Positions 1 to 64,000 of a stretch of DNA of 64,000 nt are shown here, piece by piece. Each line of letters begins with the position of its first letter. Position 1 is the first letter of the stretch. Position numbers and translations under genes: made by a program. This stretch comes from Somniosus microcephalus. Taxonomy: Eukaryota. Where the stretch lies: assembly GCA_052327205.1 (NCBI GenBank), contig CM126207.1:64728001-64792000 (forward strand), given 5' to 3'. The notes under the pieces were generated by a model. That model ran no database searches. It saw only the letters and a program-made list of their open reading frames with translations, and was not told where the DNA came from.

Positions 1-128
1 TTTACGGAAGGTAGAAGGTGGGAGGCCATGGAATAGTCAAGTCTAGAGGTAACAAAGGCATGGATGAGGGTTTCAGCAGCAGATGAGCCGAGACAGGGGT
101 GGAGTCGGGTGATGTTACAGAGGTGGAA
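1..128 (-). mobile_element. L2 LINE fragment (3' part of ORF2), cut by the window edge
   Basis: Reverse complement (cacctctgtaacatcacc...ccctcatccatgcctttgttacctctagacttgactattcc) matches the L2 copy at ~8255-8390. Confidence 0.8.
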
Positions 129-749
129 ACACTCCGTTCTATAGCATGTAACTTATCTGGTTCTGGTTTTTTTTTATATCAGTTTGCAAATAAAAACAGT
201 AACATGCTGAACATCTGTAATTACCAAAATTATCTTCTATTCTTAGCTAAATGTTTAACATATTTAAAAGGAAAGGAAATAAAAAGCTGGTATCAGTAAA
301 ACAAAAGGAGACCATGAAGCTATACGGTTGTCATATTAAACCCAATTGGTTCACTATTGTCTGTTAGGGAAGAAAACCTACCACCCTTACCTGTTCTGGC
401 CTATAAAAGACTCCAATCCTACACCAAAGTAGTTGGGGGCTAAAGTGGATAGTCCATGAAACCGGGTGTGGGGATCGTGATGCGCGATTAACCTGTGCCC
501 GTTGTTTGAAATGCAGGCAGCACGACATCTTCGTGCTGCCTGCTTATTAGCATTATTTCTACATGCAGCCAGCACTAACTGCGCTGTTGATTGGCTGCAC
601 GCATCAGCAGGGGGGCCCAAAATTGTAACTTCCTAGCACTACTTAAAGCTAGCCCGCACTGCTTAAAGCTAACCTGCATCTCTTAAAGGGAAGGTGCATT
701 GTGGCTGGAGCAGGTGCTGGGAGTCATTGGGGAAGTGAATGTGACCTGG

Positions 750-1447
750 GAAATGGTGAAGAATAGCACAACATGGGAGAGAGCGGGCTCAAAGGTTTTC
801 CAACTTGGCACTGGGCATTGCGCATTGCTTGAAGCCCATCCTTTCCAGCATGGAAGTGGTGGCCAACTCCATGAGCACACTTGTCGACCCAACCACGATG
901 CAGTGTCTGATGGCCAATGTCTCAGCTTCCATTGTAGCACAAGCAGCTTCCACCAAAAGTCTGAGTGTTGCAGTGGAAGCTCAGACTGAAGTCATGCAAG
1001 CTCAGCTTGCTGCCATGTAAGCTCATACTGCCATCATGGCTGCGGGTACCAGTGTTCAAAGGGGCTTGCAGGGTGTCCTAGCAGTCCAGCAATCTGTCCT
1101 CCAACAGATTACTAGGATTGCAGAGGCACGAACCTGCTGTCCTCTCTCAGGATGACAGCATTCGTGCTTCCACCCCTGCCACTCCGCCAGTGCCTTTGCT
1201 GCTGCCTGTCAGCCAGTCAGCCCAGACTGCTGCCGCCCATGCAGATATGGTGCAGTCTGAAGCTGGGCCTTCTATACCCAGAGCTACTCGAGGTCGTCTT
1301 CTAATGCCATCTGCAGTCTCTTCCACTGAAAGTCAGCAGCCTTCCACCAGCCATGCTGTAGCCACTGGGGTAGCACTGCATAGGAGCAGTAAGATAGGCA
1401 AAGGCACACGGAAGACAGGCAATAAGGGAATGCACAAGCGTGATTAG
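750..1447 (+). pseudogene. Harbinger Myb-like partner gene remnant; Myb/SANT domain largely deleted
   Basis: Starts with HGRERAQRFSNLAL (compare RPRSASRFDDVAL at 42878), then jumps to the Ala/Ser/Gln-rich C-terminal region ending in a basic tail (KIGKGTRKTGNKGMHKRD). Stops are present. Confidence 0.6.
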
Positions 1448-1534
1448 TTTAATTGTGTATTGAATCTGGCATGATTTAATTTATAAATGTTGTTTACACT
1501 GTTTATTTTGTGGTGGCTTTTATTTTTGCATTGT

Positions 1535-2585
1535 GGCCCTTCCTATGCCTCTTTCTCCTCCTCCTTATGCTCCTGCTCCTCAGCTGCTTGCCTGATAACT
1601 GGTGGCAAGGGCTGTTCCCTCATAATGGCGATGTTACAGCATGCCGCAGACCACCACAAATCCTGAGGCCTGCTCAGCCGAGTACTGCAGGGCTCCTCCA
1701 GAGCGGTCCAGGCAGCAGAATCATTGTTTCACCATGCCAATGGTCTGCTCTAATACATTTCTTGTGGCAGCATGGCTCTAATTGTATGCATGCTGCCACA
1801 TGTGCGCGGGCTGCGAACTGAGTCATGAGCCATGTCATCAGCACATAGCCCTTGTTGCCCAGTAGCCACCCTTTGGTTTGCTGTGGTGGCTGAAAAACAG
1901 CTGGCACAGTGGACTGCCGCAGAATGAAGGCATCATGACTGCTGCCAGGATACCGGACATTGATCTGCATAATTCGCTGCCTATGTTTGCACACCAGCTG
2001 GACGTTGAGGGAGTGGAATCCCTTTCGGTTCCGGTATATGGCAGAATTGACATGTGATTTGCGTCTAGTCAATGGCACCCTGGACCATGGGGAAGCCTGC
2101 AATCCTAGCAAACCCTCGTGCTCGCTCCGCCTGCTGGTCTCTGGCAAGAGAGAATGAAATGTAGTTAGCTCTCTTTGAATAGAAAGCCTCAGTGACCTCC
2201 CTTATGCAACAGTGGATGGCAAACTGCGAGATGTTGCAAATATCTCCAGCTCCAGCGTGGAAGGAGCCATATGCAGAAGTTTCATCTCCATGGTCACCTT
2301 CACAGCCACTGGCGATGCAGTCCTTGCCCTGCTCTGAGGTTGGAGTTGTGGCTGCAACAGTTGATAGATTTTAGTGAGGGCGTCCTTATTGAAGCGCAGA
2401 TGTCTCACACATTGTTACTCGCTGAGGAATTGCTCCCTGACACCGAGTGGACATGGTCTCCTGTTGAGAGCTCTTTTCCCCCTACTTCTCCTCCCTCTTC
2501 CAGCATCTTGTCCTGCTCTGCGTGGCCTCAGCTCATTCTGCCATACATGCTCTATTCCAAGGGGAAAGCCTACTAGTGCACCCAT
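1535..2585 (-). pseudogene. Harbinger (HARBI1-like) DDE transposase pseudogene
   Basis: Motifs RHLRFNK, PVAVKVT, RNRKGFHSLNVQLVC, RYPGSSHDAFILRQS and GWLLGNKGY are spread over frameshifted ORFs 2415-2597, 2202-2408 and 1674-2147. Confidence 0.9.
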
Positions 2586-3395
2586 GTCTGGGAGCAACTG
2601 GTTTGTGCAGAAGCCTTGTAGTCAGCAAAAGTCCTTCAGCACCTACCACACCACTCCCTGTAGACTTTTGCAACTAGAAACAACTAAGGAAAACGCCAAA
2701 CACTTGTAAAATTGAAGCAACAGCCAGAAGAAATAAAACAGCAACTAACCTGTAAGTAGTTGATGATCCCTTTAAATAACATTAGTGAGAGGTTCTTCAT
2801 GCTGCTTAACGCATGTTCAGCTGTGCAAGTTTAAGAGAGGGCGTTGGCTGGAGCGTGGAGCTCCAAAATGGCAACGCTGGCATCATATCAGCATTGCATG
2901 CTGATTGATGTCATGATCTGTCTCCTCTGCATACTTCTGGTGTTTGGCGCGATTCACAGCAGAAGTATGCATATGTACAGCGGAAGCCATTTTGGTCCCA
3001 GAACGGCACCCATAGCGCCCAAGCAACGGGCACTACTGAGCTAAATTTTGCGCCCGTTGACTCTTAACTGCCCTCTGAAGAGGCCTAGCAAGCCACTCAG
3101 TTCAAGGAAACTAGGGATGGGTAATAAATGCCAGCCTTGCCAGCGATGGCCACATCCCTCGAATGAATAAATGACAGGTTTTTCAAAACAAAAATAAAAT
3201 AAAACAAATCCACATAACTCCTCATACTGTCTTTCACAGTATTATCCCTTATTATATCAATTGTACCAAGGGTCAACTTCTGTGTACAATAACTGTGGAT
3301 AAGCTGAAAGAGGATTTATAATTCCAGTTATTTTTGCTTTGTACCCATCTGAGTAAGACTGCAAGTATCAGCAACTGGAAGTATTTCAGCCAGTA

Positions 3396-3735
3396 GAGAA
3401 AGAACGTGCATTTATATAGTGCCTTTCACAGCTCCCGGATATCCCAAAGTGCTCCACAACCAATTAATTACTTAAAAACTGTAGTTATATATGTTATGTA
3501 GGCAAATGCAACAACCGGATCCCAAAAAGAGTAATGAGATAAACATATATTTTGTTGTGGTTTTAGCTGAGTGAGTACATCCTCCCTCTTCTTCAATTAA
3601 TGCCATGGGATCTTTTACAGCTACAGGTAGTAGAAGCCTCAGTTAATGTCTCATTTGAAGGATGGCACCTCTGACATGTGGCACTCCCTCAGTACTGCAC
3701 TGAAAAATCAGGGTGGATTGGGTGCTCAAGTCCTA
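3396..3735 (-). mobile_element. SacSINE1/DeuSINE-like SINE, degraded
   Basis: Reverse complement contains cagtgcagtactgagggagtgc, aagatcccatggca and an L2-type tail (gtgaaaggcactatataaatgca), like the copy at 35890-40615. Confidence 0.7.
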
Positions 3736-4589
3736 CTTTGAATATTAGAGTCCAATCATTAACCCGTCTTCATGTTGTGCCTAGTATGTACCTTCTGTTG
3801 CAATGATTGCATCTAAAACTTATGTAATCATAAAATTAAATTTTATCATGTAAAAATAAAAAAACATATACCTGTATATATATATAAAGAATTCAGATTT
3901 TGGTTTGCTTTTATAGTGGAGGAAGTGTTGTCAATGATGGCGTAGGAATGAATAAACATTTCCTTGGGCCAACCACACAATTTGGAAAAATGTAGTTTGC
4001 TTACATTGGAGCATTTCCTGTTTTTAATTTGTTATCCTTTAGAAATCACTGATTATTTTCCCGAAATAGGAAGGAAGGAATACTCAGTTAGGAGCCAGCA
4101 CAGAGACTGAAGCTGATTTATTATTCCTCTGAATTTATAACCAACGAACAATGTTTGTGAAAGTATAGGAATTATTCCATGTGGCTGCTTTTTAAAAGTC
4201 CTCTAAATAAACATGTGAATCTATAAGAATTCTGAGATTCAGCAATCATGAGCAGTCCATATTTGGTGGCAGGGTCATCATTAAGATTCGTGCTGCCATT
4301 TCCCCTGGGGTTCTGACAGCTTAATGGGAAGGATGAAAGTTGTTTTGAATTAATCAGAGCAATTTGTTCCTTTGGTAAAACAACTGTTGAAGAGCATTTC
4401 AACCTTGGCCACGTGTTAGCACCCTTGCAGATTGATGGATTTAGTAGGGGCCTGGAAGCAGGTTACCTGCTCACCTTTTTGGCTGGGAAATAATGTCTGG
4501 CATGGGAGACAATGAGGAGGTGGGAAAAGAATATGTTTAGTAAAAGTTCATAGTTTGGAGATTTATTACATTCACTATATATCTCCAAC

Positions 4590-4945
4590 AAGCAAAGGAC
4601 CAACTGTCTCCTTCTGACCTTCACCAGCACCACCATCACTGAGACTCCCATCACCAACATCCTGGCATCACCACTGACCAGAATATCAACAATGTGGCTA
4701 CAAGAGTAGGGCAGAGACTGGGTACCCTGTGACGAGTACTCTTAACTGTTTAAAACCTCTCCACTATGTACAAGGCTCAAGTCAGGGTATGATGGGCTCA
4801 CCAAATTCTTGGATGGATGGAGCTGCAATAACACTCAAGAAGCTTGATACCATCAAGCATAGGGCAATCTGCTTGATCGGTGTTCCTGCCACTGGGCTCA
4901 ATAGCCATTCCCTCTATCAACATTGCACTGCAGATAGCAACAGTA
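4590..4945 (+). mobile_element. Old fragment of the same CR1-group LINE family as 9511-14139
   Basis: TLKKLDTIK...AICLIG here versus TLKKLDTIQDKATYLIG in ORF 9731-10090; ggctacaagagtagggcagagactggg corresponds to ATRAGQRLG. Confidence 0.7.
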
Positions 4946-5359
4946 GATGTGCCTGTGGCAATCCTGCTGAAATTTCCTGGCCGCCTCTTCATGAACAAAA
5001 TCTCTGCCCTGACCCCAGCTCTGGCAGCAACACACGAGATACGCCCAGTGCAAGGGCAGAATTTCAGACTCATTTGCCCTGATAATAACTCCAAGGCATC
5101 TTCAGAGCAGGGGGGATGCAATATCAGGAGCAAAACCCGGAAAAAGTTGCGGCGTGTCGGTATGTGCAATTTCAACTAAGCCACCTCATTATACCATCTA
5201 CACCATCCTTATTACTTCTGTGTTTGGCGTCCAATGCACAACAGCGGGCATGGTGCGGATCTGCCTGACATGATCTCAACTGGGGTATTTATAGGGCCAA
5301 TCCAAGGATGGAATTTGGCGGATTTAGGAGTTGCAGCAAAATGAGGGAGAAGTGCTGTA

Positions 5360-7145
5360 ATGGATTCAGAATGGTCACGGGCTGCCCCAAGGTTTAATGA
5401 CGCATCCCTTGATGCACTGATGGGTGCAATGAGGAGCCAGAGGTACTCTTCCCCAGCAACGGGAGGAAGAAGCCTACTGTGGCAACAAAGAAGATGTGGC
5501 TGGAGGTGGCTGAAGTGGTCAGGAGCAGGAGCATAGTGGCATGCTCCTGGATTCAGTGCAGGAAGCGCTTTAATGACGTAACCAGGTCAGGAAAGGTGAG
5601 TACAGTTGCACATTCACCTACATCCTGCTGTGCACATCACCCCCATCCCCCTCACTCTGCCTTGTCAAGCCTAATCCATCATATAAATCCTCACACCCAC
5701 TTACCTTGCAAATGCACCCATCGTTCTCTTTCTATGCACTTCCTCACATCCCCATCAATCCACCCACCACTGCCACTCATCCTGATCCTTATGCAATTTG
5801 ATGCCTCTCCCTGATACTCGCCCTCACCAAATGCATTGGATCCATCGGGTGAACACATGCCATTACAGTCATTCATATGTCTGTTCTTTTCCCTGTTGCA
5901 GGAGAAGAGAGCACAGAATGCTAGGGAGAGGGAGAGGTCCTCCAAAAATTTCCCAGTTGACAGCTGCAGAGGAGGAAGCGATAGAGATCAGTGGCGTTTC
6001 AGCACCCTTGACCACCAGAGATTGAGATATTGGGACCTCGCAGCTACCTGGCGACAGAATTAAATATCAACGATCCATATATCATACAACACTCAGTCAT
6101 GTTGACTTGATTTCAGCAGCGAGTGAAATATGATCATCTTCATAATGCTAAGTTGCAACATTCTTAGCTTGCCAGTATTAATTCATATCTTTTCTCTCTG
6201 CCAGGGCCTTCATACATACAGCAGCAGTCGGTGGACCTCCCAGATGACGAATCCTCAGAGCAGCTGACTCCTTCTGAGGGTGCACTGTCACATGACTCGT
6301 GCTTACCATGCACCAGCACAGATGCTCACACTTTGGTGGGTCCAGTTAGGCAGTTAGTTGGGTTTTCACGCGGTGACTCATGGTTCACAAGTGAGCACGA
6401 ACAGACAGTGGTGGCAGGGTCAGCTGTGGATAGTCTGCGCTGGAGGGCGCAGCCCTCTCCAATCTCTGCTCAGCTGGACACAGATGAAAAGGATTATCAT
6501 TAAGGGGCAGCAGAAAATCTGCAATGTACTAGCAGGTCTTCCATGCACACTGACCACGATTGCAGAAAATGGAGGCGTCCTGCTCAAGCATGAGCAGGTT
6601 GATGTTGCAGGGCATTGCGAGGTTGTCTTCTTCCATTGATAGACTGGCCAACTCTGTGGAACATCAATCACGGTAATCAAATGAGTCCATGCAGGCCTTG
6701 ACCATGGCCATGCAAACTCTGGATACCAACATGTCTGGTGCCTTAAATGGGATGACAGACACCTTAGCCTTGGCTTTGGCATCACTGATCAACACCAAGC
6801 TGCTCTCCAGCAAAGTGGTATTGAAGTATGGCTGGCCCATGAGAGGGACGATGGCGAAAGGAGACATGGAAGTGGGGACTCCACTCAAAGCGCTCCCACT
6901 TCTCACCCATTGCCACCCGCTCAGCCAGCACCCGATATGTTACCGCCTTTCCCGATGGCTGAGTTTGCCCCTGCACAGGTACATGTGGAGCAGTCTTTGG
7001 CGGAGCCCTCACGGGCTCCAACACCTAGAGGTCATCAGCCAAGAGCATCTCAACAGTCAGAGCAGGGATCTGAGCAGCCTGCCTCTACCTCTGCTTAAGC
7101 CACAGGGGTTGCACCATGTAGGAGTGGTAGAAAAAGGAAAGCTTT
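5360..7145 (+). pseudogene. Three-exon Harbinger Myb/SANT-like (NAIF1/MYPOP-like) gene, disrupted
   Basis: Exon 1 5360-5595 (RAAPRFNDASLDAL...WLEVAEVV...WIQCRKRFND; donor AAG|gtgagt). Exon 2 5902-6050 (EKRAQNARERER). Exon 3 from 6205. Frameshifts are present. Confidence 0.8.
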
Positions 7146-7600
7146 GTTGTTCAACAAAAGGGTACACACATAGACCAAATGTTATGTTGTTAAGTTTCTG
7201 TTGTTTAGTAGAATCACATAAATGTTATTGTTTGTGTCACTTTTCAGTGTTGCCCATTCTTAGTTGCTGAGTAGCAAGTCGCCTTTTTAGTTGCTTGTTG
7301 ATAAATGGGAAGACATGAATTGACGGGGACCAATGAGGGGATGTGCAACGATGGATAGTTGGTTGCAGGACTGCTTTGTGTTAGTGGGATTGGATGTGAT
7401 TGTTACATCGGTCCAGTGGTAGTAACAAACTGAATCTTACAGCTATAAGGGAATCCCTGGCATCCTGGCAGCAATGTGAGCAGCTGGTGCTGCGTTGTGG
7501 GCACCATCTTCATCCTCTGCCTCATCCTCTTTCTCCTCTTCGTGGAATCGTCCACAAAGTACTCTGAGTGCCTTGTTCTTCTTGCTGCTCTACTCCTTTA

Positions 7601-8053
7601 GGGGAAAAATCCAGTGATGCCCCCTTTGGGGCGCTAACGTCACCAGGGCACTAATTTTAGTGTCCTGAAAAATTCAGCGCCGTAAATTCAGTAGTAGCGC
7701 CCCAAGCAGGAGGCGGGGCGCTACTGGAAGCACTCCCCCTCCTTCTTGGGGCGCTACCAGTGAATTTTGCGGTGCTACATGCAACAGCGCCACGCAATTG
7801 CAGGCCTCCCTCCCCTGATTAAGCTGGACCACCGGGGAGCAGGGTGCCATGAAAACAGCCTGGCACTCAAGAGGAGTGCTGAGCTGAGCGATCACAGCTG
7901 GCACCCGGAAGAAAAAAGGCGAAGGGGGCAGGTGCTGGCAGTCGGCCAATAAAAAAGGCCGCCCGACAACTGCCCTTTAAATAGCGCCGCTGTGGCTGCA
8001 AAAACGCCACCCTAACCCTGACGAGAGGCGCAAATCAACCCAACTTTTCCCCC
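7601..8053. mobile_element. GC-rich Harbinger-type MITE
   Basis: Ends ggggaaaaat...aacttttccccc, flanks TTA/TTG, repeated ggggcgcta/agcgcc motifs; sits inside the transposase remnant. Confidence 0.7.
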
Positions 8054-8073
8054 TTGTCTCCTAGCAGCCACCC

Positions 8074-8905
8074 AAAGACCGAAGCCATCGTTTTTGGTCC
8101 CCACCACAAACTCCGTTCCCTAGCCACTGACTCCATCCCTCTCCCTAACATCTGTCTGAGGCTGAACCACACTGTTTGCAACCTTGGCGTCATATTTGAC
8201 CTTGAAATGAGCTTTCAACCACGTATCCGTGGCATAACTAAGACCACCTATTTGCACCTCCGTAACATCGCCCCGTCTCTGCCCCTGCCTCAGCTCATCC
8301 GCTGTTGAATCCCTCATCCATGCCTTTGTTACGTTTAGACTTGACTATTCCAATGCACTCCTGGCTGGCCTCCCACATTCTACCCTACGTACACTTAAGG
8401 ATATCCAAAACTCAGCTGCCCGTGTCCTAACTCGCACCAAATCCCGTTCACCCATCACCCCTGTGCTCACTGACCTACATTGGCTCCTGGATTTCAAAAT
8501 TCTCATCCTTGTTTTCAAATCCCTCCATGGCCTTGCCCCTCCCTATCTCTGTAATCTCCTTCAGCCCCACAACACCGCCCCCCCAGAGATATCTGCGATC
8601 CTCTAATTCTGCCCTCTTGAGCGTCCCTGATTATAATCGCTCAACCATTGGTGGCCGTGCCTTCTGTTGCCTAGGCCCTAAGCTTTGGAATTCCCTGCCT
8701 AAACCTCTCTGCCTCGCTACCTCTCTTTCCTCCTTTAAGACGCTCCTTAAAACCTACCTCTTTGACCAAGCTTTTGGTCACCTGCCCTAATTTCTCCTTA
8801 TGTGGCTCGGTGTCAAATTTTTGTCTTTTAATACTCCTGTGAAGTGCCTTGGAACGTTTTATTACGTTAAAGGCTCTATATAAATACAAGTTGTTGTTGT
8901 TGTTG
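8074..8905 (+). mobile_element. L2 LINE 3' fragment
   Basis: KTEAIVFGP, NLGVIFD, GGRAFCCLGPKLWNSLP and FKTLLKTYLF motifs; ends in ctatataaatacaa(gtt)n. Confidence 0.9.
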
Positions 8906-10033
8906 CTTGCAGGTCCAAAGAGGTTGGGGAGCTTGGACTGCCGCAGGGTGGCAGCTTCATGGATGCTCCCCGGGAATCTATCACACAACTGCATAAACCT
9001 TTTCTTGTGGTTGCACACCAGCTACACATTGACCGAATGGAATCCCTTGCAGTTGACAAATATTCTTGGTTGATCTAGTGGTGCGCGGATTGCCACATAT
9101 GTGTTGTGGCTGACGCCCTGCACCTGTGGGAAGCCAGCCAGAGATGCAAACCCGGGCACCGGCTCATTTTGACTAGTGTCATCACAGGTGAAATTGACAT
9201 AATTGCCGGATATGGCAGACAATCTATCAGCCAACAGCCTTATGCATTTATGTGCAGCCGACTGGGAGATCCTGGATATGTCTCTGGTAGCGCCCTGGGA
9301 GGACTGGAGGCAAAAAAGCCGATGACTCACTTTCACAGCCACTGGTAATACGTGACCACCAGGTCCAGCAGGGAGCAGGTCTTCTTCTCGGAGGCTGCAG
9401 ATGTCTGCCACCACCAAACATGATAATCTCAACCTCCGGAAGCACTGCTCTTCCGAGAGGTCAAGAACGCTAATCCTCTGCCTGTACACCCTGTTACGTG
9501 GGTAGTGTCTTTTTTTTAATTAGTTCATGGGATGTGGGCATTGCTGGCAAGGCCAGCATTTATTGCCCATCCCTAATTGCCCTTGAGAAGGCGGTGGTGA
9601 GCTGCCTTCTTGAACTGCTGCAGTCCGTGTGGTGAAGGTACTCCCACAGTGCTGTTAGGGAGTTCCAGGACTTTGACCCAGTGACAATGAAGGAACAGTG
9701 ATATACTTCCAAGTCAGGATGGTGTGTGACTTAGAGGGGAATTTGGAGGTGGTGTTCCCATGCGCCTGCTGCCCTTGTCCTTCTAGGTTGAAGAGGTCGC
9801 GGGTTTGGGAGGTGTTGCCGAAGAAGGCTTGGCGAGTTGCTGTAGTGCATCTTGTAGATGGTACACACTGCAGCCACGGTATGCTGCTGGTGGACGGAGT
9901 GAATGTTTAAGGTGGTGGATGGGGTGCCAATCAAGTAGGTTGCTTTGTCCTGGATGGTGTCGAGCTTCTTGAGTGTTGTAGGAGCTGCACTCATCCAGGC
10001 AAGTGCAGAGCATTCCATCACACTCCTTACTTG

Positions 10034-12460
10034 GAGTGTGTACGGGATGGTTTCCTGGACCAATATGTTGAAGAACCAACTAGAGATCAAGCCATCTTAG
10101 ACTGGGTATTATGTAATGAGAAATGATTAATTAGCAATCTTGTTGTGCGAGGCCCCTTGGGTCGGAGCGATCATAATATGATAGAATTCTTCATTAAGAT
10201 GGAGAGTGAAGTAGTTGACTCAGAGACTAGGGTCCTGAATTTAAATAAAGGAAACTATGATGGTATGAGGTGCGAGTTGGTAGGATTGATTGGGGAATGT
10301 TACTCAAAGGGTTGAAGGTGGATAGGCAATGGCAAACATTCAAAGATCGCATGGATGAACTACAGAATTTGTTCATCCCAGTTTGGCATAAAAATAAAAC
10401 AAAAAAGGTGACTCAACCGTGGCTAACAAGGGAAATTAGGGATAGCATAAGATCCAAGGAGAGGACATATAAATTGACCAGAAAAAGCAGTAAACCTGAG
10501 GATTGGGAGCAGTTTAGGATTCAACAAAAGAGGACAAAGGGTTTAATTAAAAGGGGAAAATAGAGTATGAGAGTAAGCTTGCAGAGAACATAAAAACTGA
10601 CTGTGAAAGCTTTTATAGATATGTGAAGAGAACAAGATTGGTGAGGTCAAGGGTAGGTCCCTTGTAGTCAGATTCAGGGGAATTTATAATGGGGAACAAA
10701 GAAATGGCTGACCAATTAAATACATACTTTGGTTCTGTCTTCACAAAGGAGGGCACAAATAACCTCCCAGAGATGTCGGGGAAAATAGGGTCTAATGAAA
10801 GGGAGGCACTGATAGAAATCAGTATTTCTAGGGAAATGGTGTTAGAGAAATTGACGGGATTGAAGGCCGATAAATCCCCAGGGCCTGATAATCTACATCC
10901 TAGGGTACTTAAGGAAGTGGCCCTAGAAATAGTAGATGCATTGCTGGTCATCTTCCAAAATTCGATAGACTCTGGAACAGTACCCATGGATTGGCGGGTA
11001 GCTAATATTACCCCACTGTTCAAAAAAGGAGGTAGAGAGAAAACGGGGAATTACAGACCGGTAAGCCTGACATCGGTAGTGGGGAAAATGCTAGAGTCCA
11101 TTATAAAAGGTGTAATAGCAGAGCACTTGGAGAACAATGACCGGATAGGACAAAGTCAACATGGATTTACAAAAGGTAAATCGTGCTTGACTAATCTACT
11201 GGAATATTTTGAGGATGTAACTGGTAAAATAGATATGGGAGAACCAGTGGATGTGGTGTATTTAGACTTTCAAAAGGCTTTCGATAAGGTCCTACATAAG
11301 AGATTAGCGTGTAAAGTTAAGGCACATGGGATTGGGGGCAAGGTATTGGCTTGGATAGAGAACTGGTTGGCAGACGGAAAGCAAAGAATTGGAATAAACG
11401 GGTCTTTTTCCGAGTGGCAGGCAGTGACTAGTGGGGTACCGCAGGGATCGGTCCTTGGACCCCAGCTATTCACAATATATATTAATGATCTGGACAAGGG
11501 AACTAGATGTTATATCTCCAAGTTTGCAGACGACCCAAAGCTGGGTGGGCGTGTGTGCTGTGAGGAGGATGCCGAGAAACTCCAGTATGATTTGGACAGG
11601 TTGGGTGATTGGGCAGAAGCATGGCAGATGCAATATAACGTGGATAAATGCGAGGTTATCCACTTTGGTGTCAAAAACAAGAAGGCAGATTATTATCTGA
11701 ATGGCAATAGATTGGGAGAAGGGGAAGTGCAACGAGACCTGGGCGTCCTTGTGCACCAGTCGCTGAAGGAAAGCATGCAGGTGCAGCAGGCGGTTAAGAA
11801 GGCAAATGGTATGTTGGCCTTCGTAGCGAGAGGGTTTGAGTACAGGAACAAGGATGTCTTGCTGCAGTTGTACAGGGCCTTGGTGAGACCACATCTTGAG
11901 TATTGTGTGCAGTTTTGGTCGCCTTATCTGAGGAAGGATGTTCTTGCCATGGAAGGAGTGCAGCGAAGATTCACCAGGCTGATACCTGGGATGGCAGGAA
12001 TGACGAATGAGGAGAGATTGGGTCGATTGGGCTTATATTCGCTGGAGTTTAGAAGAATGAGAGGGGATCTCATTGAAACTTATAAAATTCTAACAGGACT
12101 AGACAGACTAGATGCAGGAAGAATGTTCCCGATGGTCGGGGAGTCCAGAACTAGGGGTCACAGTCTAAGGATAAGGGGTAAGTCATTTAGGACAGAGATG
12201 AGGAGGAATTTCTTCACCCAGAGAGTGGTGAACCTGTGGAATTCTCTACCACTGAAGGTAGTAGAGGCCAATTCATTAAATATATTCAAGAAGGAGTGGG
12301 ATATATTTCTTAAGGCTAAAGGGATCAAGGGATATGGGGAGAAAGCAGGGACAGGGTACTGAATTTGGATGATGAGCCATGATCGCATTGAATGGCGGAG
12401 CAGGCTCGAGGGGCCGAATGGCCTACTCCTGCTCCTATCTTCTATGTTTCTACGTTTCTA
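10034..12460 (+). mobile_element. CR1 LINE, 5'-truncated, young
   Basis: 7-bp TSD TTACTTG (10027-10033, 12461-12467); 3' hairpin/tail ggccgaatggcctactcctgctcct followed by (tctatgtt)-like repeats. Confidence 0.95.
10689..12362 (+). CDS. CR1 ORF2 reverse transcriptase region, 557 aa open; endonuclease part truncated and disrupted upstream
   Basis: NYRPVSLTS, YLDFQKAFD, GVPQGSVLGP, FADD and RPHLEYCVQFWSP motifs. Confidence 0.9.
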   Translation: MGNKEMADQLNTYFGSVFTKEGTNNLPEMSGKIGSNEREALIEISISREMVLEKLTGLKADKSPGPDNLHPRVLKEVALEIVDALLVIFQNSIDSGTVPMDWRVANITPLFKKGGREKTGNYRPVSLTSVVGKMLESIIKGVIAEHLENNDRIGQSQHGFTKGKSCLTNLLEYFEDVTGKIDMGEPVDVVYLDFQKAFDKVLHKRLACKVKAHGIGGKVLAWIENWLADGKQRIGINGSFSEWQAVTSGVPQGSVLGPQLFTIYINDLDKGTRCYISKFADDPKLGGRVCCEEDAEKLQYDLDRLGDWAEAWQMQYNVDKCEVIHFGVKNKKADYYLNGNRLGEGEVQRDLGVLVHQSLKESMQVQQAVKKANGMLAFVARGFEYRNKDVLLQLYRALVRPHLEYCVQFWSPYLRKDVLAMEGVQRRFTRLIPGMAGMTNEERLGRLGLYSLEFRRMRGDLIETYKILTGLDRLDAGRMFPMVGESRTRGHSLRIRGKSFRTEMRRNFFTQRVVNLWNSLPLKVVEANSLNIFKKEWDIFLKAKGIKGYGEKAGTGY

Positions 12461-15029
12461 TTACTTGTGCCTTGTAGATGGTGGAAAGGCTTTGGGAGTC
12501 AGGAGGTGAGACACTCGCCGCAGCATACCTAGCCTCTGACCTGCTCTTGTTGCCACAGTATTTATGTGGCTGGTCCAGTTAAGTTTCTGGTCAATGGTAA
12601 CCCCCAGGATGTTGATCTTGGGGGATTTGGCGATGGTAATGCCATTGAATATCAAGGGGCAGTGGTTAGACTCTCGCTTGTTGGAGATAGTCACTGCCTG
12701 GCACTTGTGTGGCGCAAATGTTACATGCCACTTATCAGCCCAAGCCTGAACGTCGTCCAGGTCTTGTTGGATGTGGGCATGGACGGCTTCATTATCTGAG
12801 GAGTTGTGAATGGCACTGAACACTGTGCAGTCATCAGCACACACCCCCATTTTTGACCTTATGTTGGAGGGAAGGTCATTGATGAAGCAGCTAAAGATGG
12901 TGGGGTCTAGGACACTGCCCTGTGGAACACCTGCAGCATTGTCTTGGGGCTGTGATTATTGACCTCCAACCACCACAACCATCTTCCTTTGTGCTAGGTA
13001 TGACTCCAGCCAGTGGAGAGTTTTTCCCCCGATTCCCATTGACTTCAGTTTGCCTAGGGCTCCTTGATGCCACACTCGGTCAAATGCTGCCTTGATGTCA
13101 AAGGCAGTCACTCTCACCTCACCGCTGGAATTCAGCTCCTTTGTCCATGTTTGGACCAAGGCTGTAATGAGGTTGGGAGCCGAGTGACCTTGGCGGAACC
13201 CAAACTGGGCATCAGTGAGCAGGTTATTGGTGAGTAAGTGCCATTTGATAGCACTGTTGATGACATCTTCCATCACTTTGCTGATGATTGGGAGTAGACT
13301 GATGCAGCGGTAATTGGCCATATTGGATTTGTCCTGCTTTTTGTGGACAGGACATACCTGGGCAGTTTTCCACATTGTCAGATAGATGCCAGTGTTGTAG
13401 CTGTGCTGGAACAGCTTGGCTAGACGTGCGGCTAGTTCTGGAGCACAAGCCTTCAGCACGACAGCCGGGATGTTGTCGGGGCCCATAGGTTATGCTGTAT
13501 CCAGTGCGCTCAGCCGTTTCTTGATATCACATGCAGTGAATCGAATTGGCTGAAGACTGGCTTCTGTGATGGTGGGGACCTCAGGAGGAGGCCGATATGA
13601 ATCATCCACTCGGCACTTCTGGCTGAAGATGGTTGCCAACGAGTCAGCCTTGTCTTTTGCACTCATGTGCTGGTCTCCACCATTGTTGAGGATGGGGATA
13701 TTCATGGAGCCTCCTCCTTCCGTTAGTTGTTCAATGGTCCACCGCCATTCACAACTGGATGTGGCAGGACTGCAGAGCTTTGATCTGATCCGTTGATTGT
13801 AGGATTGCTTAGCCCTGTCTGTAGCATGCTGGTTCCGCTTTTTAGCATGCATGTAGCCCTGTGTTGCAGCTTCCCCAGGTTGGCACCTCATTTTTAGGTA
13901 CACCTGGTGCTGCTCCTGGCATGCTCTTCTGCACTCCTTATTGAACCAGGGTTGATCCCCTGGCTTGATGGTAATGGTAGAGTGAGGGATATGCTGGGTC
14001 AAGAGGTTACAGATTGTGGTGGAATACAATTCTGCTTCAGCTGATTGCCCACAGCGCCTCATGGATGCCCAGTTTTGAGCTGCTAAATCTGTTCTGAATC
14101 TATCCCATTTAGATGGAGGGTGTCCTCAGTGTGAAGATGGTCTCCAGCAACACCTCTGTTGCTCCCCTCCCTGCTGCTGCTCCACTCTCTACAGACCACC
14201 TTCCGGTTTCTCCACAGCAGGCTGTTGCTGCTGATCATGGCCATCTTGCACCTCAGTCGAGATCCAATCTAAGGCAGCCATGGTGCCTCCCATCCTGATT
14301 TTATGAATCTCAATACCTACAAAATCCACAAATTAGCCTCTCAACTCAAGTACTCTCAACAAACCCTTTCCCAGTGGGAGGTAAGAAAGCAGCTGAGAGC
14401 ACTTAATATTTATTGATGTCTGTATTCATAACTTTTAATCAGCCCCATGAATTGCCATACAATCTTCTCGCCTTCCTTTTGATGACGAGTTTCAGGAAGC
14501 CTGGGAAACCTGTGCATGTGATGTTAAAATTAAATACTGGTCAAAATCTCGTCTAAAGTGGCTCATTTAAAAAAAGTGGCTTCCAGACATGCTGACATTT
14601 TTATCGATTTTAACAACCCTACCGAACCCCAACCTGCACGCTCTTTACTATTAAAATTTCCCCCATTGTATGTTTAAAGGGCTCGTATATCTTATTTTTC
14701 AACAAAAATATTCAAATTAAATAGTAGCTTCATACCACTGGATGTTGCTTTTTGCCACAGTTTATCCAGCACAACCTGACCTTGTGGTCCAAACTCTCTC
14801 AAATCAGCTGTTGTCAAATCTGATTGCAAACAGTTCCTGAACTGTGAACTGCAGTCCATCAACTAAAATATATATAAATGGCTACCCTGGCAGGGTAGCA
14901 GCAATATAATTTTATCTTTTCTTAATATGATTTTAATTGTCAGATGGCTGGTGGTAAACTCTATACCCAACAATGCAAAAAAGGTATGCTTTTAATAGTC
15001 TATTTAAAAACAGTACCAAGAAAGATTCT

Positions 15030-15420
15030 TGTGGGAATTTTAACTCCCTCTACCCAGCGGAAAGCGGGTGGGGGGCGCAGTAATGCCCACTCTGTTTCTA
15101 CTCGACTGCAACTTAAAATGCCTCATTTTTCAGATGTACGAGCCTCCCGCCTGACTCAGGTAGGAGCCTCATACATTTATGTAAATTGGAGTCCTATTAC
15201 GTCAGTCGGGCCCCGACATAATCACTACTCTGAATTTAGCATGGTCCCCACAGCGGCAGCCCTGATAGCTGAAATCTCAGCAGCTGAATGATTGGGTCTT
15301 TCCTGGTAAGCTTTAAACTTTCTGTTATGGGGCTCATAAGGAAAGTGTAGGCCTCCCAGTTCCCGGATTTCTGCTCTTTTGCAAAGCACCCAGAACCTCC
15401 AGACCCCTATCCCCGCATTT
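15030..15420. mobile_element. Degraded Harbinger-type MITE end
   Basis: Starts gggaattttaactccc...gcgggtgggggg, like the termini at 40898 and 63143; no partner end found. Confidence 0.4.
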
Positions 15421-15600
15421 ACTTTGTGTGTGTCTCAAGGCAGCAAAGGTAGCATATGGTTAGTTATGTAAAAAAAGACTGGGTTGATCAAATTTAGAAT
15501 GAAATTAAAGCCACTTTACTGGAATGTAATTTCTTCTACCCAATTTTGGTTTCATTGTTGATTGAATCACATTTAAAACATTTTGCTATTATTTTGTCCA

Positions 15601-15636
15601 TTGGCTACTGCATTGCTGGAATTATGCAGTAGCCAA
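15601..15636. repeat. 13-bp perfect inverted repeat (small foldback element?)
   Basis: ttggctactgcat ... atgcagtagccaa with a 10-nt spacer. Confidence 0.6.
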
Positions 15637-16577
15637 ACCAAAGTAATATGATCAAGACTTTTTAAAAGTTGAAGTCCATTATCCATAAAAATGCTTTTCA
15701 AACATCACTGAAAAATATTATTTTACTGTTCATAAACTCCCACCCATCTGATTTTTGTTATATCAACTACGAACAAATGATTTAAGTAATTCCAATCAGA
15801 CCATTTCAGAGTTCTTTATCAAAAAAGACAGACATCATAAGTAACAAGTGATGTAGCAAATATCAATAGTGTACATTGGATTGCTAGCAGAAGAATTACA
15901 TCCTATCTCTCCTAACTACTGGCTGCCATTTGGGATTTTTCAACATTGCTAATGAATGATGCATGGAAGTGTCAATTTTTCTTACAGTATCCGTTTATTC
16001 TGTTAACATCCTAAATGATTTATTTCTTGGCAATTCCCAACATGAACAAACTGAGGCAAATTAAAATGCTAAAAAGCACTGCTGCTTATGAACATGGGAA
16101 AGGACCAATGAAGTATCCTAATTGGCAGAGCGTTGTTCAAAATCACCCTAAAAAAATTCAGTTTCCTTCAGAACCTGTCATTATTCTGGACTGCTCTGCA
16201 TCAAAGCTACTGCTGTTTAGAGACACACAGAGAGCAATTGAAAAAAAATTCAACTGGAACTGTGAGCATTGCTCACAAAATTTCGCACAATAGGTGTCAG
16301 TGGAGGAGGATGTGTGAATTATATAAAAATAGTCAAAATGTCAGGGGAATGAACTGCACATACACATGCAATCAGTCCTGCAGTGCAAAAGGGCCTAATT
16401 TAAAACCGTAACACTATTTTTGCTGTGCTAGGTACACTTCCATGTGTTTTAAAATGTGGAACTTGTGCAAGCATTATCTGTTAAAAAAGTGACACAGAAG
16501 AATATCGTTGTGAGCAAAAACAGTGAACAATTAAGTTGTTTTACATAAATGTTAAACCATGGAATTTTAGAAAAAAA

Positions 16578-18664
16578 GAAACATAGTAAAATAGGAGCAG
16601 GAGTAGGCCATTCGGCCCTTCGAGCCTGCTCCACCATTCAATATGATCATGGCTGATCCTATCTCAATACCATATTCCCCCTCTCTCCCCATACCCCTTG
16701 ATGCCTTTTGTGTCTAGAAATCTATCTATCTCATTCTTAAATATATTTAGTGACTTGGCCTCTACAGCCTTCTGTGGTAGAGAATTCCACAGGTTCACCA
16801 CCCTCTGAGTGAAGAAATTTCTCCTCATCTCAGTCCTAAATGTCTTACCCCGTATCCTGAGACTGTGACCTCTCGTTCTAGACCCCCCAGCCAGGGGAAA
16901 CATCCTCCCTGCATCCAGTCTGTCTAGCCCGGTCAGAATTTTATACATTTCAATGAGATCCCCTCTCATTCTTCTAAACTCTAGTGAATACAGGCCTAAT
17001 CGACAGTCCTGCCATCCCAGGAATCAGTCTGGTGAACCTTTGCTGCATTCCCTCGATGGCAAGTATATCCTTTCTTAGGTAAGGAGGCCAAAACTGCACA
17101 CAGTACTCCAGGTGTGGTCTCACCAAGGCCCTGTATAACTGTAGTAAGACATGCTTGCTCCTGTACTCAAATTATTTGCAATGAAGGCCAAAATACCATT
17201 TGCCTTCCTAACTGCTTGCTGCACCTGCATGTTTGCTTTCAGTGACTGGTGTACAAGGACACCTAGGTCCCTCTGTACATCAACATTTCCCAATCTATCA
17301 CCATTTAAATAATACCCTGCCTTTCTGTTTTTCCTACCGAAGTGGATAACTTCACACTTATCCACGTTATACTGCATCTGCCATGTATTTGCCCACTCAC
17401 TCAACTTGTCTAAATCGCCTTGAAGCCTCTTTGCATCCTCCTCACAACTCACAATCCCACCTAGTTTCATGTCATCAGCAAACTTGGAAATATTACATTT
17501 GGTTCCCTCATCCAAATCATTGATATATATTATGAAATGCTGGGGCCCAAGCACTTATCCCTGCGGTACCCCTGCCACCCCGAAAAAGTCCTATTTATTC
17601 CTACTCTCTGTTTCCTGTCTGTTAACCAATTTTCAATCCATGCCAGTATATTACCCCCAATTCCATGAGCTTTGATTTTGCACACTAACCTCTTATGTGG
17701 GACTTTATCAAAGTCCTTCTGAAAATCCAAATACACCACATCCACTGGTTCTCCCTTATCTATTCTACCAGTTACATCCTCAAAAAACCCCAGTAGGTTT
17801 GTCAAACACGATTTCCCTTTCATAAATCCATGTTGAATTTGTCTAATCCTGTTGATATTTTCTAAGTGTCCTGTTATCACATCCTTTATAATAGACTCTA
17901 GCATTTTCCCTACTACTGATGTTAGGTTAACCGGTCTGTAATTCCGTTTTCTCTCTCCCTCCTTTTTTAAATAGTGGGGTTACATTTGCCACCCTCCAAT
18001 CTGCAGAAACTGAGCCATAATCTATAGAATTTTAGAAGATAACAACCAATGCATCCACTATTTCCATGGCTACCTCTTTTAGTACTCTGGGATGCAGATT
18101 ATCAGGCCCTGGGGATTTATCGGCTTTCAGTCCCATTAATTTCTCCAGCACTATTTTTTTACTAATACTAATTTCCTTTAATTCCTCCTTCTCACTAGAC
18201 CCTTGGTTCCCTAGCATTTCTGGGAAGTTATTTGTGTCCTCTTCCGTGAAGACAGAACCAAAGTATTATGTTTAATTGCTCTGCCATTTCCTTGTTCTCC
18301 ATTATAAATTCTCCTGTTTCTGACTGTAAGAGACCTACATTTGTCTTCACTAATCTTTTTCTTTTTACATACTTGTGGAAGCTTTTACAGTCTGCTTTTA
18401 TTTTCCTTGCAAGTTTACTCTCATACTCTATTTTTCCCCTCTTAATCAATCTCTTGGTCCTTTTTTGCTGAACTCTTAACTGCTCCCAATCCTCAGGCTT
18501 GCTACTTTTTCTGGCAACTTTATATGACTCCTCTTTGGATCTAATACTATCCTTAATTTCTTTTGTTCGCCATGGTTGGGCTGCTTTTCCTTTTGTGTTT
18601 TTGCGCCAGAAAGAAATGTATAACTGTTGCAATTCATGCATTCGTTCCTTAAATGTTAGCCATT
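16578..18664 (-). mobile_element. CR1 LINE, 5'-truncated, frameshifted
   Basis: Minus-strand ORFs 18228-18641, 17530-17904, 17120-17554 and 16664-16969 are CR1 ORF2 pieces; CR1 tail at 16578-16660. Confidence 0.93.
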
Positions 18665-18781
18665 TTCAAACGGATCCTAATTTTTGGAAAGGTTTCAAAA
18701 TGCTAGCAAATCAATATAATCAGGAGACTCATCAAAATATGGTGTATTTTAAAATTGCTTGTTGAACTTTGAAATAACAAT

Positions 18782-19395
18782 GGCCCAGAACTTGCGGTAG
18801 TACTCACGGCGAGGCTGTCAGCGCTCGCCATTATTACTGTGTAAAACTGACAGCAACTTCTGGCATCTGCACATGTGCAGTAAACGCGGAAATTTGGAAG
18901 TTGCTGTCAGTGATACCCTGCTCCTCCACAGGGTGCGCTGTTTCAGTCTTTGCCGATGGAATCAGTAGAAATCACTGATTTGTCGTGAACATCAACTACT
19001 TACACACTGTAAAAACTGTAAAGTGTTGAGCCTTGTTCAGTCAGGAGTAACTGAGTTTTTATTGGTGTAGTATGTCATAATTATTGCTGACCAACCTCTC
19101 TGGCCCTGAAAAACTAATTTTACAGGTATGGTGTCTCATTCCCTCAGAAAAACATTTAAAAATAATAGAATTTTAATAAAATATATATTTTTTAAGTTTT
19201 TGTTCTGTTATTTATGTTTCTCCCTTACCCCATGTATATGTCCCAATCTTTATTTCATTTTCTGTACAATGATTTAAATATGATTATATCCCCAGCTTTT
19301 TACTTCCTGCTTTGCTGGTTGTGGAAATTCTTCAATCTGATTGGCTGATCAGCCTGCCTGCTGCCTGCCCTGTTGCTGAACACCACAGATCCCCT
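18782..19395. mobile_element. Harbinger-type MITE, one end only
   Basis: Starts ggcccagaactt after AAT, like the TIR ggcccagaaatt at 36037; truncated by CR1 sequence. Confidence 0.45.
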
Positions 19396-20489
19396 AGGAT
19401 TCAGCTATACCAAAGATTAGAAGTTAGGTTTATAACTTTAAAAAAGGCTTCAAATAAATGATGGACAGTAGAAGACAAAAGTAACACCTGTAAAAGAACA
19501 ATGTTGGACATGCAAGACAGGCACATAACTATGATTAGCAAACTGAGACTAAACAAGTGTGAACCTAAATGAATTAAAACTGAAATAAAGAGGAAAAACC
19601 ACCTATACAAGTTTTGCAAGGAAAAGGGGGAAGGGGTGCACTAGGATGAATATAGGATACACAGAAACATGGCAAATGGTTGATCGGAGGAGCAAAAGAA
19701 ACCTAGAAAAAAGAATAGCTGTAGAAACAAAATATAACAGTTAAAACTTCTTTCAGTATTACATTAGTTATTTTTAAAGGGCGAGCAGAAAAGAGGTGAG
19801 AACATTAAAAGATGCAAATGGGTTTGACCCTGAGGATGAGCAAAGATAATAAATATTTTGAGGGACAGTATTAATTGTCATTTAGAAAGGCACAGATTAA
19901 TCAAGGACAGTCACCATGGATTTGTTAAGGGAAGGTAGTATCTGACTAACATGATTTAATTTTTTGAGGAGGTAACAAGGAAGGTCAATGAGGGTAGCAC
20001 GTTTGATGTAGTCTACATGGATTTTAGCAAGGCTTTTTGACAAGGTCCTACATGGCAGACTGGTCAGAAAAGTAAAAGCTCATGGGATCCAAGGGAAAGT
20101 GGCAAGTTGGATCCAAAATTGGCTCAGTGGCAGGAAGCAAAGGGTAATGGTTGATTGGTGTTTTTATGACTGGAAGGCTGTTTCCAGTGGGGTTGCGCAA
20201 GGCTCAGTACTAGGTCCCTTACTTTTTGTGGTATATATCAATGATTTAGACTTCAATGTAGGGGGCATGATTAAGAAGTTTGCAGATGATTCAAACATTG
20301 GCTGTGTGGTTGATAGTGAGGAAGAAAGCTCTAGACTGCAGGATGATATCAATGGACATTTGGGGAGGGCTAGCAAGGCATGGGAATACACAATAAATGG
20401 CAGGATACTGAGAAGTGTAGAGGAACAGAGGGATCTTGGAGTGCATGTCCACAGATCCCTGAAGGTAGCAGGACAAGTAGATAAGGTGG

Positions 20490-22095
20490 TGTTAAGTCTG
20501 TGTGTCCCGGTTATGCTTATTATAAATCACTGGACACAGACCACAAGAATAACTTTAACAGGTCTTTACTATTCGGAGGTCAGGGCTGAACTGCCCAGCA
20601 AATCCCTACACAACGTTTATATACCGGTGTGGTCACCACCGGTATTACAGTATACAGCAGCCAAGAGAAAGTAGTACATATTAAGGATGAAATAGCGGAG
20701 CACTTAGCAAATGGGGACAGGATAGGACAGAGTCAACATGGATTTACAAAGGGTAAATCGTGCTTGACTAATCTATTGGAATTTTTTGAGGGAGTAACTG
20801 GTAGAATAGATGGGGGAGAGCCAGTAGATGTGGTGTACCTGGACTTCCAAAAGGCCTTCGATAAGGTCCCACATAAAAGATTAGCATGGAAAATTGAGGC
20901 TCATGGGATAAAGGGGAAAGTTTTGGCGTGGATAGGGAACTGGCTGTCAGATAGAAAACAGAGAGTTGGAATAAACGGCTCATTTTCTGAATGGCAGGCA
21001 GTAACAAGTGGGGTACCACAGGGATCTGTCCTGGGCCCCCAGCTGTTCACAATTTACATTAATGACCTGGATCAGGGAGTCGGATGCAGCATTTCCAAAT
21101 TTGCAGACGACACTAAACTAGGAGGTGGGGTGGGCTCAGAGGAAGAGACCAGGAAGCTCCAGAGCGATTTGGACAGACTGGGCGATTGGGCGGATAAATG
21201 GCAGATGCACTATAATGTGGACAAGTGCGAAGTTATCCACCTTGGGTGCAGGAACGGGAGGGCAAATTATTATTTAAATGGCAATAGATTGGGAGAGGGG
21301 GAAGTACAGAGAGACCTGGGTGTTCTTGTACACCAGTCACTGAAGGCGAGCATGCAGGTGCAACAGGCGGTCAAGAAGGCAAACGGTATGCTGGCCTTCA
21401 TAGCAAAAGGGTTAGAATACAGGAACAGGGATACCTTGCTGCAGCTGTACAGGGCACTGGTGAGACCACACCTCGAGTACTGTGTACAGTTTTGGTCGCC
21501 TCATCTGAGGAAGGATGTTCTTGCCATGGAGGGGGTGCAGCGGCGATTCACCAGGCTGATACCAGGAATGGCGGGAATGACCTATGAGGAGAGACTATGT
21601 AGTTTAGGGATGTACACACTGGAGTTTAGAAGATTGAGAGGGGACCTCATAGAAGTGTATAAAATTCTGACAGGTCTAGACAGACTGGATGCAGAAGGAA
21701 TGTTTCCCTTGGCGGGTGAGAACAGAACTAGAGGACATAATTTAAGGATAAGGGCTAAACCATTTAGGACAGAGATGAGGGGGAATTTCTTCACTCAGAG
21801 AGTGGTGAACCTGTGGAACTCATTGCCACAGAGGGCAGTGTACGCCAGCTCATTAAATATATTTAAGAGGGAATTAGATATATTTCTACGGGCAAAAGGG
21901 GTTAAGGGTTACGGAGAGAAGGCGGGGACGGGATACTGAATTAAAGGATCAGCCATGATCTCATTAAATGGCGGAGCAGGCACGAAGGGCCGAATGGCCT
22001 ACTCCTGCTCCTATCTTCTATGTATCTATGTATCTATGTATCTATGTATCTCTTAAGGTAGTTCTCTTAAGGTGGAACAGGTTACATACACCACA
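20490..22095 (-). mobile_element. Ty3/Gypsy solo LTR, split by a CR1 (LTR parts 20490-20686 and 22053-22095)
   Basis: TG...CA ends; 5-bp TSD GGTGG (20485-20489, 22096-22100). Reverse complement shares gtatactg.a.taccgg..gtgaccacacc.gtatata and gtaaa.acctgtt...gtctgtgtc with the LTRs at 55133 and 59906. Confidence 0.85.
20687..22052 (+). mobile_element. Young 5'-truncated CR1 with an uninterrupted RT reading frame (to 21939)
   Basis: ORF 20629-21939 is open throughout; (tatctatg)n tail; TTAAGG at 20681-20686 and 22053-22058 is a probable TSD. Confidence 0.93.
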
Positions 22096-23114
22096 GGTGG
22101 TTAAGGCGGCATACAGGATACTTTCCTTTATTAGCCGAGGCATAGAATATAAGAGCAGGGAGGTTATGCTAGAACTGTATAAAATACTACAGTACTGCGT
22201 ACAGTTCTGGTCACCACAAGATGTGATTACACTAGGGAGGGTACAGAGGAGATTTATGAGGATGTTGCCAGGACTGGAGAATTTTAGCTATGAGAAAAGT
22301 TTGGATAGGCTTGGAATAGAGGAGGCTGAAGGGAGATATCATTGAGGTGTATAAAATTATGAGGGGCCTAGATAGGGTGGATTGGAAGGACCTATTTCCC
22401 TTAGCAGAGAGGTCAATAACCAGGGGGCACAGATTTAAAGTAATTGGTAGAAGGATTAGATGGGAGTTGGGGAGAAACTTTTCACCCAGAGGGTGGTGGG
22501 GGTCTGGAACTCACTGCCTGGAAGGGTGGAAAAGGCAGAAACCCTCATTGCATTTAAAAAGTACTTGGATATGCACTTGAAGTGCCATAACCCACAAGGG
22601 TACGGACCAAGAGCTGGAAAATGGGATTAGATTAGATATCTGTTTTTCGGCCGGCACAGACACGATGGGTCAAATGGCCTCCTTCTGTGCCGTAAACTTC
22701 TATGATTCTATATTCTGAAAGATTACTTCCTCAAAGTATGGGCAGGCATACTCTAATGAGGTTACATCACTGGACATTATTTACAGCAGCACTCAACAGG
22801 TATACAGTATTGCTAAGGGAGGTGGAATGGCAGAAAAAAATTAAAGAGCCAAGGCAAGATGAGAAATGGATTGCTAGTTCTATGTCAGTAGATTTTTCAA
22901 ATCACTGGAACCTGGAGAAAAAAGCCTACCGACTAGGCTATCTGATTCTTTAAGCTGCTATAGGCATCCATCTCTTGCATCAGTGCCCATTTCCTACCCA
23001 GTCCCACCCCCAGCAGTGAGTTTACAAGCGCAGGTGGGAAAACTGTTGTGAACCTGCCAAAAAAATTGACATTGCATTGACCCTGGAAACCTTACCAGAG
23101 TCAGTAGCAGGTCA

Positions 23115-23210
23115 AAAGCAAAATACTGCGGATGATGGAAATCTGAAATAAAAACAGAAAATGCTGGCAGTACCTGCTGAGTATTTCCAGCATTTTCTGT
23201 TTTCATTTCA
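23115..23210. mobile_element. Penelope-like element terminal fragment in inverted (hairpin) arrangement
   Basis: ctgaaataaaaacagaaaatgctgg ... ccagcattttctgttttcatttcag; same sequence family as 63753-64000. Confidence 0.7.
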
Positions 23211-24261
23211 GTAGTGGGTCAGTCAGGCAAGAAGAAAGCCTGCCCTGCTGTGCTTATACCACATATTGGATGAGGGAGGAAAATTTGGCCACCTTCAATA
23301 GAGCTCCAAGGCAAATCATTGAAGCCAAGGAAGAAAACATCATGAAGAGAACCCATTTAATGAAGCTACAGTTGATATTTGTTACTTTCATGCCTTGCTA
23401 TAGATGTACAATAATGGAACTTGAGAACAGAATTGAAAAAGAGGGGCGACAGCGATGGTTAGAGGTAGAAAATGTGGGCAAGTGGAATGGGAAGATGAAA
23501 TAGCAGCTTCACTAAACAGTAAGCAATTGAGATAAATGGCATCAAACTGTCAAGAGTGGCAGAGTTGGACCCCAAAAGATTAGCTAATACCTGAGGAACA
23601 AGAAGAACTCCTGTTTTAAGCACAATCTAAAAGTCTCTCTGCAATGGTCACTTCAATCATGGATCCACTGTAACTCAAGTTGAAGTTTACCATTCATTCT
23701 TTCTATTTAAACTTCAAGCCAAAGGCTTCAAAGTTTATGTTGGTTGTTATTGTGGGGAAAGCTTCCTCTGTGTACTACATGTAATAATGTTGTAAATGGG
23801 TTGATGATACCCTCAGACATAGCATAGAGATGAGATCTTCCCCAAGTGTTTTTTTTAATCAATATAAATATTTTAATCATTTCCTTATATGAATAATAAT
23901 TTTAGAATGTAGTGATTGATTTCAGGAACGCTGAAGATGGCTTGATTCAATTTGGAACTGTAAATATTGAGCAGGTTTTACACACCAGCAGTTTCAATAT
24001 TTTCTAGAAAATTATTTCTTTCATTGTTTGTGTTTTATGAATTTGTACAAAGGATACTAGAATTTCTAGCTGGTATCCTTTACCATTTCTTTTTCCTGCC
24101 CCTGCGAAGTTCTTAGATTTAGCAGGAGGAGCGGCACAAGATCTTTTTTAGTCAGCCAACATTCAGGAGACACATCTGGGAACAGCTCCTAGCACATGAA
24201 GTTGCAACTAAACTGACCTTACCACAACAGCAGTGAAACTTGGAGAAATGACTGCTATCCT

Positions 24262-24276
24262 GTTGCCATTGGAAAC
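24262..24276 (+). promoter_or_regulatory. RFX X-box-like motif GTTGCCATTGGAAAC
   Basis: Fits the X-box consensus; exact reverse complement occurs at 25583-25597. Function untested. Confidence 0.4.
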
Positions 24277-24537
24277 TCAGTGCTGCACTGCTTGTTTGCC
24301 CTTTTCCATTTTTTCTTGGGAATAAAACTAAGAATATATTGTGAAATAATTAAAGATGTATTTTTGCATATAAACCTGGATTATAAATAAGACGGATGAT
24401 TTGTAGTGTTAGTATTATAATAAGAACCGCAAGATTTAAATGCAACACAGCATAACAAAGGCCTGCATATGAAAATATGAATCATCCTAACCATCTACTG
24501 TGATACCTCTTGATTCAATATTAAATGCAAACCTTAT

Positions 24538-25234
24538 GGCCTAGAAATTCATTGCCCTTAGCACCGATTTTGCGGCGCTAGAGGGCCTAGCGCTGCAATT
24601 GGCGCCGGTTCCTAAATTGCCTGGGGCCCTTCCGCGGCGGTAGACCGGTAGCGCTGCGCCGGCACCGATGACGTCATCGGTGTGCGCAGCGTCCCGGTTG
24701 CTGTGGTAACCCGGCCCCAAGCCGAAATTCAGTTGCGCCCGCCTCGCCCGTGGCAGGCGCAACTAAGACTCTGGCAACAGAGTCTTCCCCCAGTGTGCGC
24801 CGGCGCATAAAGGTGGAGCGGCGGCCGGCCGCGTTCCCGGCGGCCGCCTGCCCGCACCTCCCTTCCCGGACTCCTGCATTCCCCCCCCGCGGCCCTGATC
24901 AGTGTCTGATGCGAGCCCGGCACTTCCCCGAGGTGCCGGGCTCAGATGTCGGGTCAATCCGCCGGACAGTTGTCGGCTGCAGGTAGCTCCTCCTTAACAG
25001 GAGGAGGAGGCCTGCAGTTCCCCCGCCTGCCGCACCGCATCGGGTGCCGCAGCGGGGGATTAGCGCCGGGAAACCCAAGTTCACGCCCGTTTTGAGGCGC
25101 TAAAGGAGGGTTTTAGCGCCCGCCGCCGCCTGGGCCCGGCGCACCCGAATTTTCGTCGGGCGCTGCCGCATTACCGCTGGCGCAAACTTTCTGGCGCTAC
25201 AGCCCTGGCAAGACCAGAACCCAATTTCTAGGCC
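24538..25234. mobile_element. Young CpG-rich Harbinger MITE (697 bp)
   Basis: 12-bp perfect TIR ggcctagaaatt/aatttctaggcc; TSD TAT (24535-24537, 25235-25237); CpGs undecayed. Confidence 0.9.
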
Positions 25235-25582
25235 TATATGTTTTGTTTATTCCCAGAAATGATGGAAATGGACCACTCTTTATTTCTGCTGACAATCAAA
25301 TGCTTTGGATTAGCTAAAACATGAAAATTGTTTTCTTTTATGCCTTGATCAAGATGCATATTCTGCATATTCTTTTATGCAGTCCTTCATGATACTATGT
25401 TGCTGTTAATAAGAATTCATATTTTTATATAGTCTTTAAAACAATACCATTACCAAACAAATCTAGTTGTAAAACAGATTTTACATAGATATTTTGTAAC
25501 AAACATTGTTTCACAATACATTTCTTGATTTATTTCCAGGAAAAATACAAGTCAACAAATAATGAGGTAATGGTGTAACAGT

Positions 25583-25597
25583 GTTTCCAATGGCAAC
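25583..25597 (+). promoter_or_regulatory. RFX X-box-like motif GTTTCCAATGGCAAC
   Basis: Consensus match in non-repetitive AT-rich DNA, with FOX-like sites nearby (aacaaaca, gtcaacaaat). Confidence 0.4.
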
Positions 25598-27637
25598 TAG
25601 ATGTCATTCAGTTCCCTTCTGCTTTTGTGATTATGCTGAAGCAGCTGGGGATATGCACATATTTTCTGTGTTTATCTTTAATCAAAGATTTTTATTATTT
25701 CACATTAAAAATAAATTGGGAAGAAAAAGAAAGCAAGAGGAAAACCTTGAAGCAGTAGTGACAAGCCACATATTTGTTCCTTTGACTCAAGACATAACCA
25801 TATTCCATCCCTCATATTCAGGCCCCATTCTGTTCCATTATGTGGCCTACATAGTCTCTCCCTCCCATTTGACTGCACAACTTGCCTCATACTCACGCCC
25901 CATCATTTCAGCCATAACAGCATGATGGTGCCAGGCCCAAGCTTAGAGGAGACCTGATGTTTCACCTTTCCTAATTCCTCCAGGTTCTGAAATGCCAGGA
26001 TGTTCTCCTCCAAGGGAGTGAAGAGATCCTTTGATTTGTGGGCCATGTCAGTTTAGATTTGCTCACTTAATTTTATGTCATCTTGTGATGCAAGCAGTAG
26101 TCTTGAGATGCTGTATGCTGAAGGACCATTGTGGTAAACATATGCCCAACCTGAAGGCCAACTTGTGTTTCAGTAAATAACACACAATTGAGCTGTGGAT
26201 GCTTGTTGGGTGTCCCCAGGTGAATTGGATTTGAATTTTGGGCAGTGGCCCTCAGGTAGGTCCTGGGTGGGCGGGGGGATCGGCGATCGGGAGAGGGATG
26301 GGTGGGGAACAGCAACTGTCATCAGCATTGCAGTAGAACCGGGAAGGATACCTGCAACAGGCACGGGCCCTGGATGCCTCTTTTTCTGCCTTCACCATTA
26401 TGTCAGGTGGCCCACTTCCAGCGTTAAATGTGCACGTGCACACCACCTGCTGTGCTGGATGTTTAGGGGTCAACCAATTTTTAGACCAATGGCACCAAAA
26501 TACATGAGCTATGATCCCAGTAGTTGAGCTGGGCCCGCACCCATGCCCTCCAGTACAGTACGCAGGGTCAGTGGGAGGACACCTAATCAGATGGCCATAA
26601 GCCCCACACTGGTGGAAACTCCAATGCATGCTTCATTTGGTGGTGATGGTGGTGGGGGGGGGGGGGGGTTGCGGTTCAGATGATTTTTGCACCCTTTTGT
26701 AAGAGGTCCAATAATTAAAACATTTTAAAAATCTTATTTCCAGAGGTGGGGCAGGCCAGTTTCCAGATCTGGACCCCTCCCAGCAAGGCCCATTTACATC
26801 CTTTTGAAAGCCAGTATGCGTTATCTCACTGGGCATACCAGACTCCAACCTTCCACCAGGCTTCAGATAGGTCAGGGCTGAGGAAACTCCTCATCTGGGA
26901 GTCCTTGCCCCCTGCCCTGCCGTCTTTGCATCACTGGTCTTGTAAGTGTGGGCAGAGTTTCCACCTCTCATAAGTGAGAACTTCCAGTGTAGGCTGGAAC
27001 ATGGCATACCTGAGCCCTTTTTCTGCACTCCCACCGGAGATGTTGTGGGGGTGCGCCAGAACAGTCGAGAAATTTCAGCCACAGTATATCAACTCAAAGG
27101 ATTGAATAGTTCTGAAAATAAAATCATTGTTTTTTTGTAAGACAGTGATGTATACTTTGTGTTTGTGAATGTGTAATGTTTTTATTAATTGTTTTTGGTA
27201 AATGTGAAACTTGAAGTAGTCGACACATTTTGTGCACTGTGGACAATGAGACGTTTTCTAACACCCTGCAGACATGCTGGGCAATTCTTCATAACTCGTG
27301 GACACGTTGGACACATATCAGACACAAAATTTGTAATTATATAGATAGATGTAGGTACAGGTTTTCTCAAAGTCAAAGATTACACCCAAATCATTTTGGT
27401 GATAGTTTTATGATCGGGCAATAAAGGATATAAAGAGAATTCCAGTGAGATGAAGCAAGGTAAAATTTTCTCTCTATTGCCCTTCACTTTCTTTGTCTTA
27501 CCTTCTACTTCCTCTCCAGCATCTTGCACTGTCTCATCCTGCCCATCTCAAATCTGTATCTAAATTTATATAGCCTGAGTCATATTGTATGTATACTGCT
27601 ATAAAATTACATTTTTCACGACACTGTATAAATACTT

Positions 27638-27790
27638 CCAACTTCGCCAGGGGTGTAAAATGGGTGGCAGCGGATCAGCTGCCCATTATACATCCCACCC
27701 AATTTTCCTTTCTATTGAAGTCAATTGGGTGGGATGTATAACTGGCGGTCAATTGTCTAGTTCCATTTATCACCCCCGCCAAAGTTGAAA
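27638..27790. mobile_element. Foldback (palindromic) MITE
   Basis: Perfect 19-bp inner inverted repeat ttatacatcccacccaatt (27686-27704) / aattgggtgggatgtataa (27723-27741); outer arms ggggtgtaaaatgg / ccatttatcacccc. Confidence 0.7.
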
Positions 27791-27884
27791 GTTCCATGAC
27801 CAGCAGAGACATGTGATTAATATTTATAATAGCTGACCACATTTTATTTTGACACCCAGACTATCAGTAAACATTTTCAATGGG

Positions 27885-28565
27885 GGGTGTATGTACAAAA
27901 ATCTTTGAGGGTGGCAGGACAAGTTAAGAAAGCTTTTAGAAAAGCATATAGGATCCTTGGCTTTATTAATAGAAGAATAGAGTACAAAAGCAAGGAAGTT
28001 AAGCTAAACCTTTATAAAGCACTGGCTAGGCCTCAGCAGGAGTATTGTGTTCAATTCTGGGCACCACACTTTAGGAAGGATGTCAAGGCCTAGAATGGTA
28101 CCAGAAATGAGGGACTTCAATTATGCGGAGAGACTGGAGAAGCTTGGGTTGTTCCCCTTAGAGCAGAGAAGACTAAGAGAAGATTTTATAGAGGTGTTCA
28201 AAATCATTATTCGTTTCGATAGAGTAAATAAAGAGCAACTGTTTCCAGTGGCAGAAGGGTCATTAACCAGAGGACACAGATTTAAGGTGATTGGCAAAAG
28301 AATCAGAGGCGCCATGAGGAAACTTTTTTTTAAACACAGCGAGTTGTTATGATCTGGAATGCACTGCCTGAAAGGGTGGTGGAAGCACATTCAATAGTAA
28401 CATTCAAAAGATAATAGGATAAATATTTTAAGGAAAAAAAATTACAAGGCTATGGGGAAAGAGTAGGGAGTGGCATTAATTGGATAGCTCTACCAAAGAG
28501 CTCGCACAGGCATGGTTGGCCAAATGGCCTCCTTCTGTGCTGTATCATTCTTTGAATCTATGAAA
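27885..28565 (+). mobile_element. CR1 3' fragment
   Basis: LYKALARPQQEYCVQFWAPHFRKDV and TRGHRFKV motifs; CR1 tail. Confidence 0.9.
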
Positions 28566-29065
28566 TCTTGCAAGAGATCTGCGTTCTAATAAATTCTCCA
28601 GTTTAATTATGTCTGCACAGGTTTTTAAAAATTTGCCTACCTTCACAATTACTTTTTGATGTGTCTTGGTCTCTCAAATGTCTTTATTAATGCAGGTCTG
28701 TTAAATTATCATGTGTCTTTCATGTTTCTCATTGTTAATTAATATATCATATAACCTGCCATATGTACCTTGTGTAGAATATCCAAATTTTAAAAATGGT
28801 AATGCAATGATCTGCTTTTTTATTCAAAAGAAAAAGTGCTTTTGCAGTTGTGACTTCACTCTAAAATCAAAATTTTAATTAAAATCAAATAGTTGAAATG
28901 CTGTAAATGAACTATTACTTCATGCAGTAAATCATACAATCTGCTTATTTAAAAACTGTATTTGTCTTTTAACTCTAAATTCGTGTAACATTACATTTGT
29001 TAGTAGTAAAAACATGATATATTTAAAAGTTATATTTTTTAATTGGTAGATGAAATATCTTACCA

Positions 29066-29657
29066 GGTCCCAAATTTACACAGGCCACAATCCTGACAGT
29101 AAAGCCAGATGCCCTCTAACGCTGATCTTGCCAGAGTATATAGTGTCAGCGGGAGGGCACCTCATTTGTATAGGGCCAGTTGGCGCCCGCACCAGGCGAA
29201 TCTCGGGTGCCTGCCAGCCTCATGGTGCCAGAAACCAGGTGCAGGGGCGGATGGCTGTATTTTCCCTCACCGAGAAACAATGTATGGACCTCTTTCAGCA
29301 CCCTTTGTAAGAGGGCTGATAACAACATTTTGTCTTCGGAGATCTAGGCCACTTCCCTGACCTCCTGTCTCCCTGTCAGTGGAGCCCACTTGTACCTTTC
29401 TGGAGTCACTCCAAATATACTGGCCTCCAAATATACACTGAGCTCCATTAGGGCTAGGAAAACTCAGCATAGGGAGTCCCTACTCTCAACTCTGCCACTT
29501 CTGCATCAGTGGTCTTATAGTGGGCAGATACTTTGCCCCGCAAACAAGGTCACTGGACACTTCTATGCATGGTGCACCTGAGTCTCAGTAGAGTTTCCAG
29601 CCATTCCACCAGACTCCTGCTGGAGTCCACCAGAGTGGTTCATATAAATTTGGGGCT
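29066..29657. mobile_element. Degraded Harbinger-type MITE
   Basis: Imperfect TIRs ggtcccaaattta / taaatttggggct around a GC-richer core. Confidence 0.5.
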
Positions 29658-30632
29658 CTTTACTCTTTCATAGTTCTGAAATATAGCTACTGATTAACTG
29701 AGAAGCATACAAATTGATTTCTATTCCATGTAGCAAATGAACATGGACAATCCTGTATTGCCATACAAAAGTTGATGAAATATTGACAGTTTCTCATTTT
29801 GGTAGATTTCATCCTGTTTTCTATTTTTGACTGAAAAAGCCTTCACTTTTCAAAATAATTTTTGATGTTCATGGCAGCACAGCATTTTAAAACCATTGAG
29901 AAAGGTTCCCTGTTTCTTATATTTCCCATCATAAACGAGAAATAAAATCCTTTGGGGAACACATCAAAAAAAATAGTTGAAATGTTTCAATGAATTTTTC
30001 ATGTAAAAAAGGCCCTTGAAGACTAAGATCGAAACCTGCTCATTATATTCCTGCATTGCTTTACACACCGTAGACCCTGCTGAAATAAATTTAAAATGAG
30101 ATGACTGAACAATGCAAGGTCCATCTAGCTACCTCTTCATTTCCAACCTAAAGCAAATTATTCATATTCCAAAGTTTAGTTTAAAAAAACACATAGCTAA
30201 TAAGCAGTAGGATCACATGTCACATCGTAATTTTCTAGATAAAAAGGACGATAAATGAATAGCCAATACTCATCAACTGCAGGAGGCCCAATTTATTAAA
30301 ACTTCCCTTCAATAGGAACATTGGACACAGTAATTGATGTAACAATCCAAGACATTATTAATGCCACCACCTTGGCTAATTCTAGATTTATTAAGTAGTC
30401 AGCATGAGGAAAAATGTGCCTTTTGTTTTAAATGTCAAATGTTAAGGCACTGGATAGATTACAGCGCATGAACTGAATGTTGATAAATTCTCACCCTGGT
30501 GCAATTTACTGTCGGGTACTAGTCCTAATTTCCATAGGATATTAAAAAAAAACGTCAATCATGAAGATCTATTAGCATTAATGGGTCAAATCTGGACGTA
30601 TAAGCCATGACGTCTTATTATTAAATTATATA

Positions 30633-30921
30633 GGGGATAATTTAAACTTTTATCACTGGTTGATAGAAGTTAAACTTACCCCAATCAGTTTAATGACATG
30701 CTGTTTTAATAATGCTCTAAATTAATTTCTAAATTTCTTCTGAATTTGCATCATCAGAGCCCGATCTGCATATTTAAAGAAGGACCCTGCTGGCTTTGGG
30801 CAGCTCCCCATGCTTTTTAGAATTGCAGTTGGTTAGATTTTGACGGGAAGGTCCTCATTCCATTTTAATTGCCCCTTCCCACACAGTTTCCGCCAGGTGG
30901 TGGTGGGTTAAATATCTCCCC
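30633..30921. mobile_element. Degraded Harbinger-type MITE
   Basis: ggggataatttaaac ... gttaaatatctcccc ends. Confidence 0.45.
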
Positions 30922-31572
30922 GTCATGTCTGAGTAAACCAGAAATAGTAATGGAAGTTTATAGAAAATTATAAATAAATAAAGTTTCCAAACTTGTAAAG
31001 TTTATAATTACATTAAACAACAAAATACATAGAGTAACATACAGCGTGGATAATTACAAGTTAGTATTTCATCTGAGTTCAAATATAAATTGTAAGTGCA
31101 GAGTTTTTAGAGATTGAATCTAAATCTACTTACATATTGGTTAAATTTAATGTGGAAATTTTATTGAGTGTTGGGTCCATTTTTGAGCTGGCAATTGTTG
31201 TAAAGTACTGACACCAGCAGTCAATACATTCCATCTCACTGAAGTGTGATGATATTACAGGGTTAATGATTGCAGCGTCGTCATAAATATTTATAAAGAA
31301 ATAATCTACAGTTCATTACTAGGTTATTCTATGCTCAATATTTGTGCACATTATTTATTATGTATTTCAAGGGTAGAGTAATTACTGCAAATCAAAATAA
31401 ATGCTAAAGATGTCAGGCGTGCAAATTTATAAACCGGACTGTTTTTTTAAAATGAATTTGTCAAAAACACAAGATGGTCCAGTGTTAATTTATAATAAAG
31501 CCAGTGATATGATATGAATAACCTACTGCTGCTATTTGATGAGGTTGAACTTCTCTACTCGAGAGCATATCA

Positions 31573-31786
31573 GGTAAATTTTATGAGTTAGCCTTCCCGA
31601 CGCAGAGCCATGCTTAATTGGAAGGCAGATCAGATAACTGGGTGTAGAGGTTAGTGTACCCAATTCATGGTCCTCCCATTATCTCATCAAGAGGGCAGTG
31701 AATTAGATGCACTGATCACCGTACCTCATTGTCCTCTTGTTGAGTGAGGTTTTGCACTGGCAGCACTAACTCAGAAAATTTATCCC
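31573..31786. mobile_element. Foldback MITE
   Basis: ggtaaattttatgagttag / ctaactcagaaaatttatcc inverted ends with weaker internal symmetry. Confidence 0.55.
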
Positions 31787-31993
31787 ATAATCTCGTAATT
31801 GGCTTTCAGGATTGCAAAACAAATACAGTAGTGACAAAATATCTTCAGTTTTCAATTTGTGTTCACGGTTATATTGGCATCACAATGGAGTATAATGCAA
31901 AGTATCTGTTCGGCAATTATTTTGAAGATTAATATTTGTAAATTATGAAATCAGCATGATCTGAAATTTGAGACTAACTTTTTCAGATTCATC

Positions 31994-32045
31994 AACAACT
32001 TGCATTTCTATAGCACCTTTAATATAAAGAAACAGCCCAAGTGCC
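31994..32045 (-). mobile_element. L2/SINE 3' tail remnant
   Basis: Reverse complement ends ttaaaggtgctatagaaatgcaagttgtt, like the L2 tail at 8870-8905. Confidence 0.55.
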
Positions 32046-32558
32046 AGAAGTCTGGGGGAGTGGGGGGAAACACAGGCAGGCCATCTATGGGAACTTATGT
32101 GCTGGTGCATCACCACTTGGGGCTGAATTAATTTGTTTCTGGTGTAAATGCGGTATTGAATTGTGAGAAAAGCAGGATGTGCCAGTTCTTCAGGAATCAA
32201 GTAATCTGATTCCTGTCAGAGCCTCCAAAAAATAAGCATTTAAATGCACTTTTTACACACAGGTGACGTTGACACAATGGGCTCAATTTTGCCATTGGGG
32301 GCGGGATGGGGCGTGTCAGGTGGTTTTCATGTCAGGACCCCGACTCCGATGTGAAGTTGGAAAAAAGTGCAATTTTGCCCTAATTGGGCACTTGGTTTCC
32401 AGTGTGTGGAAACCCCTGGCCCAATGAGTCTTTTCATACAGAAAGTCGCCTCCGATGATGTCATCAATGCTGCTGGATTTAAGGTCTGTAAGCAGCCTTG
32501 TTTCTTTTGGAGACTTTAAACTTTATGCCCATTGTTGAGATCGCTTCATTCAGCCACT

Positions 32559-34514
32559 ATATCCACCAGTAGGCCAAAGTGTGCTCCAAGGTTCGATGAG
32601 GCCTCCCTCCAAGCTCTGGTGGAGGGAGCAAGATCAAATAAGGAGGTGCTCTTCCCTTCCTCAGGGAGGAAAAAGCCTCCCCAGCAGACTAAAGCTGTGT
32701 GGCTGCAAGTGGCCCAGGAGGTCAACTCAATCTCTATGTGCCGCAGAACCTGGCTGCAGTGCAGGAAAAGGTTTCATGACCTTCTCCACACAGGAAAAGT
32801 GAGTATGACTTTCCCATCACCCTCAATCTGAACCCCATCGCCTCTCCTCACCAGCACTCTGCTTTGCCAACCTCTTTCTCCACATCCCACTTGACACTTA
32901 CATCCCTGCACTCTTACCCATTCCCTCTCTCTCTATGGTCACATTCACTTAAGTATTCGACAATGCAGCCCTCACACTCCCTATCTTGGTGATGCAATGA
33001 CAACAAATTACAACACACAGGGCGGGCTCTTTGTCTCCTCTAAGCATCTGTGCTATGGATTCTCTACATTCACTCCTTCATTCTCACTCAAACTCCACTT
33101 GTGTCCCTCATTGCAGGAAAAGAGAGCCCACAATAAGAGGGAAAGGGCAAGGACAGGAGGCGGGCCACCCTCAGTAGCCCAGCTCACCACCTCGGAGGAG
33201 GCGGCCCTGTAAATCGCCGGTGTCAAGGACGATTCACAAGTGGGGGTCGGACAGATCGCTGCATCACAGTAAGCTGGTGACCGAATAGTTTGGCATCTCT
33301 CTCATTGACATTGCATGAGTGACTGATAATGATTCTGATGCTCTAACAGATTGACTTATGATCATCAGCACAATTCAATGTGCATGCAACCTTTACCTCA
33401 CATCTCTAACTTTTTCCTTTACTCCCCCACAGGATCATCGACAGCCCCTGTCCCCAATGTCCAGGAGGAACAGCCTAAGCCTCAAGATTCCTCAGAGGAA
33501 GCTGCAACCTCTGAGGGCGCAGCGTCAGCAGAATTCAGCGCACCCAGCACCAGCGTGAGATAGAGTAGTGTTGTCACCTGGTGTATCACAGCTCACAAGT
33601 GAGCATCAGCAGATGGTGGAGACAGGGACAGCAGTGGAGAGTGCTAGTCGGAGGGCGCAGGACTCTGCCAGCTTGGCTCAGCTGCATGTCGACCCTGTCT
33701 CCAGGTCCATCCAGAAGGAGAGCGGTGCTGGAACTCCAGGAACAGGTGCAGGGGTCTCTGGCAGGTTTTGTCTCCAGGGTCGCTGCGAGTGTGGAGTGAA
33801 TGGAGGAGTCCATCACAAACATGAGCAGAGCCTTTGTGGAGGCATTGGCGCATGAACGCATCACCACGGAAAGGATGGCAACCTCCGTGGAAAGGATGGC
33901 TACCTCCATGGTACGGCTGGCTACTGTAGAGGAGAGGATGGCTACGGTAGAGGAGAGGATGGCAACGGTCATGGAGGAGCTTAGTCGCCAGGGTCATGAA
34001 AACATGGTCATTGTTCAAAATAGACTGACATCTCTTAAGGAGCGATGGTCAGCTACTGAGCATAGAAACCAGACCTTCATGGAAGTCCTCTGGAGTAGGA
34101 ATTCCAGTGCAGAAACAGGTCTTCATGGCCCCCCTGAAGTGCAGCAATGTGCTGTCAAGCCACTTGCTAGCTCTGAAGTGGGGCTGACCCATTAGAGGGA
34201 TATTGATGGCAGAGAACAAGGAAGTGGGGGCTCCTCTCCAAGCGCTCACACGACCATGCCACTGCAAAGCCCTCGGTCAGAGCCCCACCAGAGTCCTCAC
34301 CCAACTGAGATGGGCGTCTCAGCCCCTGCACAGCCGCAGGAGCAGCAGACTGTTGCCGAGCCCTCACAGGTTCACAACCCCAGAGGACAATTGTCAAAGG
34401 TGTCGAGACAGGAGCAGCAAGAAAGTGAGCAAGGGGCCTGCCTCCACGTCTGCTGAAGCCACAGGGGAAGCACCACGTAGGAACACACGTAAGAGGAAGA
34501 TAAAGCACAAGTAG
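32559..34514 (+). pseudogene. Three-exon Harbinger Myb/SANT-like gene, disabled
   Basis: Exon 1 to 32798 (APRFDEASLQAL...WLQVAQEVN...WLQCRKRFHDL), exon 2 33117-33276, exon 3 from 33433. Start codon lost; TAA at 33210 and further stops. Confidence 0.85.
33869..33973 (+). repeat. Five 21-bp tandem units encoding heptads (ERMATSV/ERMATSM/VRLATVE/ERMATVE/ERMATVM)
   Basis: Read directly; only one unit is present in the paralogue (44244-44264). Confidence 0.9.
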
Positions 34515-34538
34515 TCATAAGGGTAGTCACTTGGGTGT

Positions 34539-34991
34539 TCAGTTGTATTGATTTTTGACAAGCCATCCTTGAATTGTTATGATAAACAGATTTGATGGCA
34601 AACTGTTGAAGTTGTGGCCTGTGTCATTTCGCAAATGGGACTTCCACATTGAGGGCTTAGGGCAACTTGCAATTGTCAGTATGGTGGTCAAAGTGATAGG
34701 AATCCGCAGGTTCTTGTCCATTGTCGATGCTCTGGTAAGAAGGTGCGAGGCAAAAGTGTTTGATTCTGCAGGATAAGCAAATCTGGCCAACATGAGTGCG
34801 TCCCTTGCATTCCGGGCAGCAATGTGCTGGCGCCTTCTGGCCTGTGCAGCTTCAGGTGGGTGAGCAGTAGCTTGGCGCTCCTGTTGTTGCTCCTGCTGTT
34901 GGTGGTGCTGTTGTTCAGGGTTCTGCTGCTGCCGCGGCTGGTCTTCGTCCAAATCTGATGTCCAGGAGGAAAGGAAATAAATGGTTCCCAT
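34539..34991 (-). pseudogene. In-frame deletion remnant of Harbinger transposase (Gln-rich N-terminus fused to the C-terminal HIAARNARDALMLARF segment)
   Basis: N- and C-terminal parts match the ends of the element B transposase; all DDE motifs are absent. Confidence 0.75.
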
Positions 34992-36036
34992 GCTTCTGGT
35001 ATATACCTCAGTTGAGGAAGCGCTCAGTCAAGGTGGGGAGAGGGGTTTCCCAGGAGGTCACACTGGAAATGGGTGTCAGGCTCCAAACTTCCACAACAAT
35101 GAGTATGCCTGCTAAAAGTTCCCCCAGACCTGAGACAACAAAGTTCTGCCACCTGCAAATGATCATTGGTGAAAACTCCTTTTTAATGGTGGAGCTGCAG
35201 CTGTTAGTAAGCAATCCACTTGTGAGGCCGCCAGGATTAACTGGCGTGTTCCAGAGGAGACATGCAGGACAGGGGAAATGTTTTAAAATCAGAAAGGCCT
35301 CTCAAAATGGGATTATACAGGCAATTATCTTGTTAAGGGCCTATCATGCCTCTTGGAGGGATAGGCCCTTGGAGGCGGAATGGAAACGGGGTCTGAAACC
35401 ACGAATGTGGGAAAATTGCTCAGGTGCGGGATGGAGGTGGGATCGGACCCACCCGCCATTTTTTGCGATTTTGACAACTCACACGCCTCCATTCCTGCCT
35501 CCTCGGGCCTGGCAAAATCGAGCCCAATGTGATTAAGTCCAAGCAACCTTGTTACCAGCATGAAGCCTGCCTCCTCAGAACTGATGGGACTGATAATAAG
35601 GTTAATGTGCTTGTGAGGCTTTTAGAAGGCACAAAGGCATGGAGCACACACATTTCTTCTGAAACTCTGAGACCCACTGTGCATTTGCATGCGCAATGGT
35701 GCTTCCAGTTTCAAATGACATCTGGGATGTGCGTGAACTAGCACTATTTTAATGTTGCGACATTAACTTTTAAGTCTTCTTAAAATTGTAATTTTAATAC
35801 TATCATCTCCAAAAATGAATAGATAACACACGCACAAGTGGTTAAAATGTACCTGTTTTAGTGCTTGGACACTTTATAAAAAAAATTCCCACATAGACGT
35901 CAGCCTTGGGTCAGAGCTAGTACTCTCACCGCTGAGTTAAGAAGGCTGTACCCACTCCAGAGACTCAAGCATATAATCTAGGCTGATACTCCATTGCAGT
36001 ACTGAGGGAGCACTGCATTGTTAAAGGTGGTTTAAT

Positions 36037-36935
36037 GGCCCAGAAATTCGGGTCGGGGGCTTCCCGCGGGTGCAAGCCCCCGACCTGCACTTACCTTGCG
36101 CGCCGGCCGTTGTGCTGTGGGCCCCCGTGGAATTCCGATCTGGGGCCTGGTCCAGCTGCCAGCGCGCAGTGCTTGCGTATCCCAGGGGTGCAGTTAGTTC
36201 AGTGCGCCCCCTGGGATCACGTGGGCCATGGGGAGCCAATTGGAGCAGGGAATGCTCCATTCATAAGTCTGACAGGAAGTGCTGTCAAGACTTATAAATA
36301 CTACGGCCCCAAAATAGCACTAAATCTTCAAATAAATTTTAAAAAAACATCATTTTTTAAAAATAAACTATAAATTACATGAAATAACTATTTTAAACAA
36401 TAATTTAAATTTTTGAAAAAAATAATTTTATTTTCTAACAGGTCTAAAAATAAACTTACCTTGCTTTAAAGTATTTAAAAATAATAAACCTGTGGAAAAA
36501 ATGTTTTAATTTTAATTAATTCACCACTTACCTTGTAAAAAGTAGGCCTTAAGCCTGCTTTTTACATTTCTAAATTCTGCAGGCTTACGTTCCCGGGAAA
36601 ACCTGTAAAAAAGACCGAAGTTCGATGTGCACGCGCAGCCCCTCCTGCGCACGCGTTCAACCTCTGAACCCCTTCATTCAGAGGAATAGAAGTGCCGGTT
36701 TCCCGCGCATGCGCAGTGCATGCAGGAAACCGGCACTTCCAATTCAATTCAATTCAATTCAATTTTATTTGTCATATATGCAGCAGGCGTGTGTACTACA
36801 CAATGAAATGTTGATTTTTGCGAGTCCTCCCAACATTGGAATAAATATGGCATAGCAATAAATATGGCAATTCCATTGGGCCTACGGGCGAGTACCCCGT
36901 GCGTACTCACCCGTGGAGACCCGAATTTCTGGGCC
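36037..36935. mobile_element. Harbinger-type MITE
   Basis: 18-bp TIR ggcccagaaattcgggtc / gacccgaatttctgggcc; flanks AAT/ATT; internal 15-bp hairpin gaagtgccggtttcc/ggaaaccggcacttc. Confidence 0.85.
36741..36865 (-). mobile_element. Short LINE 3' end with (TTGAA)n tail (Rex1/Babar-like, tentative)
   Basis: Reverse complement ends catttcattgtg...atgacaaataaa(attga)n. Confidence 0.5.
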
Positions 36936-37487
36936 ATTGAATGAGACATTAAACTGAGGCCCTGCCTGCACTTTCAAGTGGATGGAAAAGATCCCATGGC
37001 ATTTTTTGAAGAAGAGCAGGGGGGTATCAATGATTTGGATGAGGGGACCAAATGTAATATATCCAAGTTTGCTGATGATACAAAGCTGGGTGAGAATGCA
37101 AGTTGTGAGGAGGATGCAAAGAGGCTTCAAGGGGATATAGACAAGCTAAGTGAGTGGGCAAGAACATGGCAAATGGAATATAATGTGGAGAAATGTGAAG
37201 TTAGCCACTTTGGTAGGAAAAATAGAGAAACAGAGTATTTTTTAAATGGTGAGAGATTGGGAAATGTTGGTGTTCAGAGGGACCTGGGTGTCCTTGTACA
37301 CGAATCACTGAAAGTTAACATGCAGGTACAGCAAGAAATTAGGAAAGGAAATGGTATGATGGCCTTTATTACAAGAGGATTTGAGTATAAGGGTAAAGAC
37401 ATCTTCCTGCAATTATATAGGGTCCTGGTGAGACCAAACCTGGAGTATTGTGTACAGTTTTGGTCTGCTTACCTAAGGAAGGATATA

Positions 37488-39875
37488 CAGGAAACTCTTT
37501 TTTATCCGGCACCGACGGGACCGGCGTGTTGCCGGTTTATCAAAAATTCCAGATGACGGAGAGGGTTATCTACCGAGGCTATTTTTAACAAAGAAAAATT
37601 AAAAAATCAAGAAATGTGCAGTATACAGTAATTGGGTACTCACCTACAGAATGTTGTGTTAAATGGATGGTGGAAGATGCTTGATTAAGTACAGTACTGC
37701 CAGTTGAGGGTAATCCATAACGCTTTAATTACTTAACAGTAAAACAACTTATAAACGACTGTACAGTACAGTATAAAGTACTGTGGTTGACTACACTTAT
37801 TCCAAGTCAACTGGTTCATCGGGAATATCCATGTCAGCTGGGTCATCAGGATCATGCACTTCAACAGATTCTTCAGGTACTTCCACTGCTTCAACTCTTT
37901 TGGAAGCTTTCCTAAACATGTCCCAGATGTCTGCTTGCTTAGTGGACTCTTGCCTTTTTTGTAGAAAGGTGGAATGCAGAATATGGAGGTGCAAAACTTC
38001 TTGGGCAGAATAGCAAGGATGCCTTTCAGCAAATTTGAGGAATGAAGCAAAATCTTCTGCAGCTTTAGCCCAAGAAATCTTCTTCTCTTCAGAAATCTCA
38101 TCCTCTTCACTTTCCATCACACTTTCCTTTTCTTTCTTTGGATTCAAAACATTCTCCATTATTTCATCATCACTTAGCATATGCACAACAGCAACTTCTC
38201 TATCTGCATCAACCCACTGCTCAATATCACTTTCACTGAGGTGACGTAGAGGGTTTGCTGGGCCTACATTTTTCCCCATGCCAGCCATTTCCATTACTGT
38301 ACTCCTCTTGAGACGAATATTGAACCCATGAAATTCCTCCTCTGAAGAAGAACCTTCAGCAAACATTACAGAAGGCCACAATTTGCGCCAGGCTTGTCTC
38401 AAAGTGTGACCTTTCACCAAGTTCCAGGAACATGCAGCATTAAAGATGGCATCTTTAAGATTGTATTCCTTCTGAAATGCGTGAATATTGTCATCTTGGC
38501 TTATCAGTTTACGTAGGAAGTCTTTCTTGTAATGACACTTGAGATTTTGGATAATGCCCTGGTCCATGGGTTGTATGAGAGAAGTTACATTTGGTGGCAA
38601 ATAAATGGTGAAAATATTTCCAGAAACCAACTCGGATTCATGCGGATGGGCTCTACAATTATCAAGCAATAAAATGCATTTGCTATCTTCAGGTTTTCCT
38701 ATTCTATGGAAATGTTCCCTCACAGATGGAACAAAAATATGATGGAACCAATTCGAAAGATTTCTTTATCCATCCAAGCATTTCTTTGAGCTTTGTACTC
38801 AACAGGTAAGTGCCTCACATTTTTAAATGCACAGGGATTTTTATACTTCCCAATGACGAGAAGTTTAACCCGGTGTGATCCAGCAGCGTTCACACATGTT
38901 AGCACGGTTACACGATCTTGATTTTTCTTGTAACCTGAAGCATTAGCCTCACTAACCTCAGCAAGCGTTGATTCTGGCAAAAACCTCCAAAATAAGCCAG
39001 TTTCATCGGCATTGCATAGCTGTGCTGGCGACAAGTCATGTTGCTGCACAATCCGATTGAAATAATCGCAGTATTCTTCTGCGGCGTCGTGATCAGCTGA
39101 TTTCTTCTCCCCGGAAATATCGAGTCGTCGTATCCCGTGCCGTACCGTGAAGCACGTTAGCCATCCCTCGGAGAAAGCACACTTGTCAGTGAGCTCCATC
39201 TTTGCGTAGAAATTCTTCGCTTTTTCGATTAGCATGGGTCCGGAAATCGGAACACCCTCTGAACGCTTAAGAGAAAACCACTCATAAAGCACGGTATCCA
39301 GCTCTTTAAGCTTAGGCTTACGAAGCATACGCCGTTTCTTTACACCCTTAGATGTCTCCGAGCTTGAATAAAACTTGAGCAGCTTATCCTTCTGCGATTT
39401 GATGTCGTAGATTGTTGACGAACCGATTTTGAATTCTTTCATAATGTTGATACGCTTCTCTCCCCTGTCTAGTCATTGGCATATGTCGATTTTCTGTTTT
39501 AAAGTTAACACCACTCTCTTCCTTTTGCTTGGACCAACTTTTAGGATTTCCATAATGCAATGCAATGACTACCAGCAGCATAGGAGACACACAGTACCCC
39601 TATAAAATGGTGGATCAGAAGAGACTACCGGCAGCGTGGGAGAGTCAGACTCCTGTTACAGGGGTTTTGAGGTGTTCCGACTCCCGACAGCACCAAGAAG
39701 CCGAAGAGTGGCAGTTTGGAGAACTACCCCCACTGACTAACTCGGCCACCGCAGGAGACTCGAACTTGGACTCGGCAACATTGCTGGTTATTGAGGTGTT
39801 GTTTTCGGAGCGAGAATTTTGCCGGTTAATAGAGAATTCTGGATATTTAGGCGCCGTTTAAACGAGAGTTTCCTG
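37488..39875 (-). mobile_element. Full-length pogo/Tigger DNA transposon (2388 bp)
   Basis: TA TSD (37486-37487, 39876-39877); ~25-bp TIRs caggaaactc...ccggcacc / ggcgccg...gagagtttcctg. Confidence 0.95.
37797..39553 (-). pseudogene. Tigger/Jerky-like transposase (CENP-B-type HTH domains plus DD32D) with one nonsense codon and one frameshift
   Basis: MEILKVGPSKRKRVVLTLKQKIDICQ*LDRG (TGA at 39475-39473); GPMLIEKA; NADETGLFW; LLLDNCRAH; QPMDQG; frameshift near 38755. Confidence 0.92.
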
Positions 39876-40897
39876 TACTTGCCATAGAGGGAGTGCAACA
39901 AAGGTTCACTGGACTGACTTCTGGGATGGGGGACTGTCCTATGAGGAGAGATTGAGTAGACTAGGCCTATATTCGCTAGAGTTTAGAAGAATGAGAGGTG
40001 ATCTCATTGAAACATACAAAATTCTTACAGGGCTTGACAGGGTAGATGCAGGGAGAATGTTTCCCCTGGCTGGTAAGTCTAGAACCAGGGGTCACAGTCT
40101 CAGAATAAGGGGTCGGCCATTTAGGACTGAGGTGAGGAGAAATTTCTTCACTCAGAGAGTGGTGAATCTTTGGAATTCTCTACCCCAGAGGGCTGTGGAG
40201 GCTCAATCGTTGAGTATATTCAAGACAGAGATTAGATTTTTGGATATTAAGGGAATCAAGGGATATGGGGATAGTGCAGGAAAGTGGAGATGAGGTAGAA
40301 GATCAGCCATGATCTTATTGAATGGTGGAGAAGGCTCGATGGGCCAAATGGCCTACTCCTGCTCCTTTTTCTTTTGTTCTTATGTTCACCTAGTGTTCTG
40401 GACAACATTTATTACTCAACTGCTAAAACAGATTATTTAGTCATTTATCTCATTTATATTTGTGGGACCATGCTGTGCACAAATTGGCTGCCACTTGTTT
40501 CTATATTACAACAGTAACTACAGTTCAAAAGTACTTTATTCGCTGTGAAGCTCTTTGGTGTGTCCTGAGATCGTGAAAGCCGCTATATAAATGCGAGTTC
40601 TTTCTTTCTTCTTTCACATTGATAACCAATTTAGTTATGAAGCTTATCTACCTAAGGTGAGACGCTTTCAGCAAGACTACAAAAAGGAATAAAAGGCACG
40701 TCTAAAATAAAAAATGCAAAACCATAAAAAAGTTTTTCAAATGAAAATATTATAAACCTGTAATTGCATATTGCTGTAAAAAAACATTAATTTTTTTTAT
40801 AAACATTTTCAAATCTGGAAATGATTTACATGGTTGAATTTAAGTTCCCATGATTAAATAGCACCAATAAGTTAAAAAAAACACTTGCTGAAATGAT

Positions 40898-42346
40898 GGG
40901 GGGAATTCTAACCCTAAAAAACAGGTGAGTTGGGGTCAAGGGGGAGATTAAAGAGTTAAAAAACTGAATCGACCCCAACCCGCCCACTTCCGGTTTTAAC
41001 AGAGGCGAGACTGGGGGCGGGCAACCAACCTGCTCCCAGGAGGCAGGTCTTCCATTTAAATATTATAATGAGGCTTGCAAGCCTCATGATGATCCACCAT
41101 TCCAAATTTAACTCTGGCTGATCGGGTTTCCCAGGCCTCGGGTAACCTGCAGTGGAAGGAAGGCAAGGACTTTTGGATCCAGGAGGTACGTGCCTTTCCA
41201 CTTTCCTCCTGGATCCAGCATCCCTGCCTCACCGCCCCCTGCAATTGGACACCACTGCCCCCCCCCCCCCCACCGAGCGAGGCCTCCGAACCCCCCCCCT
41301 CCAGGCCCCCTCCGAGGCCCCCAATCTCCCCCCTATGAGGCCTCCGATCTCCCCCCAACCTCCCCCCGCCCCGAGGCTTCCGATTCCCCCCGCCCCCAGC
41401 CCACAATCACCTTCCCGGCCTCCCCCCTCCAGTCCCGACGCTCCTCCGATTCCCAAATCCTGAACCACCCCCACCCCCGATACAGCACGGTGGCATAGTG
41501 GTTAGCACTGTTGCCTCACAGTGCCAGGGACCCGGGTTCGAATCCGGCCTCGGGTGACTGTCTGTGTGGAGTTTGCACATTCTCCCCGTGTTTGCGTGGG
41601 TTTCCTCCGGGTGCTCCGGTTTCCTCCCACAGTCCAAAAGATGTGCGGGTTAGGTTGATTGGCTATGATAAATTGACCCTTAGTGTTAGGGGGATTAAAT
41701 ACGTGGGGTTACGGGGATAGGGTGGGATATGTGTCGGTGCAGGCTCGATGGGCCGAAATGGCCTCTATCTGCACTGTGGGGTTTCTGTGATTCTGTGATT
41801 CTGTGATCCTCCGGCTCCTGGTGCTCTTCTGGCTCGAGTCCCGACAACCCGCCCCACCCCCGATCCTCCTCCGGCTCCCAAGTCCCGACAACCTCCCTTC
41901 CCAATGCTCCTCCAGCTCCCGAGTCCTGACCAGCCACCCCACCCCTCTGATGCTCCTCCGATGCCCGAATCCCGACCTCCCTCTCCCCGATGCTCCTCCG
42001 GCCCCCAGTGCACCTCTGGCTCCTGACCACCCCTCCCTCCCCGCCGATGCTCCTCTGGCTCCCGACCACAACCACCCATGCTCCTCCAGCCCCTGATCGC
42101 CCTCCGATTAACCCCCCCCTCCCCGCTGCCCTGATCGCTTCCTCCCTCCTCTCTGTGACCTGGTGCTGCAGGCCTACCCGCCCACGGCCAGCCAGCTTCT
42201 CCACCTGGTTCGCTGCAGGTGGGAAACCGAACTTGCAAATGCTATTCAGGGCCTGCCATTAAATTCGGCAGGGCCTGCAGGGAAACCCATTCTCCCGGGT
42301 TTCCCAGCCCCAGCTCCCGACCCGCTTCCAGATTAAAATTCCGGCC
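40898..42346. mobile_element. Harbinger-type MITE with a C-rich low-complexity core, hosting a SINE
   Basis: Ends ggggggaattcta / taaaattccggcc; GAT on both flanks; repeated ccgatgctcctc units. Confidence 0.7.
41482..41806 (+). mobile_element. HE1-like tRNA-derived V-SINE
   Basis: A-box tggcatagtgg; B-box gggttcgaatcc; V-domain gtgggtttcctccgggtgctccggtttcctcccac; CR1-type tail with (ttctgtga)n. Confidence 0.9.
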
Positions 42347-42774
42347 GATGTTTCAATAGGAATTAGAAGTAATTCTGTGGTTTGAAAAATGCATAACATG
42401 ACAGTAAAGATAACCTTGTAATTAAACACGGTGATGGCAGCTGGGAATTTTGTATACATTTTGCTTCACATCAGTTGCTGTACTACTGCACTTCGTGTGA
42501 AGCTGATGTGGCGTGAGATTATCTCCTACAGGTGGTCTCATACTAAGACCCTAAATTCAACGAGGACAATTTAGCACCCAAATTACACTGCACGTCTTGG
42601 GCTCGCTTTTAACTCAGGTGCGGGGAATTGTCGGGTTCCCTGAATTTGGTGTTTCCCACACGAATCTAAATGGGTGTGTGAGATTGATGCAATTTTAACT
42701 CAATTGGCCAATTGATTTCCAATGTGTGGGAACCCTTGGCAAATGAGTATTTCCAGTCAGAAAGTCGCATAATA

Positions 42775-42782
42775 TGACGTCA
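42775..42782. promoter_or_regulatory. CRE/ATF site TGACGTCA about 100 bp upstream of the Myb ATG
   Basis: Perfect palindrome; the CpG-decayed version TGATGTCA is at the equivalent place in element C (~32455). Confidence 0.4.
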
Positions 42783-42877
42783 TTATTGCTGCTGCATTTA
42801 GGGTCTGCAACAAGCCTTGCTTCTTCTGCAGGTTGCCAACCTTTTGGCATTTGCTGATACACTGAGCTAGAAGCAGA

Positions 42878-44579
42878 ATGGCAAGAGAAAGACCGAGGTC
42901 TGCATCCCGTTTTGATGACGTTGCCCTGCAGGCTTTAGTGGAGGGAGCAAGAGCTCACAAGGAGGTGCTCTTCCCTTCATCAGCGAGGAAGATGCCTCCC
43001 CAGCAGACAAAGGCTGCATGGCTGCAAGTGGCAGAGGAGGTCAACTCCTTATCGGCTACCCGCAGAACCTGGATACAGTGCACGAAGAGATTTCATGACC
43101 TTCAGCACACTGGAAAAGTGAGTATGAGGTTCCCATCACTCTCAATCTGATCTGCATTGCCTCTCCTCACCAGCACTCAGCTTTAGCGATCTCTTCCTCC
43201 ACATCCCACTTGACACTGACGTCCATGCACCCTTACCCATTCCCTCTCTCTCTATGCTCACATTCACCTAATTATTCGACTATGCAGCCCTCACACTCCC
43301 TATCACTGTGATGCTATGAAAACAACTGACAACACACAGGGAGGGCCCTTGGTTTTGCCACCTCACTCCATCTTTGTCTCCTTCTAAGCATCTATGCTAT
43401 GGATTCTCTACACTCCCTCCTTCATTCTCACTCAAACTCCACTTGTCTCCCTCATTGCAGGAAAGGAGAGCTCACAATAAAAAAGAACGAGCGAGGACAG
43501 GAGGAGGGCCACCATCAGTAGCCCACCTCACCCCCTGGGAGGAGGCGGTCCCGGAGATCGTAAGACTGGAGGATGAGGCGCAAGTGGGGGACGGACAGAC
43601 AGGTGCATCGCAGCAAGCTGGTGACAGAATAGTTTTCCATCTCTCTCATTGACATTGCATGTGTCGCTGATAATGATTCTGAAGCTATAACAGATGGACC
43701 TATGATCATCTGCAATATGCAATGTGCATGTAACCTTGACCTCACATCTCTAACTCTTTCCGTTACTCCCCCACAGGACCATCGAGAGCCCCCGTCCCCA
43801 CTGTCCAGGAGGAAGAGCCTGAGCTTCCAGACTCCTCAGAGGAATCTGCAACCTCTGAGGGCGCAGCATCAGCAGAATTCAGCACACCCAGCACCAGCGC
43901 ACACACTCACACCTCGGTGGGACCTTCGAAACATAGAGTAGTATTGTCACCTAGTGTATCACAGCTCACAAGTGAGCATCAGCAGATTGTGGAGACAGGG
44001 ACAGCAGTGGAGAGTGCTAGTCGGAGGGCGCAGGACTCTGCCAGCTCGACTCAGCTGCATGTCGACCCTCTGCCTCTAGGTCCATCCATAAGATCAGCGG
44101 TGCTGGAACTCCAGGAACAGATGCAGGAGTCTCTGGCAGGTTTTGTCTCCAGGGTCGATGTGAGTGTGGAGCGAATGGAGGAGTCCATAGCGAACATGAG
44201 CAGAGCCTTTGTGGAGTCATTGGCGCATGAACGCATCACCATGGAAAGGATGGCAACCTCCATGGAGGAGATAAGTCGCCAGGGTATGGAAAACATGGTG
44301 AGTGTTCATAATAGAATGACATCTCTTGAGGAGCGATGGGCATCTATTGAACAGAGAAACCAGACCTTCATAGAAGTCCTTCTGAGTAGGACTGCCAGTG
44401 CAGATACGGGTCCCCATGGCCCCCTGATGTGCAGCAAGGTGCTCTCAAGCCACTTCCAAGCGCTGGCCCCTTCTGGCCTGTGCAGCTTCAGGTGGGTGAG
44501 CAGCAGCCTGGCGCTCCTGTTGCTGCTGCTGTTGTTCCTGGTTCTGCTGGTGCCGCGGCTGGTGTTCGAGCGCATCTAA
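42878..44579 (+). CDS. Predicted intact spliced Harbinger Myb/SANT-like protein, 400 aa (exons 42878-43117, 43461-43620, 43777-44579) with a hydrophobic C-terminus
   Basis: 240+160+803=1203 nt; intron phases 0 and 1 are compatible; no stop when translated by hand; GT-AG introns conserved with elements B and C. No expression evidence. Confidence 0.65.
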
Positions 44580-46014
44580 TGCCCAGAAGGGAAGGAAGTA
44601 AATGGCTCCCATGCTTCTGGTATATGCCTCCGTTGAGGAAGCGCTGAGTGAAGGTGGCGAGCAGGGTTTCCCAGGAGGTCACACTGGAGATGTGTGTGAG
44701 GCTCCAACCTTCCACAGGTGTGGTTAAGCCTGGTAAAAGTTGCCCCTGGCCTGAAACAACAAAGTCCTGCCACCTGCAAATGATGACTGATCAAATCTCC
44801 TCTTTAGTGGTTGACCTGCAAGCCAATAGTGCTCATGCCAGGTTTCACAGGCGTGATCCCCACCAGGCGTGTTTTACGTGGGAAAAGGGTTAAAAATGCA
44901 AGGGCCTGTTAAAATGGGATTATAAAGGCCAATTATTGCTGATTAAGGTCCTTAAAGACCAGTCCCGCCTGTTGGAGGCGGGACTGATTGAGGACCATCA
45001 GACACGCCTGGGTTAAAATGGCTTGGGGTCGGGAACCAGGCGGGGGCCCGACCCCCAGTTTTCGCGATTTTAACCCCCCATACGCCTCAAAGCCCGCCTC
45101 ATGGCTGAGTTAAAATCGACCCCACTGTGTCAATGCAAAATCAGAACTGTGTGCAGTAGCATATCTCACATTTACTTACAATGGGTTTTGAAGTAGCTTT
45201 GCTGTAAACACTAAAACTGTTGATACTACAATTGTCCCTTGTTGTTCATTTTGAAAAACTTTTATGCAAAGAGCAAAGATAATAAATAGATTATTCACAG
45301 AAAATAGAGTTCATTGGCAAACAACTAAGATGTTGATGGACAGTGAAGAAAAGTGGGGTTGGAAATATTGTCTACGTTCGACTGAACAAAATGCTGTAAG
45401 GCCTGCTTAACTGTCATCAGAAAAAAGGATAAACAGAAATAACAACTCTCAATTTGGGTGCACATATCCATAATTCTATCCTTGATTTATTAGATACACA
45501 CAAACACAATCCATCTTCAATACTTAGATTCATGGCTGCCCATAAAAATAGGCTAAGATATTGCAATAGTAGGCACCTAAAGCATGGATGCACAACAAGT
45601 AGTGGCCACCCATATTATTGGACGTGGAGTCTGAGGTCTACGAGACACCCAATGAACATAATGTGCCAAAATACATTATGAATACTTGGTGCTCACGGCT
45701 CATTTTCCGGAATCAAGTTTCAGGAAAACGGGGGCAGAAACCTGTTACGTCAGGTCTCCACCCCATTTATGTTTCTCTGGAATTCCTGAGGCTTCCCTAG
45801 GGTGGAGAAGCTGGGCCTGTGTTTGCAATAGGCACAAACTCATTGCTCACATGTAAATGAGGCAGAAGTGGGCGTTCCCGCCTTACACCTCTATTTCCTA
45901 TAGTAACCGCCTTGGGGTGCCCAATGGTAGAACGCCCAAGAAGCTGGCGCTGAGCTTGTCCCCAGATTGCTCTCAGACTGAAGGGTTCAATAGCAGGCCA
46001 AAGAGGACTCTCAA

Positions 46015-46690
46015 GGTAAGCTCTAAACTGTCCCACTGCATCTTCAACCCTATTCCCACCAAACTGCTGACCACCCAACTTCCTTTTCTGGCTCCCATGT
46101 TAGCTTATATTGTTAACAGTTCTCTCTCCTCAGGTACTGTCCCCCTCTCCCTCAAATCTGCCATCATCACCCCTCTCCTCAAAAAACCAACCCTTGATCC
46201 CACTGTCCTTGCAAACTACCGCCACATCTCCAACCTCCCTTTTCTCTCCAAAGTCCTTGAACGTGTTGTCGCCTCCCAAATCCGTGCCCATCTTTCCCGC
46301 AATTCCATGTTTGAATCGCTCCATCAGGTTTCCGCCCTTGCCACAGTACCGAAATGGCTCTCATCAAAGTCACAAATTACATCCTTTGTGACTGTGACAA
46401 AGGTAAACTATCCCTCCTTGTCCTTCTTGACTTGTCTGCAGCCTTTGAAATGGTTGACCACTCCATCCTTCTCCAATGCATCTCCACCGTTGTCCAGCTG
46501 GATGGGACTGCACTCGCCTGGTTCCATTCTTATCTATCTGATCGTAACCAGAGAATCACCTGCAACGGCTTCTCTTCCTGCTCCCGCATCGTTACCTCTG
46601 GCGTCCCCCAAGGATCTATCCTTGGCCCCCTCCTATTTCTCATCTACATGTTGCCCCTTGGCAACAATATCCGAAAACACAGCGTCAGTT
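46015..46690 (+). mobile_element. L2 RT fragment
   Basis: LKKPTLDP...NYRHISNLPFLSKVLERVV, LLDLSAAF and GVPQGSILGPLLF motifs. Confidence 0.9.
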
Positions 46691-47199
46691 TACCGTATCT
46701 CTTAGCAACTGATTGTTTCTGCGCTATTTCAGATAAGGAAATAATTGAGATTTGTTAGAGCATTCCTGAAAGCTACTTTAAAACCATACCATATCGTTTG
46801 TCAGTCACTATCTAACTGTGCAGGAGTGTTCCTCCCGGTTCCACATTAAAACCATGGGTCACTGCTCGCCCACCTCCTGATCACTGCCTCTTCTGATCGA
46901 CCACCCCTTCTAAGACCTACCAGTGTTGCTGACAGCGGCCTGAAATTAAAATTGGTTCATGCCAGCAGGCGCCTGCAGCTCGCCGGTCTGATGTCAATGA
47001 GACCCAAGGCCCGATATCGGCCTGCCGGCATGAACCAATTTCTAGGCCATTATTTACCAGAGCCAGCAATTTCAACACTTTTCCTGTGGAAGGTGGCAAG
47101 AAAGAATGCTCCATTCCTACTGTGTGACAGAATTCCAACAAGTGTAGGGCATAACTGACTGCAACTATGTGGCCAAACATGCCCTTAACCCAAACTTTG

Positions 47200-48800
47200 C
47201 ACCATACATAAATGGAAATTCATCAATGCAGAGGTGGTCAGTAATCACAATAGAATTGTGTACATGAATGTACATTTCCCTGGCAGCTCTCACCATTCGT
47301 TAATCATGCAGCAGTCAATGAAGCCAACCTTATTTGAAGAGCCAAGAAAATTCCAGGGATGGCTTTCAGGAAAACGAAGCATTTGCCCTGCAGCCATGGT
47401 TCATGACATCAGTGCAGTTGCCGAGACCAGAGCTCAGGGAGATACAATGTGGCTCATGAATCCATAGTGGGATACACCTTTAGGATCTTCAAACTGTGAT
47501 TCTATTGCTCTGACCATTTTCAGTGAGCTCTACAGTATAGCCCAATCATAGTCTGTAAGATTATTGTTGTCTGTTGTGTTCTTCACAACTTTGCCTGCAA
47601 AGAGAACTAATAAAGGAGCTGCTAAGAGAAGAAAGGCAGCATGAAACTGAAGAAGACAAGGCTGCTCACGAGAGAATTGTCTTTTGAAAGAACTGCTCAG
47701 ATTGCAGTCATCAAACAGGATCTGAGAATGCAACCTTAGTTCTCCCGACGACTTGAATCAAGCTCATACGAAATGAACTAACAGCACACACTCTAGTTTC
47801 AGTCAGTGCAATTTTTAATTACCCAGACATTATATGGTGCTGCTGTGTTCAGTTGGTTCTCCCCATGGCTTTCACTTTCTACTTCCTAATCATGTGCCCC
47901 TTCTAAGAATTAGTATGGTGGAAAAACAAAGTGAGGTGGATGACTGCTGGGTGTCATAGCTTGCCTCTCAGGATGGAGGAGGCTTAGTGCTTTTATCTGT
48001 TGGGTCAATAGATGGCCTTGTACCTGTAGGTATCACAGTGAGTGATGAAGTGGCCTTGTATGTTCGGGAGCATACCAACAATCATTTCAGTGGATTAGCA
48101 GGGTGGTTGGAAGTGGCAATGCCTTGCGAAACAGCTCCATCATCCTTTCCAACTCCTGCCAGTTCCCTACAACTAGGCACTTCCTCAGCATGACCAGAGA
48201 TCTGAGTGGGAGCAGACCTCTGGCAGGGATGAGGTAGTTGAAGTCATGTGTTATGGCTTTTTCAATGTGATTCCCCAATATAATGAATCCAGAAAAGACA
48301 AAATGCTGTAGATTGAAGATAAAGGTCTCCATAGCTCCAATCAAAACACTGGTGAGAGATGTTCAACCTGAGCTTAAAACCTCAGCCAAGGTGTTCTGGT
48401 GCAGAGGACCATGGAATGGCCACATTCCCATAGTGCTCTGCAGCTTGGTCAGGTGGATATGTAGCACTGTGCAGATGCAGGTTGTGCACTTCTCTGTGGA
48501 TGCTCTCAAAGTGTACAGGCTGTGTTGCACAATTTCAAATGGCTCCTTGAAGTGCTGTTGTTGAGCTACCAAAGAATGTTTGTAGATTGGGTTTGTGAGG
48601 TCTGAATCATTGGATACAGCAGCTGAAAGACACCTTGAGCTGACTCCATTTTGTAACCAGCAGCTCCCCTTAAAGATGTACAATATTTTAGGGTGCTGGC
48701 ACAGGAAATCCCACACCTGAACTTGGCACATAATACACTATACATTGGGACTGCTGAGCAAGTATAATAATGAGCTCATCTTACATTATTGGGTGAGGTA
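47200..48800. mobile_element. Ancient Harbinger remnant (transposase + at ~47200-47740; probable partner gene - beyond it)
   Basis: NVHFPGSSHHSLIMQQS...LFEEP...GWLSGK resembles RYPGSSHDAFILRQS...GWLLGNK; the remainder is very degraded. Confidence 0.55.
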
Positions 48801-49210
48801 AGCCTCTTAACATGCAAGCACCCAACATGTTGTGTTCCTGGTGCTGCTGTACAAGGACTCCATTATCATCCCCATAATGTAAATTTCCAAATTAAAATAC
48901 GGTAATGCATTGTGTTTGGATGTTATTCAAAGGGATTATGACTGCACAGTGCAGGTGAAATGTAAGCTGTGCACAACAGTGATGGGACTGATTATTACAA
49001 TTACATTGGTTTTTTTTAAAAAGAGACATTTTTAGCATTCTCCTGCTTGCATTGAGACTGCAGCCTAGCGACTGACCTCAGTGCAAATTATGTGATGAAG
49101 TGACCTTAAAATTATAAATTGAAGGATGGTCCCTTGCATGCTGGAGATGTCCTACATGTTATGTGCCAGTCAAGTTAATGGCTGCAACTTGTTGCAATAC
49201 TAAATACACT

Positions 49211-50391
49211 GGGATAGATTTTAGCTCGGAGTGTGGTTCTGGTGGGAAACCAATCCAACAGATGAGTAGGAGGCCACAGCGATTTTTCCATTTAAATACC
49301 ATCAGTTCACTTTCCATCTAGAACGGGCATGAAGAAAGCACAGAATGGATGCCGGCAGGTGAAAATCGAGTAGCCCTTGGCCGCCTGCTGGCTTCTAGTT
49401 AAGTGGTGGGAAGGGGGTTTCTGGAGACTCTCGCAGGATGGAAAGGGAGAGAGTCCAGAGCCAGCAGAGGCCACATCTTTCATTGTGGAGCTCCAAGGAG
49501 CACTCCTGCTCTTCCTGGCCCCAAAAAGGAAAGATTTAGATTTACAAAAGGGCTTCACTGTCTTCAGACCAGATGCAGACCTGCTTCTGCTGAACAGAAA
49601 AACTGCGATGTCTTGCTACAATTGTACACGGCCTTGGTGAGACCACATTGTGCACAGTTTTGGTCTCCTTATCTAAGGAAATATATACTTTCCTTGGAGG
49701 CGGTGCAACAAAGGTTCACTAGATTGATTCCTGGGATAAGAGGGCTGTCCTATGATGAGAAATTGTGTAGAATGGGCCTTTACTGTCTGGCGTTTAGAAG
49801 AATGAGAGGTGATCTCATTGAAACATACAAGATTCTGAAGAGGATTGACAGGGTAGATGCTAAGAGGTTGTTTCCCCTGTCTGGAGTGTCTCGAACTAGG
49901 GGGCATAGTCTCAGGGTAAGGGGTAAGCCATTTAAGGCCGAGATGAGGAGGAATTTCTTTACTCAGAGGGTTGTGAATCTTTGGAATTCTCTGCCCAGAG
50001 GGCTGTGAATGCTGAGTTTTTGAGTATATTCAAGGCTGAGATAGATAGATTTTTGGACTGTAGGGGAATCAAGGGATATGGAGATCAGGCGGGAAAGTGG
50101 AGTTGAGGTCGATGATCAGCCATGATCTTATTGAATGGCGGAGCAGGCTCGAGGGGCCGTATAGCCTACTCCTGCTCTTATTTCTTATGTTCCCTGTAAA
50201 GGTCCCGGTTAAAAATTGCATCGGGTCCCACTGACACATTAGAATCCCAATTTGCATAAATTTAGGAGGCTCCCATCTGCTTTAGGTGAATGCCTCATCC
50301 ACCTGAAAAATCTTGCAGACAAGTAATCTGCTTCTTTTTAACTGCCCACCTGCTCGGTTTCTGACAGGTGTTCAGGGTTATAATTGACCCC
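49211..50391. mobile_element. Degraded Harbinger-type MITE interrupted by a CR1
   Basis: gggatagatttt ... taattgacccc ends around the CR1 piece. Confidence 0.4.
49607..50192 (+). mobile_element. CR1 3' fragment
   Basis: LLQLYTALVRPH...RRNFFTQRVVNLWNSLP plus CR1 tail. Confidence 0.9.
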
Positions 50392-50444
50392 ACTGAAAAT
50401 TGTGCAAGGTTTGGTGAAAGGGGTGGATTCAAGAGGCCAATTGT

Positions 50445-51550
50445 AAACATAGAAACATAGAAGATATGAGCAGGAGTAGGCCATTCGGCCCCTCAAGCCT
50501 GCTCCGCCATTTAATGAGATCATGGCTGATCATCCAAATTCAGTACCCGGTCCCTGCTTTCTCCCCATATCCATTGATCCCTTTAGCCTTAAGAAATATA
50601 TCTAACACCTTCTTGAATATATTTAATGAATTGGCCTCAACTGCCTTCTGTGGTAGAGAATTCCACAGGTTCACCACTCTCTGGGTGAAGAAATTCCTCC
50701 TCATCTCTGTCCTAAATGGCTTACCTCTTATCTTTAGACTGTGACCCCTGGTTCTAGACTCCCCCGCCATCGGGAACATCCTTCCTGCATCTAGTCTGTC
50801 TAGTCCTGTTAGAATTTTATAAGTTTCAATGAGATCCCCTCTCATTCTTCTAAACTCCAGCGAATATAAGCCCAATCGACCCAATCTCTCCTCATACGTC
50901 ATTCCTGCCTTCCCAGGTATCAGTCTGGTGAATCTTCGCTGCACTCCCTCCATGGCAAGAACATCCTTCCTCAGATAAGGCGACCAAAACTGCACACAAT
51001 ACTCAAGGTGTGGTCTCACCAAGGCCCTGTACAACTGCAGCAAGACATCCTTGCTCCTGTACTCAAATCCTCTTGCTATGAAGGCCAACATACCATTTGC
51101 CTTTTTAACCGCCTGCTGCACCTGCATGCTTACCTTCAGCGACTGGTGCACAAGGACACCCAGGTCTCGTTGCACTTCCCCTTCTCCCAATCTATTGCCG
51201 TTCAGATAATAATCTGCCTTCCTGTTTTTGCCACCAAAGTGGATAACCTTGCATTTATCCACATTATACTGCATCTGCCATGCATCTGCCCAATCACCCA
51301 ACCTGTCCAAATCATGCTGGAGTTTCTCAGCATCCTCCTCACAGCACAGATGCCCACCCAGCTTTGTGTCATCTGCAAACTTGGAGATATTACATCTAGT
51401 TCCCTCGTCTAGATTAATATATATTGTGAATAGCTGGGGTCCTAGCACCGATCCCTGCGATACCCCACTAGTCACTGCCTGCCACTCGGAGATAGACCCA
51501 TTTATTCCAATTCTTTGCTTCCTGTCTGCCAACCAATTCTCCATCCAAAC
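50445..51550 (-). mobile_element. Young CR1 3' fragment, close relative of 10034-12460, open ORF 50540-51544
   Basis: Protein is nearly identical to the C-terminal part of ORF 10689-12362; aaacat occurs at both boundaries. Confidence 0.93.
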
Positions 51551-53201
51551 ATTTTAATATTTCTCAAGGGTGAAGTTGGATTTTCTGGTAGACGGAGCAG
51601 AGACTTATACACATGTTTAATCCCCAAAAAGTGTGCCTGTGGTCATAGAGAAGGAAAAAACTAACGCTTGAAATATTTTGAAGCACTTTAACAATGCAAT
51701 ACTAAGATAAGTGCAAATGCAGAAATGTGGTCTGGAGAACACAGAATTTCAGACAAACAGAAGTCAAATTGTCTGTTTTTTTGTGCCTTGTTACTATGGT
51801 AACCAAAGCACTAAAATAATCACCAAATGGTTGCTTGAATGATGGATAGTGTAATAAATTCAAAAGACAAAGGCTAAGGATATTCGTGCATTGTCAAGAT
51901 CATTTCTTAATTCTGATGAAAACATTGGCACAATTTACAGAAAACTACAACAAAGCAAAACAGATTGTGACATGAATCAACTGAGCGGCCTGCGGGTGGC
52001 GCTGTCCAAGGGGAGTATAAATACTCGGGCACGGTCCCAGCTTGTGCAGGACATTCTTAACAGGAACTAGTGAAGGACACAACTAGACCTCCATTGTTGT
52101 AAAACAGTTGATTAAAGCTTTGTTTAACGCTTAGACCAAGTGCCTAGTAGTTTTCTTACGTCAGATTGTGTTAAAAACAATTTAACAAAACAATATTTGG
52201 GTTTTACATTAGGTATTCCCTCAACTTTGGTATCACCAGTCACTTCTGTAAGATAACTTGTGTTCCCTACGACCCAGAGTACATGTTTTACTGCCCAATA
52301 TCTAGATAAATAATAGCATGATCCAGAAACCATAACACAGAACCCTTGTTGCAGATACAGACTATTGTAATATCATATGTATCATCAGATGTATTGTATC
52401 TTTATGGAAGGCGGGCTGAAAATTAATCTATCAAGACAGGGTACAATTGCAAACCAACAAACTTGTATGGCTGGAATTATGCCGGCGCTCAGAGTGTGGG
52501 TTTGGAGGCGGGTCCGCTGTCAAAATAACAAAGATTGACAGCGGGTAGGAAACCCGCTGTCAACCCGCCTCCTCGCAAGTCTTCCAGGTGTCGGGTCGGT
52601 CAGCAGAGAATTGACCCGACACCAAGCAGTGGGGGAGACAATTGAGCACATTAACTGGTATTTTGATGCTTCCTTCCAATTTTACATCCTCCTCCATGGG
52701 TTACCCACTGCTCGGGGAACATGCCAGCTCACCCTGGTGTGAGTTGAGTCTGCTCTGATGTACCTGATAAGCTGACAGCTGCAGAAGTGGTGTAAGGATA
52801 CCATGTTGCAGATAGTCAGTTTCTGAGTGCAGAAACTGGAGCAGCGGCAGCAGTGGACCTGCGAGGGAGCAGCGGCTGTGGGAGAAAATAAAGCTCGGTG
52901 ATTTTCAGGCCCAGTCGAGCAGCGGCAGCAGTGGGAGTGGCGGACCTGCGAGGGAGCAGTGGCTGTGGGAGAAAATAAAGGTTGGTGGTTTTCAGGCTCA
53001 GTCGAGCAGCGGCAGCAGAATTTGAGAGTGACATCACAGTACAGAAAGTGACGCCGGCGTAGGGGAAGAAGCTGATTGGTGAGTAGTGGGTGAGTGCTTT
53101 TTTTTCCTTCAAATTTAAGTTTATTTCTTTTAGTTAAGGTAGTTCGGGAGAGCGAGAATCCGAGTGTTTAAATTTGAGGTAAGAGTTTTTAAATTAAACA
53201 T

Positions 53202-54156
53202 ATGACAGGGGACCTCAGTCCCGTGTGTTGCACGGCCTGCAGCATGTGGGAATTCCTGGATGCTTCTTGCAGTCAGGATGACCACATGTGCAGTAAGTGC
53301 CAACGGTTTGGCCAACTTGAGATCCGGTTTTCAGAGCTCAAGCATCAGCTGGAGGCACTGCGGTGTATCCGCGAGGCTGAGAGTTACGTGGATAGTACGT
53401 TTTTAGGCGTGGTCACCCTGCAGCTTAAGAAAGTGCAGTCAGGGAGGGAATGGGTGACCACCAGTTAGAAGAAGGGGAGCAGGCAGGTAGTCAGGAAAGC
53501 CCCAGAGTGCATCTCACTCAACAACCGTTTTTCTGTGTTGGAAAATGGTGAAAGTGACGGTTCCTCTGGGGAGTGCAGCCAGAGCCATGTTCACGGCACC
53601 GTGGGTGGCTCAGCTGCACAAGGGGGAAGGAGTAAGAGTGGAAGGGCAATAGTGGTAGGAGACTCGATAGTGAGGGGTGCAGACAGGCGTTTCTGCGGCC
53701 GCAGATGTGACTCCAGGATGGTATGTTGCCTCCCTAGTGCCAGGGTCAAGGATGTCACTGAACAGCTGCAGGGCATTCTGAAGGGGGAGGGTGAACAGTA
53801 AGAGGTCGTGGTTCACATTGGTACCAACGACATAGGTAAAAAGAGGGATGAGGTCCTGCAACAAGAATTTAGGGAGCTAGGTAGCAGATTAAAAAGGAGG
53901 ACCTCAAAGGTTGTAATCTCTGGATTACTCCCGGTGCCGCGTGCTAGTGAGTATAGGAATAGGAGGATAGAGCAGATGAATGCGTGGCTAAAGAGTTGGT
54001 GCAGGAGGGAGGGCTTTAGTTTCCTGGATCACTGGGTCTGTTTCTGCGGAAGGTGGGACATGTACAAGTTGGACGGGTTGCACCTGAACCGGAACGGCAC
54101 CAACATCCTTGCGGGGAGGTTTGCTGGTACTGTTGGGGGGGGGGGGTTTAAACTAA
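53202..54156 (+). pseudogene. CR1 ORF1: Cys zinc finger/leucine zipper plus SGNH esterase, with stops
   Basis: CTAC...CSKC; VGDSIVR; HIGTND; DGLHLN. Confidence 0.88.
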
Positions 54157-55132
54157 CTTGGCAGGGGGATGGGATACGGACTGGTGCCATAGTAGGGGGT
54201 GATGCACAGCCAAATATAGAGGAAAAAACAAGTCAGTCTGGAAGGCAGAGCAAATATGTAATGGCACAAGGGAGTATGGCAAGGCTGGATGGCATTTATT
54301 TTAATGCAAGGAGTCTTACAAGGCAGATGAATTGAAGGTGTTGATGAACACATGGGATTATGATATTGTTGCTATCACAGAGACATGGTTGAGGGAGGGG
54401 CAGGACTGGCAGCTCAATATTCCGGGGTATAGAATCTTCAAGCGAGACACAGGGGGGTGTAAAAGAGGAGGGGGTGTCGCAATATTAATCAAGGAGTCAA
54501 TTACTGCTGTAAGGAGGGATGATATCTTAGCAGGTTCCTCTAATGAGGCCATATGTGTAGAACTTAAAAACAAAAAGGGGGCAAGCACTTTGCTGGGAGT
54601 GTACTATAGGCCCCCCAAACAGTCAGGGGAAGATAGAGGAACAGATATGTAGGCAAATCTCAAAGAAGTGTAGAAATAATAGGGTAATAATAGTAGGAGA
54701 TTTCAGCTTCCCCAATAGTAACTGGGATAGTCAAGAGTGTGAAAGGCTTAGAGGGTGCGGAATCCTTAAAGTGCGTCCAGGAGAGCTTTTTCAGCCAGCA
54801 TGTAGAAAATCCTACAAGAGAGGGGCGGTATTGGACCTAATTCTAGGGAATGTAGCTGGGCAAGTGGTAGAAGTGTCAGTAGGAGAGCATTTTGGTGACA
54901 GTGACCATAATTCGGTGAGATTTAAGGTAGTCATGGAAAAGGACAACGTTGGACCGGAAATAAAGGTTCTAAATTGGGGGAAGGCCGACTTTAATATGAT
55001 AAGGCAGGATCTGGCCAAAGTGGACTGGGATCAGCTACTTGTAGGAAAATTCACATCAGAGCAGTGGGAGTCATTCAGAAAGGAAATAGAGAGAGTACAG
55101 CGCCAACATGTTCCCGTAAAGGTCAAGGGTGG

Positions 55133-55323
55133 TGTAATGTATATACCTTTAAGGGGGGAACTATGTTTTACAGCTCATGTATACTGCAGTACCGGCAGTG
55201 ACCACACCTGTATATAGCACTGAGTAGTAATCTGTACAGATCAGTTGCAGTGTGAGCCACGTTGAGTAAACACCTGTTGTGCCGTTCTCCGCAGTCTGTG
55301 TCTTATTATACACGGACGCAACA
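55133..55323 (+). repeat. 5' LTR (191 bp)
   Basis: Differs from the 3' LTR by 6 substitutions and 2 indels (1 bp and 4 bp), counted by eye. Confidence 0.95.
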
Positions 55324-55324
55324 T

Positions 55325-55335
55325 TGGCGACGAGG
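55325..55335 (+). promoter_or_regulatory. Primer-binding site TGGCGACGAGG, complementary to the 3' end of tRNA-Ser(GCT)
   Basis: 1 nt downstream of the LTR; vertebrate tRNA-Ser(GCT) ends ...CCTCGTCG-CCA (from memory of the tRNA sequence). Confidence 0.8.
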
Positions 55336-55841
55336 CAGGTTCGAACCTACCTGCAACTCTGCATCACCTCCCGGGGATTCGTTCCTGGAGATCAGTGGAT
55401 TGGAGGTCAAGGCCAGAGACTCGGGCGCGACCACGGGCAACTGCCCAGTCATCCAGCAGAGACTCAAGAATTGCGGGGGAGGCTGTCGAGAGCCAGGCTT
55501 GGCTTTCCAGTCGAGGTGGTCCAGCGAAACAGGCTGGCAACAGGTAGTGCGCAGACCCTTCCCGGACAGCGGCGGGCTAGAGCCCGACCGAGCGGCACAG
55601 CAAAGGGCCGAGCAGCGTCGACGGGGGAGAGAGAGAGAGGGCAGAGCGCACAAGGCGCAGCCGGTGTGCAGGGGCCGAGCAGCGTCAGAGAGAGGGAGAG
55701 AGAGACGCGCAGAAACCCGCGAGGCGCCGCCATTGCCACGAGGACCGCCGAGAGCGGCGTTGGCAGCAGCGGGGGAGGGGGGAAAGCGCGGGAGACGCCA
55801 TTTTAAGCCATTGGGAGATGCCATTTTAAACCACACCCAAA

Positions 55842-58800
55842 ATGCCGACGAGTGGCAGTATCACCGCATTTGACAATGAAGTCGAAGATTGGACTACATG
55901 TGTCGAACGAATAGAGGTGTACTGCAAGGCAAATGAGGTGTCAGATGACAAGAAAGCGTCGGTATTGTTAAATTTAATGGGTGCAAAGACGTATGGTTTA
56001 TTACGAAATCTAGTAACCCCAACGAAGCCAATGGAAAAGAGTTTTGAAGACATAGTAACGATACTAAAGGAACATTTAAACCCCACACCGCTGCTGATAG
56101 CAGAAAGATTCAAGTTTCACAAACGGAACCAGCATAAGGATGAAAGCAATGCTGATTATATAACAGAACTGCGCAAACTATCGAAACACTGCCAGTTTGG
56201 AGCGGGACTGGCAGATACCTTAAGGGACAAGTTTGTGTGTGGGCTTCAAAGTGAAGGAACCCAGAAACGGCTTTTATCTGAAAAGGACCTTACGCTGGAA
56301 AAGCCTTTCAGCATTGCGGTATCATATGAAGCAGCAGCACAGGGCGCTGCAGAGATACAACAGAGATCGAAAGAATATGGCACAAACAAAATGTCATATG
56401 CAACAGAGAAGTGCTATCGCTGTGGCAGAACAACACACGACCAGAATGATTGCTGGTTCAAAGACAAAGTGTGCAAACAGTGTGGAAAAGTAGGACACAT
56501 AGCACGAGTCTGCAGGTCGGGAAAGAAAACCAGCAATAAGAAACCTACCAAAGGAAAGTACAAGAAGGTACATAAGATGACGGAGAATAGTTCAGACGAA
56601 CAAAAGAGTGATAACGACTCCGAAAGCAGGGAACTGAGTTGTCTGAAACTACATAATGTGATTACAACGGAGGATCACCAAACCATTTGGGTCACTCTCA
56701 AGATAGCAGGAGTCCAGGTAAAGATGGAATTGGACACAGGATCAGCCCTAACAGTCATAAACCGACGGGACTACGAGCGGCTATTCTCACACATACCCTT
56801 GAGAGGCACAAAAATTATTTTGAAGATGTACACGCGGCAAAAAGTCTACCCCAAAGGAAAAATAAGGGTGACCGTTATATATAACGGTAAGGAAACACCG
56901 AAACTAGACCTGTATGTATTGCAAGATGGAGGACCACCATTACTGGGACGAGAATGGATCCGGAAAATACAACTGGATTGGCATTCCATACAGGCACTGA
57001 CTGTGGCTGACAAAAAGGATGACGACGTCACACCTGGGCGACTGTCAAAGATCCTAACTGACGCGAAAGAAGTGTTCCAGCAAGGACTCGGAACACTAAA
57101 AGGCATGACAGCGACGATTAAAATTGAAGAAAACGCAAGCCCAAAATTTTTTAAGGCCAGACCGGTACCTTATGCAATCCGCCCAGCCGTCGAAGCAGAG
57201 CTGGAGAGTCTGGAACGTTCAGGTGTACTGTCCAAGGCAGACTGGAGCGAGTGGGCTACACCCATCGTCCCTGTGATGAAAAAGTCGTTGAGCAGCACGC
57301 CTGGGGAACCAAGGAAGGTTCGCATCTGTGGGGGCTTTAAGGTAACAGTGAACCCGGTCCTTCACACCGTACAATATCCACTTCCGCGTATTGAAGATAT
57401 TTTCGCCTTGCTATCTGGAGGGAAATGCTTCACTAAGATTGATCTGGCCCAGGCGTATCTGCAAATGGAGGTAGAAGAAGCATCAAAAAAATACCTCACA
57501 ATCAACACCCATAAAGGTCTCTACCAATACAACCGGCTGGTATTCGGGGTAGCATCACCTCCGGCTATTTGGCAGAGGGCAATGGAACAAGTCCTGCAAG
57601 GGATCCCAGGGACCCAGTGTTATTTGGACGACATCCTGGTCACGGGCGAAAATGACAGTGATCACCTTGCCAACCTGGAGCAGGTGCTCACTAGATTGCA
57701 GGAATATGGGCTCCGAGCTAACCGCCCCAAATGCGAGTTTTTTTAGAAAACAGATCTCGTATTGTGGCCACGTTATCGATAAAGAGGGGTTACATAAGTC
57801 CCCAGAGAAGATTGAGGCAGTAGTCAAGGTTCCAGCACCGGAAAATGTGTCACAACTGAGGTCATTCCTTGGGCTGGTAAACTACTACCATAAGTTCTTG
57901 CCAAATTTGTCTACAATACTACACCCACTGATCACCCTACTGCAAACTGGGGTGCCATGGAAGTGGAGTGACGAATGTAGACGAGCTTTCCAGAAGAGCA
58001 AAACACTAATCACATCGAAAGAGGTATTGGCCCATTACAACCCGGCATTACCAATTCGGTTGGCATGTGATGCGTCACCCTACGGCATTGGAGCGGTGCT
58101 GTCGCACAAATTCTCGGACGGCTCAGAGAGGCCAATAGCCTTTGCGTCACGATCACTAACCTCAGCCGAGCGTAACTATGCCCAGATTGACAGGGAGGCC
58201 CTCAGCCTAGTGTGGGGAGTGAAAAAGTTCAATCACTATCTGCACGGGCAGAAATTCGCCTTGCTGACTGATCACCAGCCTCTTGTCTCCATTTTTAATC
58301 CAAAGAAGGGCGTTCCGGTGATGACTGCGCAACGACTACAAAGATGGTCACTTTTTCTAGGGGCGCACCACTATGAGATTGAATATAAGGGCACGAAACA
58401 GCATGGAAATGCTGATGGGCTATCACGCCTGCCACTGCCTACTGCGGAGGAAGCACCAGCAGTGGATCCTGTCGAAATATTCCATTCGACTATAGTTGAA
58501 TACCTACCGGTAACTAACGCTTGTATCGAAAAGGAAACCCGAAATGACCCGACACTGTCTCGGGTATATGATTTGACGGTGAAGGGATGGCCAGCACATG
58601 GCGACTCACTGTTGCCAGCATTCTCGACAAGGAGAGAACAGCTGTCAGTGTGCCGGGGGACCTTGATGTGTGGATCCCGAGTGGTAATTCCACCCAAGTT
58701 AAGGGATAGAGTGCTCAATGAGCTTCATGAGGGTCATCTTGGAGGGGTAAAAATGAAAAGCCTAGCCAGGGCTTATGTGTGGTGGCCAGGAATCGATAAA

Positions 58801-59847
58801 CAAATCGAGGACCTGACCAAGAGCTGCTCAGGATGCCAGAAAGTCCAAAATGCACCACCACAGGCCCCTCTATACCCATGGGAGTGGCCCTCATCTCCAT
58901 GGCAACGGGTACATATTGATTTTCCTGGTCCATTCATGGACTCAATGTTTTTAATAGCTGTGGATGCGCACTCGAAATGGCCTGAGGTCATCAAAATGTC
59001 TTCCACCACCACGGAGAAAACTATTGCAGTCCTACGGACCATTTTTGCCAGGAATGGCTTGCCAGAACAGATTTGCTCCGACAACGGACCACAGTTTGTG
59101 TCCGAAGAGTTCAGGAGGTTCTTGAAAAAGAATGGGGTAAGGCATTACACATCCACCCCGTATCATCCAGCCACAAATGGATTGGCTGAGAGGTTCGTAC
59201 AAACCTTTAAGAAGGCAATAAAGGCTATGTACAATGACAACATTCCGCTGCAGCACAAGGTGGACAATTTCCTGTTCGCCTACCGGAATGCGACACATGC
59301 AGTCACCAACCAGGCCCCAGCCATGATGTTCTTTAACCGAAGGTTAAGATCTCACCTGGATTTGCTCAGACCAAACGTACGAAGAGATGTTGAGAGTAAG
59401 CAATTCCAGCACATCCATGAGAAGCCAACAAGGAGCTTCAATGTAGGGCAACCAGTCTTGGCCCGTGACTACCGAACAGAAAAATGGCAGCCAGGAATGA
59501 TATGCACACGGCAGGGCCCACTAGTGTACACAGTGGACGTTGGGGAGAGCATCGTGAGACGCCATGCTGACCAGATCCTAGAGTCACAGGAACAAGTCAA
59601 CCCCATGCCTCGCCCATACGTACCTGGTGATGAACCCGACGTACAGGTCGCATCTACCCCAGAAACAGTAGCATCGGAAGCTGATGAACCAACCGACGAC
59701 AGGGGGCCAGAATCGCCTCCGCACCAAGAGCAAGACACTCGGGAAAGGCGCTATCCAGAAAGGATCAGGAAGCCTCCCCAAAGACTGAATATATGTATAG
59801 ACTATTTTCAGCTAATGTTGCATGTTAAAAGTGTTAATTGTAATTAG
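55842..59847 (+). CDS. Gag-Pol polyprotein (two zinc knuckles, protease, RT, RNase H, integrase) broken by one +1 frameshift in a T7 run (~57738-57744)
   Basis: CYRCGRTTHDQNDC/CKQCGKVGHIARVC; LDTGS; YLDD; DASPYG; HHCC (HEGH...CSGC); HIDF, SDNGPQF and NGLAERFV. Confidence 0.93.
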
Positions 59848-59891
59848 TTTGATATTTAATTGTTAAATGAGTGTTATGGTACTTTTAATCT

Positions 59892-59904
59892 AAAAGGGGA
59901 GGAA
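59892..59904 (+). promoter_or_regulatory. Polypurine tract
   Basis: aaaaggggaggaa immediately before the 3' LTR. Confidence 0.9.
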
Positions 59905-59905
59905 T

Positions 59906-60091
59906 TGTAATGTATATACCTTTAAGGGGGAACTATCTTTTACAGCTCATGTATACTGCACGGCAGTGACCACACCTGTATATAGTACTGAGTAGTAATC
60001 TGTACAGATCAGTGGCTGTGTGAGCCACGTTGAGTAAACACCTGTTGTACCGTTCTCCGCAGTCTGTGTCTTATTATACATGGACGCAACA
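59906..60091 (+). repeat. 3' LTR (186 bp)
   Basis: Direct repeat of 55133-55323. Confidence 0.95.
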
Positions 60092-63000
60092 GGTGGGACC
60101 AACAAGTCCAGGGAACCCTGGATGTCAAGGGATATACAAGAATAGATTAGGAAAAAAAGGGAGGCTTTTGGCAGATACAAAGGACTAGAAACAGTGGAAG
60201 CCCTAGAGGAGTATAGAAAGTGCAGGGGGGTACTTAAAAAATAAATTAGGAGAGCGAAGAGGGGGCATGAAAAAACACTGGTGGGCAAAATAAAGAAAAA
60301 TCCCAACGTGTTTTATAAGTATATTAAGGGCAAGAGGATAACCAGGGAAAGAACAGGACCCATTACGGACCAAAGTGGCAATCTGTGTGTAGAGCCGGAA
60401 GATGTAGGTGAGGTTTTCAATGAATCTTTTGCATCTGTGTTCACTATGGAGAGGAGCGATGTAGGCATAGAAATCAGACAGGGGGATTATGATATACTTG
60501 AACAAATTAGCATTGAGAGGGAGGAGGTACTAGCGGTTTTAGCGGGCTTAAAAGTGGATAAATTCCCAGGCCCAGACGAGATGTATCCCAGGCTGCTGTG
60601 TGTGGCAAGGGAGGAGATTGCAGGGGCTCTGACACACATTTTCAGTACCTCTCTGGCCACAGGGGAGGTGCCAGAGGACTGGAGGACAGCTAACATAGTA
60701 CCATTATTTAAGAAGGGTAGTAGGGATAAACCAGGGAATTACAGGCCAGTGAGCCTAACATCAGTGGTAGGGAAATTAATGGAAAAAATTATGAGGGACA
60801 GAATTAGTCTCCACTTGGAGAGGCAAGGATAGTCAGCATGGCTTTGTCAGGGGGAGATCAAGTCCAACCAATTTGATTGAATTTTTTGAGGGGGTGACTA
60901 GGTGTGTGGATGAGGGTAGTGCAGTTGATGTAGTCTACATGGACTACAGTAAGGCTTTGGTCAAAGTCCCGCATGGGAGACTGGTCAAGAAGGTAAGAGC
61001 CCATGGGATCCAGGGCAACTTGGCACATTGGATCCAAAATTGGCTTCGTGGCAGGAGGCAGAGGGTAATGGTCGAAGGTTGTTTTTATGATTGGAAGCCT
61101 GTGTCCAGTGGTGTACCGCAGGGATCGGTGCTGGGTCCCTTGCTGTTTGTAGTGTACATTAATGATTTAGATATGAATGTAGGAGGTATGATCAGTAAGT
61201 TTGCAGATGACACAAAAATTGGTGGAGTGGTAAATAGCGAGGAGGGAAGCCTCAGGCTACAGGACAATATAGACGGGTTGGTCAGATGGGCGGAACAGTG
61301 GCAAATGGAATTTAACCCTGAAAAGTGTGAGGTGATGCATTTTGGGAGGACTAACAAGGCAAGGGAATACACAATGAATGGTAGGACCCTAGGAAGGACA
61401 GAGGATCAGCGGGACCTTGGTGTGCATGTACATAGATCCTTGAAGGCAGCAGGACAGATAGATAAGGTGGTTAAGAAGGCATATGGGATACTTGCCTTCA
61501 TTAGCCGAGGCATAGAATATAAGAGCAGGGAGGTTATGATGGAGCTGTACAAAACGCTAGTTAGGCCACAGCTGGAATATTGTGTGCAGTTCTGGTCGCC
61601 ACACTATAGGAAGGATGTGATTGCATTGAAGAGGGTGCAGAAGAGATTCACCAGGATGTTACCTGGGCTGGAGCGTTTCAGCTATGAAGAGAGACTGGAC
61701 AGGCTGGGGTTGTTTTCCTTAGAGCAGAGAAGGTTGAGGGGGGACCTGATTGAGGTGTACAAAATTATGAGGGGCATAGATAGGGTAGATAGAAAGGAAC
61801 TTTTCCCCTTAGTAGAGAGGTCAATAACCAGGGGGCATAGTTTCAAGGTAAGGGGCAGGAGGTTTAGAGGGGATTTGAGGAAAAACTTTTTCACCCAGAG
61901 GGTGGTTGGAATCTGGAACTCACTGCCTGAAAGGGTGGTAGAGGCAGGAACCCTCACAACATTCAAGAAGCATTTAGATGAGCACTTGAAACGCCATAGC
62001 ATACAAGGCTTCGGACCAAGTGCTGGAAAATCGGATTAGAATAGATAGGGCTTGATGGCCGGCGCAGACATGATGGGCTGAAGGGCCTCTTTCTGTGCTG
62101 TGTAACTCTATGACTCTAAACTGTTGGTTACTGCATTTGTAATACATATAGAGATTTTTTTAGCTTGCAAGTTTTTAGAGCCAACTCTATGTCCAGTGCC
62201 ACCTCATTGGAACAACCTCTCTCAGCATTGACAAATCGCTTCTGTCATTTCACCTGCAGCTGTCATCTATTTGACCATTGCCCTTGAAAAAATCAGACCT
62301 TGGTCCTCTGAATTCTTCCACGATCAGCCCCAACACCAACATCACCAGGCACGCCAACATCACCAACCTTCTCTGCCATCACCTGATGTTACACAGACGA
62401 TCAGCCCCTGACAACATTGCTGTCCGGGAGGCCAGTGATGGCATCACCATGGCCAGATTTACTTCACTTGACGCTGGGTGCAAGTGTCCACCTTTGTGCA
62501 GTGCTTGTCAGTGTTTGCAGCACCTCAAAGCTGTCAAACACAGACAGAACAACTGTCAAATTCAATGTGGCCGTGGTCCCTTTAAGGAAACCGGCTGATG
62601 ACGTGTCATCAAATGATGTCATCAGACCCACTTCTGGTTAATTGGCTGGGAAGCATGCAGGGCGGGCTTAACAAGGTCAATCAAGGGAAAATCCCTTTGA
62701 TAGAGCGGCTGCAGCCGGGAACAGGACCGGAACCCGGCAAACAGCTATCCCGCCACCATCCCAAGACCACTGAGAAAATCCAGCCCTATATTTCACATAA
62801 TATATTTCACAGAACATAATATTTCCTTACTGATGCCCTAGGCATAGGATTGGCCACCCATTATACACCATGTCCGATGGATGGATGTACAACAGGTGGC
62901 TGTTCCGCTGCTGCTAGTTTTCTATAAGCATACAGAAAGTTTAAGCAATCCATTTTACACAGTGAAAAAGTAGATCAGAAATTCTACCCAGATTTCTGAG

Positions 63001-63142
63001 ATGAACTTACGTTTTGCAGCCAAAGGGATTTCATTCCACTGTTCAAGGTATTGAAGTGTATTTTTCCATGCCACACAATCCAATGAATATTGAAAAAGAT
63101 TCTTTTCCGTTTATTCAAGGTAGCAATTCCTGGTTACAGTAG

Positions 63143-63661
63143 GAGCAATTTTAACCCTGGCGGAAACCAGGCGGGCGGGCAGTTGAAATCACCCGAGTGA
63201 CTTACCCTCCGAGGTCCCACTCTAGTTCTGCAGCCTTTGATTTTAACCTGCTCTTCTGAGCAGACTGGAAGGATACCCACCGGACACTAGCAGGGGCCCG
63301 TCTGCAATTTTAACCAGAGGCCTGCACGGGGATGTTGTTGTGGCTTTCCCACCAGACCAACATGTGGGGGGGCGGGGGAAAAGAAGTCGGGACCAGATAC
63401 CTTTTTTTTTGTACTTTCTTGTGGGGCCAGAAGGCCCTCTGTAAACCCCGCCCCGTGACTTACCCAAATGCCAGAGACCTTGCCTTCAGTCCCTCGTGGC
63501 AACTTCCTGCCACTTGACATTGCCTTCCTGCTCGCCAATCAGCTGCCACTTTCTGCAGGATCTGTGCAAGAATATGACAGAGGCTATGCAGATGAGGCCC
63601 AGGAGTTAAAATCTCCCAGCTTATTGCCTTTGCAACTCCCACCTGAAGTTAAAATCGGGGC
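63143..63661. mobile_element. Harbinger-type MITE
   Basis: gagcaattttaacc / gttaaaatcggggc ends; TAG on both flanks. Confidence 0.55.
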
Positions 63662-63752
63662 TAGTGGCTCTTTATAATACTAAGGAATCATGTGTGAAAA
63701 TCTACACCATTTTGTAATTAATAATATCAACATGCATTATTATTGTTATGAC

Positions 63753-64000
63753 ATAAAAACAGAAAATGCTGGAGATACTCAGCAGGTCAGGCAGCATCTG
63801 TGAAGAGAGAAACAGAGTTAACGTTTCAGGTCGATGGCCTTTCGTCAGAACTGGAAAAAAGCAGGAAATGGAACATATTTTTAAGCAAGTGTAGGGGCTG
63901 GGAAATGGGGGAGGGGAGGAAAGAACAAAAGGGAAGGTTTGTGATAGGATAGAAGGCAGGAGAAGTTAAGAGATATTCAAGGCAAAAGGAGATGGTAATG
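63753..64000 (-). mobile_element. Penelope-like element 3' end, running off the window
   Basis: aaaacagaaaatgctggagatactcagcaggtcaggcagcatctg...; contains a hammerhead core; same family as 23115-23210. Confidence 0.7.
63816..63852 (-). ncRNA. Minimal type I hammerhead ribozyme motif
   Basis: Minus strand reads aguu-CUGACGA-a-AGGCCAUCGACCU-GAAAC-GUU-aacu: conserved core, stem I aguu/aacu, stem II AGG/CCU, and palindromic ACGU in place of stem III. Confidence 0.7.

Follow-up and report, generated by a model that had tools for sequence, protein, structure and literature searches.

Copy D, a three-exon Myb/SANT-like gene lying within the 64,000-nucleotide stretch of DNA analysed here (the window), belongs to a highly repeated family of Myb-only Harbinger elements, its membrane-like tail being likely a neutral by-product of a deletion and a frameshift. 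It is likely a decaying element copy and not a new gene. The sequence-only reading had taken the locus for a nascent gene; the anatomy behind that view, namely a Harbinger Myb gene, a deletion, read-through into antisense CAG/CAA codons and a transmembrane-like tail, stands, whereas function and domestication are unsupported. Copy D illustrates how a membrane anchor could arise in one step from an antisense glutamine run and, in this capacity only, may provide raw material for a new gene. The features of this copy and of its two sister copies in the window are as follows (strand in parentheses).

42599..42617 (+): left terminal inverted repeat (TIR) of copy D, 17 of 19 letters matching the right end
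42878..43117 (+): first exon of the Myb gene, 80 codons that encode the Myb/SANT-like domain, PF13873 match
43461..43620 (+): second exon of the Myb gene, adding the basic extension RARTGGG, splice sites in common with copy C
43777..44579 (+): exon 3 with acidic/Ser-Thr linker, helical region, frameshift, antisense-derived tail and stop
44079..44378 (+): likely coiled-coil region, 52% large hydrophobic residues at a/d positions in one heptad register
44420..44424 (+): C5 run in codons 348-350, a -1 frameshift compared with copy C and, likely, with the family
44462..44465 (no strand): deletion junction, 4-nt microhomology GCTG, ~650 nt absent compared with copy C
44462..44612 (-): presumed 5' remnant of the transposase gene, 50 codons starting with ATG, open and collinear with copy C
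44508..44552 (+): predicted transmembrane helix, made up of the hydrophobic core LALLLLLLLFLVLLV in codons 378-392, 15-residue Kyte-Doolittle mean (KD15) 3.65
45105..45123 (-): right TIR of copy D, where depth in sequencing run X1 falls from ~1.8e5 inside to 15 beyond
45281..45286 (+): candidate poly(A) signal in the host flank, the sole AATAAA/ATTAAA in a 2.1-kb scan that began at 44401
32279..35525 (+): sister copy C, disabled and Myb-only, lacking a DDE core but retaining the Myb C-terminus, which ends RRNTRKRKIKHK
5360..7146 (+): copy A, a more distant, disabled Myb gene

Structure of the Myb gene

The three exons join, as originally proposed, into 1203 nucleotides (400 codons and a stop) with GT-AG at both introns; the gene has a start codon in good context, its splice sites and, further downstream, an AATAAA. 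The Myb/SANT-like domain first recognised from the sequence alone corresponds to Myb_DNA-bind_5 of Pfam, which exon 1 matches above the cut-off (E = 8.5e-10). A full-length relative is found in Heptranchias perlo (XP_067827223.1, 465 aa): exon 1 is 47.5% identical to residues 1-80 of this protein, with the same start and end, and exon 2 aligns to residues 75-134. Because the relative has the same start and joins at the same residues, the gene model appears sound. The weak intron 2 donor, initially considered a caveat on copy D, is CTG/GTGAC in copy C as well and, given the identical joins in the Heptranchias protein, is a trait of the family. Among the protein matches, 10 of 11 are named as proteins of three sharks, from which the element is likely to be of shark origin. 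Exon 3 resembles the predicted shark proteins over its first ~190 residues at most. Comparison of exon 1 with longer proteins yielded 0 of 203 candidates, and a metagenome scan for relatives gave 168 pattern matches, none of them confirmed.

The description of the gene as intact needs to be amended. The native frame stops at about codon 348, and the last 53 codons lie beyond the frameshift, such that 347 codons of the frame are native, the next 14 are frameshifted and the final 39 derive from antisense transposase sequence. Copies A and C are, as claimed, disabled, with stops and frameshifts in both. The heptad pattern within exon 3 is likely to reflect a coiled coil. Relative to position 44260 of copy D, the helical region of copy C contains an 84-nt (4 x 21 nt) in-frame expansion at 33887-33970; in-frame expansions of ~21-nt units in this region are also present in runs X1, X4 and X14, which suggests a coiled coil of variable length. 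Pfam matches of exon 3 to ATG17-like, heme lyase, Baculo_F and DUF6507 families are under the cut-offs (E 0.03-0.08) and were dismissed as noise.

Part of the stretch is contained in 20 of the 24 listed sequencing runs, none of which is recorded as RNA. In run X16, for which RNA was only a guess, no splice joint appears among the 15 joints listed out of 89, and the introns are covered at least as deeply as the exons. Run X14 shows adapter-like loose ends at the CCTGCAGG site (window 42925-42932), with depth piled alongside, and probably represents DNA sequenced from restriction sites and not RNA.

Element anatomy and sister copies

The element that carries copy D spans 42599 to 45123. The paired short TIRs at its ends, between which the repeat depth is confined, are of the type found in PIF/Harbinger elements, and so is its Myb/SANT-like DNA-binding gene. 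The flanks of copy D read CTT and ACT, i.e., there is no clean 3-nt target duplication; clean duplications are found in copy C (AAT/AAT) and in a small element at window 49211-50391 (ACT/ACT) that has Harbinger-like ends and CR1-like sequence inside.

The open reverse-strand stub at 44462..44612 is presumably the transposase N-terminus, an assignment that we base on its position and on the usual Harbinger architecture. The corresponding transposase-start remnant of copy C has no Pfam match, and the DDE queries from the window match the DDE_Tnp_4 core in neither copy C nor copy D, the latter retaining the 50-codon stub only. With no DDE core in either, both copies are Myb-only; TIRs together with a Myb gene, a lost DDE domain and many copies, all of which are seen here, characterise non-autonomous Harbinger elements of this type. 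The transposase start of copy C continues in frame into an apparent last helix (34542-34991, minus strand), with no DDE core between them; we take this short helix to be the usual end of Harbinger transposases. Decayed Harbinger pieces are also present at window 1082-2600, 8911-9519 and 47222-47377, with DDE_Tnp_4 fragments among them (E = 1.1e-13 for the one at 1677-2201), and the transposase of copy A is split by insertions.

Deletion junction and reading frame

Copies C and D are 88-90% identical on either side of the deletion junction; the copy C segment 34176-34825 (~650 nt) is absent from copy D, at 44461-44465. The deletion had been said to remove the normal Myb C-terminus and almost all of the transposase. 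The former is indeed lost, whereas most of the latter may not have been there to be removed, copy C being already without the DDE core. The lost Myb terminus is basic, ending RRNTRKRKIKHK in copy C and RRGSRKRNPKAL in XP_067827223.1, and is likely a nuclear signal. Undeleted continuation past 44465 is found in 21 contigs of X1 and 41 of X4, from two organisms, which points to a single deletion at the GCTG microhomology. The copy D breakpoint is within a few bases of the older junction of copy C, so that the parent of copy D may have been either C-like or full length. One 143-nt contig of X4 (organism C) bridges the same junction with 11 differing letters and one gap: the junction is real and common to a paralogue or orthologue whose frame differs by one base. 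Bin depth across the junction is no measure of junction frequency. Another deletion into the same stretch, from 44130 to 44491, is found in 16 X4 contigs and also in X16, and leads into a frame that is not transmembrane-like. Internal deletions 44130-44491 and 43392-43993 are seen repeatedly in organisms C and F (in X4, 16 and 4 contigs, respectively), showing that several deletion subfamilies exist.

The frame that follows depends on the run at 44420-44424, which, as noticed from the outset, is C5 in copy D and C6 in copy C. With C6, copy D would be read, as first claimed, to a stop at 44645-44647, giving a non-hydrophobic end (...WYMPPLRKR). An extra C accounts for 25, 23, 52 and 33% of the depth in four runs, and short C6 contigs are clipped at 44424. 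Simulation of an all-C6 family on random sequence gave a visible insertion of 0-40%, varying with the gap cost. A mostly C6 family fits, since this range covers the 23-33% seen in three of the four runs. C6 therefore looks like the family norm, and C5 in copy D is likely a private change or an assembly slip. The opposite interpretation of the 23-52% extra C, that C5 is common in the family, was rejected in view of the clipped C6 contigs and the simulation.

The leucine-rich tail

The tail corresponds, as proposed, to the transposase N-terminus RHQQNQEQQQQQQERQ read in register from the antisense strand. Its hydrophobic core is antisense to Q/E/H codons; Leu, Val and Phe appear because the antisense of Gln/Glu/His codons turns the middle A into T. 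The tail can hardly be called new, as it was initially, given that copy C has this Leu frame in latent form, ending in a stop at the equivalent position. The transmembrane-like character holds as far as hydropathy goes, with a 15-residue Leu/Val core and a best 19-residue Kyte-Doolittle mean (KD19) of 2.98; 8 residues follow the core, and elsewhere in exon 3 KD19 is at most 0.64 over the first 200 windows. The hydropathy profile is that of a tail-anchored protein: one C-terminal helix, a short tail and no other transmembrane segment in exon 3. Such an outcome is readily reached, with 20 of 60 landing sites, i.e., one frame in three, giving a transmembrane-like stretch. No hydrophobic C-terminus is present among 13 retrieved proteins (KD19 maximum 1.52), and a search of proteins with tail region 205-266 gave 0 of 303 candidates, no predicted protein having the tail.

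In human cells, according to the cited part of bioRxiv 10.1101/2022.07.20.500724, hydrophobic tails translated out of frame are captured by BAG6 and either degraded or targeted to membranes. The copy D tail resembles those described there in its middle-U-rich codons produced by out-of-frame reading; it differs in that the BAG6 system is one of human cells and in that the poly-Leu core of copy D is hydrophobic enough to make insertion plausible. By analogy, the copy D protein, if expressed, would likely be degraded or ER-anchored, and would lack the basic tail; that it could bind a transposase is conceivable.

Copy number, drift and selection

Four runs were aligned to the stretch at 90% likeness. 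In X1, the summed depth is 0.18-2.5 million between the TIRs compared with 12-15 in the flanks; summed depth does not equal copy number, although division by 31 overlapping words should still leave thousands. Contigs at a likeness of at least 90% number 51,036 in X1 and 74,221 in X4. The family thus likely consists of thousands of copies, at odds with the single or low copy number of the domesticated NAIF1/MSANTD genes. Organism A carries the copy D insertion in two samples: at the left end, contigs of X1 and X14 extend 34 and 38 letters into the element, and at the right end one X1 contig extends 25 letters into it, fewer than the 31 that the rule applied requires. The X1 flank contigs differ from the window at 1 of about 585 letters. 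The flanks were matched in organism A only, and the flank gap in X4 (organism C) is no proof of absence.

Changes private to copy D were taken from a variant table of which 40 of 253 rows were shown, keeping coding rows where nearly all of the family depth differs from copy D. There are 16 such coding sites among the rows shown, 14 non-synonymous and 2 synonymous; four further coding rows, one non-synonymous and three synonymous, fell under the threshold and were dropped; this threshold may lose polymorphic synonymous sites, and the display may under-show synonymous sites. The 14:2 count has P of about 0.001 or less under omega 0.3 and P of 0.10-0.20 under omega 1, and is indicative of neutral change on copy D. 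Omega estimates above 2 were not taken as positive selection. Of 25 sites at which nearly all of the family depth departs from copy D, 20 have the family letter in copy C. One of the changes, at 43083, turns the family R into T in the QCRKRF helix (recognition-helix region); XP_067827223.1 has H at this position, so that the change need not be fatal.

Exon 3 of copies C and D gives dN 0.102 and dS 0.105, equal to the intron distance of 10-12%; its omega is 0.95-0.98 (interval 0.51-1.88), and constraint on the short D branch still fits (P 0.08-0.35). Purifying selection, as expected of a domesticated Myb gene, was, with limited power, not detected on copy D. An exon 3 ratio of about 1, with no orthologue shown, is largely what the sequence-only reading had named as the mark of a young neutral copy. 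Copy D differs from the family by between 1.2% and 7%. At 2-5% drift, an open 346-codon frame would survive with P 0.42-0.13 without indels and P 0.20-0.02 with them; given such odds, many open copies are expected in so large a family.

A separate pattern concerns the other two exons. Between copies C and D (window 42878-43776 and 32559-33432), exons 1 and 2 have dS of 0.5-0.8 and omega of 0.2-0.3; synonymous sites differ at 22 of 48 positions in exon 1 and 14 of 39 in exon 2, compared with 51 of 474 positions in the introns (Fisher P 1e-8 and 9e-5), and exon 3 is in line with the introns. The depth of the family at 90% likeness is also lower over exons 1 and 2, and a difference of 25-31% separates the ends of the two elements. 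As guesses, either mosaic subfamilies or cDNA conversion could be behind this exon-precise divergence, which may merit more work than the Leu tail.

The sequence of events that we propose concerns an element with paired TIRs and a three-exon Myb gene, in which no more than a stub of the convergent transposase remains. The loss of ~650 nt at GCTG, perhaps through microhomology-guided gap repair, removed the basic Myb C-terminus, both 3' ends and the remaining transposase end as it is in copy C. C5, a probable private slip if not an assembly error, brings the read-through into register with the antisense Gln/Glu/His codons and gives Leu/Val/Phe, where C6 gives a non-hydrophobic PPLRKR end. Copy D would have drifted neutrally by a few per cent, staying open by chance, and its protein, if made, would pass to BAG6/TRC triage, to be mostly degraded or tail-anchored in the ER, with no action at the TIRs.

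Alternative explanations

Homopolymer length is the commonest error of long reads, and the tail hinges on a single base of such a run. In a sub-case of the neutral copy, C5 would be an assembly error and the true C6 frame would end non-hydrophobic at 44647, with no transmembrane tail. This fits the C6 of copy C and, likely, of most of the family, and long reads err most in exactly such places; one-base homopolymer losses are, however, also the commonest natural indel, and the X1 flank contigs agree with the window at all but the one letter noted above, which suggests an accurate assembly nearby. We regard an assembly error as unlikely. A different view of the same locus holds copy D to be a young domesticated gene or proto-gene, i.e., a Myb protein that is expressed, tethered to a membrane and recently selected in a single lineage of sharks. 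The frame open over 400 codons, the canonical splice sites, the good start context, the presence of the insertion in two samples of organism A, and the TIR mismatches and lost target duplication, which suggest a copy that is immobile and not brand new, are compatible with it, as is the repeated domestication of Harbinger Myb genes (cited part of PMC9392472). Against this view, the private changes are mostly non-synonymous and include one in the recognition-helix region, omega of exon 3 is about 1, and an open copy is to be expected among thousands of paralogues. Taken together, these data make a proto-gene extremely improbable.

The Leu frame could also matter across the whole family if, reached by deletion or by splicing, it produced a tail-anchored Myb protein that keeps the transposase cytoplasmic and damps transposition. 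Between copies C and D, this frame has 4 amino-acid differences where random placement predicts 8.0 (P = 0.009; dN/dS 0.26), i.e., it is conserved above chance, with the stop at the same codon. In copy C it occupies 34764-34958 (plus strand), where 64 codons free of stops follow an acceptor-like AG at 34770-34771; in undeleted copies, splicing to this AG would give a conjectural alternative last exon. The junction is found in another organism too, and Myb proteins bind and import the transposase (PMC9179366 and PMC9392472, in passages citing Sinzelle 2008). The conservation, however, runs past the stop (6 differences against 11.4 expected over 50 codons, P = 0.004) and, as the middle codon positions are shared with the transposase frame, it is likely a shadow of old transposase constraint. 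Furthermore, the acceptor AG has a poor pyrimidine tract, the commonest other deletion shown uses a different frame, the X4 contig across the junction shows a gap of one base, net, within the stretch, and the tail is absent from predicted proteins. A family-wide role of the Leu frame is thus highly improbable. The bolder version, in which the conserved poly-Leu frame has been tapped to hold the transposase at the ER through a tail-anchored Myb protein, a dominant-negative brake on a very large transposon family, whether intrinsic to it or captured by the host, and a TSNARE1-like gene at its birth, appears very unlikely; if true, it would present a transposon protein turned into a membrane-tethered inhibitor, at a testable early stage of domestication.

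Comparison with known systems

For the neutral, Myb-only copy that we favour, the closest described system is Harbinger-1M_cIno of Caenorhabditis inopinata, a group of MADF-only PIF/Harbinger derivatives (258 copies, 19 of them MADF-only) that have kept the TIRs and the DNA-binding gene and lost the DDE domain by internal deletion; the branch of the DNA-binding gene is expanded, and mobilisation in trans has been inferred (cited part of PMC13668399). The present family differs in being a vertebrate one with, likely, thousands of copies, and copy D in having lost the Myb C-terminus and gained an antisense tail. It is a very large Harbinger family in what is likely a shark genome, and the two close copies seen here are both Myb-only, an arrangement emphasised until now in a nematode. 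Autonomous vertebrate Harbingers, as described in the cited parts of PMC9179366 and PMC5741667, have similar TIRs, a 3-nt duplication as in the sister copies and Myb/SANT plus transposase genes; unlike copies C and D, they possess the DDE core, and their target is TWA compared with A(A/C)T-like here. PMC9179366, in the passage cited, reports that Harbinger was not found in the elephant shark and proposes that other cartilaginous fish be checked; large expansions of Myb-bearing Harbingers are known from a newt (PMC5741667, in part). Searches of the published literature, mostly at the level of titles, yielded neither a shark Myb-only Harbinger nor an antisense-derived anchor on one.

Harbinger Myb proteins, which bind and import the transposase, have been domesticated several times, as NAIF1 and MSANTD1-4, which are syntenic across vertebrates with dN/dS < 1 (cited part of PMC9392472). 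These genes share with copy D a Myb/SANT-like domain from the second Harbinger gene; copy D differs by its retained TIRs, its masses of close paralogues and its neutral-looking change. The analogy drawn earlier with TSNARE1 is a loose one. TSNARE1 also combines a Harbinger-type Myb domain, a helical region and a C-terminal transmembrane segment, which is optional; its anchor belongs to a syntaxin-like Qa-SNARE and is missing from most transcripts (bioRxiv 10.1101/2021.02.09.430442, in part), whereas exon 3 of copy D has no Qa-SNARE, with no Pfam match to a SNARE or syntaxin domain up to E 0.1.

Other mobile elements in the window

No host gene was found in the window, where 125 non-repeat ORFs of at least 62 aa, a length at which shorter exons are missed, have 0 Pfam matches; the window consists almost wholly of mobile elements. 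A Tigger/pogo-like transposase with CENP-B_N, HTH_Tnp_Tc5 and DDE_1 domains is encoded in two overlapping frames at 37797-39472 (minus strand). An LTR retroelement, which we take to be Gypsy-like from its motifs, encodes gag-pol in two long overlapping frames of 638 and 764 aa at 55830-59847 (plus strand), flanked by ~190-nt matching repeats at 55133-55323 and 59906-60091. Many LINE reverse-transcriptase fragments, presumably CR1-like, are scattered over 10328-22710, 37025-40389, 49607-51553 and 60245-62118.
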